Shown: positions 1-64,000 of the stretch, piece after piece | How positions within the stretch are numbered: the stretch's first letter is position 1 | Layout: every line of letters starts with the position of its first letter | DNA from: Escherichia coli | Lineage (GTDB): Bacteria > Pseudomonadota > Gammaproteobacteria > Enterobacterales > Enterobacteriaceae | Assembly: GCF_044324785.1 (NCBI RefSeq) | Contig: NZ_CP172127.1 | Direction: 5' to 3' (one strand) | DNA length: 64,000 nucleotides | The notes under the pieces: generated by a model | What the model saw: the letters and a program-made list of their open reading frames with translations, nothing else | What the model was told of the DNA's origin: nothing | Database searches by the model: none | Translations under genes and position numbers: made by a program

Positions 1-426
1 TATGACGGTGAATGTCAGGTGGTTAATGCCAATGCAGAGCGGATTAAGAACCTGACCTTTAACGGTAAGCCGATTGATCCGAACGCCATGTTCCTCGTTG
101 CCACCAATAACTATCGCGCTTACGGCGGCAAATTTGCCGGTACGGGCGACAGCCATATCGCTTTTGCTTCACCGGATGAGAACCGCTCGGTGCTGGCAGC
201 GTGGATTGCTGAAGAGTCGAACCGTGCGGGGGAAATTCACCCGGCGGCAGATAACAACTGGCGTTTAGCACCGATAACTGGCGATAAGAAACTGGATATC
301 CGTTTCGAAACCTCTCCGTCAGATAAAGCCGCAGCGTTCATTAAAGAGAAAGGGCAATATCCGATGAATAAAGTCGCGACCGATGATATCGGGTTTGCGA
401 TTTATCAGGTGGATTTGAGTAAGTAA
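1..426 (+). CDS. cpdB: 2',3'-cyclic-nucleotide 2'-phosphodiesterase / 3'-nucleotidase, C-terminal part (5' end outside window)
   Basis: In-frame ORF running from the window edge to a stop at 424-426; translation matches the CpdB C-terminus as I remember it; synteny with ytfH/qorB. Confidence 0.85.
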
Positions 427-454
427 TACACTTCTTTTTCGGCCTATAAATCAT

Positions 455-553
455 CAACCGCATCCGGCACTTTTGTCGGATGCGATGCTGGCGCATCTTA
501 TCCGTCCTACAAGCCATGCACCGTTGGCCGGATAAGCGCAGCGCATCCGGCAG
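455..553. repeat. REP/BIME-type palindromic units in the cpdB-ytfH intergenic region
   Basis: Imperfect palindromes of the gccggatgcg...cgcatccggc type, repeated twice between two convergent gene ends. Confidence 0.6.
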
Positions 554-934
554 TTATGCCGCACGTTCATCCCGCACCGCTAACACCTCGGGCAAATTCA
601 ACTCAATCCAGTCCGCCAGTGCAGCAACCTTTTCGCTCACCTGCTCGCCCAGCGGCGTGAGGCTATATTCCACATGCGGTGGCACCACCGGATACGCGAT
701 ACGGTTAAGAAAACCATCCTGCTCTAGCGCCTGTAACGACTGCGCAAGCATCTTTTCACTCACCCCCCCGATTTTGCGCCGCAGGTCGCTAAAGCGATGA
801 GTACCTTCGCGTAGCGCCACCAGAATCAATACCCCCCAACGGCTGGTGACGTGTTTTAACACCTCACGCGACGGGCACTGTTCCGCAAAGAGATTTCCCT
901 CTTTCAGTTGTTGCGACAGGCTAACCTGACTCAT
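554..934 (-). CDS. ytfH: HxlR-type winged-helix transcriptional regulator
   Basis: ORF 554..1045(-); K-12-like 126-aa product begins at the internal Met (MSQVSLSQQLKEGN...), ATG at 934; divergent from qorB. Confidence 0.85.
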   Translation of the reverse strand: MSQVSLSQQLKEGNLFAEQCPSREVLKHVTSRWGVLILVALREGTHRFSDLRRKIGGVSEKMLAQSLQALEQDGFLNRIAYPVVPPHVEYSLTPLGEQVSEKVAALADWIELNLPEVLAVRDERAA

Positions 935-1022
935 TTCATACTTACCTTTTTGTATGTACTTACTAAAAGTAAGTTTAGGTGGTAGCGTATTTAAACACAA
1001 GACAAAACGATGGAGGCTTCCC

Positions 1023-1883
1023 ATGATCGCTATTACTGGTGCCACTGGCCAACTTGGTCATTATGTTATTAACTCCTTACTGAAAACCGTTCCTGCCAGC
1101 CAAATAGTGGCTATCGCACGTAACCCGGCAAAAGCGCAGGCATTGAGCGCGCAAGGCATTACTGTACGTCAGGCTGACTACGGCGATGAGGCCGCACTGA
1201 CATCTGCGCTTCAGGGAGTGGAAAAACTGCTACTGATCTCTTCCAGCGAAGTGGGGCAACGTGCCCCGCAGCATCGAAATGTTATTAATGCCGCTAAGGC
1301 GGCGGGCGTGAAACTTATCGCTTATACCAGCCTGCTACATGCAGATACCTCCCCGCTCGGCCTCGCCGATGAGCACATCGAGACGGAGAAAATGCTGGCT
1401 GATTCTGGCATCGTTTACACCCTGCTGCGCAACGGCTGGTACAGCGAAAACTACCTCGCCAGCGCCCCGGCAGCACTGGAACACGGCGTATTTATCGGTG
1501 CCGCGGGCGATGGCAAAATCGCCTCAGCAACGCGGGCAGATTATGCGGCAGCTGCGGCACGCGTGATTAGCGAAGCCGGTCACGAAGGCAAGGTTTACGA
1601 ACTGGCGGGCGATAGTGCCTGGACGTTGACACAGTTAGCGGCAGAGCTGACCAAACAGAGCGGAAAATCCGTTACCTATCAAAATCTGAGCGAAGCCGAT
1701 TTCGCCGCGGCACTGAAAAGCGTCGGACTGCCCGACGGACTGGCGGATATTCTGGCGGATTCCGACGTTGGCGCATCGAAAGGTGGTCTGTTTGATAACA
1801 GCAAAACGCTTAGCAAATTGATTGGCCGCCCAACGACAACATTAGCCGAGAGCGTAAGCCATCTTTTTAATGTTAATAACTAG
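1023..1883 (+). CDS. qorB: NAD(P)H:quinone oxidoreductase (NmrA-like)
   Basis: ORF 954..1883; 286-aa product from ATG 1023 (MIAITGATGQLGHYV... Rossmann motif). Confidence 0.85.
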   Translation: MIAITGATGQLGHYVINSLLKTVPASQIVAIARNPAKAQALSAQGITVRQADYGDEAALTSALQGVEKLLLISSSEVGQRAPQHRNVINAAKAAGVKLIAYTSLLHADTSPLGLADEHIETEKMLADSGIVYTLLRNGWYSENYLASAPAALEHGVFIGAAGDGKIASATRADYAAAAARVISEAGHEGKVYELAGDSAWTLTQLAAELTKQSGKSVTYQNLSEADFAAALKSVGLPDGLADILADSDVGASKGGLFDNSKTLSKLIGRPTTTLAESVSHLFNVNN

Positions 1884-1990
1884 TTAATTAAAGTGGCATC
1901 CTCCCGTATCCTCTCTGATAATGACGGGATGCGGGGAGCAATCATGTCTGCTTCCTGAACTTTCTTCTGACAGATCAATGGATGCCAGTA

Positions 1991-2956
1991 ATGATTAGCG
2001 GCGTGCTGTACGCCCTGTTAGCAGGGTTGATGTGGGGGCTTATTTTTGTCGGGCCGTTGATCGTGCCGGAATACCCGGCGATGTTGCAGTCTATGGGGCG
2101 TTATCTGGCGTTAGGGTTAATTGCGCTGCCCATTGCCTGGCTGGGACGCGTGCGTCTGCGTCAGTTGGCGCGTCGCGACTGGCTTACCGCCTTGATGCTC
2201 ACCATGATGGGCAACCTCATCTATTACTTCTGCCTTGCCAGTGCCATTCAACGTACTGGCGCGCCTGTTTCCACGATGATTATTGGCACCCTGCCGGTGG
2301 TGATACCTGTCTTTGCCAATCTGCTTTATAGCCAGCGCGACGGCAAACTCGCGTGGGGAAAACTCGCCCCGGCGCTGGTTTGTATTGGCATCGGCCTGGC
2401 GAGTGTGAATATTGCTGAGTTAAACCACGGACTCCCCGATTTTGACTGGGCACGTTATACCTCTGGCATCGTGCTGGCGTTAGTTTCCGTGGTCTGCTGG
2501 GCGTGGTATGCCCTGCGCAACGCCCGCTGGCTGCGGGAAAATCCCGACAAACATCCAATGATGTGGGCAACAGCGCAGGCGCTGGTCACGCTGCCGGTTT
2601 CTCTCATCGGCTATCTCGTCGCCTGTTACTGGCTGAATATACAAACGCCGGACTTCTCCTTACCTTTTGGCCCCCGTCCGCTGGTGTTTATTAGTCTGAT
2701 GGTTGCGATAGCCGTGCTTTGCTCATGGGTTGGCGCACTCTGCTGGAACGTCGCCAGCCAGCGATTACCGACAGTGATTCTCGGGCCGCTGATTGTTTTC
2801 GAAACGCTGGCAGGTTTGCTGTACACCTTTTTACTCCGCCAGCAAATGCCGCCGCTAATGACGCTGAGCGGTATCGCGCTGTTAGTGATTGGCGTGGTCA
2901 TCGCGGTCAGAGCAAAACCAGAAAAACCTTTAACTGAATCTGTCTCAGAAAGTTGA
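1991..2956 (+). CDS. ytfF: DMT-superfamily inner membrane protein
   Basis: ORF 1982..2956; highly hydrophobic multi-TM protein; start could be 1982 (MPVM) or 1991 (MISG). Confidence 0.8.
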   Translation: MISGVLYALLAGLMWGLIFVGPLIVPEYPAMLQSMGRYLALGLIALPIAWLGRVRLRQLARRDWLTALMLTMMGNLIYYFCLASAIQRTGAPVSTMIIGTLPVVIPVFANLLYSQRDGKLAWGKLAPALVCIGIGLASVNIAELNHGLPDFDWARYTSGIVLALVSVVCWAWYALRNARWLRENPDKHPMMWATAQALVTLPVSLIGYLVACYWLNIQTPDFSLPFGPRPLVFISLMVAIAVLCSWVGALCWNVASQRLPTVILGPLIVFETLAGLLYTFLLRQQMPPLMTLSGIALLVIGVVIAVRAKPEKPLTESVSES

Positions 2957-3063
2957 CACGCTGGCAGTGAGTTAAATAAGCCTCTGCTACGTAAGGGTTA
3001 TAGCATTTGCCTTAAAGATGCATTTAAAATGCACCTTATATTATTAAGAATGAGGTATCAGCT

Positions 3064-3726
3064 ATGGCTTATCGCGACCAACCTTTAGGTGAACTGGCGC
3101 TCTCTATTCCTCGCGCTTCGGCTCTGTTTCGTAAATATGATATGGATTACTGCTGCGGCGGTAAGCAGACGCTGGCGCGCGCGGCGGCACGTAAGGAGCT
3201 GGATGTTGACGTCATTGAAGCCGAACTGGCAAAGCTTGCTGAACAACCGATTGAGAAAGACTGGCGTAGCGCCCCGCTGGCTGAAATCATCGACCATATC
3301 ATCGTGCGCTACCACGATCGCCACCGCGAGCAGCTGCCGGAGCTGATCCTGCAAGCGACTAAAGTCGAGCGCGTTCACGCCGACAAACCGAGCGTGCCAA
3401 AAGGGCTGACAAAATACCTGACTATGCTGCATGAAGAGCTTTCCAGCCACATGATGAAAGAAGAGCAGATCCTCTTCCCGATGATCAAACAAGGCATGGG
3501 TAGCCAGGCGATGGGGCCAATCAGCGTAATGGAAAGCGAGCACGATGAAGCGGGCGAACTGCTGGAAGTGATCAAACACACTACCAATAACGTCACACCG
3601 CCGCCAGAAGCCTGCACCACCTGGAAAGCGATGTATAACGGCATTAATGAACTGATTGATGACCTGATGGATCACATCAGTCTGGAAAACAATGTGCTGT
3701 TCCCACGCGCGCTGGCGGGTGAGTGA
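3064..3726 (+). CDS. ytfE: Iron-sulfur cluster repair di-iron protein (RIC)
   Basis: 220-aa ORF with hemerythrin-like His/Glu motifs; matches YtfE. Confidence 0.9.
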
Positions 3727-3770
3727 TCTAAAAGCTGGATGGCATTGCGCCATCCAGCATGATAATGCGG

Positions 3771-5183
3771 TTATTTCCGCAGTTCAGCAGCCCGCTTCTT
3801 ACCAATAAACAGCCAGCCCAGCCCCAGTGCGATAAACCACAGCGGGGTAACCAGCAGCGCCTGGCGAGTGTCATCTTCCAGTGTCAGCAACACGACCACG
3901 AACACAAAGAACGCCATACATACCCAGCACATCAGCTTGCCGAGCGGCATCTTGTAGATCGACTTCTCATGCAGATGAGGACGCTGTTTGCGGTACACCA
4001 GGTACGAGCAAAGGATAATCGTCCAGACGAACATAAACAGAATCGCGGAAACGGTTGTAATCATCGTGAACGCGCCAATCACGCTGGGATTCACATACAA
4101 CATCACCACGCCGCCGAGCAGACAGATACAAGAGAAGGTCAGCCCTTTCGCGGGTACTGCGCGCTTAGAGAGTTTAGCGAACGCTTTCGGTGCCACACCT
4201 TCCTGCGCCAGACCAAACAGCATACGACTGGTAGAGAAGACGCCGCTGTTAGCGGAAGACGCCGCAGAGGTCAGCACCACAAAGTTAATCACGCTGGCGG
4301 CAGCAGGCAGCCCTACCAACACAAACAGTTCAACGAACGGACTTTTCTCCGGGACTACCGAACTCCACGGCGTCACGGACATAATCACAATCAGCGCGAA
4401 GACGTAGAACATAATGATACGGATCGGAATGGAGTTAATCGCGCGTGGCAGTGATTTCTCTGGATCTTTGGTTTCCGCAGCTGTTGTACCTACCAGCTCA
4501 ATCCCTACGAAAGCGAAAACCGCTATCTGGAATCCGGCAAAGAAGCCACTTAAACCTTTCGGGAACCAGCCGCCATCATTCCACAAATGCGCGAATGACG
4601 CTTCTACACCGGTCGGTGACTGAAAGTGCATCGCCACCATGACCAGGCCGACGACTATCAGCGACACAATGGCGACGATTTTGATCATCGCAAACCAGAA
4701 CTCCATCTCACCGAACATTTTCACGGTGGCGAGGTTGAGCGTCAGCAGCAGCACTATCACCGCCAGCGAGGCGACCCAGTCGGAGAGATCGGGGAACCAG
4801 AACTGAGCATAAGCCGTGATCGCCACCACGTCTGCCATACCGGTTACAACCCAGCAGAACCAGTAAGTCCAGCCGGTGAAATATCCTGCCCACGGCCCGA
4901 GTAAATCGGAAGCGAAGTCACTAAAAGATTTGTATTCCAGATTCGAAAGCAGCAATTCCCCCATTGCCCGCATCACGAAAAAGAGCATAAAACCAATGAT
5001 CATATAAACAAAAATGATCGACGGTCCGGCAAGACTGATTGTTTTACCGGACCCCATAAACAACCCAGTACCAATGGCACCGCCAATGGCAATAAGCTGA
5101 ATATGTCGGTTTGTGAGATTGCGCCGTAGCGACTGTTCAGCCGGAGCCTGATCATCGGCAACGACTTTTACCTGATCTACCAT
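3771..5183 (-). CDS. cycA: D-serine/D-alanine/glycine:H+ symporter (APC family)
   Basis: 470-aa polytopic membrane protein; matches CycA. Confidence 0.9.
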   Translation of the reverse strand: MVDQVKVVADDQAPAEQSLRRNLTNRHIQLIAIGGAIGTGLFMGSGKTISLAGPSIIFVYMIIGFMLFFVMRAMGELLLSNLEYKSFSDFASDLLGPWAGYFTGWTYWFCWVVTGMADVVAITAYAQFWFPDLSDWVASLAVIVLLLTLNLATVKMFGEMEFWFAMIKIVAIVSLIVVGLVMVAMHFQSPTGVEASFAHLWNDGGWFPKGLSGFFAGFQIAVFAFVGIELVGTTAAETKDPEKSLPRAINSIPIRIIMFYVFALIVIMSVTPWSSVVPEKSPFVELFVLVGLPAAASVINFVVLTSAASSANSGVFSTSRMLFGLAQEGVAPKAFAKLSKRAVPAKGLTFSCICLLGGVVMLYVNPSVIGAFTMITTVSAILFMFVWTIILCSYLVYRKQRPHLHEKSIYKMPLGKLMCWVCMAFFVFVVVLLTLEDDTRQALLVTPLWFIALGLGWLFIGKKRAAELRK

Positions 5184-5491
5184 GTTTTTTTCTTCCTGTA
5201 CCTGTCTGTGTTGTTCAGGCTCTACGGCCTTTAGTCAGTCTATGATACGACGAATCTGTATCGGGACTCATCGATATTAGGTAACAATACGCGGGATGAA
5301 TACTAAGATTTAGATCTAATGTTAATTTTATGTTTAAAGTGAGTGTCATATCACGGTGATAACGCGAAACAGCTCACAAAAATACACGCTTACGGGGTCT
5401 TTGCAACACAAAATAGCGCCGTTTGGCAAACTGAAGGGTTTATTGCTGAATGTCTGCTCCCCTCTGGTTCGAGGGGAACAGAATGCGCTGC

Positions 5492-6112
5492 TTAGAGGAT
5501 TTCCAGCAGTTCGACTTCAAACACCAGGGTGCTGAACGGAGGGATGGACGCGCCAGCGCCGCGCTCGCCATATGCCAGTTCCTGCGGGATAGTCAGTTCC
5601 CATTTAGAACCTACCGGCATCAGAGTCAGTGCTTCAATCCAGCCAGGGATCACGCCGTTAACCGGGAATTCAGCTGGCTCGCCGCGAGCAACGGAGCTGT
5701 CAAACACGGTGCCGTCGATCAGTTTTCCGGTGTAATGAACACGAACGCGGTCGGTACGTGCCGGAATTGCGCCTTCGCCCTGGTTGATCACGCGGAATTG
5801 CAGGCCAGATTCGGTGCTATTTACACCTTCTTTTTTGGCGTTTTCTTCCAGGTATTTCACACCTTCAGCAGCCATCGCCTGGAAACGCTGACGACGAACG
5901 GCATCGGCGCGTTCGTGGATTTCACGCAGCGCGCGGTGCACCACATCAACCGGAACAGCCGGATGTTTGCCTTCCAGCGCATCAGCAATGCCTGCAACCA
6001 GTGCTTCTGGCAGCAGCCCTTCCAGGCCAGATTCACTCAGTTGTTGCCCTACCTGCAAACCAATGCCGTAGCTTGCTTGCGCTTCGATGGTGTCAAAAGT
6101 TGGGGTGGTCAT
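5492..6112 (-). CDS. fklB: FKBP-type peptidyl-prolyl cis-trans isomerase
   Basis: ORF 5492..6271(-); 206-aa product from internal Met ([12 protein letters not shown]...), ATG complement at 6110-6112. Confidence 0.9.
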
Positions 6113-6329
6113 CGTATTTCCTTTCTTAGGGTATAAAGTAGCGGGCAGCATATCAGCCACACTTCTTTGGGTAAAACTTTGTCGCGGGAATGATGACAAA
6201 TCACGGGGAAAAAGAAACAATAGCAATATCCCGTATGAATATAATAAAGGCGGGTTTACCACGGACATCATAGCGTTAGCTTATTCATAGGCTATGATTG
6301 AGGAACAAGACGCGGAGCAGGAGGAAACC

Positions 6330-6968
6330 ATGCCCGGGCGCTTTGAACTAAAACCAACCCTGGAGAAAGTCTGGCACGCGCCGGACAATTTTCGCTTCAT
6401 GGACCCGCTGCCGCCGATGCATCGTCGGGGGATCATTATTGCCGCCATTGTATTGGTGGTCGGATTTCTGCTTCCATCTGATGATACGCCCAACGCGCCG
6501 GTGGTGACGCGTGAAGCGCAGTTAGATATTCAGTCGCAATCACAACCGCCGACAGAAGAACAGCTGCGGGCGCAATTAGTCACCCCACAAAATGATCCTG
6601 ATCAGGTGGCTCCGGTCGCTCCAGAACCTATACAGGAAGGCCAGCCAGAAGAGCAGCCGCAAACCACCCAAACGCAACCATTCCAGCCAGATAGCGGAAT
6701 TGATAATCAATGGCGCTCTTACCGTGTCGAACCCGGTAAAACGATGGCGCAGCTGTTCCGCGACCACGGACTGCCCGCTACCGATGTCTATGCAATGGCG
6801 CAGGTAGAAGGCGCGGGTAAGCCGCTGAGTAATTTGCAAAACGGGCAGATGGTGAAAATCCGCCAGAACGCCAGCGGCGTGGTGACGGGCTTAACCATTG
6901 ATACGGGGAATAATCAACAGGTCCTGTTTACCCGCCAGCCGGATGGCAGTTTTATTCGTGCGCGGTAG
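6330..6968 (+). CDS. ytfB: OapA/LysM-domain cell-division-associated protein
   Basis: ORF 6294..6968; 212-aa product from ATG 6330 ([10 protein letters not shown]...); Pro/Gln-rich linker, TM segment. Confidence 0.85.
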
Positions 6969-7623
6969 ATGAAGGATCAACCAAAAGCCAGCTAAGGAGC
7001 GTCTCTTTGATGACCTTACGTCTGGCTTCCAGTGCCTGGGGGGAAACCATACTGATATGATAAACTAGGCCAAGCGTATGCTGGTTGATCAAATAATATC
7101 CCCCAAGCGCAGCAATATTAATATTCACCTGCAATGGGTCGATATCTGGCTTAAAAATATTGTGTTTCTTCCCTTCATCCAATAAGGATTCCATTAACTG
7201 CAAGTGCGCATGGTTAATTTCTAAGAGACGCTGTGATTTTGCATAATGCACACCTTTACTTTGATTTTCACTATGCACAATTTTTAAAAACCAGGGGTTA
7301 GCAATATAATAATCCCATGTAAAATCAATAATTTTCTCAATGGCTTTTTGTGGCGGAAGATCTGAGAAATCAAGGGCCTTTTCTTTTTGTCGAATATCGT
7401 TCCAGGTATATTCCAGTACTTCAATAAATAAATTTTCTTTATTACCAAAGTGATGATAAACCGTCTGTTTACTACACCCCGCAGCCTTAACAATATTATC
7501 GACCCTGGCCCCTTCATAACCATATTCGGCAAATTCATTAACCGCGCATAACAGCAGCTTTTCCTTCAGGCTCTGTACGTTGCTGGTATCAAGATACATA
7601 ACGCTTCCCCACGACCTCTTCAA
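6952..7623 (-). CDS. TetR/AcrR-family transcriptional regulator (full-length; K-12 carries only a remnant, ytfA, as far as I recall)
   Basis: 223-aa ORF with N-terminal TetR helix-turn-helix (...[18 protein letters not shown]...); AT-rich; 3' end overlaps ytfB 3' end by 17 bp; divergent from the downstream operon. Confidence 0.75.
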
Positions 7624-7809
7624 GACAACTATCTTAACCCGATTAATTAGAAGCTCCAGTAAAAAGGATAAAAACTTGTACTTTCATCAAGTTATCAAAT
7701 GTCCTGTGATCACTATCGCATATCAACCAACCAGATGGTTGATCTTTCTTGCGGCACGTCGCAAGCTAATTGTCACTTAGAAACAATATTCAAAAAAGAG
7801 AGCTATTGT

Positions 7810-8601
7810 ATGAAATCCACTCGTCCTGTTGCCGTGATTACCGGAGCCGCTCGTGGTATTGGAAAGGGCTGTGCGCTGGAGCTTGCTCGTGGCGGATTTA
7901 ACCTGCTGATTAACGATCGCCCCGATGATGACAGCGTAGAAAAATTACATGCCACGCAACAGGAATGTCTGGCAGAAGGTGTGGAAGTGATTTGCTTCCC
8001 TGCCGATGTCGGCGATCTCTCCTTGCATGAAGAGATGCTCGACGCGGCACAAAACCAGTGGGGACGTCTGGACTGCCTGCTCAACAACGCAGGCATTTCA
8101 GTGAAAAAACGCGGTGACCTTCTCGACCTCGAACCAGACAGCTTCGACCAAAATATTGCCATTAACACCCGCGCACCGTTCTTCCTCGCTCAGGCATTCA
8201 GTAAGCGCTTACTGGCACAGCCGAAACCGGAAGCAGAACTGCCGCACCGCTCGATTATTTTTGTCAGTTCCATCAACGCCATCATGCTGGCGATGAATCG
8301 CGGCGAATATACCATTGCCAAAACTGCCGTCTCTGCCGCTGCTCGTCTGTTTGCTGCTCGGCTTTGTAATGAACAAATTGGCGTTTATGAAGTGCGTCCT
8401 GGTCTCATCAAAACCGATATGACTATTCCGGCAACGGCCTATTACGACGAACTGATTGCCAAAGGTCTGGTGCCGTGGGGACGTTGGGGTTATCCGGCTG
8501 ATATTGCTTCCACTGTCCGCGCGATGGCGGAAGGTAAACTGATTTACACCTGTGGTCAGGCGGTTGCCATTGACGGCGGCTTAAGTATGCCGCGTTTCTG
8601 A
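7810..8601 (+). CDS. Short-chain dehydrogenase/reductase (SDR)
   Basis: ORF 7699..8601; start at ATG 7810 with upstream aagagag SD; TGAARGIGKG Rossmann motif, NNAG, YxxxK (YTIAK) catalytic motif. Confidence 0.8.
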   Translation: MKSTRPVAVITGAARGIGKGCALELARGGFNLLINDRPDDDSVEKLHATQQECLAEGVEVICFPADVGDLSLHEEMLDAAQNQWGRLDCLLNNAGISVKKRGDLLDLEPDSFDQNIAINTRAPFFLAQAFSKRLLAQPKPEAELPHRSIIFVSSINAIMLAMNRGEYTIAKTAVSAAARLFAARLCNEQIGVYEVRPGLIKTDMTIPATAYYDELIAKGLVPWGRWGYPADIASTVRAMAEGKLIYTCGQAVAIDGGLSMPRF

Positions 8602-8610
8602 GGCTGAATC

Positions 8611-9453
8611 ATGAGAGATCTGTTACAACGCCCGGATTTATTCAGTATCAATACCGCGACACTGGGCTATAAAACGCCGCTTCCCGCCATTATTGATGCC
8701 TGCGCCGCACGCGGTATTGGCGCAATTGCCCCCTGGCGCAGGGAGTTGCAGGGTGAAGATCTCCAGCAAATCGCCCGCCAGCTTGCCGCCAGTAAGATGA
8801 ACGTTTCCGGTTTGTGCCGTAGCACTTACTACACCGCGCCGACACTGGCGGAACGCAAACTGGCGATTGATGATAACCGCCGGGCGCTGGACGACGCAGC
8901 GGTGCTTAACGCCGCCTGTTATATGCAGGTGGTTGGCGGGTTACCGCAGGGAACAAAAGATTTGTACGAAGCGCGGGAACAAGTAAAACAAGGGATTCGC
9001 CAGTTGCTGCCACATTCGAAAGATGTCGGCGTGCCAATTGCGCTGGAGCCGCTGCACCCGATGACTGCTGCCGACCGCTCTTGCCTGTGCACGTTACGTC
9101 AGGCGCTGGACTGGTGTGATGAACTCGATCCCGATGGTGAGTTTGGCCTCGGCGTAGCGGTAGATGTCTACCATGTCTGGTGGGACCCGGATCTCGCCAG
9201 CCAACTCCAGCGCGCCGGAAAACGCATCCTCGCGTTTCATGTTTCCGACTGGTTAGTACCAACCACCGATCTGGTCAATGACCGTGGAATGCCGGGAGAT
9301 GGCGTCATCAATATTCCGTCAATTCGTCGGCTGGTTGAAAACGCCGGATTTAATGGCGCTATTGAACTGGAAATATTCTCGCCGTACTGGTGGCAAAAAG
9401 ATATTAACAGCACGCTGGATATTAGCGTCGATCGCATCGCGCATTATTGCTAA
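8611..9453 (+). CDS. Xylose-isomerase-like TIM-barrel protein (sugar-phosphate isomerase/epimerase family)
   Basis: 280-aa ORF 10 nt downstream of the SDR gene; family assignment by sequence resemblance, not verified. Confidence 0.65.
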   Translation: MRDLLQRPDLFSINTATLGYKTPLPAIIDACAARGIGAIAPWRRELQGEDLQQIARQLAASKMNVSGLCRSTYYTAPTLAERKLAIDDNRRALDDAAVLNAACYMQVVGGLPQGTKDLYEAREQVKQGIRQLLPHSKDVGVPIALEPLHPMTAADRSCLCTLRQALDWCDELDPDGEFGLGVAVDVYHVWWDPDLASQLQRAGKRILAFHVSDWLVPTTDLVNDRGMPGDGVINIPSIRRLVENAGFNGAIELEIFSPYWWQKDINSTLDISVDRIAHYC

Positions 9454-9462
9454 GGAATGATT

Positions 9463-10239
9463 ATGAGTGACCAACCCGTTCTGTTCAGCAGAGCGGCGGC
9501 TTCCTGCCGTCTGACATTGAACCGTGAAGATAAATGTCATGCTATTAATGAAGAGATGATTGAATCTCTCGATCATTATTTAAATGAAATTGAAAACGAC
9601 ACCACATTACGATTAGTCGAATTAACGGCAACCGGCGATAAATTCTTTTGTGCGGGCGGCGATATTAAATCGTGGTCAGCCTATTCGCCATTAGATATGG
9701 GCAGAAAATGGATTAAACGCGGTAATGACGTTTTTAATCGCCTGCGCAACTTACCCCAATTAACCGTTGCAAATCTCAACGGTCATACCATCGGCGGTGG
9801 TATTGAACTTGCTTTGTGCTGCGATATTCGTATTGCCCGTCCCGGCGCGAAATTCTCTAACCCGGAAGTGATGCTCGGCATGGTGCCTGGCTGGATGGGC
9901 ATTGAACGTGTGCTTAATCAGGTCGGTCCGGTGGTCGGTCGCCAGATGCTGATGCTGGGTAAACGCCTGACGGCGCGGGAAGCTCAGGCGGCGAATTTAA
10001 TTGATGAAGTGGTAGAAAAAGAACAGGTGGAAAGCTGGATGGCGAACCAGTTAGCGCAGCTGGAAAAATGTGGTCCGGTGGCGCTCGCACATATCAAGCA
10101 ACTGATTCTGGCACTGGAAAATAAACATGCCGATTACCCGCACCAGCTACTGGCTGGATTAATGTCCGCCACTCAGGATTGCCAGCAGGCGACGCGCGCG
10201 TTTGCCGAAAAAAGTAGCGTGAGCTTCCACAATCAATAA
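9463..10239 (+). CDS. Enoyl-CoA hydratase/isomerase (crotonase) family protein
   Basis: ORF 9457..10239; FFCAGGDIK and GGG/EL crotonase motifs; aagga SD favours ATG 9463. Confidence 0.75.
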   Translation: MSDQPVLFSRAAASCRLTLNREDKCHAINEEMIESLDHYLNEIENDTTLRLVELTATGDKFFCAGGDIKSWSAYSPLDMGRKWIKRGNDVFNRLRNLPQLTVANLNGHTIGGGIELALCCDIRIARPGAKFSNPEVMLGMVPGWMGIERVLNQVGPVVGRQMLMLGKRLTAREAQAANLIDEVVEKEQVESWMANQLAQLEKCGPVALAHIKQLILALENKHADYPHQLLAGLMSATQDCQQATRAFAEKSSVSFHNQ

Positions 10240-10248
10240 GGAAATTGT

Positions 10249-11790
10249 ATGCGTAAGATAACAACCGCCGAGGCACTGGCGGCGCAAATTCAGGACGGCG
10301 CAACCATTGCCATTAGCGGTAACGGCGGCGGCATGGTGGAAGCTGACCATATTATGGCCGCCATTGAAGCGCGTTTCCTGCAAACCGGACACCCTCGCGA
10401 TCTGACATTGATCCACTCGCTGGGTATTGGCGATCGCGACAGCAAAGGCACTAACCGTTTTGCTCACGCCGAAATGCTCAAACGCATTATTGCCGGACAT
10501 TTTACCTGGTCGCCCAAGATGCAGGAACTGGTGAAAAGCAATGCTATTGAAGCCTACTGTTTCCCTGGTGGCGTGATTCAGGCGTTGCTACGGGAGATCG
10601 GTGCCGGACGTCCGGGGCTTTTTACCCACGTTGGGCTGGGATCGTTTGTTGATCCACGCAATGGCGGCGGTAAGTCGAATGAATGCACTACCGACGACCT
10701 GGTAGAACTGATTGAAATCGACGGTGAGACCAAACTTCGTTATCGCCCTTTCAAAGTGGATTACGCGATTTTGCGTGGCACTTATGCCGATCCACGAGGC
10801 AACGTTAGCCTCGAAGAAGAAGCGATTGATATGGATAGCTATTCGATGGCGCTGGCAGCACACAACAGCGGTGGCAAAGTGTTCGTACAGGTACGCGATG
10901 TGCTGGAAGCAGGTGCCATTGAACCACGCCGGGTTAAATTACCGGGGATTCTGGTTGATGGCATCGTTGAACACCGCGAACAGCCACAAACCTATCTTGG
11001 CAGTTACGACCTGACCATCAGCGGCCAACATCGCCGTCTGAGTTCTAACGACGCTATTGAGCTGGTTAGTCATCCGGTGCGTCGCCTGATTGCCCGTCGG
11101 GCAGCGCGGGAACTGGTGGCAGGCGCTTCAACCAACTTTGGCTTTGGTATTCCCGGCGGCATTCCAGGAGTAGCGCTGCGCGAAGGCGTGCCTTACCAAA
11201 GTTTATGGCTGAGCGTCGAGCAAGGCGTGCATAACGGTATGATGCTGGATGATGCGTTTTTCGGCTGCGCCCGCAACGCCGATGCCATTATTCCATCACT
11301 CGATCAATTTGAGTTCTACAGTGGTGGAGGGATCGATATCACCTTCCTCGGCATGGGAGAGATGGATCAGTACGGTAACGTCAACGTATCCCATCTCAAT
11401 GGCAATCTGATTGGCCCCGGCGGATTTCTCGAAATTGCGCAAAATGCCCGTAAAGTGGTGTTCTGCGGCACGTTCGACGCTAAAGGCAGCAAAATCGATA
11501 TAACGCCAGATGGCTTGCATATCGCCCAGTCAGGTCAAATCCCTAAACTGGTTACCCAGGTGGAAAAAATCACTTTTAGCGCCGCCTACGCACAGCAAAG
11601 TGGTCAGGAAGTGTTGTATATCACTGAGCGCGCAGTATTCCAGTTAACGGCAGAAGGCGTTGAATTAATTGAAATCGCGCCGGGTGTAGAGATTGAGCGC
11701 GACATTCTGCCGTTCATGGCTTTCCGTCCAATTATCAAGCACCCACGCCTGATGGAAAGTAGCCTGTTTACGCCGATGGAGGATGCATGA
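10249..11790 (+). CDS. Family-I CoA-transferase (acyl-CoA:acetate/3-ketoacid type, fused subunits)
   Basis: 513-aa ORF; resembles YdiF-like fused alpha/beta CoA-transferases; SD aagga upstream; translationally coupled to flanking genes. Confidence 0.7.
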   Translation: MRKITTAEALAAQIQDGATIAISGNGGGMVEADHIMAAIEARFLQTGHPRDLTLIHSLGIGDRDSKGTNRFAHAEMLKRIIAGHFTWSPKMQELVKSNAIEAYCFPGGVIQALLREIGAGRPGLFTHVGLGSFVDPRNGGGKSNECTTDDLVELIEIDGETKLRYRPFKVDYAILRGTYADPRGNVSLEEEAIDMDSYSMALAAHNSGGKVFVQVRDVLEAGAIEPRRVKLPGILVDGIVEHREQPQTYLGSYDLTISGQHRRLSSNDAIELVSHPVRRLIARRAARELVAGASTNFGFGIPGGIPGVALREGVPYQSLWLSVEQGVHNGMMLDDAFFGCARNADAIIPSLDQFEFYSGGGIDITFLGMGEMDQYGNVNVSHLNGNLIGPGGFLEIAQNARKVVFCGTFDAKGSKIDITPDGLHIAQSGQIPKLVTQVEKITFSAAYAQQSGQEVLYITERAVFQLTAEGVELIEIAPGVEIERDILPFMAFRPIIKHPRLMESSLFTPMEDA

Positions 11791-13859
11791 GTCAGCTTGA
11801 TGACACCATCCTTGATGCGCTGACGCACGTCACTTTCCCAAAGGGGTTTGTGTCAGCAGAGCCAACGTCAATTGTCACCGTTGAGGATGTTGATTACCCG
11901 ATCTGGCAAGTTGATGCGCTGGTCGTTGGTAGCGGCGCAGCAGGATTACGTGCGGCAGTTGAACTTAAACGCCGCCAGCAAAATGTGCTGATCGCCACCG
12001 CCGGGTTATATATGGGGACGTCGGCATGTTCTGGTTCCGATAAACAGACGTTGTTTACCGCCGCTACCGCGGGCAACGGCGACAACTTCGCCAAACTGGC
12101 AGAGGCACTTGCGAGCGGTGGGGCGATGGATCACGACACCGCTTATGTCGAAGCGGTAGGTTCTCTGCACACTCTTGGCGGGTTGCAATATCTTGGTCTG
12201 GAATTACCGGAAGATCGCTATGGCGCGATTCTTCGTTATCAAACCGACCATGACGAAGCCGGGCGTGCAACCTCGTGTGGGCCGCGTACCTCAAGGTTAA
12301 TGGTGAAAGTGCTGCTGGAAGAAGTACAGCGTCTTGCTATCCCAATGTTGACCAGTGCAACAGTGATTAAACTGCTGCATCAGCGTGACGAAAACGGCGA
12401 AGACCGCGTGGCGGGGGCTATCCTCGCGACCGGTCATCGCGCCCATAACCCATGGGGGCTGGCAATTGTGATTGCGCCCAATGTGGTACTGGCAACAGGA
12501 GGGCCTGGCGAGCTTTATCGCGACAGTGTGTACCCACACAAATGTTTCGGCTCGCTGGGTCTGGCGCTGGAGGAAGGTCTGACGCTAACGAATCTGACTG
12601 AAAGCCAGTTTGGTATAGGCACACCGCGCAGCACGTTTCCGTGGAATTTGTCCGGGACTTATGTACAGGTGATCCCATATATCTATTCCGTGGATGCTGA
12701 GGGTAACGAGTATAACTTCCTCGCGGATTACTATCGCACCACCCAGGAGCTGGCTTCAAACATTTTCCGTAAAGGCTATCAGTGGCCGTTCCACGCCACT
12801 CGGGTGATGGATTTTGGCTCCAGCTTGTTAGATATGGCAGTAGCGCAAGAGCAGCAATCAGGGCGTCAGGTATTTATGGATTTCAATCGCAATCCTGAAG
12901 CGGTGCCGGGTGACCTGCCCTTCTCATTAGATCGACTGGACGACGACGTTCGCGCGTATCTGGAAAATAACGACGCTCTGGCACCATCGCCCATCGAACG
13001 GCTGCAACGAATGAATCCGCTGTCTATCTCGCTGTATAAGATGCACGGTTACGATCTCACCACACAGCCATTGCAGTTTGCCATGAATAATCAGCATATG
13101 AATGGCGGCATTGAAGTCGATATCTGGGGACAAACATCTCTACCCGGTTGTTTTGCAGTGGGGGAAGTTGCTGGCACACACGGCGTCACCCGACCTGGCG
13201 GCGCGGCATTGAATGCCGGGCAGGTTTTTGCTGTTCGTCTGGCACGTTTTATTGGTTGCACGCAAAAGCGGAATATTGATGGAGATATAGCACAGCTGGC
13301 AGCTCCGGCACTGGCTTCTATAAGAGAGATCATTACTCAGGCGCACGATAACGGGACCGGGATGCCGTTGTCGGTTGTGAGAGAAAAAATTCAGGCACGA
13401 ATGTCTGACCATGCGGGATTTATTTGTCATGCCGATAAAGTCCGACGCGCCACTCGTGATGCCCTGCTATTGAACGAATTTGTCCAACGGCATGGATTGG
13501 CAATCAAACATGTGGGTGAAGTTTCCGAGCTGTTTATGTGGCGGCATATGGCGCTGACTTCTGCCGCGGTATTAACACAATTAACGCATTATATTGATGC
13601 TGGTGGCGGCAGTCGTGGGGCGCGGATGGTTATTGATCCACAAGGCAAATGCCTACCACAAACTCGTCGCGGCGTAAAAGAAGAATGGCGTTTTCGCTCT
13701 GAACTCGCTGAAGATAAAAATCACAAATTAACAATTCAATATTCGCAAGGTTCTTTTATTACCGAAGTAAAGTCTTTACGTATGCAACCGTGTATTAACG
13801 GTATTTACTTTGAAAAAAACTGGCCAGACTTTTTAAAGGGAGACATTTACACACAATAA
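11787..13859 (+). CDS. FAD-binding oxidoreductase, fumarate reductase/succinate dehydrogenase flavoprotein superfamily
   Basis: 690-aa ORF overlapping the CoA-transferase stop (ATGA); VVGSGAAGLRAA dinucleotide fold at residue ~46 and C-terminal GEVAGTHGVTRPGGAALN motif typical of FrdA/SdhA/NadB. Confidence 0.75.
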   Translation: MSQLDDTILDALTHVTFPKGFVSAEPTSIVTVEDVDYPIWQVDALVVGSGAAGLRAAVELKRRQQNVLIATAGLYMGTSACSGSDKQTLFTAATAGNGDNFAKLAEALASGGAMDHDTAYVEAVGSLHTLGGLQYLGLELPEDRYGAILRYQTDHDEAGRATSCGPRTSRLMVKVLLEEVQRLAIPMLTSATVIKLLHQRDENGEDRVAGAILATGHRAHNPWGLAIVIAPNVVLATGGPGELYRDSVYPHKCFGSLGLALEEGLTLTNLTESQFGIGTPRSTFPWNLSGTYVQVIPYIYSVDAEGNEYNFLADYYRTTQELASNIFRKGYQWPFHATRVMDFGSSLLDMAVAQEQQSGRQVFMDFNRNPEAVPGDLPFSLDRLDDDVRAYLENNDALAPSPIERLQRMNPLSISLYKMHGYDLTTQPLQFAMNNQHMNGGIEVDIWGQTSLPGCFAVGEVAGTHGVTRPGGAALNAGQVFAVRLARFIGCTQKRNIDGDIAQLAAPALASIREIITQAHDNGTGMPLSVVREKIQARMSDHAGFICHADKVRRATRDALLLNEFVQRHGLAIKHVGEVSELFMWRHMALTSAAVLTQLTHYIDAGGGSRGARMVIDPQGKCLPQTRRGVKEEWRFRSELAEDKNHKLTIQYSQGSFITEVKSLRMQPCINGIYFEKNWPDFLKGDIYTQ

Positions 13860-13951
13860 TTTTCAATATTTCCTCTGTACCTGATTTTTATTGCCTATTA
13901 CATGGAAATACCAACAACCAGGGTTTATTAATATAATTAAAAGGTTTAAAA

Positions 13952-15229
13952 ATGAATAAAATAAAGAATTATCGATGGCATATGATTGCCCTCGTATGCT
14001 TTATCACTGTAATCAATTATCTGGACAGAACGGCGTTAGGTATTGCGGCTCCAACGATTATGGAGACAACCGGAATAACTAAAGAGCAATATTCATGGAT
14101 TGTCAGTGCATTCCAGTTGGCCTATACATTAGGGCAACCGGTAATGGGCTTCTTTATTGATACCGTGGGTCTGAAGTTAAGTTTTGCGATATGTGCCGCA
14201 ATTTGGGGCCTGGCGACAATGGGCCATGCACTAACCGGAACGTGGTCTGGTCTGGCATTTATGCGCGCCCTGATGGGTTTCAGCGAAGCGTCGGCAATTC
14301 CGGCGGGTGTAAAAACCGCATCAACATGGTTCCCGGCAAAAGAGCGTGGCGTGGCGACAGGTGTTTTCAATATGGGCACCTCACTCGGCGCGATGCTTGC
14401 TCCACCGTTGATTGCCTGGTGCATTATGTTTCATAGCTGGCAATTTGCGTTTATTGTTTCAGGTAGCCTTGCTTTGCTCGCGGCTTTATTTTGGTTCTTT
14501 TGTTATAAAGATCCGAAAGATGCCAAACGCCTTTCTGATGAAGAGCGCCACTATATTGAATCAGGGCAAGAACAGCATCTTAAAACAGATAAGAAAGAAA
14601 AAACGTCAATCAAGCATATCCTCAGCCAACGTAATTTCTGGGGGATTGGCATCGCGCGTTTTCTCGCAGACCCGGCATGGGGAACCATTAACTTCTGGGT
14701 GCCGATTTTCTTCGTCGAAACGCTGCATTTTAGCCTGAAAGAAATTGCCATGTTCGTCTGGCTGCCTTTCCTGCTGGGCGATCTCGGCTGTTTAGCCAGT
14801 GGTTTTGTCGCGAAGTTCTTCCACGATCGCGGCGTGAGTTTAATTAACTCACGAAGAATTACCTTCACTATTGCAGCCGTCATTATGATGACGATTGGCC
14901 TGGTGAGTATTGTCGAAAATCCCTACATTGCCGTATTACTGATTAGTATTGGCGCGTTCTCGCATCAATGTCTTTCTACTGTAGCAGCAACTCTGGGTGG
15001 CGATCTGTTCAAAAAAGACGAAGTAGCTACCGCAGTGGGTATGGCAGGAGCCTGTGCGTGGAGCGGTCAGTTGATTTTCAACCTGTTCATCGGGGCATTC
15101 GTTCACATTATCGGCTTCGCGCCGTTCTTTATTGCCCTGGCTTTCTTTGACATTATTGGTGCTATTGCGTTGTGGACGCTTATCAAAGTTAAAGATGAAG
15201 AACCGCAAGTACAGCTAGCTACCCATTAA
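13952..15229 (+). CDS. MFS transporter
   Basis: 425-aa ORF with ~12 predicted hydrophobic helices; AT-rich codon usage. Confidence 0.75.
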   Translation: MNKIKNYRWHMIALVCFITVINYLDRTALGIAAPTIMETTGITKEQYSWIVSAFQLAYTLGQPVMGFFIDTVGLKLSFAICAAIWGLATMGHALTGTWSGLAFMRALMGFSEASAIPAGVKTASTWFPAKERGVATGVFNMGTSLGAMLAPPLIAWCIMFHSWQFAFIVSGSLALLAALFWFFCYKDPKDAKRLSDEERHYIESGQEQHLKTDKKEKTSIKHILSQRNFWGIGIARFLADPAWGTINFWVPIFFVETLHFSLKEIAMFVWLPFLLGDLGCLASGFVAKFFHDRGVSLINSRRITFTIAAVIMMTIGLVSIVENPYIAVLLISIGAFSHQCLSTVAATLGGDLFKKDEVATAVGMAGACAWSGQLIFNLFIGAFVHIIGFAPFFIALAFFDIIGAIALWTLIKVKDEEPQVQLATH

Positions 15230-15240
15230 TTATTTTAAAT

Positions 15241-15273
15241 AAAAACGCTATAATTGAGGTTATGGCGTTTTTA
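15241..15273 (+). terminator. Predicted rho-independent terminator after the MFS gene
   Basis: Hairpin acgctataa...ttatggcgt followed by a T-run. Confidence 0.5.
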
Positions 15274-15499
15274 AAGAAGCTTGAGTTATCGAACCTCGCT
15301 TACCAACGCGTTGTCAATCATATCCCCCCTCCCTGCTGCATCGTTATATCCACAATGAGCGATTTTTGATATTAATATCTTTCACCATCCGCTATTTTCA
15401 CTACTTCAGAAAACAAACTTATTTTTATTAATATCGATTCTTTATTCTGTAAACATTCAGCTGAGATATTTATAAAAACATTAAACAGGCAACGATACA

Positions 15500-16294
15500 A
15501 TGACATTACCAACCACTATTTATTCATTTCCTGCATATTCACCCCGTTTTTCGTCCACCGACAAACCAGTAAAATTAAAATTTCATCAATACGCACGCGC
15601 TACATTACTTTCAAATCGTGGAAGAGATCATAATTGCGATGGCAGACATACTGTTGAGATCCACAAACTAGATCTCTCAGACTGGCAAGCATTCAATAAA
15701 CTAGCGATGGCGTGTAATGCTTACGATGGAATAACAATGAATGGTGATAATTCTTTTGGATGGAACCATGAAGCTACATTAGATAATATTCACGCCCAGA
15801 AATACAATAAAGCTTACGCGGGTGCGAGGTTAACCGCAGAACTGAAATATTTATTGCAAGATGTCGAATCCTTCGAACCCAACAGTAAATACACAATACA
15901 CGAGGTTGTTTTGGGTCCAGGTTATGGTACTCCAGACTATACCGGCCAAACGATAGGATACGTTGTAACCCTTCCTGCCCAAATGCCTAATTGCTGGTCA
16001 TCTGAACTACCAACAATCGATCTTTATATCGACCAACTTCGCACTGTTACAGGCGTTTCTAATGCCCTCGGATTCATCATTGCTGCATTGCTAAACGCGT
16101 ATTCTGATTTACCCCATGATTTGAAAATTGGTCTGCGTTCCTTATCAAGTTCAGCAGCAATCTACTCGGGTTTGGGTTTCGAGCGAGTGCCGCAGGGCCG
16201 AGACATAAGGTGCGATCATATGCATCTAACGCCAGCAAACCATCCTGAATTATGGACACAAGAGAATGGTGAATGGATCTACTTGCGAAACTAA
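15500..16294 (+). CDS. yjfZ: DUF2686-family protein of unknown function
   Basis: 264-aa ORF; length and position next to rplI match K-12 yjfZ; AT-rich upstream region. Confidence 0.7.
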   Translation: MTLPTTIYSFPAYSPRFSSTDKPVKLKFHQYARATLLSNRGRDHNCDGRHTVEIHKLDLSDWQAFNKLAMACNAYDGITMNGDNSFGWNHEATLDNIHAQKYNKAYAGARLTAELKYLLQDVESFEPNSKYTIHEVVLGPGYGTPDYTGQTIGYVVTLPAQMPNCWSSELPTIDLYIDQLRTVTGVSNALGFIIAALLNAYSDLPHDLKIGLRSLSSSAAIYSGLGFERVPQGRDIRCDHMHLTPANHPELWTQENGEWIYLRN

Positions 16295-16316
16295 TACCTG
16301 ACGAAAAATAGAAAGC

Positions 16317-16343
16317 AAAACGCCGACCACTGGTCGGCGTTTT
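16317..16343. terminator. Bidirectional rho-independent terminator between convergent yjfZ and rplI
   Basis: Perfect hairpin aaaacgccgaccactggtcggcgtttt with A-run on one side and T-run on the other. Confidence 0.7.
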
Positions 16344-16364
16344 TACGTCTCGTTGAATAACGAA

Positions 16365-16826
<462 letters not shown>

Positions 16827-16855
16827 TCAAAGTCGTATTAATGGACCGTGACCGA

Positions 16856-17402
<547 letters not shown>

Positions 17403-17408
17403 CAGAAA

Positions 17409-17990
<582 letters not shown>

Positions 17991-18130
17991 TTCATCACAC
18001 ATCATCATGGTGTTTTTTTGAACAACTGCATCAGAAATGGTCACCATCAACTTCTTTATCATTGATTAAAATTAAATCAGAAGATCATCACAAAGGAGAG
18101 CACACAAAGTCAGCCGTCGAGGAGGTATCT

Positions 18131-18406
18131 ATGTTCAGTCGTGTTTTAGCCCTTCTGGCTGTGCTTTTGCTAAGTGCAAATACATGGGCAGCCATTGAAA
18201 TTAATAACCACCAGGCCAGAAATATGGACGATGTGCAAAGCTTAGGCGTGATTTATATCAACCATAACTTCGCCACTGAAAGTGAAGCACGTCAGGCATT
18301 AAATGAAGAGACAGATGCGCAGGGCGCAACGTACTACCACGTGATTCTGATGCGGGAACCGGGGAGTAACGGCAATATGCACGCCAGCGCGGATATTTAT
18401 CGCTAG
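18131..18406 (+). CDS. yjfY: DUF1471 (YhcN/BhsA-family) small secreted stress protein
   Basis: ORF 18062..18406 (TTG-initiated in the track); 91-aa product from ATG 18131 preceded by ggagg SD; signal peptide. Confidence 0.85.
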   Translation: MFSRVLALLAVLLLSANTWAAIEINNHQARNMDDVQSLGVIYINHNFATESEARQALNEETDAQGATYYHVILMREPGSNGNMHASADIYR

Positions 18407-18445
18407 CACCAGGTATAACCAACGAAACATTGCCATAGTTTGCTT

Positions 18446-18471
18446 TGCCCCCTTCGCAGGGGGCTTTTTTT
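18446..18471 (+). terminator. Rho-independent terminator of yjfY
   Basis: gcccccttcgcagggggc hairpin followed by a run of seven T. Confidence 0.8.
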
Positions 18472-18534
18472 GAAAAACGGCTGCGGAATTAGACCAGTTA
18501 TCTCCCGAGGAAGGAAATTTCCGCAGCGCGTGTT

Positions 18535-19221
18535 TTACTTCTGCCCGTAATAAGCGTTGGGACCATGCTTACGCATGAAGTGTTTATTCATCAGGAAGCT
18601 GTCGATGTGATTCAGTTGTGGGTTAATGCCGCGGGCAATCCACGCCATTTTCGCCACTTCTTCCATCACCACCGCATTATGCACCGCATCGTGAGCATCT
18701 TTCCCCCAGGCGAACGGCCCGTGCTGATACACCACAATCCCCGGTGTATGCAGCGGCTCGGCGTTGCCCAGCGTTTCGATAATTACTTTGCCGGTGTTCA
18801 GTTCGTACTCGCCCTGCACCTCTTCTTCGCTTAATCCGCGCGTACACGGGATATCGCCAAAGAAGTAGTCGGCGTGCGTGGTGCCTAACGCCGGGATCGC
18901 CAGCCCCGCCTGCGCCCATGCGGTAGCATGAGTGGAGTGGGTATGGACAATGCCACCAAGCGACGGATAACGACGGTAGAGTTCGAGATGCGTCGCAGTA
19001 TCGGAAGACGGGCGATACGCCCCTTCCACCACCTTGCCGCTCATATCGACCACCACCATATCGCCTGCTTTCATGGTTTCGTAGGCGACGCCGCTGGGCT
19101 TGATCACCACCAGCCCGCGTTCGCGGTCGATGGCGCTGACGTTGCCCCAGGTAAAGGTCACCAGCCCGTAACGCGGCAGATCCATGTTGGCTTCAAATAC
19201 CTGCTGTTTCAGCTTTTGCAT
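18535..19221 (-). CDS. ulaF: L-ribulose-5-phosphate 4-epimerase
   Basis: 228-aa product from internal Met ([12 protein letters not shown]...); class II aldolase fold; ula operon synteny. Confidence 0.92.
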
Positions 19222-20075
19222 TATGCCGCCTCCACCATGCCAGCTTTGGCCATGCGCGCTTTCACCCAATCACGCGCTTTCGCCACTTCCGCCGCCGGGT
19301 CTTCCGCCGTTTCGCTCCACATCTCAATCAGGTACGGCCCGCAATAGCCACTCTGTTTGAGCGTTTCGAAGCAACGTTCGAAATCCACTACGCCTTCGCC
19401 AAACGGCACATTTTTGAAGACGCCTGGTTTGGTGTCTTTCACATGCACCGCGACGATATGCCCAATTCCGGCCTGCAATTCCATCTGCACGTCGTTGTCC
19501 CACGCCGACAGGTTGCCGATATCCGGATAGAGCTGGAACCACGGGTTGTTGAGATAGTGCGCATAGCCCAGCGCCTTGCTGATGGAGTTCATCAATGGAT
19601 AATCCATGATCTCCATTGCCAGCGTCACCTGCGCGCGGCTTGCCATCTCAACGCTCTCTTTCAGGCCGTCACGGAAACGACGACGCGTTTCGTTATTGGC
19701 TTCCTGATAGTAAACGTCATAGCCCGCCAGTTGGATCACGCGAATGCCAACGTCCTGGGCGAACTGGATAGCTTTACGCATAATCTCCAGCCCCTGCGCC
19801 CGCACCGCGTCATCTTCGCTACCCAGCGGGAAACGACGATGAGCAGAAAGGCACATAGACGGTACACGCACGCCGGTTTCAACAATCGCATTCACCAGCG
19901 CCAGACGCTGCTCGCGGCTCCAGTCGAGGCGCGACAGGCGATCGTCAGTTTCATCTACCGACATCTCGACAAAATCGAAGCCTAACGTTTTTGCCAGTTG
20001 CAGCCGTTCCAGCCAGCACTCCCCGGCGGGGAGCGCTTTTTCATAGATGCCAAGCGGGATTTGTTTGGACAACAT
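19221..20075 (-). CDS. ulaE: L-ribulose-5-phosphate 3-epimerase
   Basis: 284-aa ORF; xylose-isomerase-like TIM barrel. Confidence 0.92.
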
Positions 20076-20084
20076 ATCCGCTCC

Positions 20085-20735
20085 TTAGCCCCACAGTTCG
20101 GCGATGGAACGTTTGAACTGACGCGCAGCTTCAACCGGAGAAGCGGCATCACGGATACTGCGACCAGCGATAAACACATGAATCGGAATGCCTTTGAACA
20201 GCGGCAGATCTTCCAGCGCTAGGCCACCGGTGACGGTCACTTTAAAGCCCATATCGGACAGACGTTTGATCGCGGTAATGTCAGCTTCGCCCCACGCCAC
20301 GCCTGCGGCCTGCGCGTCACGGCTGCGGTGATAAACCACCTGCTGAATACCTGCGTCGCGCCACTGTTGCGCCTGTTCCCAGGTCCAGTAGCCAGTCAGT
20401 TCGATCTGCACGTCGCCGTTAAACTCTTTTGCCACGTCCAGCGCGCCCTTGGCGGTGTTGATATCCGCACAGCAAATTACGGTCACCCAGTCAGCGTTGG
20501 CTTCGAAGCACATACGAGAAAGGATTTTGCCCGCATCGGCAATTTTGGCGTCTGCCAGTACGATTTTGTGCGGGTAAAGCGCTTTCAGGTCACGAACTGC
20601 ACGCACGCCTTCGCCTACGCACAGAATGGTGCCCACTTCGATAATGTCGACTTCTTCGGCAATCAGGCGAGTGGTTTCGTAGGCGCTATCCATAGTCTGG
20701 TTGTCCAGCGCGACTTGCAACATTGGTAATGACAT
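20085..20735 (-). CDS. ulaD: 3-keto-L-gulonate-6-phosphate decarboxylase
   Basis: 216-aa product from internal Met ([13 protein letters not shown]...). Confidence 0.92.
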
Positions 20736-20748
20736 GTTCAATTCCTTC

Positions 20749-21213
20749 TTAAGCTGCCGCGTTGGTGCGGTCAATGAGATCCAGTACTTCCTGCTCGGTA
20801 CGGCAGGCACGTAAACGGTCGAAATTCTCTTCATCTTCAAACAGATTGACGATCTGCATGATGCCCACTTCCTGGTGAGTGTTGGCATCGACCGCCGCCA
20901 TGGTGATGAGGATATCCACCGGATCGTTATCTTCGTGGTTGAACTCCAGCGGCTTTTTCAGCGTCACCAGCGCAAAACCGGTTTTCTTAACGCCCTCTTC
21001 CGGGCGACCGTGCGGCATTGCCAGGCCTGGTGCGAGCACAAAGTACGGACCGTGCTGTTCAACCGCATCCAGAATCGCCTGGTAGTAACGCGGCTCGACA
21101 ACATCCGCCGCCACCAGCAGGTCAACGCCGATTTTCACTGCGTCCTGCCATGTCTCAGCTTCAGCCTGCAGGCGGATGGATTTATTCTCCGCCAGCGAAT
21201 CACGTAATTTCAT
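20749..21213 (-). CDS. ulaC: Ascorbate-specific PTS EIIA
   Basis: 154-aa ORF. Confidence 0.92.
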
Positions 21214-21222
21214 GGCGCGTCC

Positions 21223-21528
21223 TTACTTCACGTCCTGCGGGAAATGCTCTTTGATCACTTCCAGCAGTTTCGGGCCAAAGTCGGCAGGAGAGAGCATGTT
21301 GCGCACACCAACCACGTATTTGTTGCCGGTCACGGTGATTTCGCCCGCAATGTGCGTAGAAGCGATGATGATATCCGCGCCGCTCAACTCGCTTTTGTAT
21401 TCGCCAACCGCGCAGCTGTTTACCGTGTGGTCAATGTTTGATTGGGTTAAAAACTGGTCCACTTTCATCTTCATGATCATGGAACTGCCTTGTCCGTTGC
21501 CACACACAGCCAGAATACGTACGGTCAT
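21223..21528 (-). CDS. ulaB: Ascorbate-specific PTS EIIB
   Basis: 101-aa product ([16 protein letters not shown]... with active-site Cys). Confidence 0.92.
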
Positions 21529-21543
21529 AATCAAAACTCCTTA

Positions 21544-23295
<1,752 letters not shown>

Positions 23296-24360
23296 ATGAG
23301 TAAAGTGAAAAGTATCACCCGAGAATCCTGGATCCTGAGCACTTTCCCGGAGTGGGGTAGCTGGCTGAATGAAGAAATTGAACAAGAGCAGGTCGCCCCT
23401 GGCACATTTGCGATGTGGTGGCTAGGCTGCACCGGGATCTGGCTGAAATCAGAAGGTGGCACCAACGTTTGCGTTGATTTCTGGTGCGGCACTGGCAAAC
23501 AAAGTCACGGTAACCCGTTAATGAAACAGGGTCACCAGATGCAGCGCATGGCTGGCGTGAAAAAACTGCAGCCAAACCTGCGCACCACCCCGTTTGTTCT
23601 TGATCCGTTTGCGATTCGCCAGATCGACGCGGTACTGGCGACTCACGATCACAACGATCATATCGACGTTAACGTCGCTGCTGCCGTGATGCAGAACTGT
23701 GCTGATGACGTACCGTTCATTGGACCGAAAACCTGCGTTGATTTGTGGATTGGCTGGGGCGTACCGAAAGAGCGTTGCATCGTGGTCAAACCTGGCGATG
23801 TTGTAAAAGTGAAAGACATTGAAATTCATGCGCTTGACGCTTTCGACCGTACTGCACTGATCACCCTGCCTGCCGATCAAAAAGCGGCTGGCGTACTGCC
23901 AGATGGCATGGACGATCGCGCAGTAAACTACCTGTTCAAAACCCCTGGCGGTTCCCTGTATCACAGTGGCGATTCCCACTACTCTAACTATTATGCGAAG
24001 CACGGTAACGAACATCAGATCGATGTGGCGTTAGGATCGTATGGTGAGAACCCGCGCGGTATTACCGACAAAATGACCAGCGCCGATATGCTGCGTATGG
24101 GTGAAGCCCTGAATGCGAAAGTGGTTATCCCGTTCCACCACGACATCTGGTCAAACTTCCAGGCCGATCCGCAAGAAATCCGCGTGCTGTGGGAGATGAA
24201 AAAAGATCGTCTGAAGTATGGCTTCAAGCCGTTTATCTGGCAGGTGGGCGGCAAATTTACCTGGCCGTTGGATAAAGACAACTTCGAGTACCACTATCCG
24301 CGTGGTTTCGATGATTGCTTCACTATTGAACCGGATCTGCCGTTCAAGTCATTCCTGTAA
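23296..24360 (+). CDS. ulaG: L-ascorbate-6-phosphate lactonase (metallo-beta-lactamase fold)
   Basis: 354-aa product ([21 protein letters not shown]...; HxHxDH motif ATHDHNDH). Confidence 0.92.
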
Positions 24361-24467
24361 TCTGTCGTTTATACCGGATAGCGTGGAGTAGTTCGCGCTA
24401 TCCGGCGTAGTATTTCCTGGCTATTTCAAATATCATCTAAAAAAATCAAATTTTATCGGAATAGCTC

Positions 24468-25223
24468 ATGACTGAAGCACAAAGACATCAAATCCTCCTG
24501 GAAATGCTCGCACAATTGGGCTTTGTGACCGTTGAGAAAGTCGTTGAGCGTCTGGGAATTTCGCCTGCCACTGCGCGACGCGATATCAATAAACTTGACG
24601 AAAGCGGCAAACTGAAAAAAGTGCGCAATGGCGCAGAAGCTATTACCCAACAGCGCCCACGCTGGACGCCGATGAATCTGCATCAGGCGCAGAATCACGA
24701 TGAAAAAGTACGTATTGCTAAAGCGGCCTCGCAGCTGGTTAATCCGGGCGAAAGCGTAGTCATCAACTGCGGCTCCACCGCGTTTCTGCTTGGGCGGGAA
24801 ATGTGTGGCAAGCCAGTGCAAATCATCACTAATTATCTACCGCTGGCAAATTACCTGATCGATCAGGAGCATGACAGCGTGATCATTATGGGCGGACAGT
24901 ACAACAAAAGTCAGTCCATCACTTTAAGCCCGCAAGGCAGCGAAAACAGTCTCTATGCCGGGCACTGGATGTTTACCAGCGGCAAAGGGCTGACAGCAGA
25001 AGGGTTGTATAAAACCGATATGTTGACGGCAATGGCAGAGCAGAAGATGCTGAGCGTGGTAGGGAAATTGGTGGTACTGGTTGATAGCAGTAAGATTGGC
25101 GAACGCGCGGGAATGCTTTTTAGCCGTGCCGATCAAATCGATATGCTGATCACCGGCAAAAATGCTAACCCGGAAATCCTGCAACAACTGGAAGCGCAAG
25201 GGGTCAGCATTCTGCGTGTTTAA
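24468..25223 (+). CDS. ulaR: DeoR-family repressor of the ula regulon
   Basis: 251-aa ORF with N-terminal HTH and DeoR C-terminal sugar-phosphate-binding domain. Confidence 0.92.
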
Positions 25224-25969
25224 AGATGCTGGCGGAAAAATGTCACGGCAGCATCTAACGCCTCAGGCGTAATGCGGTGACGCACGCCTGGCTGCCATGA
25301 ACAGGTTAGCAGTTTATCCCGTCCCGTCTCGCTTAAGGCCTGCTGCAAACGTAGTGATTCGTCGGCAGGCACGACGTCATCGTCAAGGCCATGCCACAGC
25401 AGTAGAGGTCTGTCAGCAAGTTGTTCCAGGTGGTTTGTCGCTTCCCACTCTGCCAGCGGCGCGACAATGTTATTGAATTCATTCTGCTGTGCTGCCGTTT
25501 CAGGTATCAGCGGTGGAAACAGTGAACGGGCGAGTGATGTAAAATAGCCCGATCCCATCATGCTGGCGGTACATTTCACCGTGGGGTGGCGAGCGGTAAT
25601 TCCCAGTGCCGTCATCGCGCCCATCGACGCGCCACCGACTGCCAGACGGTCAGCAAGCAGCCAGTTTTCTTCGGCTATTGCCGCACGTAACGTAGTGAAT
25701 TCCTGCATACTTTGTAGCAAAATTTGCCAAAATTGATTTAACCGCCGCGCTGCGTCGCCCCTAAAACGGCTACCGTGATCGGGCGCATCCGGCATGATCA
25801 CTCGCAAACCAGCCTGCGCCAGCGCAACGGCAAAATAGCTATACACCAGACTGGACGAAGTAAAGCCGTGATAAAAAATCACGCACGGTAATGGGGTATC
25901 TTTTTGCCCGACAGGATAAGCATGAAGAACGGGAATATCTGCCAGCTCGCGTGATTCTATTTCAATCAT
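25220..25969 (-). CDS. yjfP: Alpha/beta-hydrolase esterase
   Basis: 249-aa ORF; GxSxG nucleophile motif (GGASMGA). Confidence 0.88.
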
Positions 25970-26150
25970 CTGTCTCTCCTTTTTGTCTGGTATGACATGA
26001 AGAAATCCTTAGCACAAGTTTCTGCTGGCGGTATTAGTTCATAATGTTGAGATGTGGGTTACGCTTTCATCACGTTTTCATTCGAAAATCGCGTACCAGG
26101 TAACAATTCGGGAACATTCCCCCAAAGTTAAATTAATAAGGCACTACACT

Positions 26151-26480
26151 ATGGTTAGCAGGAAACGTAATAGCGTTATTTACCGGTTTGCCAGTTTATT
26201 ATTGGTGTTGATGTTAAGTGCCTGTAGCGCACTGCAAGGTACGCCACAGCCAGCACCGCCAGTAACGGACCATCCGCAAGAGATTCGCCGCGACCAGACG
26301 CAAGGGTTACAGCGAATAGGTAGCGTAAGCACGATGGTTCGGGGTTCTCCGGATGACGCATTAGCAGAAATCAGAGCGAAAGCTGTCGCGGCAAAAGCTG
26401 ATTATTACGTTGTCGTCATGGTGGACGAAACCATCGTGACAGGACAGTGGTATTCACAAGCCATTTTGTACCGTAAATAA
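26151..26480 (+). CDS. bsmA: DUF1471 lipoprotein, biofilm stress and motility protein A
   Basis: 109-aa product from internal Met (MVSRKRNSVIYRFASLLLVLMLSACSALQG, lipobox). Confidence 0.85.
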   Translation: MVSRKRNSVIYRFASLLLVLMLSACSALQGTPQPAPPVTDHPQEIRRDQTQGLQRIGSVSTMVRGSPDDALAEIRAKAVAAKADYYVVVMVDETIVTGQWYSQAILYRK

Positions 26481-26628
26481 ATCAGACAACTTACATAGTC
26501 AGCTTTACATTGCTTTGCGTCCCTATGCGTTTACCTGTGCACAATAAATTACCGGCTGGAAGCCTGGGCGTTTATTACCGCGATGGAATGCCCTGCAACA
26601 TGTGGGGAAACGAAAAATGGAGCTGACG

Positions 26629-26904
26629 ATGAAACAATTACTTGCCTCACCCTCGCTGCAATTAGTGACTTATCCTGCGAGCGCCACGGCACAGTCTGCA
26701 GAATTCGCCAGTGCTGACTGCGTGACAGGCCTGAATGAAATAGGTCAGATCTCAGTTAGCAATATTTCAGGGGATCCGCAGGACGTGGAACGTATCGTGG
26801 CGTTAAAGGCTGATGAACAAGGTGCGTCATGGTACCGCATTATTACCATGTACGAAGACCAGCAGCCTGATAACTGGCGCGTACAGGCGATCCTGTATGC
26901 GTGA
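26629..26904 (+). CDS. yjfN: DUF1471-family small secreted protein
   Basis: 91-aa product from internal Met (MKQLLASPSLQL...). Confidence 0.85.
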   Translation: MKQLLASPSLQLVTYPASATAQSAEFASADCVTGLNEIGQISVSNISGDPQDVERIVALKADEQGASWYRIITMYEDQQPDNWRVQAILYA

Positions 26905-26927
26905 GTGTCATCTACAGCAAATGAACA

Positions 26928-26961
26928 ATGCCGGATGCGGCGCGAGCGCCTTGTCCGGCCA
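26928..26961. repeat. REP palindromic unit
   Basis: gccggatgcggcgcgagcgccttgtccggcc between convergent yjfN and aidB. Confidence 0.6.
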
Positions 26962-27011
26962 ACAATTTTCACATATTTCATATAGTTAATCGAAACCAGC
27001 GTCGTATACGC

Positions 27012-28637
27012 TTACAAACACACTCCTCCCGTCGCCCGCAGCAATAAATCATTCTGGATCTGCTCTGACAACCGTACGCCGCCGCGCGTATCTAACATCA
27101 CCTGACACCACGCCTGCGCCATTGGCGGAGAGGCATATTTCAACATTTGCGCACCGCAGCCCAGCAGGAATAGCTGATGAGTAATCTCTCGCCCCAGTTC
27201 TTCAGCTGGCTTACGCAGCTGCTGCTGTAAACGACGAACCGCGCGATCAAAATAGCGCTCCTGCCCTTTCACTTCCACAAATGCTTCCGACAATAAGTCG
27301 TATACGCCCGCTTGCTTATTGAGAACGCGCAGCACATCCAGGCACATAATATTGCCGGAACCTTCCCAGATACTGTTTACCGGCATCTCCCGGTAAAGCC
27401 GCGGCAGCTCGCTCTCCTCGCAATAACCAATGCCGCCCAGCACCTCCATCGCTTCGGCCACAAACGGCATACCTCGTTTGCAGATCACAAATTTCGCCGC
27501 AGGCGTAAATAAACGCGCCCACAGGGCTTCTTTGGCATCGGCACGCCGGTCCCACGCTCGCGCAAGACGAAACAGCAACGCCGTTTGCCCTTCAAGCTGA
27601 AGTGCCATGCGACTTAAGACATGACGCATAAGGGGCTGTTGGATCAATGGATTACCAAAAACATGGCGTTGATGTGCATGATAAATCGCCAGCGAAAATG
27701 CACGGCGCATCATGGCATGGCTACCCAGGGCGCAATCAAAACGCGTCATCCCACCCATTTTCAGGATCAGACGAATTCCTTCCCCTTCCTGCCCCAACAA
27801 CCAGCCAATGGCATCCTGAAACTCCACTTCGCAGCTGGCGTTAGAGCGATTACCCAGCTTATCTTTCAGCCGCTCGAGGCGAATCGCGTTGCGTTGCCCG
27901 TCAGGCAAAAAGCGCGGCACAAAAAAGCAGGACAAACCGCCCGTAGTCTGCGCCAGCACCAGATGCGCATCGCTTTGCGGCACCGAGAAAAACCATTTAT
28001 GCCCCACCAGCCGATAAGAGCCATCTTCCAGGCGCTCTGCGCGGGTGGTGTTGCTCATGACATCGGAACCGCCCTGCTTTTCCGTCATTCCCATGCCAAT
28101 CAACAAACCGCGTTTTTGTCCACCTGGCAATAAGTGAGAATCGTAGCGATCGCTCAGCAGCGGGGTGGTCCAGTCCTGAAACAGCGCGGGTAACATCTGT
28201 AACAGCAATGGCGTGGCGGCAAAGGTCATGGTTATCGGACATAACGACCCTGCCTCAACCTGTGCGTGCAACATAAAACGCGCCGCGCGCGCCACAAATG
28301 CGCCAGAGCGAGCGTCTTCTTCCCAGGCCAGATTATGTACCCGATTGGTACATAGCGCCTGCATCAGCAGGTGCCAGGCGGGGTGAAAACGCACATCGTC
28401 CAGACGGCGTCCTTGCGCATCGTAGCGCAATAATTCAGGCGGATTCACATTCGCCAGACGCCCCAGTTCAAGGGATTCAGCCGTTCCTAACTGCTGACCA
28501 ATACTGGCTAGAAAATCGCTATCCCAGCCAGCACCTTCACGCGTTACCGCTTCGCAGAGCGCGCCATCAGACAGGTATAAGTTGCTGTTATTTAATGGTA
28601 TAGGTTGATTAAAAACGGTGTGAGTTTGCCAGTGCAC
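27012..28637 (-). CDS. aidB: Adaptive-response acyl-CoA dehydrogenase-like protein
   Basis: ORF 27012..28655(-); 541-aa product if initiated at the GTG giving (M)HWQTHTVFNQ... Confidence 0.9.
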   Translation of the reverse strand: MHWQTHTVFNQPIPLNNSNLYLSDGALCEAVTREGAGWDSDFLASIGQQLGTAESLELGRLANVNPPELLRYDAQGRRLDDVRFHPAWHLLMQALCTNRVHNLAWEEDARSGAFVARAARFMLHAQVEAGSLCPITMTFAATPLLLQMLPALFQDWTTPLLSDRYDSHLLPGGQKRGLLIGMGMTEKQGGSDVMSNTTRAERLEDGSYRLVGHKWFFSVPQSDAHLVLAQTTGGLSCFFVPRFLPDGQRNAIRLERLKDKLGNRSNASCEVEFQDAIGWLLGQEGEGIRLILKMGGMTRFDCALGSHAMMRRAFSLAIYHAHQRHVFGNPLIQQPLMRHVLSRMALQLEGQTALLFRLARAWDRRADAKEALWARLFTPAAKFVICKRGMPFVAEAMEVLGGIGYCEESELPRLYREMPVNSIWEGSGNIMCLDVLRVLNKQAGVYDLLSEAFVEVKGQERYFDRAVRRLQQQLRKPAEELGREITHQLFLLGCGAQMLKYASPPMAQAWCQVMLDTRGGVRLSEQIQNDLLLRATGGVCL

Positions 28638-28720
28638 TGTGTCTCCCTCCATCAATGGCAGTCACCCTTAGTATGGTCACTGCCATGGATTCATGACAGA
28701 AAGAGATTGCTAAAACATTC

Positions 28721-29884
28721 TTATCCAGCAATGTAATGCGGAACGAAACGTGAGGTGTCTTTGGTGATCAGCGTGTTATCTTCACGGATCCCCATTCCGC
28801 ACGCTTCATCATCGACAATCCAGCTACCGATGAGTGTGTAGCTATCGCCAAATCGCGGCAGAGGTTGAAACGCCTGGTAGATCATCGGTTCATCGGCGTA
28901 ATCACCATCAGCGTGGTCAACGACGTTATTCTGACCGTCGAAAATGGTGACGTTTCCGCCTTCGCGTGAGTAGATCGGTTTACGCACATAGCTTTCGCCA
29001 GCGGCAATCTGCGGTTTTTCGCCCTCAAACCAGGATGCAAGAAGGTTAGGATGACCAGGAAAGAAGCGCCAAAGCAGCGGCATTAACCCTTTGTTGCTCA
29101 AGATACTTTTCCATAACGGCTCCACCCATTGCTCGCGGCGCTTGCGCAGCAGCGGACCGTTATCGTCACGCATCATCCACTCCAGCGGATACAGCTTAAA
29201 TGCACGCTGGATGACATTATCATCAAGATCGGTCAGCACACCGCCGACGCCCAAACCGAGATCTTCAATGTAGATAAACCGCGACTCCTGCCCAGCCTGC
29301 TGGGCGCAGTCCTGCAAGTACAGCACGGTACTCCTGTCTTCATCGGTGTCCTGACAGCAGCAAAAATAAAACGGGTCCCGACTGTAAAGCTCACTAAAGC
29401 GCGAAATCAGGCGTTCCTGAATGGCATTGTACTGATCGGCATCACGCGGAATAATGCCGCTGCGCCGGGCATCTTCCAGCCACAGCCACTGGAAATAAGC
29501 CGATTCATACAACGAGGTTGGCGTATCGGCGTTGTACTCCAGCAGCTTCACCGGCGCATTGCCACACCAGGCAAAATCCATCCGGCCATACAGCGAAGGA
29601 TCGCGTGCGCGCCAGCTTTCGGCGATCACATCCCAGTACAACGGAGGGATCGCCAGTTGCGTCAGGATTTCTTCGTCTTTAACCACGCGATCCACCACCT
29701 CAAGGCACATCTGATGCAGTTCCGCAGTTGGTTTTTCGATCTGCTCTTCAATCTGGCGCAGGGTAAAGCGGTAAGCCCGACTCTCATCCCAATAGATTTC
29801 ATTGTCGATGATATGAAAGTCGAAACCGTTGTCAGCGGCGATCTGGTCCAGATCCCGCCGTACAGGAACGTTGTGTCTCAGCAT
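28721..29884 (-). CDS. yjfC: Glutathionylspermidine-synthase-like ATP-grasp protein
   Basis: 387-aa product from internal Met (MLRHNVPVRRDLD...); first residues overlap the yjfM stop. Confidence 0.88.
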   Translation of the reverse strand: MLRHNVPVRRDLDQIAADNGFDFHIIDNEIYWDESRAYRFTLRQIEEQIEKPTAELHQMCLEVVDRVVKDEEILTQLAIPPLYWDVIAESWRARDPSLYGRMDFAWCGNAPVKLLEYNADTPTSLYESAYFQWLWLEDARRSGIIPRDADQYNAIQERLISRFSELYSRDPFYFCCCQDTDEDRSTVLYLQDCAQQAGQESRFIYIEDLGLGVGGVLTDLDDNVIQRAFKLYPLEWMMRDDNGPLLRKRREQWVEPLWKSILSNKGLMPLLWRFFPGHPNLLASWFEGEKPQIAAGESYVRKPIYSREGGNVTIFDGQNNVVDHADGDYADEPMIYQAFQPLPRFGDSYTLIGSWIVDDEACGMGIREDNTLITKDTSRFVPHYIAG

Positions 29885-29886
29885 GA

Positions 29887-30525
29887 TTAGCCTCCCCAAT
29901 GCCCACGGGCGCTGGAAGAACGACCATAGCCGCCGCGAGAAACGGTTGACGCTTTTTTGGTGGTAAAGCCGCCCGAAGAATAAGACTCTTTTTTGCCAGA
30001 ACCGGAGCGCCAGGAGTAATCACCGGAAGTGTTGCGCCAGACGGGGCGCGAAGCAAAAGAGGAACCGCCGCTGTTATAAACAAACTGCTCATCGCGATCT
30101 TTACGAATAACCCGGCTTAACAAAAATCCAGAAACAACCGGGATCCAACTCTGTTCAACGTTGTCGTAGTAACAATTTTCATACTTAGACTGACAATTCT
30201 GCTGAGTCATATTCTTCGGAACATCGGCATAAAATGCCGCTTTGGCATTGTTCCAGCCACGCGCGCAAATGTCTGCATTATTACCGTCATCAATACAATC
30301 CTGCACTGTCGAGTAAAACGTTCCGTCGCCGTCGTTATCGACATCGCTACTTTCACTCCATCCTTTGACTATTAAAAAAGCAGCACCGCCCATTAGCGCC
30401 AACGTTAAGTATTTTTGTGCGTAGCGATTGCGGCGCGGCTCAAAAGGATTATGCGGTCTTCCAATGCGACTGATTGCCCCATGTCCGATATTTTTGTTAT
30501 TTCTGGATTTGCGTTTTCTGGCCAT
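29887..30525 (-). CDS. yjfM: DUF1190 protein with Gly/Ser-rich C-terminal tail
   Basis: 212-aa ORF; N-terminal hydrophobic segment, low-complexity C-terminus. Confidence 0.85.
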   Translation of the reverse strand: MARKRKSRNNKNIGHGAISRIGRPHNPFEPRRNRYAQKYLTLALMGGAAFLIVKGWSESSDVDNDGDGTFYSTVQDCIDDGNNADICARGWNNAKAAFYADVPKNMTQQNCQSKYENCYYDNVEQSWIPVVSGFLLSRVIRKDRDEQFVYNSGGSSFASRPVWRNTSGDYSWRSGSGKKESYSSGGFTTKKASTVSRGGYGRSSSARGHWGG

Positions 30526-30534
30526 GATCGTCCA

Positions 30535-30933
30535 TTACCATGTCATACAAGCTGCGTTAAAAATACCGCCAGCCAGCGCGGCGGTTCCCATAAACATTCC
30601 TGCTGCGGTATTGTGATTAATAATTTTTTCGCTTAATGAGGGCATATAAAGTCTGACACCAGCAAAAACGAGTAACTGAATCACCAGTGCAATCCCGCCC
30701 CAGGCGAAATAGTCTGGAATACTCACCGCATTGATTGCCGCACTGGATAACGGGATCACGTACCCCAACAATGTTCCGCTGAACGCCAGTGACGCCGCGG
30801 TATTATTGTTTTTGATTAACTGCCATTCGTTGTGCGGTGTAATTTTGGAGTAGATAAACAGAAAAATAATCACCATCGCCACGCCAATAAAAAAATAGGC
30901 GCTAAAGGCAAGAAGTGAATCCAGTATATGCAT
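30535..30933 (-). CDS. yjfL: DUF350 inner membrane protein
   Basis: 132-aa product from internal Met (MHILDSLLAFSAYFF...). Confidence 0.85.
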   Translation of the reverse strand: MHILDSLLAFSAYFFIGVAMVIIFLFIYSKITPHNEWQLIKNNNTAASLAFSGTLLGYVIPLSSAAINAVSIPDYFAWGGIALVIQLLVFAGVRLYMPSLSEKIINHNTAAGMFMGTAALAGGIFNAACMTW

Positions 30934-30950
30934 TGTAAACGTCCTTGTAA

Positions 30951-31610
30951 TTAACCAATAATATGAAGTGATGTCAGCGGGATATCGACACCCAGCGCGC
31001 GCGAAAATAACCACTCCGGCTCGCCGAGATCGTTAAAAGATTCCTCACCATTTAACAGCAAATATTCGTAAGTATCTCCGGTCACCTGCCGTTGGTAGCC
31101 CATGCTAAAATTATGGACCTCCCATTTGGCATGGTTTTGATTTTCTACTTTTTCCAGCATGTAGACAGGTTCGATATTTCCTGGTTCTTCGCTGTTAAAA
31201 AATCGCTGCCAGCGTTTTTCCTGCCAGTTTAAGGTCATTGCCCCCATCGCTTTGGCGTTGATCGCCTCGCGCCAGTGACTCTCTTTACTGATACCGTAGC
31301 TCTCTTCATAGACAAAGAGCTTGATATCATCAATGTCATCAATATCTTCGCCGCCGGTGGTATTGATTTGCAGAAATTCATCGCCCGAAGTGTAGTAGCG
31401 GAAAATCTGGCTACCGCCGCCCAGATCGATGCGGCTGACGGCGGCTACCGTAAATTCCTCACCCGGCAGCGCAATCAGCAATTCATCTTCCAGCAAACGA
31501 AACGCTAACGTGTCGAGCGTAAAGCCACTATTGAGATGCAGACCCAGCGGACCGCGAGCGATAGCAGGCTTATTATCCTTGCCAAACAGACGCTGGAAAA
31601 AACCAGACAT
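30951..31610 (-). CDS. yjfK: DUF2491 protein
   Basis: 219-aa ORF. Confidence 0.85.
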   Translation of the reverse strand: MSGFFQRLFGKDNKPAIARGPLGLHLNSGFTLDTLAFRLLEDELLIALPGEEFTVAAVSRIDLGGGSQIFRYYTSGDEFLQINTTGGEDIDDIDDIKLFVYEESYGISKESHWREAINAKAMGAMTLNWQEKRWQRFFNSEEPGNIEPVYMLEKVENQNHAKWEVHNFSMGYQRQVTGDTYEYLLLNGEESFNDLGEPEWLFSRALGVDIPLTSLHIIG

Positions 31611-31659
31611 ATTTTATCCTTAAAATAGTTGCCAGCCTTTTAGCGAGGCTGGCAAAAAA

Positions 31660-32358
31660 TTACTCGCCCTGTTGGCGTTGCAGTCTTGCTAATACATCCT
31701 GGGCGCTACTTTTATTGCTACCGCCAATTCCGGCTTCCGCCAGCTTTTCATCAAGATCGCGACCGTCTGCGACTTTTTCCAACTGTGCGGCAGCATCCAG
31801 GCGAGCCTGACGTTCGGCCTGACGCGTTTGCAGGCGTTTTAAGGATTCTGCCGCTGTCGAAACGCTGGAAGATGCGCCAACGGTAGAGGTCGTTACAGCC
31901 TGTTGTGCACGCTGCATGGCTTCAGTAGCTTTAACGACTTCCATTTGCTGCTCAAACTGAGCGATACGCTGCGCTGTCGCTGTAACTGCTTTTTCCACAC
32001 CATCACGAGAGACTTCCAGATTCGACAATACTTGCTCTTCAGCGGTAATGAGATTCTCAAGGCGCGCGATTTCTTCAGCAACTTCGTTAATCAACGACGG
32101 ATTAACGTTCTTGCTTAACGCTTCCAGCGCACGAGCTTCCAGACTGGCTTTGCGCTCACGTAAATCTTTCAGCTTATCGTGACTTAATTTCACCCGTGCC
32201 AGCAGATCAACGCGAGATTTTCCGGCTTTATCGAGTTCAGCTTTAGCGTCACGAATATGCTGTTCCAGCATGCGCACGCCCTGGGTTTCTTCAATGGATT
32301 CTTCCGCCTGAGAGATAAACGATTTCCCCAGCGTAAATAAACTTTTTAAAATTCCCAT
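31660..32358 (-). CDS. yjfJ: PspA/IM30-family coiled-coil protein
   Basis: 232-aa ORF, almost entirely predicted coiled coil (heptad-rich, E/K/R/L/A-rich). Confidence 0.88.
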   Translation of the reverse strand: MGILKSLFTLGKSFISQAEESIEETQGVRMLEQHIRDAKAELDKAGKSRVDLLARVKLSHDKLKDLRERKASLEARALEALSKNVNPSLINEVAEEIARLENLITAEEQVLSNLEVSRDGVEKAVTATAQRIAQFEQQMEVVKATEAMQRAQQAVTTSTVGASSSVSTAAESLKRLQTRQAERQARLDAAAQLEKVADGRDLDEKLAEAGIGGSNKSSAQDVLARLQRQQGE

Positions 32359-32376
32359 AAATACCCGTCCTTGTAA

Positions 32377-32778
32377 TTAGTGTGAATATTCTTCTGTAAT
32401 TTCAGCCAGATCCAATGCGTTATCTACCAGCGAGGTTATCTCAAGCAGGATATCTTCAAGAGAAGATTTAAGCGATAACGCACCGAAAACAATGTAATAC
32501 TCTTCATGTTGCACGCTGGAGATCCCTACCGATGACAACGGCATCATCTTCTGATTTCTTAATAAGAAGGTATTAAATTCATCTGGATTGCTGATACTAC
32601 TTACCGGACAAATAAAGGTTTCGATAATCATTTGGCGGGAAATAAATAGAATATTGATTTGCAAATCGCCATAATCATTCATTTTAATAATTAATGCGTT
32701 CTCGCCATTTGTTACATCAATATTTTGTTCAGGTACAGTTTGCAGCGCCGTCGCCAGCGCCAACGGATTCCATGTCAT
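32377..32778 (-). CDS. yjfI: DUF2170 protein
   Basis: 133-aa ORF, first gene of the yjfIJKLMC cluster. Confidence 0.85.
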   Translation of the reverse strand: MTWNPLALATALQTVPEQNIDVTNGENALIIKMNDYGDLQINILFISRQMIIETFICPVSSISNPDEFNTFLLRNQKMMPLSSVGISSVQHEEYYIVFGALSLKSSLEDILLEITSLVDNALDLAEITEEYSH

Positions 32779-32904
32779 ATATTATTCCATATAAATTAAG
32801 TTTAAATATTAATAAAATGAATATTTGCAGTACGTAATTATCTTACCAGCTATAGACAAAAAAAAACCATCCAAATCTGGATGGCTTTTCATAATTCCGA
32901 GGAA

Positions 32905-33636
32905 TTAGCTGCGCTGTCGCACCGCTTCAAATAAGCAAATCCCTGTCGCAACCGAAACGTTCAGGGAAGAAACGCTTCCTGCCATTGGGATGCTGATCAA
33001 CTCGTCGCAATGTTCACGAGTCAGGCGACGCATACCTTCACCTTCCGCGCCCATCACCAGTGCCAGGCGTCCGGTCATTTTGCTCTGATAAAGTGTATGA
33101 TCCGCCTCACCTGCCGTACCGACGATCCAGATATTCTCTTCCTGCAACATACGCATGGTGCGCGCAAGGTTAGTCACCCGAATCAGCGGAACGCTTTCTG
33201 CCGCGCCGCAGGCTACTTTTTTCGCCGTGGCGTTGAGCTGTGCGGAACGATCTTTCGGCACAATCACCGCATGAACACCTGCGGCGTCCGCGCTACGCAG
33301 GCACGCGCCGAGGTTATGCGGATCGGTTACACCGTCGAGGATCAGCAGGAACGGTTGATCGAGCGAAGCGATCAGATCCGGCAGATCGTTTTCCTGATAC
33401 TGCCGTCCTGGCTTCACACGGGCGATAATGCCCTGATGCACGGCACCGTCGCTTTTCTCGTCGAGATACTGACGGTTCGCCAACTGGATAACCACGCCCT
33501 GGGACTCAAGGGCGTGAATCAGCGGTAACAGACGTTTATCTTCACGGCCTTTTAAAATAAAGACTTCCTGAAAACGTTCAGGGGCGCGCTCCAGCAGGGC
33601 CTGCACTGCGTGGATGCCGTAAATCATTTCGCTCAT
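32905..33636 (-). CDS. rlmB: 23S rRNA (guanosine2251-2'-O)-methyltransferase
   Basis: 243-aa SpoU-family ORF. Confidence 0.92.
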
Positions 33637-33726
33637 TAATGTACTCGTTGTTTACGTTTTGCCGGGAGCGCCACGCTTGCCCGGCCTACGGATAATTCAC
33701 CCTCTTCTGTTTGAAGAGGGTAATGA

Positions 33727-36168
33727 TCACTCTGCCACTTTTTTCTTCGCCGCACGCTTCGCTTTGGTCGCTGCGGCTATTTTCTGCGTTTTCGCCGATG
33801 GCTTTTTCGCTTTTCTCGCGTCTTTCTTCGCCGCTTTCGGTTTCGGTTTTTTCTCGCCGCGGAAGGCGCTGTCTGGCTCAAAGTTTACCTTTTTACCGAC
33901 CTGACGACGCTTGCCGCCTTTTTTGCCTGCATCGCCTTTTTTCGCTTTCTCGCGCGCCGTTTTACCGACGTTGCGCGGTGCGCGATCGCTGGAGATCAGG
34001 CTAAAGTCGATTTTACGCTCGTCCATATTAACCGCTTCGACGCGAACTTCCACGCGATCGCCCAGGCGATAAGTCTGGCCGCTGGATTCACCCATCAGGC
34101 GTTGCCCTACCTGGTCAAAGCGATAGTAGTCATTGTCCAGCGAAGAGACATGGACCAGACCATCAATGAACAAGTCGTCCAGACGGACGAAGAAGCCAAA
34201 GCCAGTGACGCTGGAAATTACGCCTTTAAAGACGTTACCTACCTGGTCGAGCATGAAGTCACACTTCAGCCAGTCAGCTACATCGCGTGTTGCTTCGTCG
34301 GCACGACGTTCCGCCATCGAACAGTGCTGACCCAGTTGCAGCATCTCTTCCATCGAATAATGGTAACCGCCGGTTTCAGTAGTGTTGCCCTGATGCCCCT
34401 GCTCTTTCGCCAGCAGATACTTAATGGCGCGGTGCAGCGTCAGGTCAGGATAACGACGAATCGGCGAAGTGAAGTGTGCATAGGACTGCAATGCCAGACC
34501 GAAGTGACCACGGTTTTCCGGATCGTAAATCGCCTGTTTCATCGAGCGCAGCAGCATGGTTTGCAGCATTTCTGCATCAGGACGATCAGCAACCGACTCC
34601 AGCAACTCCGCGTAGTCGCGCGGTTCCGGCTTGTTACCGCCCGGCAGTTCCAGCCCCAGCTCCGCCAGCACTGAACGGAAAGAGGTAATCGCTTCGGTGC
34701 TCGGCTTGTCGTGAATACGGAACAGTGCCGGTTCTTTCGCTTTCTCAACGAAACGCGCCGCCGAGATATTCGCCAGAATCATGCACTCTTCAATTAACTT
34801 GTGTGCGTCGTTACGCTGAGTCTGTTCGATACGCTCAATACGGCGTTCAGCGTTGAAAATGAACTTCGCTTCTTCGCTCTCAAATGAGATCCCGCCGCGT
34901 TCTTCACGGGCTTTATCCAGCACTTTATAGAGGTTATGCAACTCTTCGAGATGCTTAACCAGCGGGGCGTACTGCTCGCGCAGATCCTGATCGCCCTGCA
35001 GAATATGCCAGACTTTGGTGTAGGTCAGACGCGCGTGAGAGCTCATCACCGCTTCGTAGAATTTGTAGCCAGTCAGGCGGCCTTTCGACGAAACCGTCAT
35101 CTCGCACACCATACACAGGCGGTCTACCTGCGGGTTGAGCGAACACAGGCCGTTAGAGAGCACTTCCGGCAGCATCGGGATAACCTGCGAAGGGAAGTAC
35201 ACCGACGTACCACGGTTACGCGCTTCTCTGTCCAGCGGCGTTGGCGGACGCACATAGTAGCTGACGTCAGCAATCGCGACCCATAAACGCCAGCCGCCGC
35301 CGCGTTTTTTCTCGCAGTAAACTGCATCGTCAAAGTCACGGGCGTCTTCGCCATCAATGGTGACCAGCGGTAAATCGCGCAAATCGACACGGCCCGCTTT
35401 TGCTTCTTCCGGCACTTCTTCTTTCAGCCCGGCAACCTGTTGCTCAACAGCCTGCGGCCAGATGTACGGAATTTCATGGGTACGCAGAGCGATATCAACC
35501 GCCATGCCGGTGCCCATATTGTCGCCAAGTACTTCGACGATTTTACCCACCGCTTTGGTACGGCGAGTCGGGCGTTGGGTCAGTTCAACCACCACCACAA
35601 AGCCCATCCGCGCGCCCATGATCTGATCGGGCGGGATTAAGATATCGAAGCTCAAACGACTGTCGTCAGGAACCACAAAGCCGACGCCCGCTTCGGTAAA
35701 GTAGCGACCAACAATCTGGCTGGTTTTTGGCACCAGTACGCGGACAATACGCGCTTCACGACGACCTTTACGGTCAGCGCCCAGCGGCTGCGCCAGCACC
35801 TGATCGCCATGAATGCAGGTTTTCATCTGCTCGCTGGAGAGATACAAATCATCTTTACGCCCTTCAACCCGCAGAAAGCCGTAGCCATCACGGTGGCCAA
35901 TAACGGTACCTTTCACCAGGTCGAGGCGTTCCGGCAGCGCATAGCACTGACGACGAGTGAAGACCAGTTGACCATCGCGCTCCATCGCGCGCAGGCGGCG
36001 ACGCAGGCCTTCAAGCTGCTCTTCGCCTTCAATGTGCAGTTCTACCGCCAGCTCATCACGGCTGGCCGGTTTTTCACGTTTGGTTAAATGTTCGAGGATA
36101 AATTCCCGACTAGGGATGGGATTCGCGTATTTTTCAGCTTCGCGTTCCTGGAAAGGATCTTGTGACAT
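33727..36168 (-). CDS. rnr: Ribonuclease R
   Basis: ORF 33727..36210(-); 813-aa product from internal Met ([20 protein letters not shown]...); S1 domain and Lys-rich C-terminal tail. Confidence 0.93.
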
Positions 36169-36206
36169 CTCGGTTCCTCCGTTGTCATCTCTGATGAAGA
36201 TTTTCG

Positions 36207-36632
36207 TCACTCCACCAGCAATAATTTATAAAGCGGTTGATTCTCTTCAACCAAATCGGCAAGCGTGTAGTTATCCAGTTCCGTAAGAAAACTTTGCACG
36301 GCCTTAGAAAGCGCCTGTTTCAACCGACAGGCAGGTGTAATGTGGCAAAACTCACTGCTGCAATTCACCAGCGATAAGGGCTCCAGCTCGCGCACCACAT
36401 CACCAATACGTATCGCACTCGCCGGTTTACCCAGACGAATGCCGCCATTTTTTCCACGAACAGCAGTCACGTAGCCGGCACGACTAAGTTGATTGATTAT
36501 TTTGACCATATGATTACGGGAGACGCCGTAGACGTCAGTCACTTCAGAAATACTGGTCATCCGCCCTTCTGGCAATGACGCCATGTAGATCAGCGCACGT
36601 AATCCGTAATCAGTGAAACTCGTTAACTGCAC
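36207..36632 (-). CDS. nsrR: Nitric-oxide-sensing Rrf2-family repressor
   Basis: 141-aa ORF ([20 protein letters not shown]...). Confidence 0.93.
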
Positions 36633-36836
36633 ATCAACCTCAAAAGGGAAATCGGGAAAAAATACATTTATATTGATGATAAACCAGCCACAAGCTGTGT
36701 CGCTAATTTATTTCAGTTCGGGGAAGGAAAAAAGCGAGGATTTAACACTGTGTCGGATAGCGTAATGGCTTACCCGACACAGCAATGTATCACACTGTTA
36801 GCCCGGCAGGCAAAATATCTGCCAGGCGTACCAGAA

Positions 36837-38138
<1,302 letters not shown>

Positions 38139-38238
38139 TCAAAATCACCGTTTGCTTAAAAATGGATTCTACCATCGCTTTTTCAGAGTTACAGCACTTT
38201 TTGCACTCAAAAATGACCTCGATCAGTCTGTTTTTTGT

Positions 38239-38436
38239 TCAGCCAATCGTTTTCCTCAACATGTAGTAGACCACAACGCCCGCAACCACAAGTCCACCGC
38301 CAAAACGACGTAAAATATTATCGGGCAAATTGGTCATCGCAGAGATCATCTTCTTCCATGCCTTCGGGTAAAGCATCGGCCCTAAACCTTCGAGCACCAA
38401 AACCAGGGCAAGCGCCAGCCAGATTGTCGAATTCAT
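38239..38436 (-). CDS. yjeT: DUF2065 small membrane protein
   Basis: 65-aa hydrophobic ORF between purA and hflC. Confidence 0.8.
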   Translation of the reverse strand: MNSTIWLALALVLVLEGLGPMLYPKAWKKMISAMTNLPDNILRRFGGGLVVAGVVVYYMLRKTIG

Positions 38437-38455
38437 TCATTATCCTTATAGAAAA

Positions 38456-38490
38456 AGAAAACCACCGACATCCCTGAGGATGCGGTGGCT
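38456..38490 (-). terminator. Predicted terminator downstream of hflC
   Basis: Hairpin ccaccgcatcctcagggatgtcggtgg followed by a T-rich run, read on the minus strand. Confidence 0.5.
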
Positions 38491-38517
38491 TTATTGACCT
38501 GTACCGCAGTCGTTATA

Positions 38518-39522
38518 TTAACGCGTTGCGGAAGTCGGCGTCTTCATGTAGCGGAAGAAATCGCTATCCGGGCTCATGACCATCACGTCCTGATTGCCAG
38601 AGAAGCTGTTCTCATAAGCACGCAGGCTACGGATAAATGCGTAGAAGTCCGGATCTTTACTGAATGCATCAGCAAACAGTTTGGCTGCTTCGGCATCGCC
38701 TTCACCACGCATGATGCGGCCCTGACGCTCAGCTTCTGCCAGCGTTCTGGTCACTTCATAGTCGGCAGTCGCACGCAGTTTTTCCGCTTCTTCCTGACCT
38801 TGTGAACGGTGACGACGCGCTACCGCTTCACGCTCGGCGCGCATACGGTTGTAGATCGCTTCAGACACTTCGGTCGGCAGGTTGATCTGCTTAATTCGCA
38901 CATCGACAACTTCAATACCCAGCGCCGCCATACTGTTCGGGTTGATGACCGGAACTTTACCCTTCGTCTCAGCCGTTACGCGCTCTGCCGCTTCGGCAAT
39001 GGCGTTATCTGCTGCCGGGGTAGTAACTTCATCTTCTGTACCCGCAGAACCGGAGTTCAGCGCGTCACGTACTTCGAGGGTCAGACGACCACGGGAATCG
39101 GTGACGATGTCTTTCACGTCCAGGCGACCAATTTCAGAACGCAGACGGTCAGAGAACTTACGTTTCAACAGCACTTCCGCTTGCGAAATGTCGCCACCGC
39201 CCGTTGCCAGGTAGTAACGGCTGAAATCGCTGATGCGCCATTTGATGTAAGAGTCGACGATCAGGTCTTTCTTCTCTTTGGTCACAAAGCGGTCGGCCTG
39301 GTTGTCCATGGTCTGAATACGTGCGTCGAGCATTTTCACCGTTTCAATGAACGGTATCTTGAAATGCAGACCCGGCTCATAAACCAGAGGTTTGTTGTCA
39401 TCGTCACGCAGTACCTTACCAAAACGCAGCGTAATACCGCGCTCACCTTCTTTGACGACAAAGACAGACATGTAAAGCACTACCAGCACGATGATGATAA
39501 TCGCGATAACTGACTTACGCAT
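38518..39522 (-). CDS. hflC: FtsH modulator HflC
   Basis: 334-aa SPFH-domain ORF. Confidence 0.95.
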   Translation of the reverse strand: MRKSVIAIIIIVLVVLYMSVFVVKEGERGITLRFGKVLRDDDNKPLVYEPGLHFKIPFIETVKMLDARIQTMDNQADRFVTKEKKDLIVDSYIKWRISDFSRYYLATGGGDISQAEVLLKRKFSDRLRSEIGRLDVKDIVTDSRGRLTLEVRDALNSGSAGTEDEVTTPAADNAIAEAAERVTAETKGKVPVINPNSMAALGIEVVDVRIKQINLPTEVSEAIYNRMRAEREAVARRHRSQGQEEAEKLRATADYEVTRTLAEAERQGRIMRGEGDAEAAKLFADAFSKDPDFYAFIRSLRAYENSFSGNQDVMVMSPDSDFFRYMKTPTSATR

Positions 39523-39524
39523 CG

Positions 39525-40784
39525 TTATTCCCCCTGACGCTGGTAGTCGTTACGCTGCGCGTTGGCGCGGCGTTGGTCCATAATATCGCCCTGACTGGTG
39601 GACGACGTGTTGCTTGCTCCACTGGTTGTGGAGGAAGAGGCTGGCGGCAGACGCAGCAGGTTGCTGGCACCGTTATCGCTCTTCGCCGCAGGCGCATTGC
39701 CGCCTTTCAGCATCTGGTCTAACGGCAGAACCATCAGGTTGCCACCTTTATCGTTAACCAGCACTTTGCGGGTGTTGCCCAACACTTTTTCCATCGTCTC
39801 GATATACAGACGCTCGCGAGTAATTTCCGGCGCGGCTTTATATTCCGGCAGAAGTTTAGCAAAGCGCGCCACTTCACCCTGAGCTTCCAGGATGGTCTGG
39901 GCCTTGTACGCACGCGCCTCTTCGAGGATACGTTGCGCCTGACCGTTCGCACGCGGCTGAACTTCGTTGGTATACGCTTCTGCTTCACGAATGTATTGCT
40001 GTTCGTTTTCACGCGCGGCAATCGCATCGTCAAACGCCGCTTTTACTTCTTCCGGCGGACGAGCTGCCTGGAAGTTGACGTCCAGCAGCGTGATACCCAT
40101 GTCATACGGACGAATCGTCTCTTCCAGTTCGCGCTGAGTATCGCTACGAATCACGGTACGACCTTCCGTCAGAATGCGGTCCATGGTGTATTTACCGATA
40201 ACCCCACGCAGGGCGCTGTCGGTAGCCTGACGCAGGCTGTCATCCGGGCTGGTCACGCTATACAGATATTTTTCCGGATTGGTGACGCGGTACTGCACGT
40301 TCATCTCAACGCGCACTACGTTCTCGTCCGACGTCAGCATCACACCAGAAGCGGCCAGTTCACGCACGGCTTCCACGTTCACCGGTTTGACTTCGTCGAT
40401 AAACGTCGGTTTCCAGTTCAGACCCGGCTCAACCAGATGGCTGAATTTACCAAAGCGTGTTACCACGCCACGTTCGGCTTCTTTAATGGTATAGAAACCA
40501 CTGGCCGCCCAGATAATGACAATCGCTGCCGCTGCGATGGTAACGACACGACCGCCAAGCTGCGGGCGCGGGCCTTGCGATGAACTGCCACCGCCAGATC
40601 CGGTGCCTTTACCGCCGCCCAGACCACCGAGCTTTTTGCTCAGTTTGCGGAAGATATCATCTAAATCAGGTGGCCCTTGATCGCGACCGCCTTTGTTTCC
40701 ATTTCCCTCAGAGTTGCCGCCAGGTTTGCTGCTTCCCCACGGGTCGCGGTCTTGTCCGTTATTACCGGGCTGATTCCACGCCAT
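39525..40784 (-). CDS. hflK: FtsH modulator HflK
   Basis: 419-aa SPFH-domain ORF with Gly-rich N-terminal region. Confidence 0.95.
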   Translation of the reverse strand: MAWNQPGNNGQDRDPWGSSKPGGNSEGNGNKGGRDQGPPDLDDIFRKLSKKLGGLGGGKGTGSGGGSSSQGPRPQLGGRVVTIAAAAIVIIWAASGFYTIKEAERGVVTRFGKFSHLVEPGLNWKPTFIDEVKPVNVEAVRELAASGVMLTSDENVVRVEMNVQYRVTNPEKYLYSVTSPDDSLRQATDSALRGVIGKYTMDRILTEGRTVIRSDTQRELEETIRPYDMGITLLDVNFQAARPPEEVKAAFDDAIAARENEQQYIREAEAYTNEVQPRANGQAQRILEEARAYKAQTILEAQGEVARFAKLLPEYKAAPEITRERLYIETMEKVLGNTRKVLVNDKGGNLMVLPLDQMLKGGNAPAAKSDNGASNLLRLPPASSSTTSGASNTSSTSQGDIMDQRRANAQRNDYQRQGE

Positions 40785-40869
40785 GTTTGTGCTCCATATT
40801 TGTTATGCGGTGATCCCTGTTGTCTTTCGACGCCAGAGGATATGACTCCACGCTTCAGACGCTACGCCG

Positions 40870-42150
40870 TTAGATCAGGTAATCGATCAACGCCGGTTCT
40901 TGTTTACAGAGGCGACGCCAGTCAACGATCGGCATACGAACTTGCAGACTTACGCTGCCGTCCTCCTCCATCCACTCTTTTTCTATTGCCTGAAGCTGAT
41001 AAAAACGACTTCTCAGACGCCCTTCCTGCGGTGGCAGACGCAATGTATGCTGCGCCACCTCGCCGGAAAGCCGCTCCGTCAAAGCCTGAAAAAGCTGTGG
41101 TATCCCCGCTCCGGTCTGTGCGGAAAGCCAGACACGGATCGGTTTGTTCTCTTCGTCCCGATCAATACGCGGTTCGAAATCTTCCAGCATATCGATCTTG
41201 TTCATCACCAGCAGGGTTGGGATCTCGTGAGCGTCGATCTCTTCAAGAACCGTATTCACCGCTTCGATGTTTTCTTGTACACGCACATCCGCCGCATCAA
41301 TGACGTGCAGCAGCAATGTGGCTTGCCGCGTCTCTTGTAACGTGGCTTTAAATGCCGCCACCAGATCGTGCGGCAGGTGGCGAATAAACCCTACGGTATC
41401 TGCCAACACGGTTTCACCGACATCTGCGACGTCAATACGCCGCAACGTCGGGTCGAGGGTGGCAAACAACTGGTCTGCCGCGTAGACCCGCGCTTCGGTG
41501 ATGCGATTGAAAAGGGTAGATTTACCGGCGTTGGTATATCCCACCAGCGAAACAGTAGGAACGTCGGCTTTGATACGCGATTGCCGCCCCTGCTCACGCT
41601 GCTTTTCAACTCTTTCCAGGCGCGACTGTATCTGCACGATGCGATTACGCAACAAACGACGGTCGGTTTCGAGCTGGGTTTCACCCGGACCACGCAAACC
41701 TATCCCGCCTTTCTGTCTTTCAAGGTGGGTCCAGCCACGCACCAGGCGCGTAGCCAGATGGCGCAGCTGCGCCAGCTCAACCTGCAACTTACCCTCATGG
41801 GTACGCGCACGTTGGGCGAAAATATCTAAAATAAGGCCGGTGCGGTCGATGACACGACACTCGCACAAACGCTCCAGGTTACGCTCTTGCGCCGGGCTCA
41901 GGGCATGGTCAAAAAGAACGACCGAAGCACCCGTCGCTTTGACAGCTTCCGCAATTTCAACTGCTTTACCTTCACCTACAAAATACTTTGGGTGCGGCGC
42001 TTTACGGCTACCGGTAATCACCTGCAATGCTTCGACACCGGCGGAAGAGACCAGAGATTCAAACTCCTGGAGGTCTTCCATATCTTTGTCTTGCGTAAAA
42101 TAGATGTGTACCAGTACCGCCTGCTCACCAGCATCATAACGGTCAAACAA
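40870..42150 (-). CDS. hflX: Ribosome-associated GTPase HflX
   Basis: 426-aa ORF with GTP-binding motifs (GYTNAGKST). Confidence 0.95.
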
Positions 42151-42226
42151 GCGTATAACCCTCTAAATAGATCAGCGGGGAACGCAGGATCGCTGGCTCC
42201 CCGTGTAAAAAAAACAGCCCGAAACC

Positions 42227-42547
<321 letters not shown>

Positions 42548-42620
42548 TTATATGCTTATTTGTACTTTGAACCTTTCGATTCTGAAAAAATTGCGCACGA
42601 TACGTCTCAATTGTACACAT

Positions 42621-43571
42621 TCAGCCTGCGATAGCACCAACAACCTGTAATACTTCGTCACGCGCTTGTTCTGGTTTTTCACTGTCAAGCCAGTGAACCC
42701 CTTCCCAACCACGCAGCCAGGTTATCTGCCGCTTCGCCAACTGTCTCGTGGCGCAAACACCTCGATAAACCATTTCATCGTATGAGATTTCGCCTTCAAG
42801 GTAAGACCACATCTGGCGATAACCCACGCAACGAATGGAAGGCAAGTCCGTATGCAAATCTCCTCGGGCAAAAAGCGCCCGGACTTCTGCTTCAAAACCT
42901 GAAGCCAACATCTGATGAAAACGCTGCTCAATTCGTTGATGGAGCAGTTCACGGCTCGCCGGGGCGATGGCGAACTGATGCACCTGATACGGTAGAGCGT
43001 CTCCTGACGTTTGCGTCAGTTCTGTTAAAGTTTTACCCGAAATGAAAAAAACTTCCAGTGCCCGGGAAAGCCTTTGTGGATCATTTGGATGAATCCTTGC
43101 TGCCGCAACCGGATCGATCTCCTGAAGTTGACGATGCAATGACTCCCAACCTTGCTCTGCCGCCTGTTGCTCAATTCTGGCCCGCACTTCCGGGTCCGCC
43201 GACGGTAGCGGCGACAACCCTTCCAGCAATGCCTTGAAATACAACATCGTACCGCCCACTAACAGTGGGATCCGCCCCGCCGCGGTGATATCGGCCATTT
43301 CCGCCAGCGCATCGCGGCGAAAATCAGCAGCCGAGTAAGCCTGCGACGGATCGCGAATATCCAGCAATCGGTGCGGCGCGGCGAGTAACTCTTCAGCGTT
43401 CGGCTTCGCCGTCCCGATATCCATCCCTTTGTAAATAAGGGCAGAATCAACGCTTATCAACTCTACTGGTAAAATTTTACACAGCTCAATGGCTAACGCC
43501 GTTTTACCGGAGGCCGTCGGCCCCATCAAAAAAATCGCCTTAGGCAGGCTCGCCTTACTGATATCACTCAT
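42621..43571 (-). CDS. miaA: tRNA dimethylallyltransferase
   Basis: 316-aa ORF with P-loop (GPTASGKT). Confidence 0.96.
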
Positions 43572-45411
43572 CTTTAAGGGCTTTTATCGCCGGATGTAAA
43601 TCAACAGATTGTAACAGACCACCCGGCGGCGTTTTCACAAGTTGCGGACATAACCGTTCCACGTCCGCCAGCAGGGTTATGGCCTGCGCCATTGACCACT
43701 GCGCATGTTCGCTCATCAGATTTCGTGCAATCCACTGCGCAATATTGCCAGGTTCGAATACGGACTGCTTCGCCAGGTAGCCTATCAGTTCAGGAATCAA
43801 GATTTGTAAATTTTGTTGGCGTAAGGGTAAAGGCACGGCCCTGATGGTCACATGCTGCGCATCGGACTGGAAATCAATACCCAATTCCGCCAGGGCAGAC
43901 TGCGCTTTTTCTAATGCCGATTTTTCTTCGCCAGAAACTTTTAGCCGCAGCGGAATCAGCAACGGCTGGGCGCAAACTGGCGCTTCACCCGGCGTCAGTT
44001 GCGCCTGACGCAGCCAACGTTCTGCCACTGGCAAGGCTAAAAGTGAAATGTTGCCGTCGCGCTCAAGCAACGCACAGTCGGAATGGACGATAGTCAGTAC
44101 CCGACCAAAGCTTTGACTGTTCGCCGCAAGTGCAGGTTCCTGCAGTTCTGGCGCTTTTGGTTTTTGCATCGGCGCGGGCGTTTGCAAAAGCTGGCGATAC
44201 ACTTCACCTTGCTGTTTCTGGTAACCTGGCTGCGCATTCGGCCAGGGGGCAGCCGGACGACTGCCTGAGGCGGGCGCAGGAGTGTAACGCGGAGCTACTG
44301 GCTCACGAACTGCCGGTTCTGCAAAGTGATTGCGCCCCGCCGCCACGCGGTTTTCCGGGATGGCGCGCGGTGCAGGTTGTGGTTCATCGTCCAGCGGTAG
44401 CGGCGTTTCCAGTTGCTGTTGTAGCACGCTCAGCACGCCCTGATAGATAAAATCATGCACCAGACGCGACTGATGGAAACGCACTTCGTGTTTGGCAGGG
44501 TGCACGTTGACGTCCACCTGATGTGGGTCGATCTCCAGATACAACACAAATGCCGGTTGCTGATCGGCCCCCAGTTTGTCTTCACAGGCCTGGCGGATCG
44601 CGTGATTGATCAGACGATCGCGCATCATGCGACCATTCACGTAGCAATACTGAATTTCCGCCAGTGCGGGCGTGGTGTGATTCGGATCTGCCACCCAGCC
44701 GCGCAGCGTGAGATCGCCGTGTTGCCATTCAATCGCCAGCGCTTGTTCGAGAAAAGCGGTGCCGCAAATCGCCCCTAAACGGCGCTCTTTTTGTCCACCT
44801 TCCGGCACGGCGCGGTACTGGCGGACCATTTTCCCGTTATGCGACAGGTTGATCGTGACGTCGAAACGCGCCAGCGCAATGCGGCGGATGATTTCATCGA
44901 TATGGTTAAATTCGGTTTTCTCGGTGCGCAGGAATTTGCGCCGCGCCGGGGTGTTGTAGAACAGGTCCAGCACCTCCAGCGTCGTTCCCACCGGATGCGC
45001 CGCCGGTTTAACCGTCACGTCCATATCGCGCCCTTCGGCATAGGCCTGCCAGGCTTCCTGCTGTTCTGCGGTACGTGAAGTGAGCGTCAGGCGGGAAACC
45101 GAACTGATACTCGCCAGCGCCTCACCGCGAAAGCCCAGGCTGATAATGGCTTCGAGATCGTCCAGAGAGGCGATTTTACTGGTGGCATGACGAGCCAGCG
45201 CCAGCGCCAGCTCATCTTTTTTGATACCGCAGCCGTTATCACGAATGCGGATAAGTTTCGCCCCACCGCGTTCGATATCAATATCGATACGCGTCGCACC
45301 TGCATCGAGGCTGTTTTCCACCAGTTCTTTGACTACCGACGCAGGTCGCTCGACCACCTCACCTGCGGCAATCTGGTTCGCCAGTTGTGGCGGTAAGACC
45401 TGAATTGGCAT
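43564..45411 (-). CDS. mutL: DNA mismatch repair protein MutL
   Basis: 615-aa product ([39 protein letters not shown]...). Confidence 0.96.
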
Positions 45412-45420
45412 CAATAATCC

Positions 45421-46758
45421 TTAGTTTGGCAGCGTGCGATCTGGCGTCGTCACCGTACTGGCCGTTTGTGCCGCTGCACCCTGCGGCGCAGATTGCATCG
45501 GATGCGCAAGGAAATAATTACGCAGGCCTTTGTAAATGGCTTCTGCCAGCTGTTGTTGGTAATCGTCGCTCGCCAGCAAACGTTCTTCGCTGTTGTTGCT
45601 GATAAAACCGGTTTCGACCAGTACTGATGGGATATCCGGCGAACGCAGAACGCCAAGGCTGGCGTGTTCTGGTCGACGTTTATGTATTTCGCCAATGCGT
45701 TGCAACTGGCTGATCATACTGGTCGCTACATCATACCCTACACGCTGGGAATGGCCGAACTGTAAATCCAGCACAGCCTGGCTTAAATAGGGGTCAGACT
45801 GACTGTTCGCCAGCACATCGCCCGCTCCGCCCAATAGCTCCGACTGTTTCTCATGCTGTTCCAGCCAGCTTGCCATCTCGCTGTTGGCGCGACGGTTAGA
45901 GAGCACCCAAACGGAAGCGCCAGTCGCACTGCGGTTTGGTGCGGCATCAGCGTGAATCGACACGAGGAAATTGGCGTTTTGCTTACGTGCCACATCGCTG
46001 CGCCCCATCACCGAGATAAAGTAATCCCCGTCACGGGTTAAAACGCCTTTAAACATTGGATCGTCATTGAGCAAAGTACGCAATTTACGTGCGATGGCGA
46101 TGGTGACATTTTTCTCCCGCGTACCACCGGGGCCGATAGCGCCAGGGTCCTGACCGCCGTGTCCTGCATCAATAGCGATGATAATTTTATCGCCAGTGTT
46201 AGCCGTCGCGCGCGCTGCCGGACGCGTTACCGTATTACTGCTGATAACACCTGTAGTGCGGTTACTTTCCGTTTTAAACGGATTGCGCGCCGGTTCGCTG
46301 ACGCGCGGTGCGACAACCGCAGGCGTTTCAACGCGTTTCGCAACCACAGGCGGCGGAGGAGGCGGTGGCGGCACATCGGCGTTAATCGTAAAGACGACAG
46401 TGTAATTGCTGCCATTCTGCCGCTTCACCGCTTCGGTTTTACCATTTTCGGTAAGATCGACCACCAGCCGTAGCGTTTGTGCATCTTTAGGCGTTCCGGA
46501 GCGAATCGCCTTCACCAGATTATTGCCGCTAAACAACAACGGCAGTCCCTGAATCACGCCCGTTTGTTTGATATCGAGCGCCACGGTGCGTTTGCTTTGA
46601 TGGCTAAAGGCATAATCAGGATCGCCAATAAAACTCAACGTTATCCGCGCCTGTTGATTACCGTTAGAAACCTGAATATCAGAGAGCGTCGCGGCACCCA
46701 CCGGCGCGCACAGCAGCAGCAACGTCGCTACCAACCAATTTCTGATGCGATACATCAT
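45421..46758 (-). CDS. amiB: N-acetylmuramoyl-L-alanine amidase AmiB
   Basis: 445-aa product from internal Met ([14 protein letters not shown]...); poly-Pro linker. Confidence 0.93.
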
Positions 46759-46776
46759 CCCGCCACCTTTCAAAGG

Positions 46777-48755
<1,979 letters not shown>

Positions 48756-48757
<2 letters not shown>

Positions 48758-49895
48758 GTCAGAGCCCCTCGATCTCAATCAGTTAGCGCAAAAAATTAAA
48801 CAGTGGGGGCTGGAACTGGGCTTTCAGCAGGTAGGTATTACCGATACCGATCTCAGCGCGTCCGAGCCCAAACTGCAAGCATGGCTGGACAAACAATACC
48901 ACGGCGAAATGGACTGGATGGCGCGTCACGGTATGCTGCGTGCTCGTCCTCACGAATTATTGCCCGGTACGCTGCGCGTGATCAGCGTGCGGATGAATTA
49001 CCTTCCTGCTAACGCCGCATTTGCCAGCACGCTGAAAAACCCCAAGCTCGGCTATGTGAGCCGTTATGCGCTGGGCCGTGACTATCACAAACTTCTGCGC
49101 AACCGACTCAAAAAGCTGGGCGAGATGATTCAGCAACATTGTGTTTCGCTGAATTTTAGACCGTTTGTCGATTCTGCGCCTATTCTCGAGCGTCCGTTAG
49201 CTGAAAAAGCAGGACTCGGCTGGACAGGTAAGCACTCACTTATCCTCAATCGCGAGGCTGGTTCGTTCTTCTTTTTAGGCGAATTGCTGGTCGATATTCC
49301 TCTGCCCGTGGATCAACCGGTCGAGGAAGGATGCGGTAAATGCGTGGCCTGTATGACGATTTGCCCGACCGGAGCCATCGTCGAACCATATACCGTCGAT
49401 GCTCGCCGCTGTATCTCTTATCTCACCATCGAACTGGAAGGGGCGATCCCGGAAGAGTTGCGACCGTTAATGGGAAACCGTATTTATGGTTGCGATGACT
49501 GCCAGCTTATCTGCCCGTGGAATCGCTATTCGCAACTCACTACAGAAGACGATTTCAGCCCGCGTAAGCCGCTACACGCTCCGGAACTCATTGAGTTATT
49601 CGCCTGGAGCGAAGAGAAGTTTTTAAAAGTCACGGAAGGTTCGGCGATTCGCCGTATAGGTCACCTGCGTTGGCTGCGTAATATCGCCGTAGCATTAGGC
49701 AATGCCCCCTGGGATGAAACGATTTTGACAGCACTGGAAAGTCGTAAAGGTGAGCACCCACTTCTCGATGAGCACATAGCGTGGGCGATTGCGCAGCAAA
49801 TCGAGAGGCGAAATGCGTGCGTGGTCGAAGTGCAATTACCGAAAAAACAGCGTCTGGTTCGGGTGATTGAAAAAGGGTTACCGCGTGACGCCTGA
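48756..49895 (+). CDS. queG: Epoxyqueuosine reductase
   Basis: ORF 48648..49895; 379-aa product from ATG 48756 (MSEPLDLNQLAQKIKQWG...); 4Fe-4S ferredoxin Cys motifs. Confidence 0.9.
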
Positions 49896-50164
49896 TTCAT
49901 CCACAGCTTGTGAATAAAAATAAAAACGCATTGCAATTCAAGCCGGAAAAAATCGTCAAGTGATCGATACGACAAAACGAAATCTTAATTTTTAACTTAT
50001 CTATCAATAGGTTAAAAAAATACTATTCACCGTGCGAAGTTTCTTTGAAATTAAGATTACAGCCTGAGACTGTGGATAACTCTGTTTACAAGAGTTTGTC
50101 AGAGACAACAAAAACCAGCAATAACGCATCGCGTCGCTGTGGATATTTTATTGAGAGAAGAATT

Positions 50165-50240
<76 letters not shown>

Positions 50241-50276
50241 TTGGGTGGTCTGTGCTTTGCAGCACTTTTCAAATTT

Positions 50277-50352
<76 letters not shown>

Positions 50353-50387
50353 TTGGGTGGTCTGTGCTTTTCAGCACTTTCAAATTT

Positions 50388-50463
<76 letters not shown>

Positions 50464-50673
50464 GTACTACTTAATTTTGCTTTCGTAATTTTCGCATTTC
50501 TGCGTCGTTACGGGAGGCGCATTATACGAGAAATCTTTCCCTCTGCAACCCCCCTAAAAAATTTTTTTTGAGTTTTTATCTCAAATGCTGAAATTATCAG
50601 CAAGACGTTCAATTTAGCGTCAAAATCACGCCGCCGCAAGTGGATTACGGCGCTTACGTGACCAGGAAAAATT

Positions 50674-64000: not shown

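What the first reader, a model, noticed from the sequence alone, without database searches (positions are those of the whole stretch)
6952..16294. Strain-variable accessory block between ytfB and rplI: TetR regulator plus six-gene operon, not present in K-12
Everything else in the window follows K-12 gene order. From memory, K-12 has only a short ytfA fragment and yjfZ between ytfB and rplI, whereas here there is a full-length TetR gene (6952-7623, minus) and a tightly packed six-gene plus-strand operon (7810-15229) ahead of yjfZ. Intergenic gaps of 10, 9 and 9 nt, one 4-nt overlap and one 92-nt gap indicate a single transcription unit. There are no flanking direct repeats, tRNA, integrase or IS, so this looks like an ancient indel/deletion polymorphism, not a recently mobilised island.
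Basis: partly seen in the sequence, partly recalled or inferred. Interest (0 to 1): 0.6.

Follow-up and report, generated by a model that had tools for sequence, protein, structure and literature searches.

The report
Strain-variable acid-catabolism operon lost in K-12
Between ytfB and rplI this E. coli carries an old, intact, repressor-controlled six-gene operon, probably for breaking down an imported sugar-like acid, which K-12 and about 41% of E. coli have deleted; this is ordinary gene-content variation, but no one has described what the pathway does.

Summary
Window 6952-15229 holds a TetR gene and, divergently, six tightly packed genes: SDR, xylose-isomerase-like TIM barrel, enoyl-CoA hydratase, fused family-I CoA-transferase, FrdA/NadB-like flavoprotein and an MFS anion transporter. 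MG1655 keeps only TetR residues 83-215 (ytfA) and a 95-bp relic of the SDR gene.

Among 5,426 complete E. coli genomes:
- 3,114 carry the enzyme core.
- 1,671 have the MFS transporter.
- 1,446 have a TRAP transporter in its place.
- 2,227 share the K-12 deletion junction.

The same operon lies at the same position in Salmonella, Klebsiella oxytoca and E. albertii. The enzyme genes have dN/dS of 0.02-0.06. The block is therefore ancestral and K-12 lost it. No tRNA, integrase, IS or flanking repeat is present.

Function is inferred only. A conserved palindrome (7722-7743) is the likely TetR operator. Both alternative transporters resemble sugar-acid importers: DgoT for the MFS, and hexuronate-binding proteins for the TRAP. 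Homologues of the flavoprotein often sit beside KdgK- and Eda-like genes. My best guess is catabolism of a uronate-like acid, partly via CoA thioesters. I found no publication on it. Interest is modest.

The parts
6952..7599 (-). TetR-family regulator (215 aa). It is the full-length version of the K-12 pseudogene ytfA. Its 3' end overlaps the end of ytfB by 17 nt.
   Evidence: Pfam TetR_N (3e-14) and TetR_C_29 (1e-29). Annotated as a 648-nt TetR/AcrR gene in strain N3. MG1655 retains residues 83-215 only.
7706..7720 (.). CRP-like site GTGAtcactaTCGCA just upstream of the operator (candidate only).
   Evidence: Both half-sites are conserved in the Escherichia/Salmonella/Klebsiella intergenic alignment. 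The pattern count in the window is not above chance: 2 found, 1.2 expected.
7722..7743 (.). Perfect palindrome ATCAACCA-N6-TGGTTGAT, the candidate TetR operator in the divergent promoter region.
   Evidence: It is unique in the window, with 0.01 matches expected by chance. It is the best-conserved block of the intergenic region across E. coli alleles, E. albertii, Salmonella and K. oxytoca. Related TCAAC..GTTGA motifs occur in the Brenneria, Pseudescherichia and Mangrovibacter loci.
7810..8601 (+). NAD-type classical short-chain dehydrogenase/reductase (263 aa).
   Evidence: NCBIfam NF009386 scores 421 bits against a cut-off of 250. The closest PDB entries are 4one and 4da9, E about 1e-56. The TGxxxGIG, NNAG and YxxxK motifs are readable in the sequence.
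8611..9453 (+). Xylose-isomerase-like TIM-barrel protein ('sugar phosphate isomerase/epimerase', 280 aa).
   Evidence: Pfam PF01261, 1.7e-37. PDB 3qc0/3ju2 (SMc04130, function not assigned), E 7e-85. IolI matches only at 1.7e-6.
9463..10239 (+). Crotonase-family enoyl-CoA hydratase/dehydratase (258 aa).
   Evidence: NCBIfam enoyl-CoA hydratase families match at up to 150 bits, all below their cut-offs. The best PDB hit is 5zai, 3-hydroxypropionyl-CoA dehydratase, 2.5e-40. GGGIELALCCD and NPEVMLG, carrying both catalytic Glu, are readable in the sequence.
10249..11790 (+). Fused alpha/beta family-I CoA-transferase (513 aa), YdiF-like.
   Evidence: PDB 2ahu (YdiF), 5e-115. 40% identical to K-12 YdiF, with Glu324 aligned to YdiF Glu333.
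11787..13859 (+). FrdA/SdhA/NadB-superfamily FAD protein (690 aa) from an uncharacterised family. Its start overlaps the end of the CoA-transferase gene by 4 nt.
   Evidence: Pfam FAD_binding_2, 1.5e-27. NCBIfam TfrA, NadB and FrdA models match far below their cut-offs. The AF2 model has pLDDT 89. Foldseek's best hits are FrdA and SdhA, TM 0.61-0.67, 14-19% identity. 420 clusters at 50% identity match with E<1e-30.
13952..15229 (+). MFS transporter of the anion:cation symporter (D-galactonate/SLC17) type (425 aa). It is one of three alternative transporter cassettes at this slot.
   Evidence: TIGR00893 scores 315 bits. The best PDB hit is DgoT at 2e-40, followed by sialin. Present in 1,671 genomes. 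Replaced by a TRAP system in 1,446 genomes. Only 50% identical to the MFS at the same slot in Salmonella and Klebsiella.
7353..7898 (.). First interval missing in K-12-type genomes: the 5' 40% of the TetR gene, the promoter/operator region and the first ~90 nt of the SDR gene.
   Evidence: blastn against an O16:H48 genome and MG1655.
7899..7993 (+). The segment of the SDR gene that survives in K-12 as a degenerate 95-bp relic, 82-87% identical to extant alleles.
   Evidence: tblastn places SDR residues 21-64 in MG1655, E 1.8e-8.
7994..15330 (.). Second interval missing in K-12-type genomes: the rest of the operon as far as the yjfZ upstream region.
   Evidence: The same junction is present at >=80% coverage in 2,227 genomes.
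15500..16294 (+). yjfZ (DUF2686). It occupies a second variable slot next to rplI and is not part of the operon.
   Evidence: Annotated as yjfZ. Present in 2,522 genomes. Replaced by a hipBA-like pair in 1,041 genomes and by an EamA gene in Salmonella and Klebsiella.

Best explanation
This is an ancestral enterobacterial catabolic operon that survives in about 57% of E. coli. In the K-12-type lineages it was removed by at least two deletions.

Inferred mechanism:
1. The TetR protein probably binds the conserved palindrome at 7722-7743 and represses the divergent operon until a pathway ligand releases it.
2. A proton-coupled MFS anion symporter imports an acidic, sugar-like carboxylate. In the alternative allele a TRAP system does this.
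3. The substrate is most likely a hexuronate-like C6 acid.
4. The five enzymes then convert it. The family-I CoA-transferase makes the thioester. The crotonase adds or removes water at the beta position. The NAD-dependent SDR and the TIM-barrel isomerase/eliminase rearrange keto and hydroxy groups. The FrdA/NadB-like flavoprotein performs an oxidation or reduction next to the carboxylate.
5. The product would feed central metabolism, plausibly through a 2-keto-3-deoxy acid handled by KdgK and Eda encoded elsewhere in the genome.

Shown: gene content, absence from K-12, allele frequencies, synteny in other genera, purifying selection and operator conservation.

Inferred: repression, the single transcript, the substrate class, the order of reactions and the end product.
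For: Evolution:
- MG1655 has only TetR residues 83-215 and an SDR relic.
- The enzyme core is in 3,114 of 5,426 genomes, the MFS in 1,671, the TRAP system in 1,446 and the K-12 junction in 2,227.
- The same gene order lies between ytfB and rplI in Salmonella, K. oxytoca and E. albertii.
- Protein identities to Salmonella are 87-93%, like the flanking ytfB. dN/dS is 0.02-0.06 for the SDR, TIM, hydratase and CoA-transferase genes.
- No mobility features are present.

Regulation:
- TetR_N and TetR_C_29 domains are present.
- The palindrome is unique in the window and is the best-conserved intergenic block.

Substrate class:
- The MFS is closest to DgoT and then sialin.
- The binding protein of the TRAP allele is closest to 4ovr, 4x8r and 4n8y, E 1e-72 to 1e-68. 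PMC11668362 states that 4X8R binds glucuronate and 4N8Y binds galacturonate.
- TRAP homologues also sit next to flavoprotein homologues in distant phyla (L017, L043, L070).
- Flavoprotein homologues with 52-56% identity sit directly upstream of KdgK-like and Eda-like genes in Rhizobiales and Rhodobacterales. Planctomycete homologues (36-41%) sit in SDR-Eda-FAD-kinase clusters.

Enzyme competence:
- The catalytic Glu of the CoA-transferase is conserved.
- Both crotonase Glu residues and the SDR motifs are present.
- The flavoprotein has the FrdA fold.
Against: - No experiment or publication bears on this operon.
- The E. coli locus has no kinase, aldolase or thiolase, so the end product is unknown.
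- The flavoprotein scores far below every curated FrdA, NadB and TfrA cut-off. By eye it lacks the equivalents of FrdA His232 and Arg287, so its chemistry is uncertain. No electron-transfer partner is encoded nearby.
- SDR, TIM and flavoprotein occur together without the CoA enzymes in Brenneria, Pseudescherichia and PVC bacteria. The CoA steps are therefore an add-on, and the proposed order of reactions is a guess.
- Brenneria's transporter is PcaK-like, an aromatic-acid type.
- The TRAP binding-protein match corresponds to family-level similarity only, not proof of ligand.
- The single-transcript claim rests on spacing. The consensus promoter scan found nothing convincing in 7600-7810.
Confidence: 0.6

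Rival explanations
1. The block is a horizontally acquired island inserted between ytfB and rplI in some E. coli, and the K-12 state is the ancestral empty site.
For: The TetR gene and yjfZ are AT-rich, 37-41% GC. Allele diversity is unusually high: 88-97% identity between E. coli alleles against 98-100% in the flanks. Transporter cassettes have clearly been swapped.
Against: K-12 retains the 3' part of the TetR gene and a relic of the SDR gene. The same operon lies at the same site in Salmonella, Klebsiella and E. albertii, with identities like those of the flanking genes. There is no tRNA, integrase, IS or direct repeat.
Confidence: 0.03
2. The operon is a short- or medium-chain acyl beta-oxidation-like module, as the automatic names suggest (3-ketoacyl reductase, enoyl-CoA hydratase, acetate/3-ketoacid CoA-transferase, with a flavoprotein acting as the desaturase). 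It would act on a small hydroxy or unsaturated acid such as 3-hydroxypropionate, acrylate or crotonate.
For: The CoA-transferase resembles YdiF and Staphylococcus FadX. The hydratase is closest to 3-hydroxypropionyl-CoA dehydratase and short-chain enoyl-CoA hydratases. Related loci L017 and L074 add MaoC, acyl-CoA dehydrogenase and ETF genes. The TetR protein has a weak hit to the acrylate regulator AcuR.
Against: There is no thiolase and no acyl-CoA dehydrogenase. A xylose-isomerase-like TIM barrel is present and conserved with the SDR and flavoprotein even where the CoA enzymes are absent. Both transporter types resemble sugar-acid importers. Flavoprotein homologues associate with KdgK and Eda.
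Confidence: 0.15
3. The operon acts on a hydroaromatic or alicyclic acid such as quinate, shikimate or a cyclohexene-carboxylate. It would use oxidise-dehydrate-reduce chemistry on CoA thioesters, analogous to carnitine (cai) or bile-acid (bai) dehydroxylation, possibly as an anaerobic electron sink.
For: The enzyme classes match that logic: SDR, TIM-barrel dehydratase-like protein, crotonase, CoA-transferase and an FrdA-like ene-reductase. Brenneria pairs SDR-TIM-FAD with a PcaK-like aromatic-acid transporter. L017 has an acyl-CoA dehydrogenase resembling cyclohexane-1-carbonyl-CoA dehydrogenase, plus ETF. A natural OYE-FrdA-like fusion (P0150) and adjacent OYE-FeS flavoenzymes suggest C=C reduction. 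A ring carboxylate with several hydroxyls would resemble a pyranuronate to a binding protein (my inference).
Against: No AroD, AroE or YdiB homologue occurs in any of about 80 related loci. The TIM barrel does not match known dehydroshikimate dehydratases in the PDB at E<=0.01. The KdgK/Eda association of homologues points to open-chain sugar acids.
Confidence: 0.15

Closest known systems
K-12 ytfA pseudogene locus (rplI-yjfZ-ytfA'-ytfB)
   Same: Same chromosomal site. ytfA is the 3' 133 codons of the TetR gene found here, 99% identical.
   Different: K-12 lacks the TetR N-terminus, the promoter/operator and all six operon genes apart from a 95-bp SDR relic.
Hexuronate / unsaturated-uronate catabolism (ExuT, UxaC-UxuAB, KduI-KduD, KdgK-Eda; hexuronate TRAP systems)
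   Same: The transporter families match: an anion:cation-symporter MFS, and a TRAP binding protein close to glucuronate and galacturonate binders. The SDR is of the general KduD type (116 bits). Flavoprotein homologues are linked to KdgK- and Eda-like genes.
   Different: There is no UxaC, UxuA or KduI homologue. CoA-transferase, crotonase and an FrdA-like flavoprotein have no counterpart in the known uronate routes. No kinase or aldolase lies in the E. coli locus.
E. coli carnitine (cai) pathway
   Same: The logic is shared: CoA-transferase, then crotonase-type dehydratase, then flavin oxidoreductase, acting on an imported hydroxy-acid. This comparison rests on established knowledge of the cai operon, not on a test run here.
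   Different: CaiB is a family-III transferase and CaiA is an acyl-CoA dehydrogenase. Here the transferase is family I (YdiF-like) and the flavoprotein is FrdA/NadB-like. The cai pathway has no SDR or TIM-barrel partner.
K-12 ydiN-ydiB-aroD-ydiF-ydiO-ydiQRST cluster
   Same: It contains the closest E. coli paralogue of the CoA-transferase (YdiF, 40% identity). It has the same general make-up of transporter, dehydrogenase and CoA enzymes, and its physiological role is also unknown.
   Different: Different site. It uses an acyl-CoA dehydrogenase with ETF in place of an FrdA-like protein, and has no TIM barrel. YdiB and AroD have no homologues in the loci studied here.
FrdA/SdhA/NadB flavoproteins and soluble NADH:fumarate/acrylate reductases with OYE-like domains
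   Same: Same fold. The residues aligned by eye with FrdA His355 and Arg390 are conserved (H437 and R469, invariant). Some relatives are fused to, or adjacent to, OYE-like flavoenzymes.
   Different: Only 14-19% identical. Scores fall far below the curated cut-offs. There is no Fe-S subunit gene. The capping-domain motif KGYQWPF is specific to this family. No member has a known substrate.

Membership tests
Mobile genomic island | Integrase, transposase or IS at a boundary | tested here: not met
   No such ORF or family hit lies in 6900-16400. IS609 occurs only in some deletion-type genomes.
Mobile genomic island | tRNA/tmRNA integration site and flanking direct repeats | tested here: not met
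   No tRNA found. Only 16-21-nt imperfect repeats, not at the boundaries.
Mobile genomic island | Empty site in sister taxa | tested here: not met
   The operon lies at the same site in Salmonella, K. oxytoca and E. albertii.
TetR-family repressor with divergent target operon | N-terminal TetR HTH plus C-terminal ligand domain | tested here: met
   TetR_N 3e-14 and TetR_C_29 1e-29.
TetR-family repressor with divergent target operon | Palindromic operator in the shared intergenic region | tested here: met
   A perfect palindrome with 8-nt arms at 7722-7743, conserved across genera.
TetR-family repressor with divergent target operon | DNA binding relieved by a ligand | not testable with these tools
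   Needs EMSA or reporter assays.
Family-I CoA-transferase (YdiF type) | Fused alpha/beta fold and catalytic glutamate | tested here: met
   2ahu at 5e-115. Glu324 aligns with YdiF Glu333. The role of Glu333 is taken from my own knowledge of the YdiF structure paper.
Crotonase enoyl-CoA hydratase | Superfamily fold and two catalytic Glu | tested here: met
   Hits. The motifs are readable in the sequence. No curated equivalog cut-off is reached, so specificity is unassigned.
Classical SDR | Model above cut-off; TGxxxGxG, NNAG and YxxxK motifs | tested here: met
   NF009386 scores 421 bits against a cut-off of 250. The motifs are in the sequence. The name '3-ketoacyl-ACP reductase' is a label, not a tested activity.
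Fumarate reductase / succinate dehydrogenase / L-aspartate oxidase (as enzymes) | Score above curated family cut-off | tested here: not met
   Best is TfrA at 124 bits against 718. NadB scores 99 against 453. FrdA scores 43 against 854.
Fumarate reductase / succinate dehydrogenase / L-aspartate oxidase (as enzymes) | Adjacent Fe-S subunit (FrdB/SdhB) | tested here: not met
   None in the operon.
FrdA/SdhA/NadB structural superfamily | FAD_binding_2 domain and four-domain fold | tested here: met
   PF00890 at 1.5e-27. Foldseek TM 0.61-0.67 to FrdA and SdhA.
Known hexuronate pathways (Uxa/Uxu, Kdu) | UxaC/UxuA/KduI-type enzymes, or KdgK/Eda in the locus | tested here: not met
   None among the NCBIfam hits for the six proteins. 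KdgK and Eda appear only in loci of distant homologues.
Known hexuronate pathways (Uxa/Uxu, Kdu) | Transporter specific for a hexuronate | tested here: inconclusive
   The TRAP binding protein's best hits are hexuronate binders, E 1e-72. The MFS is closest to DgoT. No binding data exist.
Quinate/shikimate catabolism | Dehydroquinase or shikimate/quinate dehydrogenase in the locus | tested here: not met
   No AroD or YdiB homologue in any related locus.

The most novel reading that the evidence does not exclude
The operon encodes an undescribed route for a uronate-like sugar acid. A CoA-transferase/crotonase pair would carry out a thioester-assisted beta-elimination. An uncharacterised FrdA/NadB-like flavoenzyme family would supply the key redox step. 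That family has at least 420 clusters at 50% identity and is spread through Proteobacteria, Planctomycetota, Lentisphaerota and Verrucomicrobiota. Because K-12 deleted the operon, the pathway has escaped classical E. coli genetics.
Probability: 0.3. Interest if true: 0.6.

Novelty: new member of a known kind. Interest (0 to 1): 0.35.

Why it matters
Each genome has a different metabolic capacity at this site. About 31% of E. coli import the unknown substrate through an MFS transporter, about 27% through a TRAP system, and about 41% cannot use the pathway at all. If the substrate comes from the host or the diet, for example a uronic-acid derivative, the locus could affect gut niche partitioning among strains.

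The conserved SDR, TIM-barrel and FrdA-like flavoprotein trio is widespread and has no assigned reaction. E. coli strains that carry it would be a convenient genetic system for working that reaction out.

As an evolutionary case, the locus gives a clean example of an ancestral operon decaying by stepwise deletion, with relics left behind, and of repeated transporter-cassette replacement at an operon's 3' end.

Tried and rejected
1. Deoxyribonate pathway of Klebsiella michiganensis. I recalled it as a CoA-dependent acid-sugar cluster, but the paper (PMC6365646) describes a different gene set: CoA synthetase, hydroxyacyl-CoA dehydrogenase, thiolase and glycerate kinase.
2. Literature searches. 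I searched for ytfA/yjfZ, for PDB codes 7VPF, 3QC0 and 3JU2, for SMc04130, and for combinations of the annotation names. These gave only a survey noting that ytfA is variable among E. coli (PMC6790063).
3. Quinate/shikimate idea. I searched about 80 related loci with K-12 YdiB and AroD and found no hits.
4. Metagenome contigs carrying distant flavoprotein relatives were too short to be informative.
5. Neighbour annotation in the Lentisphaeria and Coraliomargarita loci returned mostly housekeeping genes.
6. The Rfam scan found nothing.
7. The consensus promoter and terminator scan was at or below chance.
8. The structure search of the flavoprotein returned only generic FrdA, SdhA, NadB and AprA folds, so it gave no substrate clue.
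9. The CRP-like site is conserved but is not statistically distinguishable from chance within the window.

Full report
**What is there**

The window is E. coli DNA with the order cycA-fklB-ytfB on the left and rplI-rpsR-priB-rpsF on the right. Between them lie eight genes.

| Coordinates | Strand | Product | Main evidence |
|---|---|---|---|
| 7810-8601 | + | SDR | NF009386 421 bits, cut-off 250 |
| 8611-9453 | + | Xylose-isomerase-like TIM barrel | PF01261; 3qc0/3ju2, function unassigned, E 7e-85 |
| 9463-10239 | + | Crotonase | |
| 10249-11790 | + | Fused family-I CoA-transferase | YdiF structure 2ahu, 5e-115 |
| 11787-13859 | + | FrdA/NadB-like flavoprotein | PF00890 |
| 13952-15229 | + | MFS transporter, D-galactonate/anion-symporter type | |
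| 15500-16294 | + | yjfZ | |

Spacers within the operon are 9, 9 and 9 nt, then a 4-nt overlap, then 92 nt. All six operon genes are full length compared with their orthologues.

**Is it absent from K-12?**

Yes. The MG1655 record shows rplI-yjfZ-ytfA(pseudogene)-ytfB. By tblastn it contains only TetR residues 83-215 (99% identical), YjfZ, and a weak match to SDR residues 21-64.

At the DNA level, homology to the window stops at about 7352 and resumes at about 15331. The 105 bp that lie between these points in K-12 are not random filler. They align with window 7899-7993, inside the SDR gene, at 82-87% identity to several alleles.

K-12 therefore descends from a full locus that lost 7353-7898 and 7994-15330 in at least two events. 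A 301-bp probe across the K-12 junction is found at >=80% coverage in 2,227 of 5,426 complete genomes, at 92-100% identity. One old deletion allele has therefore spread widely.

**Population picture**

| State | Genomes (of 5,426) |
|---|---|
| Enzyme core 7700-13600, >=80% coverage | 3,114 |
| MFS transporter | 1,671 |
| Three-gene TRAP system replacing MFS and yjfZ | 1,446 |
| K-12-type deletion junction | 2,227 |

The TRAP replacement has breakpoints at about 13619, inside the 3' end of the flavoprotein gene, and at 16312. MFS-type, TRAP-type and deletion-type together account for 5,344 of 5,426 genomes.

A second variable slot lies next to rplI. It holds yjfZ in 2,522 genomes, a hipBA-like pair in 1,041, or nothing (H4). 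The window's own combination, MFS plus yjfZ, is a minority; by subtraction it occurs in roughly 300 genomes.

Alleles differ by 3-12% within the operon but by 0-2% in the flanks. The window differs from its closest relative, strain N3, almost only in a patch at 12800-13600, where identity falls to 77%. This points to recombination between old haplotypes.

**Ancestral or acquired?**

The same TetR|SDR-TIM-ECH-CoAT-FAD-MFS arrangement sits between ytfB and rplI in Salmonella enterica and Klebsiella oxytoca. E. albertii carries TetR through the flavoprotein gene at the same left flank, cycA-fklB-ytfB.

Protein identities to Salmonella are 87-93% for TetR, SDR, TIM, hydratase and CoA-transferase. 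This is similar to flanking YtfB at 84%. dN/dS for these enzyme genes is 0.02-0.06.

There is no tRNA, no flanking repeat and no integrase or IS. The block is therefore ancestral and K-12 lost it.

The transporter is the exception. The E. coli MFS is only 50% identical to the MFS at the same slot in Salmonella and Klebsiella. Including the TRAP system, the 3' transporter position has therefore been replaced at least twice.

**Regulation (inferred)**

The regulator has TetR_N and TetR_C_29 domains. The 210-bp divergent intergenic region contains a perfect palindrome, ATCAACCAaccagaTGGTTGAT, at 7722-7743. It is unique in the window. It is also the most conserved intergenic block across E. coli alleles, E. 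albertii, Salmonella and Klebsiella. Related TCAAC...GTTGA motifs occur upstream of the homologous SDR genes in Brenneria, Pseudescherichia and Mangrovibacter. This is the likely operator.

A CRP-like GTGA-N6-TCGCA motif lies immediately upstream at 7706-7720 and is conserved in the same alignment. By count it is not above chance.

**What the enzymes suggest**

- The CoA-transferase keeps the glutamate aligned with YdiF Glu333.
- The crotonase has both catalytic glutamates, and the SDR has the classical NAD-type motifs (sequence).
- The flavoprotein folds like FrdA and SdhA: AF2 pLDDT 89, Foldseek TM 0.61-0.67, 14-19% identity.
- It scores far below every curated FrdA, NadB and TfrA cut-off and has no Fe-S partner gene.
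- By eye it keeps the His/Arg pair corresponding to FrdA His355 and Arg390 (H437 and R469, invariant). It lacks the capping-domain His232 and Arg287 equivalents, carrying instead a family-specific KGYQWPF motif.
- Its family is large, with 420 clusters at 50% identity matching at E<1e-30, and it is uncharacterised.

**Context in other genomes**

I examined about 80 loci encoding relatives of the flavoprotein.

- The commonest neighbour is a homologous SDR, in 25 of 72 loci. Next come the TIM barrel and Gfo/Idh/MocA dehydrogenases.
- Brenneria has TetR|SDR-TIM-FAD followed by a PcaK-like transporter.
- Pseudescherichia, Mangrovibacter and Phytobacter have TetR|SDR-Gfo-TIM-MFS-FAD.
- In Rhizobiales and Rhodobacterales the flavoprotein (52-56% identical) follows a levoglucosan-dehydrogenase-like Gfo/Idh/MocA gene and precedes KdgK-like and Eda-like genes. 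A sugar ABC transporter, two GMC oxidoreductases and a LacI regulator lie beside them.
- In Phycisphaerae it sits in clusters of OYE-FeS flavoenzyme, SDR, Eda, an unknown gene, FAD and a kinase.
- One relative, P0150, is a natural fusion of an OYE-like domain and the FrdA-like domain.
- CoA-transferase and crotonase accompany the flavoprotein only in some lineages: the E. coli type, L017, L041, L050, L056 and L074. In L017 they come together with MaoC, an acyl-CoA dehydrogenase, ETF and a TRAP system.
- TRAP homologues adjoin the flavoprotein in a Bacillota MAG, where they form almost the whole operon (L070). They also do so in a Rhizobiales MAG (L043).

**Substrate class**

Both E. coli transporter alternatives point to acidic sugars. 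The MFS is nearest to DgoT and then to sialin. The TRAP binding protein's best solved relatives are 4ovr, 4x8r and 4n8y, E 1e-72 to 1e-68. PMC11668362 states that 4X8R binds glucuronate and 4N8Y binds galacturonate. My recollection that most of the other top hits are also hexuronate complexes is unverified.

Taken with the KdgK/Eda linkage of homologues, the best-supported reading is catabolism of a hexuronate-like acid. The CoA-transferase and crotonase would perform a thioester-assisted beta-hydration or elimination, in the way CaiB and CaiD do for carnitine (established knowledge, an analogy only). The SDR, TIM barrel and flavoprotein would rearrange and oxidise or reduce the carbon skeleton.

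The order of steps, the exact substrate and the product are not established. I put about 45% on the sugar-acid class.

**Rivals**

- A short-chain acyl or hydroxy-acid module, as the automatic gene names imply. The TIM barrel, the transporters and the lack of a thiolase count against it.
- A hydroaromatic or alicyclic acid pathway. It is chemically attractive and fits Brenneria's PcaK-like transporter and the OYE and acyl-CoA-dehydrogenase partners. However, no AroD or YdiB homologue occurs in any related locus, and the TIM barrel does not match known dehydroshikimate dehydratases.
- A recent island insertion. The relics in K-12 and the synteny in other genera effectively exclude it.

**Novelty and verdict**

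That ytfA is a pseudogene in K-12 and is variable among strains is already recorded (PMC6790063). PGAP annotates all the genes generically. I found no publication on the operon's function.

The finding is real and correctly interpreted, but it is a common kind of event: an ancestral catabolic operon lost in some lineages. What remains open is the biochemistry of the conserved SDR/TIM/FrdA-like core. I score interest at 0.35 and class the finding as a new member of a known kind.

Noticed in passing
window 15270-16312 (yjfZ slot); L004 10876-12637; L090 13444-14379: The segment between the transporter gene and rplI is a second cassette site. It holds yjfZ in 2,522 E. coli genomes and a hipBA-like toxin-antitoxin pair, often frameshifted or hit by an IS, in 1,041. 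Some MFS-type genomes have nothing there. Salmonella and Klebsiella have an EamA transporter gene.
   Followed up: partly
window ~7059 (equivalent position); L005 2616-4245: In O157:H7-like and other deletion-type genomes, an IS609 (IS200/IS605 family, tnpA plus tnpB) is inserted inside the remaining TetR (ytfA) fragment.
   Followed up: partly
window 12800-13600: Compared with its closest complete genome (strain N3), the window is about 100% identical across the block except for this patch inside the flavoprotein gene, at 94% and then 77%. The patch matches other alleles at 96-99%. It is a recombination mosaic.
   Followed up: partly
window 13952-15229 vs L090 12127-13404 and L092 12128-13405: The MFS transporter is only 50% identical to the MFS at the same operon position in Salmonella and Klebsiella, while the upstream enzymes are 87-93% identical. 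The transporter slot has been replaced repeatedly; the TRAP system is a third variant. The last ~80 codons of the flavoprotein gene travel with the cassette.
   Followed up: partly
protein P0150 (metagenomic relative); loci L067, L075, L077, L079, L081-L083: One relative of the flavoprotein is fused to an N-terminal OYE-like FMN domain. Phycisphaerae loci place an OYE-FeS-NAD(P) flavoenzyme next to SDR-Eda-FAD-kinase. This hints that the family works as an electron-accepting C=C or C-X reductase.
   Followed up: partly
window 6952-6968: The 3' ends of ytfB (+) and the TetR gene (-) overlap by 17 nt. This convergent overlap is preserved in K-12, Salmonella and Klebsiella.
   Followed up: no
proteins P0006 and P0029 (E. 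coli): Some E. coli records carry a single ~1,050-1,080-aa ORF joining most of the CoA-transferase to the flavoprotein. This is probably an indel near the 4-nt overlap at 11787-11790, not a designed fusion.
   Followed up: no
window 7000-7500 and 15000-16000: The TetR gene (37% GC) and the yjfZ region (39-41% GC) are much more AT-rich than the enzyme genes (48-56% GC).
   Followed up: no
L093 (MG1655 1,772,512-1,784,677): K-12's ydiN-ydiB-aroD-ydiF-ydiO-ydiQRST-fadK cluster contains the closest paralogue of the CoA-transferase. It has a similar transporter/dehydrogenase/CoA-enzyme make-up, and its physiological role is likewise unknown.
   Followed up: partly

Follow-up and report, generated by a model that had tools for sequence, protein, structure and literature searches.

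In Escherichia coli, AcrR and EnvR (AcrS) are local TetR regulators, divergently transcribed from acrAB and acrEF, and their targets are efflux pumps. Bacillus FadR, Thermus PfmR and Mycobacterium KstR2 control operons that contain CoA-transferase, ligase and hydratase genes. A further TetR-family gene is known in E. coli K-12 as the pseudogene ytfA (PMC6790063; bioRxiv 10.64898/2025.12.20.695731). This remnant (b4205) overlaps the 3' end of its convergent neighbor, ytfB, by 17 bp. An E. coli genome has been reported to contain 75 convergent overlapping gene pairs, which were ascribed to stop-codon movement (PMC4161906): one gene reads through to the next in-frame stop codon, within its neighbor.

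We analyzed a 64-kb stretch of E. coli chromosome (the window), in which the gene order is cycA - fklB - ytfB, a TetR gene, a six-gene operon, yjfZ, and then rplI-rpsR-priB-rpsF (Table 1). The TetR gene is the intact ortholog, in an ancestor-like form, of K-12 ytfA: it is the same gene, at the same site and with the same overlap with ytfB. K-12 keeps only the sequence equivalent to positions 6952–7354 of the window, at about 99% identity, and has lost by deletion the HTH domain, the six-gene operon and the divergent spacer between them, which are all intact here. At least 80% of the TetR gene and spacer is kept in 3130 of 5426 complete E. coli genomes, and the others have remnants that are either of the K-12 type or split by IS609. 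Annotation already exists for the gene, the overlap and the pseudogene relative, and the type of system is a textbook one. In the literature that we searched we did not find descriptions of the predicted operator and CRP-like site, the ancient and maintained GC contrast, or the map of structural alleles presented below, and searches on ytfA, yjfZ and combinations of product names returned no functional study and no binding, induction or expression data. We think it quite probable that the TetR protein is an ordinary local repressor of the divergent six-gene operon, acting through a conserved palindrome, that the overlap with ytfB is incidental, and that the AT-richness of the gene is old.

Table 1. 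Features of the ytfB–yjfZ region, with positions in the window and base composition.
Feature	Position	Strand	GC	GC3	Basis or remark
ytfB, OapA/LysM-type cell-division protein	6330–6968	+			RefSeq start; stop TAG 6966–6968
TetR/AcrR-family regulator, 215 aa	6952–7599	-	0.397	0.398	Pfam, RefSeq (648 nt), AF2 model; stop TAA 6952–6954
17-bp coding overlap, tail-to-tail	6952–6968	both			ORF table and sequence
TetR C-terminal tail codons, residues 206–215, past last helix	6955–6984	-			Lineage-specific, variable; alignment and AF2
Left breakpoint of the deletion (K-12, O157) yielding pseudogene ytfA	7354–7355				Sequence comparison
Divergent regulatory spacer, 210 bp	7600–7809		0.381		
TetR Shine-Dalgarno GGGGAA	7605–7610	-			Kept across genera
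CRP-like site TGTGATCACTATCGCA	7705–7720				TGTGA-N6-TCACA with one mismatch
Predicted TetR operator ATCAACCA-N6-TGGTTGAT	7722–7743				Perfect inverted repeat
Operon gene 1: short-chain dehydrogenase/reductase (SDR)	7810–8601	+	0.530	0.519	Pfam, RefSeq and profile matches
Operon gene 2: xylose-isomerase-like TIM-barrel protein	8611–9453	+	0.553	0.587	
Operon gene 3: enoyl-CoA hydratase/isomerase family (ECH)	9463–10239	+	0.490	0.506	
Operon gene 4: fused family-I CoA transferase, YdiF/FadX-like	10249–11790	+	0.532	0.547	
Operon gene 5: 690-aa FAD-binding oxidoreductase, fumarate-reductase/NadB superfamily	11787–13859	+	0.516	0.499	
Operon gene 6: MFS transporter, anion:cation symporter (D-galactonate transporter) type	13952–15229	+	0.469	0.488	Exchangeable cassette
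yjfZ (DUF2686)	15500–16294	+	0.423	0.355	AT-rich separate cassette outside conserved module

The start codon of the TetR gene is the ATG at 7599, which gives a protein of 215 residues and the same 648 nt that RefSeq calls. A TTG at 7623, proposed by the ORF list, was rejected: the ATG and its GGGGAA are conserved across genera, but the bases upstream are not. Because TetR begins at 7599, the spacer is 210 bp long, and not the 175 bp (7624–7809) given in a preliminary description of this DNA. Searches of PDB and NCBIfam with the operon enzymes returned only generic names or uncharacterized close homologs, and we found no relevant paper for PDB entry 7VPF.

The protein has the features of the TetR/AcrR family that can be predicted from its sequence–an N-terminal HTH domain, an all-helical C-terminal ligand-binding and dimerization domain, and a palindrome in the divergent spacer. 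Pfam places TetR_N (PF00440) at residues 19–61 (E = 1.9e-14; 53.6 bits, the cut-off being 24) and TetR_C_29 at residues 83–200 (E = 6.9e-30). An AlphaFold (AF2) model built from 15 homologs has a pLDDT of 92 and consists entirely of helices, 11 in number. Its Foldseek matches are TetR regulators, including 3npi (TM 0.79–0.80), RutR (TM 0.72–0.73) and FadR; this comparison confirms the fold and gives no ligand class. Sequence similarity to AcrR and EnvR is confined mainly to the HTH region. The PDB and NCBIfam matches to Bacillus FadR (approximately residues 14–155 of the query), PfmR (11–150) and KstR2 (7–155) extend into the ligand domain. Even so, identity to these three regulators is only about 18–22%, all the scores are far below the NCBIfam cut-offs, and the best structural matches are an uncharacterized Corynebacterium protein and RutR. 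The Salmonella ortholog is labeled 'KstR2' in some databases.

The preliminary description had proposed that the divergent region be searched for a palindromic TetR operator. We found a candidate at 7722–7743, which is the sole inverted repeat with perfect 8-bp arms within the spacer. This 22-bp palindrome is unique in the window, where 0.15 matches are expected by chance, and it is invariant in 14 loci from five genera. In an alignment of 10 spacers from five genera, it lies in a 21-nt block, GATCAACCATCTRGTTGGTTG, that is invariant in sequences that otherwise average 48% identity, and the single variable base of the block falls in the central N6. Each of the 14 intact loci has one copy of the block, about 67 nt upstream of the SDR start codon, and 75 other loci have none. 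In the window the predicted operator ends 66 nt before this start codon. Since the repeat is also flagged by a terminator scan, with its 8-bp stem and 6-nt loop followed by CTTTCTT, it could in principle act as an RNA hairpin–a terminator or attenuator–instead of an operator. We regard this as extremely improbable: the T-run is weak, the repeat is upstream of both genes, in their divergent promoter region, an Rfam scan of positions 6000–17000 gave no matches to it or to anything else, and the repeat is invariant across genera with no compensatory changes, its variation being limited to the central base. Because it is the sequence, and not merely the pairing, that is invariant, we favor a site for protein binding.

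The predicted operator is adjoined by the CRP-like site, whose position is conserved in all genera and which is perfect in Leminorella. CRP-like matches in the window are as numerous as expected by chance, and it is conservation that marks this one as a candidate. A scan for sigma-70 promoters gave no match inside the spacer, and -10 and -35 elements placed by hand were unconvincing.

From this arrangement we propose that a TetR dimer would bind at the inverted repeat, between the CRP-like site and the first gene of the operon, and would block transcription of the operon until an inducer arrives. The inducer, a substrate of the pathway or a CoA-thioester intermediate, would bind the C-terminal domain and release the repressor. 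We suggest a CoA thioester because a CoA-transferase and an enoyl-CoA hydratase are among the operon's products, and because several of the nearer relatives with solved structures bind acyl-CoA; an acyl-CoA ligand is thus suggested by operon content. CRP would add catabolite control or co-activation. Judging by its gene content, the operon most likely encodes a conserved CoA-dependent catabolic pathway of E. coli, Salmonella and their relatives, comprising six genes that include a carboxylate transporter. In this the system would differ from those of AcrR and EnvR, the target here being a catabolic operon.

The preliminary description had also claimed that TetR, the spacer, the MFS gene and yjfZ are more AT-rich than the central enzyme genes. 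GC is clearly low in TetR, the spacer and yjfZ, and only modestly so in the MFS gene (Table 1). The 648 bp of TetR fall at the 1.9th percentile of windows of equal size across the 64 kb (mean 0.519, standard deviation 0.043), and TetR and the spacer share with xenogeneic DNA a GC content clearly below average. Flanking core genes have GC contents of 0.50–0.56, and among reference ORFs of at least 250 aa outside the locus none has a GC3 below 0.52. The GC profile has troughs at 7100–7400 (0.33–0.38), 13700–13900 (0.29–0.34) and 15300–15500 (0.32–0.33), of which the last two are the deepest and are short junction regions.

We divided the TetR deficit into its components by comparing the observed value (0.398) to the value expected from its amino acids and local codon usage (0.467) and to the mean of the reference ORFs (0.532). 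Amino-acid composition and the use of AT-ending synonymous codons each account for roughly half of the deficit. An AT-rich regulator beside targets of normal GC is a common situation–for example, in K-12 acrR has a GC content of 0.454 and acrAB 0.54, envR 0.442 and acrEF 0.52, and rutR 0.513 and rutAB 0.55, with no deficit in betI–and the TetR gene studied here is at the extreme end. Its GC differs by -0.13 from that of the enzyme genes, as compared to 0 to -0.09 for the four K-12 controls, and in distant homologs from high-GC genomes the shortfall relative to their own loci is 0 to 0.07. Because the deficit exceeds both sets of values, some factor beyond the general AT-richness of regulators may be acting on the GC content of this gene.

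From these GC differences the preliminary description had suggested a mosaic origin. To judge this we compared gene content, divergence and GC among genera; distant TetR homologs from Alphaproteobacteria, most of which have no enzyme set nearby, were left out of this comparison of context. TetR and the five enzyme genes are linked in Escherichia (including E. albertii and E. whittamii), Salmonella, Klebsiella spallanzanii, Entomohabitans and Leminorella. The module's location between ytfB and rplI is shared by Salmonella, Entomohabitans and K. spallanzanii, and in Leminorella it is at a different chromosomal site but still consists of TetR and the same six genes. TetR orthologs with 80–89% amino acid sequence identity are found in Salmonella enterica, Citrobacter, K. 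spallanzanii, Entomohabitans, Lelliottia and Leminorella. The divergence of TetR matches that of the enzymes: in comparisons to Salmonella, identity is 87% for TetR, 94% for SDR, 89% for the TIM-barrel protein, 88% for ECH, 89% for the CoA-transferase and 77% for the FAD oxidoreductase, and in comparisons to Leminorella it is 82% for TetR and 75–84% for the enzymes. The FAD gene evolves fast, and the Salmonella enzyme identities are 88–94% when it is left aside. GC content is also repeated gene by gene across four genera, at 0.39–0.41 in TetR, 0.45–0.48 in the MFS gene, 0.48–0.52 in ECH and 0.53–0.60 in the other enzymes.

At four-fold degenerate sites, the TetR genes of E. coli and Salmonella are only 33% identical, which is saturation, yet GC4 in TetR is 0.51 in E. 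coli and 0.52 in Salmonella, as compared to 0.58–0.76 in the neighboring genes of the operon and the flanking genes. Because these sites are saturated and GC is still low in both species, the low GC is maintained and is not an unameliorated relic. A mosaic origin is therefore not borne out for TetR, which has the same partners, a matched divergence and the same GC pattern in other genera, and our sequence comparisons do not support the idea that it is a recently added piece. By the same comparisons, its AT-richness is a long-standing and module-intrinsic property that is maintained in every lineage, and no mark of recent foreign origin. The suggestion holds for the slot that contains the MFS gene and yjfZ, which is the only part of the locus where we found the signs of recent or separate acquisition.

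In other E. coli strains this slot (13851–16311) contains a TRAP or a hipBA-like cassette instead. Homology to an allele that carries TRAP genes (ETEC6) ends at 13850 and resumes at 16312, and homology to the hipBA-like allele ends at 15273. E. whittamii has no yjfZ, and the MFS protein is 51% identical to that of Salmonella and 90% identical to that of Leminorella. Mosaicism is also seen elsewhere in the locus: a patch of the FAD gene at 13200–13600 has 72–81% identity to strain N3, compared with about 100% outside it, and in strain 492 a block at approximately 6200–7800, which spans ytfB, TetR and the spacer, is 71–85% identical between flanks that are 95–100% identical. In about 7% of E. 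coli genomes, identity in the ytfB-TetR block is only 71–85%. Among the 5426 complete genomes, approximately 390 have an allele with 80–90% identity and 1249 have one with 90–95%. The divergent TetR allele of strain 492 has a GC content of 0.393 and the same operator.

The preliminary description further raised the possibility of H-NS-type silencing at the ends of the operon. Through their AT-richness the TetR gene and spacer would plausibly be good substrates for H-NS, and silencing is possible. In this view, the AT-rich ends (TetR, the spacer, the MFS gene and yjfZ) would be foreign pieces joined to an enzyme core of normal GC, with H-NS silencing the operon from these ends. GC is 0.37–0.40 over approximately 0.9 kb at the left end, the two right-hand troughs fall to 0.29–0.34, and the transporter and yjfZ slot is truly exchanged between strains. 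Positions 7639–7648 match 9 of the 10 bases of the high-affinity H-NS motif; motif matches overall are at the level expected by chance (14 found and 15.7 expected). Promoter-like sites lie within the AT-rich body of TetR (7283–7325), and E. coli has divergent ytfB-TetR haplotypes. Genomic SELEX located an H-NS site in the yjfZ/ytfA spacer of K-12, and the envR/acrE spacer was likewise marked as bound by H-NS (PMC3946193), but the yjfZ/ytfA site was detected in vitro and in the arrangement left by the K-12 deletion. The inheritance of TetR together with the enzymes in five genera, at matching divergence and with a matching GC pattern, also speaks against foreign ends, and saturation of the silent sites makes an unameliorated foreign signature untenable. 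We therefore consider this explanation possible but doubtful.

In another reading, the low G+C of TetR is actively maintained, and the gene body and spacer form a nucleation platform for H-NS that would add a third layer of control to the TetR operator and the CRP-like site. Its basis is that GC3 is approximately 0.40–0.45 in every genus despite saturation, with a deficit larger than in other TetR genes. We think it unlikely. If it were true, three-layer control would govern a CoA-dependent pathway for a carboxylate that is imported by interchangeable MFS or TRAP transporters.

As the preliminary description had noted, the TetR stop codon lies 17 bp inside the end of ytfB, and the ORF table and sequence agree that 6952–6968 is common to both coding regions. 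The two genes are on opposite strands, they share 17 bases at their 3' ends, and both have Pfam domains and orthologs. The overlap contains the stop codon, codons 212–215 and part of codon 211 of TetR, and, from ytfB, the stop codon, the last four codons and part of one more. RefSeq annotates an identical overlap in E. coli N3, K-12 (where TetR is the pseudogene), ETEC6, AVS0155 and O157:H7, and E. albertii, E. whittamii, Salmonella and K. spallanzanii also share these 17 bp.

The constraint on this overlap is asymmetric, with a conserved ytfB end and a free TetR tail. YtfB ends in ...SFIRAR*, of which FIRA(R/Q) is conserved in all the genera compared. TetR tails vary by genus (PSSTAHE, NNATARE, KASIWRE): the Escherichia, Citrobacter and Salmonella proteins carry 6–7 extra residues, and those of Entomohabitans, Lelliottia, Leminorella and remoter relatives stop at ...SWLL plus 1–3 residues. 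In the AF2 model the final helix stops at residue 205, and the pLDDT is 47 for residues 211–215, which the overlap encodes. Entomohabitans has a 15-bp gap between the two stop codons, and DNA alignment indicates that the Escherichia-type junction is shorter by about 14 bases. We suggest that because this tiny spacer is missing from Escherichia, Salmonella and K. spallanzanii, TetR would read on for about six residues further, to a TAA that is antisense to the conserved Phe-Ile codons (TTT-ATT) of ytfB. In E. coli strain 492 these codons are TTC-ATC, and the TAA of TetR abuts the TGA of ytfB, which is a 0-bp allele; overlap-free alleles thus exist. The pair fits the pattern of stop-codon movement described for other convergent overlaps, with nothing unusual about it, and we read the overlap as an incidental consequence of a stop-codon shift, with no evident function of its own and preserved because the C-terminus of YtfB is constrained.

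It is also conceivable that the overlap is functional, and that convergent transcription or complementary 3' ends couple ytfB and TetR by antisense pairing or transcriptional interference. The 17 bp are conserved across Escherichia, Salmonella and K. spallanzanii, and neither a terminator scan nor RNA folding (z = -1.6 and -1.0) found a canonical intrinsic terminator between or just past the two stops. Because of this, the ytfB and TetR transcripts, which were previously said to overlap of necessity, probably do so if both genes are expressed, and the true RNA overlap probably exceeds 17 nt. However, the overlap is missing from Entomohabitans and from the approximately 7% of E. coli genomes that have the 0-bp allele, the TetR residues encoded there are variable and disordered, and K-12 retains the overlap unaltered with a TetR gene that is defunct. 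Constraint on the C-terminus of YtfB is enough to explain its conservation, and we consider a functional overlap very improbable.

Our interpretation of the locus as a local repressor and its catabolic operon explains what the K-12 pseudogene ytfA formerly was, and shows that the working gene is still present in over half of the complete E. coli genomes. It also provides an orphan operon with a concrete predicted operator, at 7722–7743, and with a candidate CRP site. More generally, the history of the TetR gene is a caution that a sharp GC contrast in the region of an operon need not signal a recent mosaic acquisition.

In E. coli strain 492, we found that ytfB, the TetR gene and the spacer beside it form a deeply divergent block, with 71-85% nucleotide identity to the window and flanks at 95-100%. 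The stop codons of ytfB and TetR adjoin in this strain without any overlap (TGA-TTA), and its TetR protein is 212 amino acids long. Alleles in the 80-90% identity class occur in approximately 390 of 5402 genomes.

Features of the window and their positions in comparison loci
Feature	Window	Comparison locus
Divergent haplotype block of strain 492 (ytfB, TetR, spacer)	~6200-7800	L089 (strain 492) 10352-11829
IS609 within the TetR remnant of O157:H7	7059 (insertion point)	L005 (O157:H7) 1876-3607
Overlapping sigma-70-like sites, antisense in TetR	7283-7325 (+)	
SDR gene remnant in the K-12 ytfA-yjfZ spacer	7899-8000	L001 (K-12) 2654-2755
TIM-barrel protein gene	8611-9453	
Low-identity patch in the FAD oxidoreductase gene (3' part)	13200-13600	
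Transporter/yjfZ slot	13851-16311	L003 (ETEC6) 8654-11594; L004 (AVS0155) 10078-12284
Fourth low-GC stretch of the window	32151-33099	
133-aa ORF spanned by that stretch	32377-32778	

The spacer between ytfA and yjfZ in K-12 retains a remnant of the SDR gene, about 100 bp long. Because its identity is only 79%, the K-12 state is not one clean deletion, and it may derive from a divergent allele. The TetR remnant of O157:H7 contains IS609 (tnpA and tnpB/InsQ), which splits it into two annotated pseudogene pieces; the same insertion is present in many other strains. Within the AT-rich TetR coding region of the window there are three overlapping sigma-70-like sites, the best of which is TTTAAA-16-TATAAT (10/12), but the number of such sites in the region is not significantly greater than in shuffled sequences (5 vs 2.9).

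Across window positions 6200-17000, E. coli N3, a strain with an intact locus, is approximately 100% identical to the window except toward the 3' end of the FAD oxidoreductase gene, where identity is only 72-81%. Among Escherichia strains whose other enzymes share 95-100% identity, the figure for the FAD protein is 91-93%. Either a patch of recombination or rapid evolution of the C-terminal region seems to be involved. Very close homologs of the TIM-barrel protein have been solved, none with an assigned function: PDB entries 3qc0 and 3ju2 (SMc04130; E ~1e-85) and 7vpf (E = 7e-61).

A fourth low-GC stretch, with a minimum of 0.366, spans a 133-aa ORF that is flanked by a PspA-like gene and rlmB; it has no relation to the TetR/ytfB finding.

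Cassettes are exchanged at the transporter/yjfZ slot. ETEC6-type strains have a TRAP system (small permease, large permease and binding protein) in place of the MFS gene and yjfZ, and in AVS0155-type strains a hipA/HTH pair substitutes for yjfZ alone. The MFS protein shares only 51% identity with the Salmonella protein at the slot position.

Follow-up and report, generated by a model that had tools for sequence, protein, structure and literature searches.

What does an E. coli operon do whose enzymes correspond to no pathway that can be named, and does it work through CoA thioesters? The question is raised by six closely spaced ORFs on the + strand at positions 7810-15229 of a 64,000-nucleotide stretch of Escherichia coli DNA (the whole stretch analysed, hereafter the window), which lie where the original prediction had placed a CoA-dependent catabolic pathway. 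The gaps between the five enzyme genes are 9, 9 and 9 nt followed by a 4-nt overlap, with 92 nt before the transporter gene, and based on this spacing and overlap the genes are arranged as an operon. HMM and structure searches upheld all six of the predicted families. Of the broader outline, the sugar-acid guess and the absence of beta-oxidation stood, whereas the CoA-centred chemistry and a flavoprotein acting on an enoyl thioester did not. As had been noted, neither thiolase nor ETF is present among the ORFs and RefSeq features of the island, nor is an acyl-CoA dehydrogenase, and the lack of thiolase and acyl-CoA dehydrogenase rules out classical beta-oxidation. Our preferred explanation, with a probability of about 0.5, is an accessory operon under TetR repression that breaks down an anionic sugar acid; a hexuronate, or something closely similar to one, is the most likely substrate.

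The five enzyme genes and the transporter gene form an intact, repressor-controlled operon. Every enzyme is shown to keep the hallmark residues of its own family, and the CoA-transferase Glu, both crotonase Glu and the SDR YxxxK are all present. When the genes are compared with those of CFT073, strain L65 and E. albertii, the great majority of differences are at third codon positions (11/1/73 in the CoA-transferase), and no internal stops occur in the genes that aligned gap-free in these comparisons, a set that leaves out the flavoprotein gene and, in two of the three comparisons, the TetR gene. On sequence evidence, the five-enzyme block is under purifying selection.

The regulator gene, found among the ORFs at 6952-7599 on the - strand, is divergent from the operon and encodes a TetR/AcrR-family repressor. 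K-12 has nothing at the island site but the pseudogene ytfA, of which this gene is the intact counterpart. RefSeq names its orthologue a TetR/AcrR regulator, and the protein matches TetR equivalogs weakly. The intergenic region shared with the SDR gene contains a perfect palindrome (strand not applicable), ATCAACCA-N6-TGGTTGAT, at 7722-7743, the sole inverted repeat detected in a search of 7600-7830. An identical palindrome is present in other E. coli islands, Pseudescherichia and Phytobacter have sites of the ATCAAC...GTTGAT type between the corresponding genes, and Mangrovibacter and Brenneria have more loosely related ones there; the TetR proteins of these other genera are only 40-44% identical. 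We infer that the palindrome is a candidate TetR operator, with a motif conserved across genera.

No characterised orthologous pathway was found among RefSeq names, PDB and AFDB neighbours or the literature, in agreement with the earlier remark that the enzyme set fits no nameable E. coli pathway. The RefSeq product names of the island genes are generic. The only literature mention of them is a 2010 paper that lists c5298-c5303 of CFT073 as uncharacterised (PMC2831201).

The first gene (7810-8601, +) encodes an SDR that scores 421 bits against NCBIfam PRK12745 (cut-off 250) and has TGAARGIGKG (TGxxxGIG) and YTIAK (YxxxK) in its translation. FabG, its RefSeq name, was rejected based on scores of 126.9 against TIGR01830 (cut-off 297.75) and 114 against PRK05653.1-3 (cut-off 296); the gene context is a catabolic operon rather than a fatty-acid synthesis cluster. 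An Asp can be read from the sequence after strand beta-2, and the enzyme is probably NAD-dependent. Its closest PDB entries, 4one and 4da9, are both of unknown function. The second gene (8611-9453, +) encodes a xylose-isomerase-like TIM barrel, a fold of the keto-sugar isomerase/epimerase type, which matches Pfam AP_endonuc_2 (1.7e-37, residues 28-265) and whose model (pLDDT 87.6) aligns to 3ju2 with a TM of 0.88. It resembles S. meliloti SMc04130 (3ju2/3qc0; 49-50% identity) and 7vpf (40%), all relatives of unknown function, and its further structural neighbours are IolI, ketose 3-epimerases, YcjR and UlaE. IolO, hydroxypyruvate isomerase, FrlC and OtnI were rejected as identities, with 31, 27.5, 26 and 23.5 bits where 300-353 are required, and the scores against all other functional equivalogs were likewise far under the cut-offs.

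A ketone-making dehydrogenase with a TIM-barrel enzyme acting beside it is a combination that the island shares with the levoglucosan (LgdA/LgdB), YcjS/YcjR and inositol (IolG/IolE/IolI) systems, and the Gfo/Idh/MocA genes of related loci match levoglucosan dehydrogenase and IolG models, under their cut-offs. However, the TIM barrel of the island is 14-20% identical to the characterised members, and those keto-sugar pathways have no FrdA-fold flavoprotein.

The island exists in E. coli in two versions, one with a DgoT-like MFS transporter and one with a TRAP transporter; in 1481 E. coli genomes TRAP DctQMP genes take the place of the MFS gene at the same site. The window carries the MFS version. 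Its transporter (13952-15229, +) is related to the organic-anion (D-galactonate transporter) subfamily, scoring 315 bits against TIGR00893 (subfamily cut-off 395), and among PDB structures it matches the D-galactonate transporter DgoT best (2e-40), then sialin and VGLUT. Judged by these matches, it is the probable importer of the substrate. The binding protein of the TRAP version (locus L006) has 4ovr, 4x8r, 4n8y, 4n15 and 4n91 as its top PDB matches (1e-63 to 1e-71). The ligand is glucuronate for 4X8R, 4N91 and 4MHF, and galacturonate for 4N8Y (PMC11668362; PMC7660916). In STM3169 the uronate is held by Arg150, Arg170 and Asn210 (PMC7660916), and the TRAP binding protein has Arg146, Arg166 and Asn206 at the same 20- and 40-residue spacing, in GARSFY, VRVQ and AEN blocks common to 4ovr, 4x8r, 4n8y and 4n15. 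Asn31 and Gln32 are also kept, overall identity to the solved binders is about 40-50% (by eye), and a Gln at position 70 replaces the Glu of the binders. With two Arg and the Asn in place, the protein is a predicted hexuronate binder. Since it is closest to glucuronate and galacturonate binders and keeps the ligand triad, a sugar acid of the hexuronate kind is the probable substrate; this TRAP evidence comes from the other version of the island and not from the window. Both the DgoT-like MFS and the hexuronate-type binding protein agree with the earlier guess that the substrate is a carboxylate with a sugar-acid-like skeleton. E. coli already uses glucuronate and galacturonate via ExuT/UxaC/UxuAB, and a plain hexuronate may therefore not be the true substrate.

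The linked MFS proteins of Brenneria and other enterobacterial genera look more like aromatic-acid/H+ symporters (369 bits against the PcaK model in Brenneria, cut-off 770; best matches to such symporters in the other genera), which favours a different and rather unlikely reading, in which the operon acts on a ring acid of the hydroaromatic or alicyclic type (quinate, shikimate, dihydroshikimate or a hydroxylated cyclohexanecarboxylate). The flavoprotein would then add or remove a double bond beside the ring carboxylate, the SDR and TIM barrel would oxidise and dehydrate ring hydroxyls, and the CoA-transferase and crotonase would act on a ring acyl-CoA. Shikimate, for example, is an alpha,beta-unsaturated carboxylate, to which an FrdA-type site is suited, and the xylose-isomerase-like fold includes 3-dehydroshikimate dehydratases, with 5hmq among the structural neighbours of the TIM barrel. 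YdiF, the closest characterised relative of the CoA-transferase, is encoded beside ydiB/aroD in K-12, and in a Desulfobacterales locus the neighbouring SDR is best matched by 2,3-dihydro-2,3-dihydroxybenzoate dehydrogenase, with acyl-CoA dehydrogenases there too. Against a hydroaromatic substrate, the TRAP binding protein belongs with the hexuronate binders and shares the residues that hold their ligand, members of the flavoprotein family recur beside sugar ABC transporters, Gfo/GMC dehydrogenases, KdgK-like kinases and Eda, and the TIM barrel has no significant match to any dehydroshikimate dehydratase model. Moreover, we know of no protocatechuate pathway in E. coli that would receive the product.

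The flavoprotein (11787-13859, +; 690 residues) combines the FrdA/SdhA/NadB fold with a different active site. It matches Pfam FAD_binding_2 (1.5e-27), and the Foldseek neighbours of its AlphaFold model (pLDDT 90) are FrdA, SdhA, NadB and AprA, with probability 1.0, TM 0.63-0.68 and 14-18% identity against SdhA/FrdA. The genuine frdABCD genes of this genome lie elsewhere in the window, and we compared active sites by profile-profile alignment to the window's own FrdA, in which single positions are approximate given the low identity. The covalent-FAD His (H44) aligns with Gly77, H232 with an invariant Gly276, T244/E245 with Gln294/Val295, and R287 with no conserved Arg. The H355 position falls on Gln436, with His437 next to it, and R390 is kept as R469, the only one retained among the dicarboxylate-site residues H232, T244/E245, R287, H355 and R390. 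What the protein has in common with FrdA, SdhA and NadB is the multi-domain fold, GxGxxG, the R390-equivalent Arg and the nearby His, but all of its NCBIfam equivalog scores are far under the cut-offs. No genes for iron-sulfur or membrane-anchor subunits occur among the ORFs and RefSeq features of the island. The label "FrdA-like" thus describes the fold correctly but not the mechanism, as most of the FrdA catalytic residues are missing.

The flavoprotein family comprises 420 representative clusters below 1e-30, with no named member among the clusters or AFDB neighbours. Across phyla it adjoins sugar dehydrogenases and KDG-kinase/KDPG-aldolase-like genes. An SDR or Gfo dehydrogenase lies within 8 kb in 48 of 80 family loci, a KdgK-like kinase is found in 23 and an Eda-like aldolase in 10, and sugar ABC transporters and Gfo/GMC sugar dehydrogenases are repeated neighbours. 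In Flavimaricola the order is Gfo-flavoprotein-kinase-Eda, with Eda over its cut-off, and a Bacillota locus consists of a TRAP system and the flavoprotein, nothing more. Because that locus, and many loci with KDG kinase-like and aldolase genes, have no CoA genes, the substrate of the flavoprotein is probably a free acid rather than the enoyl thioester that had been suggested.

The related loci also separate a core from an add-on. Brenneria has TetR-SDR (75% identical)-TIM (70%)-flavoprotein (59%)-MFS, with CoA genes absent. Pseudescherichia, Phytobacter, Mangrovibacter and Escherichia sp. ESNIH1 have SDR-Gfo/Idh/MocA-TIM-MFS-flavoprotein, a Gfo/Idh/MocA dehydrogenase standing in for the CoA-transferase/crotonase pair in these four genera. 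The conserved core across genera is therefore SDR, TIM barrel and flavoprotein, the CoA pair is an add-on, and the view of the operon as a CoA-dependent pathway is not sustained. The add-on recurs elsewhere. Devosia, Rhodobacter and Rubellimicrobium have a CoA-transferase and a crotonase at most 8 kb from the flavoprotein gene, in a betaproteobacterial locus the two lie on one contig with it, about 8 kb upstream, and the Desulfobacterales locus has a CoA-transferase and a weaker crotonase match. Outside Escherichia, the CoA-transferases share just 39-41% identity with the island enzyme and may not be its orthologues.

In the island, the pair consists of a crotonase-fold enoyl-CoA hydratase/dehydratase (9463-10239, +, in an ORF that opens at 9457) and a single-chain family-I CoA-transferase of the YdiF type (10249-11790, +). 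The crotonase matches enoyl-CoA hydratase models at 1e-30 to 1e-44, all under the equivalog cut-offs, and has 3-hydroxypropionyl-CoA dehydratase 5zai as its top PDB match (2.5e-40). Its translation contains two Glu 20 residues apart (GGGIE...NPE), the motif of the two catalytic Glu in the rat enzyme. The CoA-transferase matches E. coli YdiF (PDB 2ahu) over its full length (5e-115, residues 6-508), both being single-chain fusions of alpha and beta subunits, and E324 (...LSVEQG...) aligns with E333 of YdiF (...LTVETG...), the glutamate that forms the CoA thioester. YdiF is a family-I acyl-CoA:acetate CoA-transferase, a paralogue rather than an orthologue of the island enzyme, and its gene context is different; ydiF sits with ydiO and ydiQRST, whereas the island has no acyl-CoA dehydrogenase or ETF. 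By analogy, the pair may be likened to CaiB/CaiD of the E. coli carnitine pathway, also a CoA-transferase and a crotonase-fold hydratase without a thiolase, in which CoA is cycled while the acid is hydrated or dehydrated. However, CaiB is a family-III transferase, the island enzyme belongs to family I, and the island has no carnitine-type genes.

If the pathway were centred on this pair, it would process, as a CoA ester, some short acid with a hydroxy group or a double bond (3-hydroxypropionate, acrylate or lactate) that the other enzymes make from a larger precursor. The best solved relative of the crotonase fits such an acid, as does the YdiF type of the CoA-transferase, which also includes propionate CoA-transferase, and the betaproteobacterial locus has the same gene types together with an acyl-CoA dehydrogenase and EtfAB, best matched by the acryloyl-CoA reductase subunits AcrC (360 bits), AcrB and AcrA. 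We nevertheless regard a short acid as improbable. The crotonase and Acr scores are all far under equivalog cut-offs, the pair is missing from most loci with the SDR-TIM-flavoprotein core, and a hexuronate-type binding protein and a DgoT-like MFS are ill-suited to a C3 acid.

The flavoproteins of anaerobes and PVC bacteria are fused to an OYE-type flavin reductase or encoded beside one (family member P0150 is fused to an OYE-type flavin domain), and some of these loci have OYE/GltD-type genes. The association hints at a reductive role in those organisms; the E. coli island has no such partner. That the flavoprotein is a terminal reductase (as are the fumarate and urocanate reductases), with an unsaturated acid as electron sink and not carbon source, is doubtful, since the fumarate reductase fold and the OYE-type fusion and neighbours, an arrangement that serves soluble NADH-dependent enoate reductases, are set against an E. 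coli island with no OYE, cytochrome or iron-sulfur partner, a flavoprotein missing the FrdA proton-donor Arg and the Thr/Glu pair, and kinase/aldolase neighbours in other phyla that point to carbon catabolism.

For an operon that degrades an anionic sugar acid, we propose the following steps, in which the order and the exact substrate are a proposal only. The acid would be imported, the SDR would oxidise a ring hydroxyl to a ketone, and the TIM-barrel enzyme would isomerise or epimerise beside that ketone. The flavoprotein may hold the free carboxylate via the retained Arg469 and His437 and carry out a two-electron reaction beside it, giving a 2-keto-3-deoxy-type acid. Kinase and aldolase genes are absent from the island itself, and the core enzymes KdgK and Eda would finish the pathway. 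The CoA-transferase and crotonase, in the manner of CaiB/CaiD, might thioesterify one acid intermediate and add or remove water across its alpha-beta bond, after which the CoA would be passed on. We know of no production of a keto-deoxy sugar acid by a flavin reaction of an FrdA-type fold. More tentatively, the operon could be an undescribed route for a host- or diet-derived uronic acid beyond the UxaC pathway (e.g. L-iduronate, a modified glucuronate or a keto-uronate), built on a new FrdA-fold family acting on free sugar acids, with a CoA-cycling hydratase pair helping in Escherichia. If so, the flavoprotein family would fill a gap among the enzymes of sugar-acid catabolism, and would be used by organisms as different as E. 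coli, gut Firmicutes, marine Rhodobacteraceae and Planctomycetes.

The known routes from hexuronates to KDG (UxaC/UxuAB and KduI/KduD, then KdgK/Eda) have the same probable substrate class, and in other phyla KdgK-like and Eda genes accompany members of the flavoprotein family. The island, however, has no homologue of UxaC, UxuA/B, KduI, the kinase or the aldolase, and the similarity of KduD to its SDR is distant (116 bits, cut-off 339). To our knowledge, the established uronate routes have neither a flavoprotein nor CoA steps. One sugar acid, 2-deoxyribonate, has been described as degraded via CoA thioesters in the enterobacterium Klebsiella michiganensis, where the accessory cluster responsible also contains MFS transporters (Price et al. 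2019, PMC6365646). That cluster encodes a CoA synthetase, beta-hydroxyacyl-CoA dehydrogenase, thiolase, CoA-transferase, lactonase and glycerate kinase and, unlike the island, no TIM barrel, crotonase or FrdA-fold flavoprotein (PMC6365646).

New here are the two transporter versions, the SDR/TIM/flavoprotein core with its CoA add-on, the active-site losses of the flavoprotein and the sugar-gene neighbourhoods of its family. One characterised member would annotate many loci in many phyla, and would probably uncover a kind of reaction that is new to the fumarate-reductase fold. The operon is present in more than half of sequenced E. coli and absent from the laboratory strains used to map metabolism, and its substrate is a blind spot for that reason; once found, it would be an extra carbon source for models of gut and urinary-tract colonisation. 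Counting the 6-kb enzyme block at >=80% coverage, 3114 of 5426 complete E. coli genomes (about 57%) carry it, the uropathogen CFT073 among them, which goes well beyond chance. The carriers also include E. albertii, some Salmonella and the Klebsiella oxytoca group.

The island lies in Escherichia DNA between ytfB and yjfZ/rplI. On the plus strand it contains open reading frames for a short-chain dehydrogenase/reductase (SDR, 7810-8601), a xylose-isomerase-like TIM barrel (8611-9453), a crotonase (9463-10239), a CoA-transferase (10249-11790), a flavoprotein (11787-13859) and an MFS transporter (13952-15229), and a TetR gene on the minus strand (6952-7599) is divergent from the operon. The enzyme genes are separated by 9-nt gaps, apart from one pair that overlaps by 4 nt. 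One perfect palindrome, ATCAACCA-N6-TGGTTGAT (7722-7743), lies in the intergenic region that TetR and the SDR share; it is a candidate operator. Pseudescherichia and Phytobacter have ATCAAC...GTTGAT palindromes between their TetR and SDR genes, and Mangrovibacter and Brenneria have looser related sites there. Given that the TetR proteins of these other genera are only 40-44% identical, the retention of the sites supports the operator reading. Promoter and terminator scans found sites no more numerous than in shuffled sequence. The overlap between the CoA-transferase and flavoprotein genes (11787-11790) is such that a single-base change would fuse the two, and the predicted proteins P0006 and P0029, from E. 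coli assemblies, join them in 1078 and 1043 residues; these may be genuine fusions or products of sequencing error.

The operon is real and maintained. The enzyme block (the five enzyme genes, 6 kb) is found at ≥80% coverage in 3114 of 5426 complete E. coli genomes and is single copy and chromosomal in every carrier. Compared with CFT073, strain L65 and E. albertii, substitutions fall mainly at third codon positions (for example, counted by codon position, 11/1/73 in the CoA-transferase gene and 5/2/42 in that of the TIM barrel), and the proteins are 95-99% identical. No internal stops occur in the genes that aligned without gaps, a set that leaves out the flavoprotein gene and, in two of three comparisons, the TetR gene, both of which aligned with gaps. 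K-12 has the ytfA pseudogene alone, a remnant of the island TetR gene (3195-3596 of the K-12 locus, L090), and O157:H7 Sakai has IS609 between yjfZ and ytfB in place of the island (L086 11842-13589). CFT073 carries the complete island under the old locus tags c5298-c5303.

Several features of individual copies were also recorded. In CFT073 the place taken by yjfZ in the window, between the MFS gene and rplI, is occupied by two genes (L089 1028-2791), one for a helix-turn-helix protein and one, frameshifted, for a HipA-family toxin. The DNA identity of the window enzyme block (7810-13859) to other copies reaches a maximum of 97.1% among the 5426 genomes, with most copies at 95-96%, and the nearest flavoprotein cluster has 96% protein identity. 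The window may come from an unusual lineage or carry an old allele.

The six protein families named in the original prediction were all upheld by HMM and structure searches. The SDR passed the NCBIfam model PRK12745 (421 bits, cut-off 250) and failed every FabG model, so '3-ketoacyl-ACP reductase', as RefSeq names it, should not be read as its function. The TIM barrel matches Pfam AP_endonuc_2 (1.7e-37), and its structural neighbors include IolI, YcjR and ketose 3-epimerases. None of the PDB relatives of the TIM barrel and SDR (3ju2/3qc0, 7vpf, 4one, 4da9) has a known function. A role for the TIM barrel as 3-dehydroshikimate dehydratase was dropped, as no model of that enzyme scored. The crotonase matches many hydratase models, reaching the equivalog cut-off of none, and its sequence shows the two catalytic glutamates at a spacing of 20 residues. 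For the CoA-transferase the match is to E. coli YdiF (5e-115), and its E324 aligns with YdiF E333, the glutamate that forms the CoA thioester. The flavoprotein has a Pfam FAD_binding_2 domain. The MFS protein scores 315 bits on the D-galactonate-transporter subfamily model, under the cut-off of 395; among solved structures DgoT is closest to it, with sialin and VGLUT next.

The E. coli island comes in two versions. One, carried by 1692 genomes and seen in the window, closes with the MFS gene, after which comes yjfZ (13620-15229 in the window for the stretch concerned). In 1481 genomes the five enzyme genes occupy the same chromosomal site and are followed by the TRAP transporter genes DctQ, DctM and DctP, with yjfZ absent (12103-14946 of L006 and 10001-12845 of L091). 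The breakpoint between the versions is within the final 240 nt of the flavoprotein gene, and their TetR genes are only 82% identical. The G+C content is a mosaic: the five enzyme genes have 51-55%, the MFS gene 44-47%, TetR about 41% and yjfZ 40%; this pattern (window 7000-8000 and 13000-16000) fits separate histories of the regulator and transporter cassettes. That one enzyme set is served by two unrelated organic-anion importers argues that the substrate is a carboxylate.

The best clue to which carboxylate comes from the sister version, through its TRAP binding protein. The top solved relatives (1e-63 to 1e-71) are 4ovr, 4x8r, 4n8y, 4n15/4ln5 and 4n91, then 4mij/4mhf. Among these, 4X8R was solved with glucuronate and 4N8Y with galacturonate (PMC11668362), 4N91 (Apre_1383) with glucuronate, and 4MHF (Bpro_3107) with both (PMC7660916). 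The glucuronate-specific Salmonella protein STM3169, modelled on template 4N15, has the conserved ligand residues R150, R170 and N210, and glucuronate-specific proteins additionally have N35 and Q36 (PMC7660916). R146, R166 and N206 of the island protein repeat the STM3169 spacing and lie in blocks common to the solved proteins; N31 and Q32 are kept too, but at position 70 Gln stands where Glu is usual. From these relatives and residues, the substrate is probably a hexuronate or a similarly shaped acid.

To compare gene neighborhoods we used 80 loci encoding flavoprotein relatives in species-representative genomes, a scan that replaced metagenome contigs of distant relatives, which were too short. 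The Brenneria locus has the order TetR-SDR-TIM-flavoprotein-MFS (75% identity to the island for the SDR, 70% for the TIM barrel and 59% for the flavoprotein) and lacks the CoA-transferase and crotonase. In Pseudescherichia, Phytobacter, Mangrovibacter and Escherichia sp. ESNIH1 the order is TetR-SDR-Gfo/Idh/MocA-TIM-MFS-flavoprotein, and the SDR, Gfo/Idh/MocA, TIM barrel and flavoprotein set also occurs in Lentisphaeria, Opitutia, Coraliomargarita and a betaproteobacterium. Thus, the conserved core consists of the SDR, the TIM barrel and the flavoprotein. The MFS genes of Brenneria and the other enterobacterial genera above are of the aromatic-acid type, which favors a hydroaromatic substrate such as shikimate or quinate; we regard this as unlikely, the binding-protein residues of the TRAP version pointing to hexuronates.

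In Escherichia the CoA-transferase/crotonase pair was inserted between the TIM barrel and flavoprotein genes of this core. Devosia, Rhodobacter and Rubellimicrobium also encode a YdiF-type transferase and a crotonase at most 8 kb from the flavoprotein gene. A betaproteobacterial contig that carries the flavoprotein gene has the pair ~8 kb upstream of it, accompanied by a TRAP system, an acyl-CoA dehydrogenase and EtfAB, and a Desulfobacterales genome has the transferase plus a weaker crotonase match. With an identity of only 39-41%, the non-Escherichia transferases may not be orthologues of the island enzyme. By an informal estimate, the recurrence of the pair near the flavoprotein exceeds expectation for so uncommon a gene type. 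A CoA pathway for a short hydroxy acid or acrylate would account for the pair, and we consider it improbable for an operon whose conserved core is made up of the other three enzymes.

The AlphaFold model of the flavoprotein, built on 25 family members, has a pLDDT of 90, and Foldseek groups it with SdhA, FrdA, NadB and APS reductase (TM 0.63-0.68, 14-18% identity). A fumarate reductase, frdA with frdB, is encoded near the window end (59950-62485), and this true FrdA (59950-61758) was aligned to the family profile as a comparator. The covalent-FAD histidine H44 of FrdA is replaced by glycine in the flavoprotein family, H232 by an invariant glycine, and T244/E245 by Gln/Val in the flavoprotein, whereas the proton donor R287 has no conserved counterpart in the family. 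In contrast, R390 is retained as R469, and H437 is one position off FrdA H355. Thus, the fold is FrdA-like, with chemistry that is not of the fumarate, succinate or aspartate type. A KstD-like ketone desaturase, at odds with the grouping with FrdA, SdhA, NadB and AprA in the fold search, survives only as a mechanistic possibility.

The wider flavoprotein family points to sugar-acid catabolism. It comprises 420 representative clusters at <1e-30, with members in Enterocloster bolteae, Succinatimonas hippei, Treponema and an Asgard archaeon, and every database name found for a member was generic. Within 8 kb of the flavoprotein gene, an SDR or Gfo/Idh/MocA dehydrogenase is encoded at 48 of the 80 loci, a KdgK-like PfkB kinase at 23, a GMC oxidoreductase at 23 and an Eda-like aldolase at 10. 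At alphaproteobacterial loci the flavoprotein is accompanied by a carbohydrate ABC transporter, LacI, two GMC oxidoreductases, a Gfo enzyme (levoglucosan-dehydrogenase-like at 310 bits, under cut-off) and a KdgK-like kinase, and at some of them also by an aldehyde dehydrogenase and a true Eda (215 bits, cut-off 156). Planctomycete and Phycisphaerae loci have an SDR, an Eda-like gene, a BNR_4 protein, the flavoprotein and a kinase. A Bacillota locus consists of a two-component regulator, a TRAP system and the flavoprotein, which suggests the free acid, once imported, as the substrate of the flavoprotein. The relatives closest to the TIM barrel (~50% identity) come from rhizobial clusters that also encode Gfo dehydrogenases, a mandelate-racemase-type dehydratase and a DHDPS-like enzyme. 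Its closest solved relative, SMc04130 (PDB 3ju2/3qc0) of Sinorhizobium meliloti, belongs to an uncharacterized cluster (L087 2948-11157) that also encodes a sugar ABC transporter, TetR, three Gfo/Idh/MocA oxidoreductases, a DHDPS-family protein and a mandelate-racemase-type enzyme.

Some flavoprotein relatives, such as P0150, are fused to an OYE-type (Oxidored_FMN) domain, and OYE or OYE/GltD-type genes adjoin relatives in anaerobes and PVC bacteria (L059 1193-2608, L071 4087-6741). This suggests that in these organisms the enzyme may run reductively, driven by NAD(P)H. The E. coli island has no OYE partner, and a role for its flavoprotein as an electron-sink reductase seems doubtful to us.

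Overall, we read the island as a TetR-repressed operon for a hexuronate-like acid, with a probability of roughly one half; any single step is much less certain. The regulation and import steps are based on gene arrangement and family membership, and the chemical steps are inferred. TetR would repress the operon until the acid or a product binds, and the acid would be imported by the MFS or TRAP system. The SDR may then form a ring ketone, beside which the TIM barrel could isomerize or epimerize, as its neighbors IolI, YcjR and ketose 3-epimerases do. The flavoprotein would catalyze a two-electron step beside a carboxylate gripped by R469 and H437, possibly yielding a keto-deoxy acid to be completed by the core enzymes KdgK and Eda. 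The transferase and crotonase might thioesterify one acid intermediate and then add or remove water across its alpha-beta bond. CaiB and CaiD carry out such thioesterification and hydration or dehydration for carnitine.

The enzyme families of all parts are familiar, and so are repressor-controlled sugar-acid operons in general; what is unfamiliar is this combination of enzymes and the family of the flavoprotein. Consistent with the original prediction that the set corresponds to no nameable E. coli pathway, a search of open-access papers and preprints found neither a characterized orthologue of any of the six proteins nor a paper assigning a substrate. The acyl-CoA deoxyribonate pathway of Klebsiella michiganensis, suspected at first, was rejected as its gene set differs (PMC6365646). 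A 2010 comparative genomics study tabled c5298-c5303 as an uncharacterized '3-ketoacid metabolism' set, which all four UPEC genomes in its comparison and several further Escherichia genomes carry (PMC2831201). The same study lists a second six-gene '3-ketoacid metabolism' set in CFT073, c5020-c5025, found in just one other genome compared (PMC2831201), which may be a related accessory cluster.

Follow-up and report, generated by a model that had tools for sequence, protein, structure and literature searches.

A stand-alone flavoprotein with the fumarate reductase fold in an uncharacterized Escherichia coli operon, probably for a sugar acid

In this work, we describe an uncharacterized operon of Escherichia coli in which a divergent flavoprotein of the FrdA/SdhA superfamily is encoded apart from any iron-sulfur or membrane-anchor partner. 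The operon lies in a stretch of 64,000 nucleotides (GCF_044324785.1, NZ_CP172127.1), hereafter the window, and its features are given in table 1. At roughly even odds (about 50%), we read the flavoprotein as a flavin dehydrogenase of the cytoplasm that acts beside the carboxylate of a uronate-like sugar acid brought in from outside, in an operon under TetR control. We found no literature on the operon or on the flavoprotein family, and RefSeq labels this reading frame "FAD-dependent oxidoreductase" in E. coli N3.

Table 1. Features of the operon, with positions counted from the first nucleotide of the window
Feature	Position	Strand	Remarks
Divergent TetR/AcrR-family regulator, intact form of the K-12 pseudogene ytfA	6952..7599	-	Annotated TetR/AcrR in E. 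coli N3
Candidate TetR operator, perfect palindrome ATCAACCAaccagaTGGTTGAT	7722..7743	none	~67 nt 5' of the SDR start codon
Short-chain dehydrogenase/reductase (SDR), 263 aa, first gene of the operon	7810..8601	+	NCBIfam equivalog NF009386 (PRK12745), 420 bits (cutoff 250)
Xylose-isomerase-like TIM-barrel protein, 280 aa, "sugar phosphate isomerase/epimerase"	8611..9453	+	Pfam AP_endonuc_2 in orthologues
Crotonase-family enoyl-CoA hydratase, 258 aa	9463..10239	+	NCBIfam enoyl-CoA hydratase models, E 1e-44
Fused family-I CoA-transferase, YdiF/FadX-like, 513 aa	10249..11790	+	PDB 2ahu (E. coli YdiF), E 5e-115
Stand-alone flavoprotein of the FrdA/SdhA/NadB fold, uncharacterized subfamily	11787..13859	+	690 aa, ATG start
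MFS transporter, anion:cation symporter (D-galactonate) family, 425 aa	13952..15229	+	TIGR00893, 315 bits (cutoff 395)

The flavoprotein gene has a Shine-Dalgarno sequence (GGAGGA) immediately 5' of its start codon, and its ATG (11787) overlaps the TGA of the CoA-transferase gene (11788-11790) in an ATGA, within the junction sequence GGAGGATGCATGAGT. This overlap, already recognized in the original prediction, is kept across three genera (E. coli, Klebsiella, and Salmonella), among which the flavoprotein shows a dN/dS of 0.04-0.05, indicative of strong purifying selection. Given these values and the presence of the gene in 3,122 of 5,426 complete E. coli genomes (~58%), we regard it as functional. 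Neither a signal peptide nor a transmembrane segment is visible in the N-terminus, in line with the soluble protein that had been proposed, and the product is predicted to be cytoplasmic.

The sole Pfam domain of the flavoprotein is FAD_binding_2 (PF00890; residues 43-475, E 1.5e-27), and its AF2 model (pLDDT 92.7) has the complete FrdA/SdhA/NadB fold, as expected of the superfamily member originally described. Foldseek matches include FrdA, SdhA, NadB, and AprA, with E. coli FrdA at the top (5vpn_A, E 1e-31, TM 0.67/0.79, 17% identity); the best profile score among solved structures was that of NadB (1chu, E 1e-30), and the best sequence matches were NadB, SdhA, and FrdA, at 15-19% identity. 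The dinucleotide motif VVGSGAAGLRAA occupies residues 46-57, versus residues 10-21 in FrdA, a shift of ~36 residues that agrees well with the displacement of ~40 first reported. The long C-terminal region reported along with it was not borne out: there is no extra domain, the Foldseek alignment with FrdA/SdhA spans 660-690 columns, and hhalign aligns the protein up to residue 623, opposite FrdA residue 543. The extra length consists mostly of the N-terminal ~40 residues, which form beta strands confidently placed in the AF2 model, and of insertions in the capping domain.

Besides the fold, the flavoprotein has in common with FrdA and SdhA the N-terminal GxGxxG, the SRG motif, and a C-terminal GE..G.HG..R.GG flavin/substrate motif with its conserved Arg. 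It differs from them in its low identity (17-19%), in its N-terminal extension, in the absence of FrdB/C/D-type partners, and in belonging to a cytoplasmic catabolic operon. The differences extend to the active site, which we mapped by two independent alignments, with hhalign and with MAFFT. FrdA H232, R287, and H355 correspond to G276, S345/346, and Q436, which are Gly, Ser, and Gln, respectively, in 60/60 aligned sequences, and FrdA T244 and E245 had no reliable alignment. FrdA His44, the site of the covalent 8-alpha-N3-histidyl FAD, stands opposite G77 (hhalign) or A80 (MAFFT), and no His for covalent FAD occurs anywhere in residues 72-88, where the family consensus is GTSRNTGSDKQTYYK; the FAD is predicted to be bound non-covalently. 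Of the five catalytic or flavinylation residues that could be mapped, four have been replaced, and the replacements do not vary within the family, so that, among the residues singled out beforehand as typical of fumarate reductases, the flavinylation His is missing and only the carboxylate-binding Arg is kept, as R469 (FrdA R390). Because R469 alone survives of the catalytic set, the protein should be neither a fumarate reductase nor a succinate dehydrogenase nor an L-aspartate oxidase, and its active site appears to have been rebuilt within the fumarate reductase fold.

The shared fold and the best sequence matches could suggest a redundant paralogue of fumarate reductase or L-aspartate oxidase, but this candidate is effectively refuted by the residue replacements, by an operon context unrelated to respiration or NAD synthesis, and by the model scores. 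All NCBIfam models fell far below cutoff, the best reaching 124 bits versus 718 (sdhA_frdA_Gneg, 80 versus 567; PRK09231, 43 versus 854; and the NadB models TIGR00551, 98.6 versus 452.75, and PRK07804, 107.7 versus 639), and orthology to any of these three enzymes was not found. The bona fide frdA, followed by frdB, frdC, and frdD, is present in the same window as had been noted, 46 kb away at 59950-63258, with all four genes above their NCBIfam cutoffs. NadB resembles the flavoprotein in being stand-alone and soluble, with non-covalent FAD and a carboxylate substrate oxidized without an Fe-S partner. Nevertheless, NadB retains the FrdA-type His/Arg set that is absent here, and the operon has no nadA/nadC context. 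A further parallel, by analogy only, is 3-ketosteroid delta-1-dehydrogenase (KstD), a member of the FAD_binding_2 family with a sterol substrate and non-covalent FAD. There, too, an SDR would make a ketone before a stand-alone flavoprotein acts on the neighboring carbons, although a sterol is not a carboxylate and KstD is not among the sequence or fold matches listed for the flavoprotein.

Klebsiella and Salmonella have the seven genes in identical order and at the corresponding place in the chromosome, and their orthologues of the regulator contain Pfam TetR_N and TetR_C_29. No inverted repeat other than the palindrome was found in the intergenic region, and the palindrome is kept in both E. 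coli alleles, in K. oxytoca, and in Salmonella, whereas its flanking sequence diverges; in Pseudescherichia there are related palindromes (ATCAAC...GTTGAT). We infer that the regulator binds this element and thereby controls the operon. The SDR has both the TGxxxGxG and YxxxK motifs. The TIM-barrel protein weakly matches NCBIfam keto-sugar-acid isomerases and epimerases (IolO, Hyi, OtnI, and FrlC), and its nearest solved structures are the unannotated structural-genomics entries 3qc0 and 3ju2 (E ~7e-85). The CoA-transferase scores 385 bits with the NCBIfam FadX model, under the cutoff of 750, and the MFS transporter is probably the importer of an organic-acid substrate. No Fe-S, cytochrome, or membrane-anchor gene occurs in the operon, and there are no Fe-S or membrane-anchor genes among the recurrent neighbor clusters of 74 related loci, which upholds the earlier view that the protein is not a subunit of a respiratory complex. 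The operon also encodes no electron acceptor or donor.

The flavoprotein belongs to a large unnamed subfamily of at least 420 clusters at 50% identity (E<1e-30). Columns invariant in the 60-sequence alignment (33-79% identity) comprise S79, S84-D85, T153-D154, G165-P166, Q274-x-G276, S289-G290, K329-G330-x-x-W333-P334, S345-S346, Q436-H437-x-N439, and R469, all of them present in the E. coli protein. We counted genes within 5 kb of the flavoprotein in 74 family loci from many phyla. An SDR or Gfo/Idh/MocA gene is found in 43/74 loci and an SDR from the BLAST cluster of the E. coli SDR in 27/74, a PRK12745-type SDR being the customary partner of the family; at a Firmicute locus the SDR also matches NF009386 (320 bits). 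KdgK-like kinases or Eda-like aldolases occur in 25/74 loci, GMC oxidoreductases in 20/74, and TetR genes in 7/74, and the TIM-barrel protein co-occurs with the flavoprotein in nine loci from five phyla or classes. Such neighborhoods, which also include carboxylate importers, point to sugar or sugar-acid catabolism.

The coupling to a CoA-transferase had led to the original proposal of an enoate or acyl-CoA role. In that case, the CoA-transferase would activate the imported acid, the crotonase would dehydrate or hydrate the thioester, the SDR would be a 3-hydroxyacyl-CoA dehydrogenase, and the flavoprotein would be an enoyl-CoA reductase or acyl-CoA dehydrogenase, comparable to CaiA, which acts in carnitine reduction, or to Bcd, which acts in butyrate formation. 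Together, these enzymes would make up a full turn resembling beta-oxidation, and GGGIE and NPEV, the two catalytic Glu motifs, are both present in the crotonase. The cai operon likewise combines an importer, a CoA-transferase (CaiB, family III), a crotonase (CaiD), and a flavoprotein (CaiA), and, like it, the present operon could serve as an anaerobic electron-sink pathway. However, CaiA is a flavin reductase of the acyl-CoA dehydrogenase fold, the transferase found here is of family I and YdiF type, and the cai operon has nothing corresponding to the SDR or the TIM barrel. The ATGA coupling conserved in three genera favors a CoA-level role over the sugar-acid reading, as do two independent associations with CoA genes: a Desulfobacterales locus (L061), where the flavoprotein stands amid ECH, two SDRs, two MaoC hydratases, a CoA-transferase, and two acyl-CoA dehydrogenases, and a Planctomycete locus (L072) with ECH, a family-III CoA-transferase, the flavoprotein, and an Eda-like aldolase. 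Nevertheless, a CoA-transferase or crotonase gene lies within 5 kb in just 5/74 loci and is absent from the other 69. The closest relatives without CoA genes have the order TetR-SDR-TIM-FAD and no crotonase, as in Brenneria (identities of 59% for the flavoprotein, 75% for the SDR, and 70% for the TIM barrel). They have in common with the E. coli enzyme at least 13 signature residues, and the family-invariant residues, including the carboxylate-binding Arg, are identical with or without CoA neighbors. Moreover, acyl-CoA chemistry does not account for the TIM barrel and would leave the ancestral module of three genes without a purpose. Most likely, the CoA-transferase and crotonase were added late, and specifically in Enterobacteriaceae, and an acyl-CoA substrate for the flavoprotein is the less likely reading.

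Another set of neighbors raises the question of direction. An OYE gene adjoins the flavoprotein gene in 14/74 loci; in loci from Firmicutes and metagenomes, the three genes for OYE, SDR, and flavoprotein overlap or stand close together, and a single protein of 1,084 aa is a natural OYE::flavoprotein fusion. Soluble NADH:fumarate, acrylate, and cinnamate reductases studied by Bertsova, Bogachev, and colleagues reportedly combine OYE-like and FAD_binding_2 domains. Enzymes of this kind include the cytoplasmic fumarate reductase of Klebsiella and the acrylate and cinnamate reductases of Vibrio, with an FMN_bind domain carrying covalent FMN between the modules. By this comparison, the flavoprotein would be the substrate-reducing module of an NAD(P)H-linked enoate reductase, fed by an NAD(P)H-oxidizing flavoprotein of OYE type, the donor in E. 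coli being an OYE encoded in trans, such as NemA, or free reduced flavin. The OYE partners and the fusion suggest a reductive direction rather than dehydrogenation, and many carriers are strict anaerobes, where an electron sink makes sense. On the other hand, every OYE-linked member belongs to subfamily B, whereas no OYE gene neighbors any member of subfamily A, to which the E. coli enzyme belongs. The two subfamilies differ at no fewer than 13 otherwise conserved positions, including two arginines, and subfamily A accompanies NAD-dependent and GMC sugar-oxidizing enzymes in aerobes. In addition, neither an FMN_bind nor an Oxidored_FMN domain is present in the flavoprotein (Pfam) or in the operon. 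We consider enoate reduction an unlikely role for the E. coli enzyme.

The nature of the substrate is suggested by the transporters. In ~1,450 other E. coli genomes, a TRAP DctQ/M/P cassette takes the place of the MFS gene and yjfZ at the same position. The binding protein of this alternative allele is closest to the uronate binders 4ovr, 4x8r, and 4n8y (E 1e-67 to 1e-71), of which 4x8r binds glucuronate and 4n8y galacturonate (PMC11668362); its identity to them is roughly 40%, as estimated from bit scores. At a Bacillota locus, the flavoprotein is accompanied only by a sensor/regulator pair and a TRAP system of the same uronate clade, and in alphaproteobacterial clusters the ABC binding protein matches glucose-binding proteins. 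Importers at other family loci include TRAP binding proteins of the succinate/KDG type and SiaP-like, MFS transporters of the aromatic-acid type, and a LivK-type ABC system. Since glucuronate and galacturonate are already catabolized in E. coli via exuT/uxa/uxu, the real ligand of the operon must differ from these. A uronate-like compound is our best guess, based on transporter similarity.

The KdgK-like and Eda-like neighbors could also be explained if the flavoprotein were a non-redox, flavin-assisted dehydratase or isomerase, standing in for the usual sugar-acid dehydratase or KduI-type isomerase in a route to a 2-keto-3-deoxy sugar acid. Among the annotated recurrent neighbor clusters, neither KduI nor a conventional dehydratase of sugar acids was found, and the Arg serving as proton donor in fumarate reduction has been replaced. 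Such a role seems very unlikely to us, since the flavin-binding motifs are fully conserved, as a redox function would predict, and redox chemistry is also suggested by the NAD(P)-dependent dehydrogenases or OYE with which the flavoprotein is constantly paired; moreover, we know of no precedent for it in the FrdA/SdhA superfamily.

We return to the dehydrogenase acting on a sugar acid, for which the following sequence of events may be proposed. The organic acid, at best guess hexuronate-like, would enter through the MFS transporter or, in the alternative allele, the TRAP system, and would be oxidized and rearranged by the NAD(P)-dependent SDR and the TIM-barrel isomerase. The flavoprotein would then carry out a two-electron step on the carbons beside the carboxylate, held by R469. 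The favored direction is dehydrogenation of the substrate, as in NadB or KstD, with electrons passing to quinone, fumarate, or O2. The CoA-transferase and crotonase would most likely act on another intermediate, probably a downstream one, and the divergent regulator would control the whole through the conserved palindrome.

Some Salmonella and the K. oxytoca group also carry the operon, and it was lost from K-12, where only the 402-bp ytfA pseudogene is left at the site. An uncharacterized organic-acid operon, probably for a sugar acid, is thus carried by more than half of E. coli genomes. More tentatively, the flavoprotein and the PRK12745-type SDR may be the core of an unrecognized and widespread uronate-type route, in which a flavin step replaces the classical isomerase or dehydratase leading to a KDG-like intermediate and to which Enterobacteriaceae added CoA-thioester chemistry. 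If so, this would be a new sugar-acid pathway, shared by ~58% of E. coli genomes with the two other groups just named, one that would have stayed invisible because K-12 deleted the operon.

The flavoprotein gene encodes 690 aa and begins with an ATG that overlaps the TGA of the CoA-transferase gene upstream (an ORF of 513 aa) in ...GGAGGATGCATGAGT..., with a Shine-Dalgarno sequence just 5' of it; this ATGA overlap, already part of the original prediction, is read directly in the sequence. In the closest complete genome, that of E. coli N3 (97.8% identity over 9.4 kb), RefSeq labels this frame 'FAD-dependent oxidoreductase'. A dN/dS of 0.04-0.05 among the orthologues of E. coli, Klebsiella and Salmonella shows that the gene is clearly functional. 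In some E. coli assemblies, the CoA-transferase and the flavoprotein form a single ORF (P0006 with 1078 aa, P0029 with 1043 aa), as would result from one altered base in the overlap or from a sequencing error.

An FAD-binding fold was recovered by HMM search, the only Pfam domain being FAD_binding_2 (residues 43-475, E 1.5e-27), and the GxGxxG motif VVGSGAAG starts at residue 46. The true frdABCD genes were confirmed in the same window, with all subunits exceeding the NCBIfam cutoffs. Near the flavoprotein gene, neither the window ORFs nor NCBIfam nor the annotation revealed any FrdB-, FrdC- or FrdD-like gene, in agreement with the proposed lack of an iron-sulfur or membrane-anchor partner, and the protein itself lacks Fe-S, heme and NAD(P)H domains. 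Its N-terminal sequence is free of any visible signal peptide, Tat motif or hydrophobic stretch, and the flavoprotein is therefore taken as cytoplasmic.

An alignment-based AlphaFold model (pLDDT 92.7, pTM 0.94) confidently showed an FrdA-type fold. Foldseek superposed it over nearly its full length onto E. coli FrdA (E 1e-31, TM 0.67/0.79, 17% identity), followed by SdhA, NadB and AprA. The long C-terminal region noticed at the outset is thus an ordinary part of the FrdA fold; the extra length lies mostly in an N-terminal extension of about 40 residues, modeled as beta strands, and in insertions of the capping domain. By sequence, NadB, SdhA and FrdA are equally distant (profile E 1e-27 to 1e-30). 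All curated NCBIfam models score far under their cutoffs, the best being TfrA with 124 bits against 718, which argues against orthology to a known enzyme such as L-aspartate oxidase. We found neither a solved structure nor an NCBIfam model covering the family. Names in AFDB50, UniProt and NCBI brought no identity, since they are generic ('FAD-binding protein', 'oxidoreductase') or mis-transferred ('succinate dehydrogenase flavoprotein').

The catalytic residues were mapped with two independent and agreeing alignments (hhalign and MAFFT), and their invariance was assessed in 60 family sequences. Three of the four mapped residues of FrdA are replaced: H232 aligns with G276, R287 with S345/S346, and H355 with Q436, the next residue, H437, being invariant. 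Only the arginine is kept, R390 aligning with R469, and all four states are the same in 60/60 sequences. Unlike FrdA and SdhA, the flavoprotein has no histidine in the segment aligned to the covalent-FAD His44 of FrdA, so that its flavin should be non-covalent, and it lacks their partner subunits. Of the catalytic apparatus for fumarate, succinate or aspartate, only the arginine binding the substrate carboxylate survives. Instead, the family has its own invariant polar motifs (GSDKQT, TD.D, FLKGYQWP, GSS..D, QH.NGG and R.GG), and the protein combines an FrdA-fold FAD site with the conserved carboxylate-binding arginine, set in an otherwise new and very polar pocket. NadB, itself a stand-alone relative, is set apart from the flavoprotein by the same residue replacements, and the scores against its curated models are likewise far too low. 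The soluble NADH:enoate reductases contain FMN_bind and Old-Yellow-Enzyme-type (OYE) modules, both absent here. The structural reading of an atypical FrdA/SdhA-superfamily flavoprotein was right, and we file the protein as an unnamed subfamily of the FrdA/NadB superfamily, distinct in both active site and genomic habit.

The gene belongs to an operon located between ytfB and yjfZ-rplI, whose members encode a short-chain dehydrogenase/reductase (SDR), a xylose-isomerase-like TIM barrel, a crotonase, the CoA-transferase, the flavoprotein and an MFS transporter, with a divergent TetR gene.

Features of the operon and of the fumarate reductase genes (window coordinates)
Feature	Position	Strand
TetR gene, divergent	6952-7599	minus
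Perfect 8+8 palindrome, TetR-SDR intergenic region	7722-7743	
SDR	7810-8601	+
Xylose-isomerase-like TIM barrel	8611-9453	+
Crotonase	9463-10239	+
YdiF-like CoA-transferase	10249-11790	+
Flavoprotein	11787-13859	+
MFS transporter, D-galactonate (anion:cation symporter) family	13952-15229	+
frdABCD	59950-63258	

The mechanical ORF of the SDR starts at 7699 (300 aa); RefSeq, an NCBIfam match from residue 38 and the orthologues concur on the ATG at 7810 (263 aa), and the 37 codons upstream of it (7699-7809) overlap the promoter/operator region. In E. coli, K. oxytoca and Salmonella, the palindrome of this region, ATCAACCAaccagaTGGTTGAT, is preserved amid diverging flanks, and related ATCAAC...GTTGAT repeats occur in Pseudescherichia. 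Judged from the sequence, it is a plausible candidate for the TetR operator. The terminator scan also flags it, presumably only as a hairpin. As for the TIM barrel, we considered a 3-dehydroshikimate or inosose dehydratase, but obtained no such match, only weak ones of the IolI/IolO type; a quinate- or cyclitol-type substrate would be speculation. No description of the operon or of the flavoprotein family was found in the literature, where one ytfA paper gives only the distribution of the regulator.

The flavoprotein gene is present in 3,122-3,136 of 5,426 complete E. coli genomes and missing from about 42% of them. Comparison of window 13620-16294 with two other loci (L087 8250-11360 and L004 11103-13946) revealed two operon alleles, 93% identical at the protein level. 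The allele of the window, with the MFS gene and yjfZ at its 3' end, occurs in ~1,647 genomes, and the other, with a TRAP DctQ/M/P cassette and no yjfZ, in ~1,450. The last ~240 nt of the flavoprotein gene differ between them, and in many genomes, presumably those with the TRAP-type allele, megablast coverage ends at 1833 of 2073 nt. K-12 has at this site only the 402-bp pseudogene ytfA (L086, the K-12 locus, 3195-3596), a truncated remnant of the operon's TetR regulator gene, the SDR-to-MFS genes being deleted between ytfB and yjfZ. K. oxytoca and Salmonella have the identical gene order at the same site. Where E. coli has yjfZ (DUF2686), between the MFS gene of the operon and rplI, the Klebsiella (L084 12468-13394) and Salmonella (L085 12444-13379) loci have an EamA/DMT-family gene. 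Most of the MFS gene and yjfZ (window 14001-16000) have a low GC content (0.44).

At a threshold of E<=1e-3 an exhaustive HMMER search retrieved 3,214 representatives, and at E<=1e-30 it retrieved 420, most of them 35-57% identical and of 600-700 aa, so that the family comprises at least 420 clusters (50% identity) ranging from Proteobacteria to Planctomycetota and Firmicutes. Neighbors were surveyed with one genome per species in the best 80 of 593 relatives' loci, by calling ORFs, clustering the neighbors and naming recurrent clusters with NCBIfam and Pfam. In the 74 loci with a complete flavoprotein ORF, the counts within 5 kb, lower bounds because many contigs are short, were at least 43 for an SDR or a Gfo/Idh/MocA dehydrogenase (GFO), 25 for a KdgK-like kinase or Eda-like aldolase, 20 for a GMC oxidoreductase, 14 for an OYE and five for a CoA-transferase or crotonase of the E. 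coli types. The partner SDRs of E. coli and of a Firmicute fall into one NCBIfam equivalog (NF009386), and a partner that depends on NAD(P) appears obligatory for the flavoprotein.

No CoA genes accompany the flavoprotein in the closest relatives beyond the Escherichia/Klebsiella/Salmonella clade. In Brenneria the order is TetR-SDR-TIM-flavoprotein-MFS, its SDR and TIM barrel being 75% and 70% identical to those of E. coli, and Pseudescherichia, Mangrovibacter and Phytobacter have TetR-SDR-GFO-TIM-MFS-flavoprotein; GFO, TIM barrel and SDR also accompany the flavoprotein in one Lentisphaeria, one Opitutia and one betaproteobacterial genome. The crotonase-CoA-transferase pair therefore appears to have been inserted into a pre-existing SDR-TIM-flavoprotein module.

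Some neighbors are worth recording on their own. Nine alphaproteobacterial loci (L019 5619-5927, L021 13043-13366 and seven others) encode, between GMC oxidoreductase and GFO/flavoprotein genes, a conserved 102-aa protein with no NCBIfam match that by eye looks like a Dabb-type stress-responsive alpha/beta barrel. In six Phycisphaerae loci (L060 7411-8925 and five others), a BNR_4 beta-propeller of ~508 aa (Pfam E 1e-17) lies directly 5' of the flavoprotein; these operons comprise, in this order, OYE-GltD, SDR, Eda-like, BNR_4 and flavoprotein genes, some with a KdgK-like kinase gene. Neither BNR_4 nor the neighbors of ~526/527 and ~763/770 aa in two further family loci (L088 and L092), of which the L088 pair has no NCBIfam match, gave a usable substrate clue.

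At least 13 otherwise conserved positions (e.g., N81C, Y89L, G150R, S279T, R285P, R547C and S612A) split the family cleanly into two subfamilies. Subfamily A includes the E. coli clade, Brenneria, Pseudescherichia, Rhizobiales, Rhodobacterales, Lentisphaeria and Opitutia; its partners are GFO, GMC, TIM barrel and KdgK, and never an OYE in the 74 loci. Subfamily B, from Firmicutes, Phycisphaerae, Desulfobacterales and others, is associated with OYE, SDR, KdgK and Eda, in tight or overlapping arrangements such as OYE-SDR-flavoprotein-TRAP and TIM-OYE-flavoprotein-SDR-GFO. A natural fusion of OYE (Oxidored_FMN) and flavoprotein, with 1,084 aa (P0150, L092 7001-10255) and with TIM-barrel and SDR genes as its flanking neighbors, is a Rosetta-stone link that ties the two proteins in subfamily B.

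The main rival reading is that the flavoprotein acts on a CoA thioester itself, in a cai-like sequence, close to the enoate/acyl-CoA function originally drawn from the CoA-transferase neighbor. Conservation of the ATGA coupling and two independent CoA-rich family loci (L061 and L072) speak for such a role, but the closest outside relatives do without CoA genes and these adjoin few of the surveyed loci. Moreover, the E. coli enzyme shares the subfamily A residues with its CoA-less relatives, the signature being independent of the CoA genes, which argues against a substrate that is specifically a CoA thioester. The mechanism originally deduced from the CoA-transferase neighbor thus finds only partial support, and we consider the rival rather unlikely.

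The importers found beside family members point to another class of substrate, since those that could be classified all transport sugars or organic acids. In the TRAP allele of the operon, the binding protein is nearest to the hexuronate binders 4ovr, 4x8r and 4n8y (E 1e-67 to 1e-71). The last two are known with glucuronate (4x8r) and galacturonate (4n8y) (PMC11668362). In a Bacillota locus, the flavoprotein is accompanied by nothing but a sensor kinase, an AraC-type response regulator and a TRAP system from the uronate clade of that allele, suggesting that it works on the imported acid itself or very close to it. Other family loci have TRAP binding proteins (one SiaP-like, one of the succinate/KDG type), aromatic-acid-type MFS transporters or a LivK-type ABC system. 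In alphaproteobacterial clusters, the flavoprotein is encoded together with two cytoplasmic GMC oxidoreductases, a levoglucosan-dehydrogenase-like GFO and a KdgK-like kinase; the ABC binding protein of these clusters closely resembles the glucose binders 4r2b and 5dvf and is related to the Thermus glucose-binding protein 2b3b.

This wider evidence moves the flavoprotein gene into sugar-acid catabolism. For subfamily A, one reading accommodates all of it, though only as an inference: the substrate may be a hexuronate-like acid, which Enterobacteriaceae would import as such and alphaproteobacteria would form from a hexose with their GMC enzymes, and the product may head toward a KDG-like 2-keto-3-deoxy acid. 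Because E. coli already degrades glucuronate and galacturonate, the real ligand is probably a different uronate or a keto-aldonate. The deoxyribonate acyl-CoA pathway of Klebsiella michiganensis, whose cluster has CoA-synthetase, hydroxyacyl-CoA dehydrogenase, thiolase and glycerate kinase genes (Price et al., PMC6365646), was also compared; it is a different locus with only a superficial likeness.

For a sugar acid, the SDR would oxidize a hydroxyl group after uptake, and the TIM barrel, where present, would isomerize the product. The flavoprotein would then withdraw two electrons from carbons adjoining the carboxylate, formally an alpha,beta-dehydrogenation or a conversion of CH-OH to C=O via an enediol, and pass them to quinone, fumarate or O2, as in NadB. 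The CoA-transferase and the crotonase of the E. coli operon would most likely deal with a downstream product, by activating and hydrating it or by cleaving it. The oxidative direction is favored for subfamily A because it has no OYE partner and is set among sugar-oxidizing enzymes in aerobes. By analogy with soluble OYE/FAD_binding_2 enoate reductases, subfamily B is probably reductive, with the OYE as its NAD(P)H-oxidizing module.

A seven-gene, probably TetR-controlled operon is thus carried by more than half of the complete E. coli genomes, as well as by K. oxytoca-group and Salmonella genomes. Since K-12 keeps only the ytfA pseudogene, what the operon does cannot be learned from the standard model strain; its TRAP binding protein and its TetR regulator offer ready-made sensors of the ligand. 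In a subfamily that kept the fold and the carboxylate-binding arginine and replaced the remaining catalytic apparatus, the reaction, once identified, would be new chemistry for a textbook enzyme family, and it would probably explain a dietary or host-derived nutrient niche that sets strains of gut Enterobacteriaceae apart.

Follow-up and report, generated by a model that had tools for sequence, protein, structure and literature searches.

A bsmA–yjfN tandem pair and a more distant yjfY: three DUF1471 genes around the ula regulon of Escherichia coli

In the 64 kb stretch of Escherichia coli DNA analyzed here (the window), yjfY, bsmA and yjfN encode three small, exported cell-envelope stress proteins of the DUF1471 family. 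Overall, these genes are best explained, with high confidence, as a tandem pair, bsmA–yjfN, accompanied by a more distant relative, yjfY. The present work provides the homology, the anatomy of the genes, their synteny and the BsmA fold; DegP activation, sigma-S binding and phenotypes are taken from the literature. The genes, their family and fold, the resemblance to RcsF, the yjfN–bsmA adjacency and the DegP role of YjfN are already published or annotated. The added value of our analysis is comparative, in the distinction of a pair from a more distant member and in the recognition of a dispensable ula block.

Three DUF1471 genes and their family

All of the window belongs to the core chromosome of E. 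coli, and RefSeq uses the names yjfY, bsmA and yjfN. The features relevant here are:

18131–18406, + strand: yjfY, intact, 91 aa, DUF1471; RefSeq name "DUF1471 family protein YjfY"
18535–25223: ula regulon, with ulaFEDCBA on the − strand and ulaG and ulaR on the + strand, after the RefSeq annotation of a 98.6% identical locus
25220–25969, − strand: yjfP esterase gene, divergent from bsmA
26151–26480, + strand: bsmA (yjfO), intact, 109-aa lipoprotein with a DUF1471 domain
26504–26518, − strand: putative CpxR-like box, GCAAAGCAATGTAAA, found by pattern search 111–125 bp upstream of the yjfN start codon
26629–26904, + strand: yjfN, intact, 91 aa; RefSeq name "DUF1471 family protease activator YjfN"

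The yjfY ATG lies at 18131 and the final base of the yjfN stop codon at 26904, exactly the outer limits given in a preliminary description of this DNA, and the C-terminal strings that it quoted for the three proteins occur verbatim in the ORF translations. Its gene names, family and sizes of about 90–110 aa were likewise right, as was its layout, with bsmA and yjfN adjacent and yjfY across the ula regulon; according to the RefSeq annotation, the ula regulon and yjfP together separate yjfY from bsmA. The start codons of bsmA and yjfN are ATGs at 26151 and 26629, the latter preceded by a GGAG Shine–Dalgarno sequence that is kept in all genera examined. A six-frame search of the 64 kb window with tblastn and a custom domain HMM detected no fourth DUF1471 copy.

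Family membership was assessed against Pfam PF07338 (DUF1471, YdgH/BhsA/McbA-like), a domain of 55 positions with a gathering cut-off of 27 bits. YjfY scored 71.6 bits (E 5e-20, profile positions 1–55), BsmA 56.9 bits (E 2e-15, positions 1–55) and YjfN 63.0 bits (E 3e-17, positions 1–54). All three have the size and layout of the family, being small single-domain proteins (91, 109 and 91 aa) with an N-terminal export signal. Pairwise BLASTP is weaker, with E-values of 4e-8 for bsmA–yjfN and 1e-4 for yjfY–bsmA at identities of only 27–30%, and it produced no alignment of YjfY with YjfN; the evidence that all three are homologous therefore comes from profiles and not from a pairwise C-terminal match. 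One might take the unalignable pair and the low identities to mean that the C-terminal pattern arose by chance or from composition in non-homologous proteins. However, the Pfam hits (E 1e-15 to 1e-20) cover the full length of the domain, hhalign between the orthologue profiles gave E-values from 1e-6 to 1e-14, the model of BsmA fits solved DUF1471 structures and YjfY matches SrfN by sequence. Non-homology, to which we assign a negligible probability, was ruled out by the Pfam, Foldseek and hhalign results: YjfY, BsmA and YjfN are true homologues and DUF1471 members. The C-terminal similarity emphasized in the preliminary description thus holds at the level of the family (Pfam, hhalign), but not for the YjfY–YjfN pair by BLASTP.

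The YhcN equivalog, NCBIfam NF033776, has a cut-off of 125 bits that was missed by YjfY (51.1), YjfN (51.8) and BsmA (27.0), and by these scores the three are paralogues of YhcN rather than YhcN itself. The BsmA equivalog, NF011433, assigned 152.7 bits to BsmA against a cut-off of 100, with YjfN (51.0) and YjfY (31.9) below it, as expected of paralogues. E. coli K-12 has ten DUF1471 paralogues, and the adjacency of yjfN and yjfO was already pointed out (PMC4092069). A genome scan with YjfN as the query, which reaches close relatives only, gave matches solely in Enterobacteriaceae and Pantoea. One locus is labelled Chryseobacterium (L025), and its gene order and identities are nearly identical to those of Citrobacter sp. 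18056 (L024) from the same project. The three proteins are members of the DUF1471 (YhcN/BhsA/McbA) family of small exported alpha+beta cell-envelope domains, which is probably specific to Enterobacterales.

Kinship of the three genes and the place of the ula regulon

BsmA and YjfN are the specifically related members of the cluster. Their profiles align by hhalign with an E-value of about 1e-13, their profile–profile scores of 72 and 65 compare with 48 and 43 for YhcN, the runner-up, and the two genes stand side by side on the same strand in each of the Enterobacteriaceae loci examined (39/39). As a single sequence, YjfN matches YhcN slightly better than BsmA (35.4 versus 33.9 bits; 40 versus 35), and the sisterhood of BsmA and YjfN therefore rests on profiles, adjacency and a moderate neighbor-joining (NJ) bootstrap of 72%. 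The single-sequence best matches of YjfY are YdgH and YhcN, and, when all are treated equally, YjfY is as far from YjfN as it is from YhcN and YdgH. A closer kinship of YjfY to its neighbors, seen in profile–profile scores, was an artefact, produced by scoring profiles against single sequences, and was rejected. The cluster is a composite of the bsmA–yjfN tandem pair and a more distant yjfY, and not one triplet. Of the earlier phrase "three paralogues within 9 kb", the homology stands, but the notion of a single local gene family does not, given the NJ tree and the best matches.

The main alternative is a local triplication, in which the three genes would be closest mutual relatives later split by insertion of the ula regulon. 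Chance clustering is indeed improbable by simulation, both for three of the ten family members within 8.8 kb (P 0.001) and for one extra member adjoining a tandem pair (P 0.03). In addition, the domains of YjfY, BsmA, YjfN and YdgH share a loop that is 3 residues longer than in the other six paralogues, and family members cluster elsewhere as well, with ybiJ and mcbA 4 kb apart. In two species (loci L015 and L028), the ula regulon is absent between yjfY and yjfP, so that yjfP alone separates yjfY from bsmA and the three genes fit into about 2.1 kb. However, these ula-less species are nested within ula-bearing genera, so that the compact layout is most simply a secondary deletion. The NJ clade of BsmA, YjfN and YjfY has a bootstrap of 14%, versus 47% for YjfY with YdgH, and in Pantoea and Intestinirhabdus bsmA is at the site while yjfY is absent. 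Together with the best matches of YjfY and its failure to align with YjfN, these observations make a triplication fairly unlikely.

For the tandem pair, the preferred reading, we infer a duplication at least as old as the Enterobacteriaceae. Its dating from Pantoea was abandoned as ambiguous, since the Pantoea BsmA groups with the other BsmA proteins: in the NJ tree, BsmA including Pantoea is monophyletic at 100%, with YjfN excluded. Two histories would produce this tree: a duplication before Pantoea split off, followed by loss of yjfN in that lineage, or a higher evolutionary rate in YjfN.

Across the Enterobacteriaceae loci examined, the three genes keep their order, and in most of these loci they flank ula. 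This arrangement, and the tie of bsmA to peroxide resistance, would favor a shared functional unit of these genes and the ula (ascorbate) regulon, directed for instance against ascorbate-linked oxidative stress. Yet yjfY, bsmA and yjfN are kept in the two species devoid of ula, and Pantoea has a single gene at the site, encoding a BsmA-type lipoprotein, and no ula. Each of the three is preceded by an upstream region of its own, their transcription is separate from that of the ula operons, and the regulators that are reported or suggested differ (sigma-S for bsmA, Cpx for yjfN). We consider such a unit very unlikely, and the coupling was dropped because the three genes persist without ula. The ula regulon between yjfY and bsmA–yjfN is a dispensable block, part of the context and not of the family, and the three are separate, separately regulated genes that form no operon or system.

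Anatomy and control of the three proteins

The preliminary description had given all three proteins an N-terminal signal or lipoprotein sequence. Judged by lipobox, cleavage-site pattern and h-region hydropathy, this is borne out by a canonical signal peptide in YjfY and a lipobox in BsmA, while the signal of YjfN is weak. The Sec signal peptide of YjfY, MFSRVLALLAVLLLSANTWA, precedes AIEINN at the cleavage site and has a hydropathy of 3.4; YjfY would be a soluble periplasmic protein. Its sequence matches the solved SrfN structures 2jna and 2ma8. The yjfY gene sits beside rpsF.

BsmA carries the lipobox LSAC, with Cys25, followed by the proline-rich tether GTPQPAPPVTDHPQEI and the DUF1471 domain. 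This box fits the lipoprotein pattern [LVI][ASTVI][GAS]C at the end of a signal peptide, and lipobox and linker are kept in 16 orthologues including Pantoea, the box reading LSGC, LSAC, LCGC, ISGC or LTGC. The sorting of lipoproteins between membranes is governed by the Lol +2 rule. The cysteine is followed by S, T or A in the orthologues examined, never by D, and from this lack of Asp at +2 we infer that BsmA is probably an outer-membrane lipoprotein, whose linker of about 28 residues would tether the domain to the lipid anchor. The AlphaFold2 model of BsmA has a mean pLDDT of 84.8, exceeding 94 for residues 40–109, and a beta-alpha-beta-beta domain topology. Its best PDB matches by Foldseek are the SssB/YdgH domains 2m2j and 4evu (TM 0.79) and SrfN 2ma8 (0.67), so that, in the model, BsmA adopts the mixed alpha+beta fold known from the structures of SrfN, YahO and domains I and III of SssB. 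Sequence searches of the PDB with BsmA and YjfN gave no meaningful matches, and only the structure-based search tied BsmA to DUF1471 structures. RNA polymerase holoenzyme carrying sigma-S binds the promoter of bsmA and opens it (PMC4447067), and bsmA is transcribed from this promoter of its own. BsmA (YjfO) has been linked to biofilm and peroxide stress (Weber et al. 2010, as cited in PMC4092069 and PMC4447067).

YjfN of the window is 99–100% identical to Escherichia references. Its mature N-terminus, SAEFASADCVTGLNEIG, is invariant over 17 residues in all genera sampled, but its signal peptide is not conserved, reading MKQLLASPSLQLVTYPASATAQ in Escherichia and MKQSLALSSLLLSAGLVSTTAQ in Citrobacter. 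The Escherichia version shows an n-region and, before Q, the AXA-like site ATA, but its h-region is very weakly hydrophobic (hydropathy 0.9 versus 2.2–3.4). Such a weak export signal is awkward for a protein described as periplasmic. At the other end, YjfN terminates in AILYA, and all orthologues examined end in YA or YV, unlike the other nine E. coli paralogues, which end in Y-K/R. According to Kim et al. 2018 (J Bacteriol 200:e00519-17), as cited in PMC12096828 and bioRxiv 10.1101/2024.12.25.630354, YjfN is both an activator and a substrate of DegP through its hydrophobic C-terminal Ala, a "suicide activator" in the account of PMC12096828; degradation of CsgA by DegP/DegQ in vitro needs YjfN (bioRxiv 10.1101/2024.12.25.630354). 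The Ala/Val end that replaces Tyr-Lys/Arg fits this role, and the YjfN of the window, with its hydrophobic last residue, is a probable DegP activator. The preliminary description called the molecular function of the family unclear, which still applies to its general mechanism but is outdated for YjfN. We propose that YjfN is a soluble sister of BsmA that lost the lipobox cysteine and 9 proline-rich linker residues and exchanged its basic C-terminal residue for Ala/Val; its tail would engage and activate DegP, YjfN itself being degraded.

The CpxR-like box upstream of yjfN has one mismatch to GTAAA-N5-GTAAA, a pattern with only 6 sites at up to one mismatch in the 64 kb, and lies inside a block conserved across genera. 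Its TTTAC and GCTTT cores are invariant in an alignment of 12 sequences from about 8 named genera. This putative box suggests that yjfN may be induced by envelope stress. The yjfN gene belongs to the CpxR iModulon, and direct CpxR binding at yjfN was not found under ethanol stress (PMC7657598). In the yjfN 5' leader, the block GGAATGCCC is conserved and GC-rich segments vary; a conserved RNA structure there was rejected (RNAalifold −0.42 kcal/mol, 4 invariant pairs, no compensatory changes). A promoter and terminator scan of 25900–27100, which is uninformative on bsmA–yjfN co-transcription, found no sigma-70-like promoter; the only terminator-like site was weak and lies downstream of aidB, on the − strand.

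Comparison with known systems

The sensor of the Rcs phosphorelay, the outer-membrane lipoprotein RcsF, has the same architecture as BsmA: a lipobox, an unstructured proline-rich linker of about 30 residues and a small alpha+beta domain. The BsmA domain model superposes on RcsF 2y1b (TM 0.66, rmsd 2.8) and on 2l8y, but the two have no detectable sequence relationship, with about 15% identity in the structural alignment. The activity of RcsF depends on two disulfides made by four conserved cysteines, whereas the mature BsmA domain has no cysteine; BsmA is therefore not a member of the RcsF family. Other DUF1471 proteins likewise lack the RcsF cysteines (PMC4092069). A joint reading, which we hold to be improbable, is that BsmA works in an RcsF-like manner and that YjfN is its untethered duplicate, made into a consumable DegP activator. 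The BsmA tether would then let the domain contact or thread outer-membrane beta-barrel proteins, sensing or buffering envelope damage; a single C-terminal residue change would have made YjfN a DegP activator, and the weak signal peptide and Cpx-type promoter would limit periplasmic YjfN. If true, the bsmA–yjfN pair would exemplify a DUF1471 scaffold rewired at its termini only, and would point to outer-membrane protein interaction as a common DUF1471 activity.

The differences between BsmA, a lipoprotein, and YjfN, a soluble DegP activator, are concentrated at the two termini, and the conserved CpxR-like box and the weak Escherichia signal peptide of YjfN could guide experiments on the DUF1471 family. 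With the DUF1471/YhcN/BhsA-McbA family (SrfN, YahO, SssB/YdgH; PMC4092069), the three proteins share the domain, the size and the exported single-domain layout. There is no family-level difference, BsmA being a lipoprotein member and YjfN departing at its C-terminal residue. The BsmA of the window agrees with the published BsmA (Weber et al. 2010) at the equivalog level, without difference, and occupies the same locus beside yjfP where the sigma-S polymerase ChIP peak was mapped. Compared with the published DegP activator, the YjfN of the window is the E. coli orthologue with its C-terminal Ala kept, and no difference was detected.

Three DUF1471 genes and their family

The ORF list for window positions 17000-28500 contains three plus-strand genes carrying the C-terminal strings singled out in the preliminary description.

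18131-18406, plus strand: yjfY, an ORF of 91 aa
26151-26480, plus strand: bsmA (yjfO), an ORF of 109 aa with an ATG start
26629-26904, plus strand: yjfN, an ORF of 91 aa with GGAG before its ATG

This 11.5 kb region has matches in 5,425 of 5,426 complete E. coli genomes, with at least 80% covered in 5,346. In the best match (98.6% identity), the RefSeq order is rpsF-priB-rpsR-rplI, yjfY, ulaFEDCBA, ulaG, ulaR, yjfP, bsmA, yjfN, aidB, and the products are 'DUF1471 family protein YjfY', 'biofilm peroxide resistance protein BsmA' and 'DUF1471 family protease activator YjfN'. Because the ORFs and this annotation agree, the coordinates and names first proposed for the genes are correct. The central points of the finding are already annotated or published: the family with its ten E. 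coli members, the fold and the RcsF likeness, the adjacency of yjfN and yjfO (PMC4092069), the biofilm and peroxide phenotypes of BsmA, and the DegP-activating mechanism of YjfN.

All three proteins span the full 55 positions of PF07338 (YdgH/BhsA/McbA-like, formerly DUF1471; gathering score 27), with 71.6 bits for YjfY, 56.9 for BsmA and 63.0 for YjfN, and BsmA passes the NCBIfam BsmA equivalog (152.7 bits; cut-off 100). Pairwise BLASTP similarity is much weaker than these profile matches: E is 4e-8 for bsmA-yjfN and 1e-4 for yjfY-bsmA, and yjfY and yjfN give no alignment. The proposed C-terminal similarity is thus significant by profile, although not for the yjfY-yjfN pair taken alone. Neither tblastn nor a custom domain HMM turned up another family member anywhere in the 64 kb.

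The source strain has no close relative among the complete E. coli genomes, since the best identity is 98.6% over the 11.5 kb (0 records at 99% or above) and 97.8% over an accessory block of ~8 kb (7354-15305) between the ytfB/TetR-family gene and yjfZ. This block, missing in the best-matching strain and found in 1,654 of the 5,426 genomes, is annotated with a sugar-phosphate isomerase/epimerase, a 3-ketoacyl-ACP reductase, an acyl-CoA:acetate/3-ketoacid CoA transferase, an FAD-dependent oxidoreductase and an MFS transporter. At the yjfI/rlmB junction (32889-32898), the window is without ~5 kb carried by reference strain Res13-Lact-PER13-34, encoding a UxaA-family hydrolase, an MFS transporter, a DHDPS-family protein and an IclR regulator.

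The bsmA-yjfN pair and the position of yjfY

The three proteins were compared with the seven other K-12 paralogues (rclB, yahO, ybiJ, mcbA, bhsA, ydgH and yhcN), a set that agrees with the published count of ten (PMC4092069, PMC12096828). In all-against-all BLASTP, the top match of BsmA is YjfN, while that of YjfN is YhcN (35 bits), about level with BsmA (34 bits), and YjfY matches YdgH (38 bits) and YhcN (36 bits) best. With hhalign profiles of mature-domain orthologues, BsmA and YjfN are mutual best matches (72 and 65, E ~1e-14 and 1e-13), the runner-up for both being YhcN (48 and 43). YjfY, too, seemed close to its neighbours in the profile run, a signal that disappeared once every target was a single sequence. 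Neighbour-joining (NJ) bootstrapping (69 columns, 300 replicates) recovered each orthologue group by itself in 100% of replicates, BsmA with YjfN in 72%, YjfY with YdgH in 47%, and BsmA, YjfN and YjfY together in 14%. Compared with the six remaining paralogues, one loop has 3 extra residues in BsmA, YjfN, YjfY and all three domains of YdgH.

We read the cluster as a tandem pair, bsmA-yjfN, plus a more distant member, yjfY. If ten genes were placed randomly on the chromosome, three would fall within 8.8 kb with P ~0.001, and one extra member would lie next to a tandem pair with P ~0.03. The third gene may lie so close by chance or as the remnant of an earlier duplication at this site.

A YjfN scan of one genome per species gave 43 loci, onto which the window's proteins were mapped. 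The order rpsF, yjfY, ula, yjfP, bsmA, yjfN, aidB is intact in Escherichia, Citrobacter, Enterobacter, Lelliottia, Raoultella, Klebsiella indica, Trabulsiella and Pluralibacter. Citrobacter sp. Awk 4 (locus L015, 8118-10222) and Enterobacter vonholyi (locus L028, 8211-10222) have no ula gene; yjfY, yjfP, bsmA and yjfN are contiguous there, yjfP is the sole gene between yjfY and the pair, and the three DUF1471 genes span ~2.1 kb. As both species are nested in ula-bearing genera, the missing ula genes would most simply reflect deletion. Intestinirhabdus alba lacks both yjfY and ula. The four Pantoea loci hold one DUF1471 gene, adjoining aidB; it encodes a BsmA-type lipoprotein that shares the lipobox and proline-rich linker of BsmA and falls within the BsmA group of the NJ tree (100%). 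Two histories would fit: a bsmA/yjfN duplication older than the Pantoea split, with yjfN then lost in Pantoea, or a faster divergence of YjfN.

Among the other loci, that of Escherichia sp. MOD1-EC7003 is 95-96% identical to the window, and identity is 90-94% for four further Escherichia loci (L008-L011), one of which is titled E. coli. A locus titled Chryseobacterium sp. 18061 has the ordinary Enterobacteriaceae order from rpsF to aidB, with gene order and percent identities about the same as in Citrobacter sp. 18056 from one shared project; the assembly is probably mislabelled or contaminated.

Regulation and divergence of YjfN

The 148 bp bsmA-yjfN spacer showed no promoter or terminator in a simple scan. 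Its alignment (12 sequences, about 8 named genera) contains a strong conserved block, CAGCTTTACATTGCTTTGCG...CCTGTGCACAATAAA, which includes the following site.

26504-26518, reverse strand: CpxR-like box GCAAAGCAATGTAAA, 1 mismatch to GTAAA-N5-GTAAA

The whole 64 kb holds only six sites as good. A second invariant block, GATGGAATGCCC, lies at about 26578-26590, in the same stretch upstream of yjfN (26504-26590) as the box. A candidate hairpin or conserved RNA structure in the yjfN leader lacked covariation support. The yjfN gene belongs to the CpxR iModulon, and direct CpxR binding was not seen under ethanol stress (PMC7657598); from the box we infer that Cpx may control yjfN. The bsmA gene has its own promoter, which sigma-S RNA polymerase holoenzyme specifically binds in vivo and opens in vitro (PMC4447067). 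Given this promoter on one side and the CpxR-like box and iModulon on the other, the duplicates seem to answer to different stress regulators. The sole perfect CpxR consensus of the window, GTAAAAACGCGTAAA (52328-52342), is elsewhere, at the 3' terminus of rsgA and ~135 bp upstream of psd (annotated asd/psd); RegulonDB places psd and mscM in the CpxR regulon.

In a MAFFT alignment, YjfN lines up with BsmA from the position of an internal Met of BsmA; it has no lipobox Cys, and 9 residues of the proline-rich linker are gapped. The Escherichia signal peptide, MKQLLASPSLQLVTYPASATAQ (26629-26694), contains two prolines, and its peak hydropathy (highest 8-residue Kyte-Doolittle mean) is 0.9, far below the 2.2-3.4 of the remaining nine E. 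coli DUF1471 proteins. In Citrobacter and Enterobacter the signal peptide of the orthologue is normal (~2.5), and those of several other genera are short (17 aa) and weak. While the signal peptide varies among genera, the mature protein is nearly invariant. Its first 17 residues, SAEFASADCVTGLNEIG (26695-26745), are almost unchanged from Escherichia through to Klebsiella and Trabulsiella, exceed parts of the folded domain in conservation, and include one Cys, a residue otherwise rare in the family (PMC4092069).

YjfN ends in YA or YV in every orthologue examined; in the remaining nine E. coli paralogues the ending is Y-K/R. According to Kim et al. 2018, as relayed in PMC12096828, the C-terminal Ala of YjfN engages DegP, leading to OmpA degradation in envelope stress; the terminal difference is thus exactly the feature that the literature ties to YjfN activity. 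CsgA degradation in vitro by DegP and DegQ also needs YjfN (bioRxiv 10.1101/2024.12.25.630354), and YjfN is a multicopy suppressor in a strain without six cytoplasmic prolyl isomerases (PMC7461557). The preliminary description regarded the molecular function of the family as unclear, which is true of YjfY and BsmA but not of YjfN, whose activation of DegP is published.

YjfY, BsmA and the comparison with RcsF

The signal peptide of YjfY is of textbook form (MFSRVLALLAVLLLSANTWA↓A; peak hydropathy 3.4), and its mature part is strongly conserved; the protein appears in the literature in list entries only.

BsmA opens with a basic n-region and a hydrophobic core; these lead into the lipobox LSAC, after which come the linker SALQGTPQPAPPVTDHPQEIRRDQTQG and the domain. 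Under the Lol sorting rule, a residue other than Asp after the lipoprotein Cys directs a protein to the outer membrane. Asp follows the Cys in 0 of 16 BsmA orthologues, which by this rule implies a predicted outer-membrane location.

In Escherichia albertii NBRC 107761 (locus L009, 8002-8328), two in-frame stop codons (DHP*EIRR and TGQ*YSQ) make bsmA a pseudogene; yjfY and yjfN are intact there. Three other Escherichia lineages (locus L008, 9570-9840, and loci L010 and L011) carry a ~250 bp repeat element inserted exactly at the stop codon of bsmA. The element is bounded by 25-nt terminal inverted repeats and has an ERIC-like core, GAATCCCCGGGAGCTTACATAA...GACTGGGTGAGCG; its insertion duplicated the target TATAC-N2-TAAATAA. 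The translated C-terminus in L008 and L010 is ...LYSK, not ...LYRK. The element is absent from the window.

An AlphaFold2 model of BsmA, built from a 33-sequence alignment, has a mean pLDDT of 84.8; values exceed 94 across the domain (roughly residues 40-109), while the linker is unstructured. In a Foldseek search of the PDB, the model matched SssB/YdgH domains 2m2j and 4evu (TM-score 0.79 each), SrfN 2ma8 (0.67), and RcsF, the outer-membrane lipoprotein sensor of the Rcs phosphorelay, 2y1b (0.66) and 2l8y (0.57). It agrees with the published likeness between DUF1471 and RcsF (PMC4092069, PMC12096828, PMC12282094). That BsmA would act like RcsF, with YjfN as its untethered derivative repurposed through changes at the termini, seems to us a long shot. 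BsmA has the lipobox, linker and fold in common with RcsF; however, it lacks the essential cysteines of RcsF, and is therefore not a member of the RcsF family.

What the first reader, a model, noticed from the sequence alone, without database searches (positions are those of the whole stretch)
28721..32778. yjfIJKLMC: conserved six-gene operon combining a PspA/IM30-like protein with a glutathionylspermidine-synthase-like ATP-grasp enzyme
Six minus-strand genes are tightly packed (gaps of 18, 49, 17 and 9 nt, and a yjfM/yjfC overlap). YjfJ is a near-complete coiled coil of the PspA/IM30 membrane-remodelling family. YjfL is a small polytopic membrane protein. YjfM carries a Gly/Ser-rich low-complexity tail. 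YjfC resembles the amide-forming ligase domain of glutathionylspermidine synthetase. As far as I know the function of this membrane-stress-like module and the substrate of YjfC are not established.
Basis: partly seen in the sequence, partly recalled or inferred. Interest (0 to 1): 0.5.

Follow-up and report, generated by a model that had tools for sequence, protein, structure and literature searches.

The report
E. coli yjfIJKLMC membrane-stress/polyamine-ligase operon
This is the already named, nearly universal E. coli yjfIJKLMC gene cluster, which pairs a PspA-like membrane-repair protein with an enzyme that attaches spermidine to peptides; its cellular role is still unknown, and the invariant Gly-Gly end of the neighbouring YjfM protein is a testable candidate for the enzyme's natural target.

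Summary
Six tightly packed minus-strand genes at 28721-32778 are E. coli yjfI, yjfJ, yjfK, yjfL, yjfM and yjfC, present in 5425 of 5426 complete E. coli genomes. All family calls hold: DUF2170/CesT-like, PspA/IM30, DUF2491, DUF350, DUF1190 and GSP_synth ATP-grasp.

There are two corrections. yjfM and yjfC are 2 nt apart, not overlapping, when the SD-supported ATG is used. YjfC is no longer uncharacterised: crystal structures 7UK6/7UK7 exist, peptide-spermidine ligase activity has been published, and it lacks glutathionylspermidine synthetase activity.

The operon class was described by Ravi et al. 2024. Its P. aeruginosa counterpart, bacABCDEF, is co-transcribed. yjfIJKL is switched on in heat-evolved E. 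coli. The physiological function remains open.

New here:
- The conserved core is DUF1190 followed by the ligase, adjacent in 70 of 80 species loci.
- 75 of 78 DUF1190 proteins end in Gly-Gly, after a conserved SRGG[FY]G motif.
- AlphaFold orders that motif when the tail is tethered to YjfC.
- The ancestral operon carries a K+ channel gene that most E. coli have lost.

My hypothesis is that YjfC spermidinylates the C-terminus of YjfM. The cluster is already known; interest is moderate.

The parts
32861..32890 (-). Intrinsic terminator of the upstream gene rlmB. The hairpin is followed by a T9 run at 32858-32866. It separates rnr-rlmB from yjfI.
   Evidence: 13-bp stem, -18.1 kcal/mol, z -4.7, and 0 of 200 shuffles fold as well.
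32779..32857 (-). AT-rich spacer between rlmB and yjfI, the presumed yjfI promoter region.
   Evidence: Sequence; GC is about 0.38 here. The simple scans found no sigma-70 consensus and no sigma-54 consensus. PMC12492005 places an activating 1-nt deletion 80 bp upstream of yjfI.
32377..32778 (-). yjfI: a 133-aa DUF2170 protein of the CesT/Tir-like chaperone family.
   Evidence: PF09938, E 2.4e-43. Homologue of the P. aeruginosa BacA crystal structure 8Q8O, E 1.1e-16. No hydrophobic signal segment.
31660..32358 (-). yjfJ: a 232-aa PspA/IM30 (bacterial ESCRT-III) family protein.
   Evidence: PF04012 over the full length, E 5.9e-58. The N-terminal amphipathic helix has a hydrophobic moment of 1.42 against 0.65 for shuffles.
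31629..31655 (-). Stable hairpin in the 49-nt yjfJ-yjfK spacer. It may be a partial terminator or a stabiliser. It lies exactly where other genomes carry a K+ channel gene.
   Evidence: -17.1 kcal/mol, z -3.9. One search shows that L004 has 1063 nt here in place of 46 nt.
30951..31610 (-). yjfK: a 219-aa DUF2491 protein, a cytoplasmic beta-rich domain with an orphan fold.
30535..30933 (-). yjfL: a 132-aa DUF350 polytopic inner-membrane protein.
   Evidence: PF03994, E 5.2e-34; hydrophobic segments.
29887..30525 (-). yjfM: a 212-aa DUF1190 protein. In order it has a basic N-terminus, a hydrophobic anchor, an acidic domain with four Cys, a short conserved hydrophobic segment, and a basic Gly/Ser tail.
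   Evidence: PF06693, E 8.1e-18.
29890..29946 (-). Codons for the invariant YjfM C-terminal motif TVSRGGYGRSSSARGHWGG-COOH, which I propose is the docking and acceptor element for YjfC.
   Evidence: for conservation. AF2 gives pLDDT 69-79 for this motif when it is tethered to YjfC, against 31-34 for the linker.
28721..29884 (-). yjfC: a 387-aa ATP-grasp acid-amine ligase of the GspS family, without the amidase domain.
   Evidence: PF03738, E 1.7e-149. Matches PDB 7UK6/7UK7 (TM 0.98).

Best explanation
The region is the chromosomal yjfIJKLMC cluster of E. coli. I read it as a vertically conserved, composite inner-membrane maintenance system made of two modules.

Module 1 is YjfI-YjfJ. YjfI is a cytoplasmic CesT-like chaperone or regulator. 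YjfJ is a PspA/ESCRT-III-type protein that binds the cytoplasmic face of the inner membrane through its N-terminal amphipathic helix. By analogy with P. aeruginosa BacA, YjfI keeps the system down.

Module 2 is YjfL-YjfM-YjfC, the evolutionary core. YjfL is a DUF350 membrane protein. YjfM is a membrane-anchored DUF1190 protein. Its basic Gly/Ser tail carries an SRGG[FY]G motif and ends in an invariant Gly-Gly. YjfC is an ATP-grasp ligase that joins spermidine to peptide carboxylates in vitro.

I infer that the YjfM tail is cytoplasmic and docks on YjfC through the SRGG[FY]G motif. I further infer that its terminal Gly carboxylate is activated and amidated with spermidine, as the Gly of glutathione is in GspS. 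This would give a membrane-tethered polycation that acts together with YjfJ, and ancestrally with a K+ channel, on membrane and ion homeostasis under stress such as heat.

YjfK is a cytoplasmic accessory protein of unknown activity.

Shown: gene identities, family memberships, synteny, tail conservation, and the published in-vitro activity and expression data. Inferred: the topology of the tail, the tail as substrate, and the coupling of the two modules.
For: Identity and families.

Synteny:
- The order I-J-(K+ channel)-K-L-M-C is found in Hahella, Methylotuvimicrobium and a metagenomic contig.
- Among 80 species-level loci with a YjfC relative, 23 have the 7-gene form, 11 the 6-gene form, 12 have L-M-C and 26 have M-C, the ygiBC type.

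Core pair: DUF1190 lies immediately upstream of the ligase in 70 of 80 loci, with a median gap of 5 nt, and 75 of 78 DUF1190 products end in GG.

Family-wide tail conservation: among 50%-identity representatives, 104 of 123 end in GG and 122 of 123 end in G or S.

Charge asymmetry: the Cys-containing middle domain has a mean net charge of about -5.5. The tail has a mean net charge of +7.3 and almost no Cys. The two are separated by a conserved hydrophobic segment. This is the pattern expected for an outside/inside topology.

AF2 of YjfC, a 30-aa linker and the last 30 aa of YjfM: the linker has pLDDT 31-34. Residues 424-442, which hold the SRGGYG motif, have pLDDT 69-79 and include a DSSP strand.

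Literature:
- Peptide-spermidine ligase activity and no GSP synthetase activity.
- The operon class and a proposed link between polyamines and membrane dynamics.
- yjfIJKL up-regulated in heat-evolved strains.
- bacABCDEF is co-transcribed and is de-repressed 6- to 13-fold in a bacA mutant.
Against: - Most DUF1190 proteins have a lipoprotein signal (102 of 126). The internal hydrophobic segment is short and weak (mean KD over 15 residues about 1.2, over 19 residues about 0.8). The tail may therefore be periplasmic and out of reach of a cytoplasmic ligase.
- In the AF2 model the last five residues, GHWGG, are below pLDDT 50. I had no coordinates and no scrambled-tail control, so docking in the active site is not shown.
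- The E. coli iModulon holds yjfIJKL but not yjfMC, and a stable hairpin follows yjfJ. The two modules may therefore be expressed separately.
- M-C and L-M-C occur alone in 38 of 80 loci.
- 40 of 77 viral loci with the ligase have no detectable DUF1190, so DUF1190 cannot be the only substrate of the family.
- YjfJ was reported not to form PspA-like rings (PMC5333519).
- I could not read the primary biochemical papers.
Confidence: 0.5

Rival explanations
1. Two independent units happen to be neighbours. One is a Psp-like unit, yjfIJ with or without yjfKL. The other is a separate polyamine-conjugation unit, yjfMC with or without yjfL, paralogous to ygiBC. They would have separate regulation and unrelated functions.
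For: M-C alone occurs in 26 of 80 loci and L-M-C alone in 12 of 80. E. coli itself has the stand-alone ygiBC pair (L077). The iModulon contains only yjfIJKL. There is a stable hairpin after yjfJ. The BacA paper refers to a 'yjfIJ operon' in E. coli.
Against: 34 of 80 loci, from several orders of Gammaproteobacteria and one Desulfobacterota MAG, keep I-J-(Kch)-K-L-M-C in one order and on one strand. The 9-nt and 2-nt gaps around yjfM leave no room for a terminator or promoter. In P. aeruginosa all six genes are co-transcribed by RT-PCR, and all five downstream products rise together in a bacA mutant.
Confidence: 0.25
2. YjfC acts on a small soluble peptide or metabolite, making a glutathionylspermidine-like thiol or polyamine conjugate. 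YjfM would be only a membrane adaptor or regulator that recruits the ligase, not its substrate.
For: In-vitro activity on free peptides is reported. The family includes GspS and trypanothione synthetase, which act on small molecules. Viral ligase genes often lack a DUF1190 neighbour. AF2 orders the internal motif but not the terminal GG.
Against: The stop codon falls immediately after GG in 75 of 78 neighbours and 104 of 123 family representatives. An adaptor role alone does not explain that. Glutathione itself is reported not to be a substrate. The spacer between the RGGFG motif and the C-terminus is often only about 9-12 residues.
Confidence: 0.2
3. The published structural reading (PMC12492005): YjfK is a primitive outer-membrane porin, YjfI a periplasmic lipoprotein-like sheet former and YjfL a channel. 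The operon would work by crowding the envelope with pore-like proteins.
For: The YjfK model is a high-confidence beta-rich domain. yjfIJKL is up-regulated in heat-adapted strains.
Confidence: 0.03
4. The cluster is an anti-phage defence or other mobile accessory system.
For: YjfC-like ligases are common on IMG/VR viral contigs. yjfI and its upstream region are AT-rich.
Against: There are no PADLOC matches beyond coiled-coil noise. The cluster is present at the same chromosomal site in 5425 of 5426 E. coli genomes and is conserved vertically in related genera.
Confidence: 0.02

Closest known systems
P. aeruginosa bacABCDEF (PA3732-PA3729 and two further genes), the 'biofilm-associated cluster'
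   Same: It has the same six families: DUF2170 (BacA, structure 8Q8O), PspA (BacB), DUF2491, DUF1190, DUF350 and a GSP_synth ligase. A Pseudomonas locus shows the order I-J-K-M-L-C (L083). It is co-transcribed, and BacA acts negatively on the rest.
   Different: The order of DUF350 and DUF1190 is swapped. A sigma-54 promoter is proposed there, but none was found upstream of yjfI. The biofilm, rhamnolipid and virulence phenotypes are known only for Pseudomonas. YjfI scores 93.7 bits against the BacA equivalog cut-off of 300.
'Third group' CesT/Tir-PspA operons with an ATP-grasp ligase (Ravi et al. 2024, PMC11237479)
   Same: This window is a member of that group: the CesT/Tir-PspA dyad, a GspS-like ATP-grasp ligase, DUF350, DUF1190 and DUF2491.
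   Different: The K+ channel gene of the archetype is absent here. It is present in only 19 of 5426 complete E. coli genomes.
E. coli tolC-ygiBC (YgiB is DUF1190, YgiC is a GspS-like ligase)
   Same: It is a paralogous DUF1190-ligase pair, 5 nt apart. YgiB ends ...[29 protein letters not shown] (L077). YgiC has the same reported in-vitro activity.
   Different: It has no PspA, DUF2170, DUF2491 or DUF350 partners. YgiC is about 51% identical to YjfC. The tail ends in MGG rather than WGG, with a longer spacer.
E. coli glutathionylspermidine synthetase/amidase GspSA
   Same: It has the same ATP-grasp synthetase fold (TM 0.75-0.77 to 2IO8/2IO9) and the same chemistry, in which a carboxylate is activated and joined to spermidine.
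   Different: YjfC lacks the N-terminal CHAP amidase domain. It scores 166 bits against a cut-off of 882. It is reported not to make glutathionylspermidine.
E. coli pspABCDE/PspF and B. subtilis LiaIH
   Same: A PspA-family effector is encoded next to small membrane proteins and a negative regulator or partner. Both are proposed to stabilise the inner membrane.
   Different: This cluster has no PspB, PspC or PspF, no sigma-54 site and no two-component system. YjfJ has no PDB sequence match at E<=0.01 and is called the most distant family member, reported not to form rings.
RimK / ribosomal protein S6 (from my own knowledge, not tested here)
   Same: An ATP-grasp ligase modifies the C-terminal carboxylate of one dedicated protein. 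This is the nearest precedent for the proposed YjfC-YjfM relation.
   Different: RimK adds glutamates, not a polyamine. The ATP-grasp subfamily is different and there is no membrane context.

Membership tests
PspA/IM30 (bacterial ESCRT-III): YjfJ | Full-length match to the PspA_IM30 profile | tested here: met
   PF04012 covers residues 2-232 of 232, E 5.9e-58.
PspA/IM30 (bacterial ESCRT-III): YjfJ | N-terminal amphipathic membrane-binding helix | tested here: met
   Residues 2-19 have a hydrophobic moment of 1.42, against a shuffle mean of 0.65. Only 1.15% of shuffles reach the observed value.
PspA/IM30 (bacterial ESCRT-III): YjfJ | Assembly into rings or rods, and membrane remodelling | not testable with these tools
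   A review states that YjfJ was reported not to form such complexes. A 2026 review says little is known.
Classical Psp system (pspF-pspABCDE) | PspB/PspC partners and a sigma-54/PspF-dependent promoter | tested here: not met
   The neighbours are DUF2170, DUF2491, DUF350 and DUF1190. There is no -24/-12 match in 32779-32900.
Glutathionylspermidine synthetase family: YjfC | GSP_synth (pre-ATP-grasp plus ATP-grasp) domain and fold | tested here: met
   PF03738, E 1.7e-149. The model matches 7UK6 at TM 0.98 and GspSA at TM 0.75-0.77.
Glutathionylspermidine synthetase family: YjfC | Bifunctional GspSA equivalog (CHAP amidase domain plus the curated score cut-off) | tested here: not met
   166.4 bits against a cut-off of 882. 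Only GspSA residues about 253-613 are matched.
Glutathionylspermidine synthetase family: YjfC | Makes glutathionylspermidine from glutathione and spermidine | not testable with these tools
   Reported absent (Sui 2012), with peptide-spermidine ligase activity reported instead (Pederick 2023). I read both only through citing papers.
DUF2170 / CesT-Tir-like chaperone: YjfI | Profile match and homology to a solved member | tested here: met
   PF09938, E 2.4e-43; 8Q8O, E 1.1e-16.
DUF350: YjfL | Profile match and a polytopic membrane character | tested here: met
   PF03994, E 5.2e-34. Two segments have KD19 of 1.95 or more, and there are two weaker repeat segments.
DUF1190: YjfM | Profile match with four conserved Cys, the hydrophobic P-x3-G-F segment, and an SRGG[FY]G...GG C-terminus | tested here: met
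   PF06693, E 8.1e-18. Invariant C77, C87, C111, C118, P129, G133, R197, G199 and G201. The protein ends WGG.
DUF1190: YjfM | Lipoprotein signal with a lipobox Cys | tested here: not met
   The window has ...VKGW56SES. Most E. coli have ...LKGC56, and 102 of 126 representatives have a lipobox.
DUF2491: YjfK | Profile match | tested here: met
   PF10679, E 3.5e-70. The AFDB50 neighbours are all DUF2491.
Ravi et al. 'third group' PspA-CesT/Tir-ATP-grasp operon | CesT/Tir-PspA dyad, ATP-grasp ligase, DUF350, DUF1190 and DUF2491 on one strand | tested here: met
   the definition is.
Ravi et al. 'third group' PspA-CesT/Tir-ATP-grasp operon | K+ channel gene with an intracellular ligand-sensing domain | tested here: not met
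   Absent from the window, where 46 nt stand in place of 1063 nt. Present in 19 of 5426 E. coli genomes and in 23 of 80 species loci.
Known anti-phage defence systems | Match to a PADLOC model | tested here: not met
   Only weak coiled-coil hits to JetC and LmuB for YjfJ.

The most novel reading that the evidence does not exclude
YjfC and YgiC would be dedicated protein C-terminal polyamine ligases. Their natural substrate would be the invariant ...SRGG[FY]G-(about 10-25 aa)-GG-COOH tail of the DUF1190 protein encoded just upstream. This would be a previously undescribed post-translational modification, C-terminal spermidinylation, that creates a membrane-tethered polycation. The recurrent linkage to K+ channel genes, in the ancestral operon and in phage genomes, suggests that the tethered polyamine could gate or block a channel or tune membrane charge, working alongside the PspA-like YjfJ.
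Probability: 0.3. Interest if true: 0.75.

Novelty: already known. Interest (0 to 1): 0.4.

Why it matters
The cluster sits in nearly every E. coli genome, and both reviews I read that cover it (2025 and 2026) say its role is unknown. It links three areas that are usually studied apart: ESCRT-III/PspA membrane repair, polyamine chemistry and, ancestrally, K+ channels.

If the DUF1190 tail is the real substrate, the long-open question of what YgiC and YjfC do becomes a one-week mass-spectrometry experiment, and a new kind of protein modification would be defined. If it is not, the finding stays a well-catalogued 'known unknown'.

The published cis mutation that switches yjfIJKL on gives a ready tool for either outcome.

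Tried and rejected
- A genome scan seeded with the DUF1190 alignment failed because no stretch was conserved enough. I used the YjfC alignment instead.
- A terminator-like hairpin inside the 3' end of yjfL (30565-30585) could have explained the yjfIJKL iModulon boundary. I rejected it because its folding energy equals that of shuffles (z 0.02).
- I found no sigma-54 promoter upstream of yjfI, unlike psp and bac. The simple scan also found no sigma-70 consensus there.
- Defence-system membership: no PADLOC hits.
- YjfJ against PDB sequences: no hit at E<=0.01.
- I tested whether phage K+ channel proteins encoded next to the ligase carry the RGGFG...GG tail. They do not.
- The primary papers (Pederick 2023, Sui 2012, Dhamdhere and Zgurskaya 2010) are not in the library. 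Their results are quoted second-hand.
- The AF2 fusion gives only pLDDT and secondary structure.

Full report
**What is there**

The window between 28721 and 32778 carries six minus-strand ORFs. RefSeq annotates the same genes in matching E. coli chromosomes, flanked upstream by rnr-rlmB and downstream by aidB:
- yjfI, 32377-32778
- yjfJ, 31660-32358
- yjfK, 30951-31610
- yjfL, 30535-30933
- yjfM, 29887-30525
- yjfC, 28721-29884

A 4.5-kb query covering the cluster matches 5425 of 5426 complete E. coli genomes, so this is core genome. The best identity is only 98.6%, so the strain is somewhat off the sequenced mainstream. The gaps of 18, 49, 17 and 9 nt are exact.

The claimed yjfM/yjfC overlap is not supported. 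The yjfM stop (TAA, 29887-29889) is followed by two bases and then the yjfC ATG (29884), which has a GGAGG ribosome-binding site upstream. Only the longer TTG ORF overlaps.

**Family assignments**

All six products give clean, near full-length Pfam matches:

| Protein | Pfam family | E-value |
|---|---|---|
| YjfI | DUF2170 | 2.4e-43 |
| YjfJ | PspA_IM30 | 5.9e-58 |
| YjfK | DUF2491 | 3.5e-70 |
| YjfL | DUF350 | 5.2e-34 |
| YjfM | DUF1190 | 8.1e-18 |
| YjfC | GSP_synth | 1.7e-149 |

- YjfC is the protein of PDB entries 7UK6 and 7UK7. Its paralogue YgiC is 7UK8 and 7UKA. My model superposes on 7UK6 at TM 0.98 and on the synthetase half of GspSA at TM about 0.76. YjfC lacks the amidase domain and falls far below the GspSA equivalog cut-off.
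- YjfI is homologous to the crystal structure of P. aeruginosa BacA, 8Q8O, which its authors describe as having a CesT/Tir-like chaperone fold.
- YjfJ has an amphipathic N-terminus, as PspA and Vipp1 do, but no sequence-level PDB match.
- No PADLOC model matches.

**What is already published**

- Ravi et al. 2024 describe this operon type: a CesT/Tir-PspA dyad, a GspS-like ATP-grasp ligase, DUF350, DUF1190, DUF2491 and a K+ channel. They propose that PspA-based membrane dynamics is coupled to polyamine levels or modifications.
- According to papers that cite them, Sui et al. 2012 found no glutathionylspermidine synthetase activity in YgiC and YjfC. Pederick et al. 2023 found peptide-spermidine ligase activity, with the physiological substrate unknown. 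I could not read either primary paper.
- Rychel et al. 2025 found yjfIJKL, but not yjfMC, strongly up-regulated in heat-evolved E. coli. They attribute this to a 1-nt deletion 80 bp upstream of yjfI.
- In P. aeruginosa the six-gene bacABCDEF operon is co-transcribed by RT-PCR. All downstream products rise 6- to 13-fold in a bacA mutant, and mutants are defective in biofilm and virulence traits.
- A 2026 review still says little is known about YjfJ. An older review notes that it was reported not to form PspA-like rings.

**Operon structure in the window**

- A strong intrinsic terminator follows rlmB at 32861-32890, with a T9 run (-18.1 kcal/mol, z -4.7). yjfI therefore has its own start region, the AT-rich 32779-32857. 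I found neither a sigma-54 nor a sigma-70 consensus site there.
- The 49-nt yjfJ-yjfK spacer holds a stable hairpin (-17.1 kcal/mol, z -3.9) with a weak U tail. It is a plausible partial terminator or stabiliser that would favour YjfI and YjfJ over the distal genes.
- A hairpin inside yjfL is not better than chance.
- There is no terminator between yjfC and aidB.
- Co-transcription of all six genes in E. coli is therefore plausible from the spacing but not demonstrated.

**Conservation of the gene order**

Contigs carrying YjfC homologues from Hahella and Methylotuvimicrobium show the order DUF2170 - PspA - K+ channel - DUF2491 - DUF350 - DUF1190 - ligase. A scan of one genome per species returned 80 loci. 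I annotated them with HMMs built from these proteins:

| Gene content | Loci |
|---|---|
| Seven-gene form (with K+ channel) | 23 |
| Six-gene form (as in this window) | 11 |
| DUF350 - DUF1190 - ligase | 12 |
| DUF1190 - ligase only (the ygiBC type, including E. coli's own ygiBC) | 26 |
| Partial or rearranged | 8 |

The evolutionary core is thus DUF1190 plus the ligase, then DUF350, and the PspA module is an add-on. This is more specific than 'a conserved six-gene operon'.

The K+ channel gene sits exactly at the yjfJ-yjfK junction. A related Escherichia genome has 1063 nt where the window has 46 nt. Only 19 of 5426 complete E. coli genomes retain the channel.

**The new lead**

- YjfM orthologues vary in the middle of the tail, but all end in ...TVSRGG[YF]GRSSSARG[SH]WGG.
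- Among 123 near-full-length representatives of the whole DUF1190 family, 104 end in GG and 122 end in G or S.
- In the 80 loci, the DUF1190 gene lies immediately upstream of the ligase in 70, with a median gap of 5 nt, and 75 of 78 products end in GG. YgiB-type tails end in SMGG and YjfM-type tails in WGG.
- GspS activates the C-terminal Gly carboxylate of glutathione. A ligase of that family, reported to act on peptide carboxylates and always encoded right after a protein that must end in Gly-Gly, suggests that the protein tail is the substrate.
- The family has an acidic four-Cys domain (mean net charge -5.5), then a conserved short hydrophobic segment, then a basic tail almost free of Cys (mean +7.3). 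This fits an outside/inside arrangement that would put the tail in the cytoplasm.
- I modelled YjfC joined by a 30-residue linker to the last 30 residues of YjfM, using 23 cognate pairs as the alignment. The linker stayed disordered (pLDDT 31-34). The stretch TKKASTVSRGGYGRSSSAR reached pLDDT 69-79 and included a beta-strand, which needs a pairing partner.

**Caveats on the lead**

- The last five residues are below pLDDT 50.
- I could not see contacts or run a control.
- The hydrophobic segment is too short and too weak to be called a transmembrane helix with confidence.
- Most family members have lipoprotein signals.
- Many viral copies of the ligase have no DUF1190 neighbour.

I put the substrate hypothesis at about 0.3. 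I found no open-access paper that proposes it.

**YjfK**

**Verdict**

- The cluster is an already known, named but functionally unresolved system.
- The most useful outcome is a concrete, cheap test of what YjfC and YgiC modify, plus a clearer picture of the module's core and of the lost K+ channel.

Noticed in passing
window 31612-31659; L004 3072-4134: The 49-nt yjfJ-yjfK spacer is the site where other genomes carry a roughly 1.06-kb K+ channel gene (Ion_trans_2 plus TrkA_N). Only 19 of 5426 complete E. coli genomes have it, annotated 'potassium channel family protein'. The window has a stable hairpin there instead.
   Followed up: yes
window 32858-32890: The activating '1-nt deletion 80 bp upstream of yjfI' reported in heat-evolved mutL strains would fall at 32858. 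That is the end of the T9 run of the rlmB terminator. It may therefore be a homopolymer slip that affects termination or read-through, rather than a classical promoter mutation. This is an inference from coordinates only.
   Followed up: partly
window 30358-30360 (YjfM residue 56): This strain has Trp where most E. coli YjfM proteins have the lipobox Cys (...VKGWSES against ...LKGCGDS), with several nearby substitutions. YjfM here cannot be lipidated and would keep an uncleaved anchor.
   Followed up: partly
window 28500-33000: No complete E. coli genome matches this region above 98.6% identity; most match at about 97.8%. The window comes from a lineage, or carries an allele, that is poorly represented among complete genomes.
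   Followed up: no
window 32250-33000: yjfI and its upstream spacer have about 38% GC, against about 54% in the flanking genes. Together with the near-silent expression reported across PRECISE-1K, this would fit silencing by a nucleoid protein. Not tested.
   Followed up: no
window 28655-28686: A 12-bp inverted repeat with one mismatch (ATGGCAGTGACC ... GGTGACTGCCAT) lies in the 83-nt yjfC-aidB spacer. It has no T tract, and there is no terminator after yjfC. It is probably part of aidB regulation.
   Followed up: no
proteins P0116-P0120, P0163, P0167: Database proteins of 546-601 aa fuse DUF1190 and GSP_synth. P0120 stands for 130 sequences. In P0120 a frameshift in the YjfM tail reads into the upstream TTG frame of yjfC. 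These may be pseudogenes or assembly errors, and they would destroy the GG terminus.
   Followed up: partly
L088-L164 (IMG/VR viral contigs); L086: 77 viral contigs, many of 100-530 kb, encode YjfC relatives at 33-52% identity. About 35 have a DUF1190 gene next to the ligase, with an RGGFG motif, then 9-12 residues, then small C-terminal residues. Nineteen have a K+ channel gene adjacent to or overlapping the ligase gene and no DUF1190. Twenty-one have the ligase alone. Some contigs may be host or prophage DNA.
   Followed up: partly
L085 2547-6614: A metagenomic contig has the order DUF1190 - ligase - small K+ channel - GapR - Band_7. This links the pair to a flotillin-type protein instead of PspA.
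   Followed up: no
[not shown]
   Followed up: partly
window 26923-26960: A sub-threshold Rfam hit to naRNA4, a REP-derived RNA, lies between yjfN and aidB (29.6 bits against a gathering score of 59.5). It is probably a REP element.
   Followed up: no
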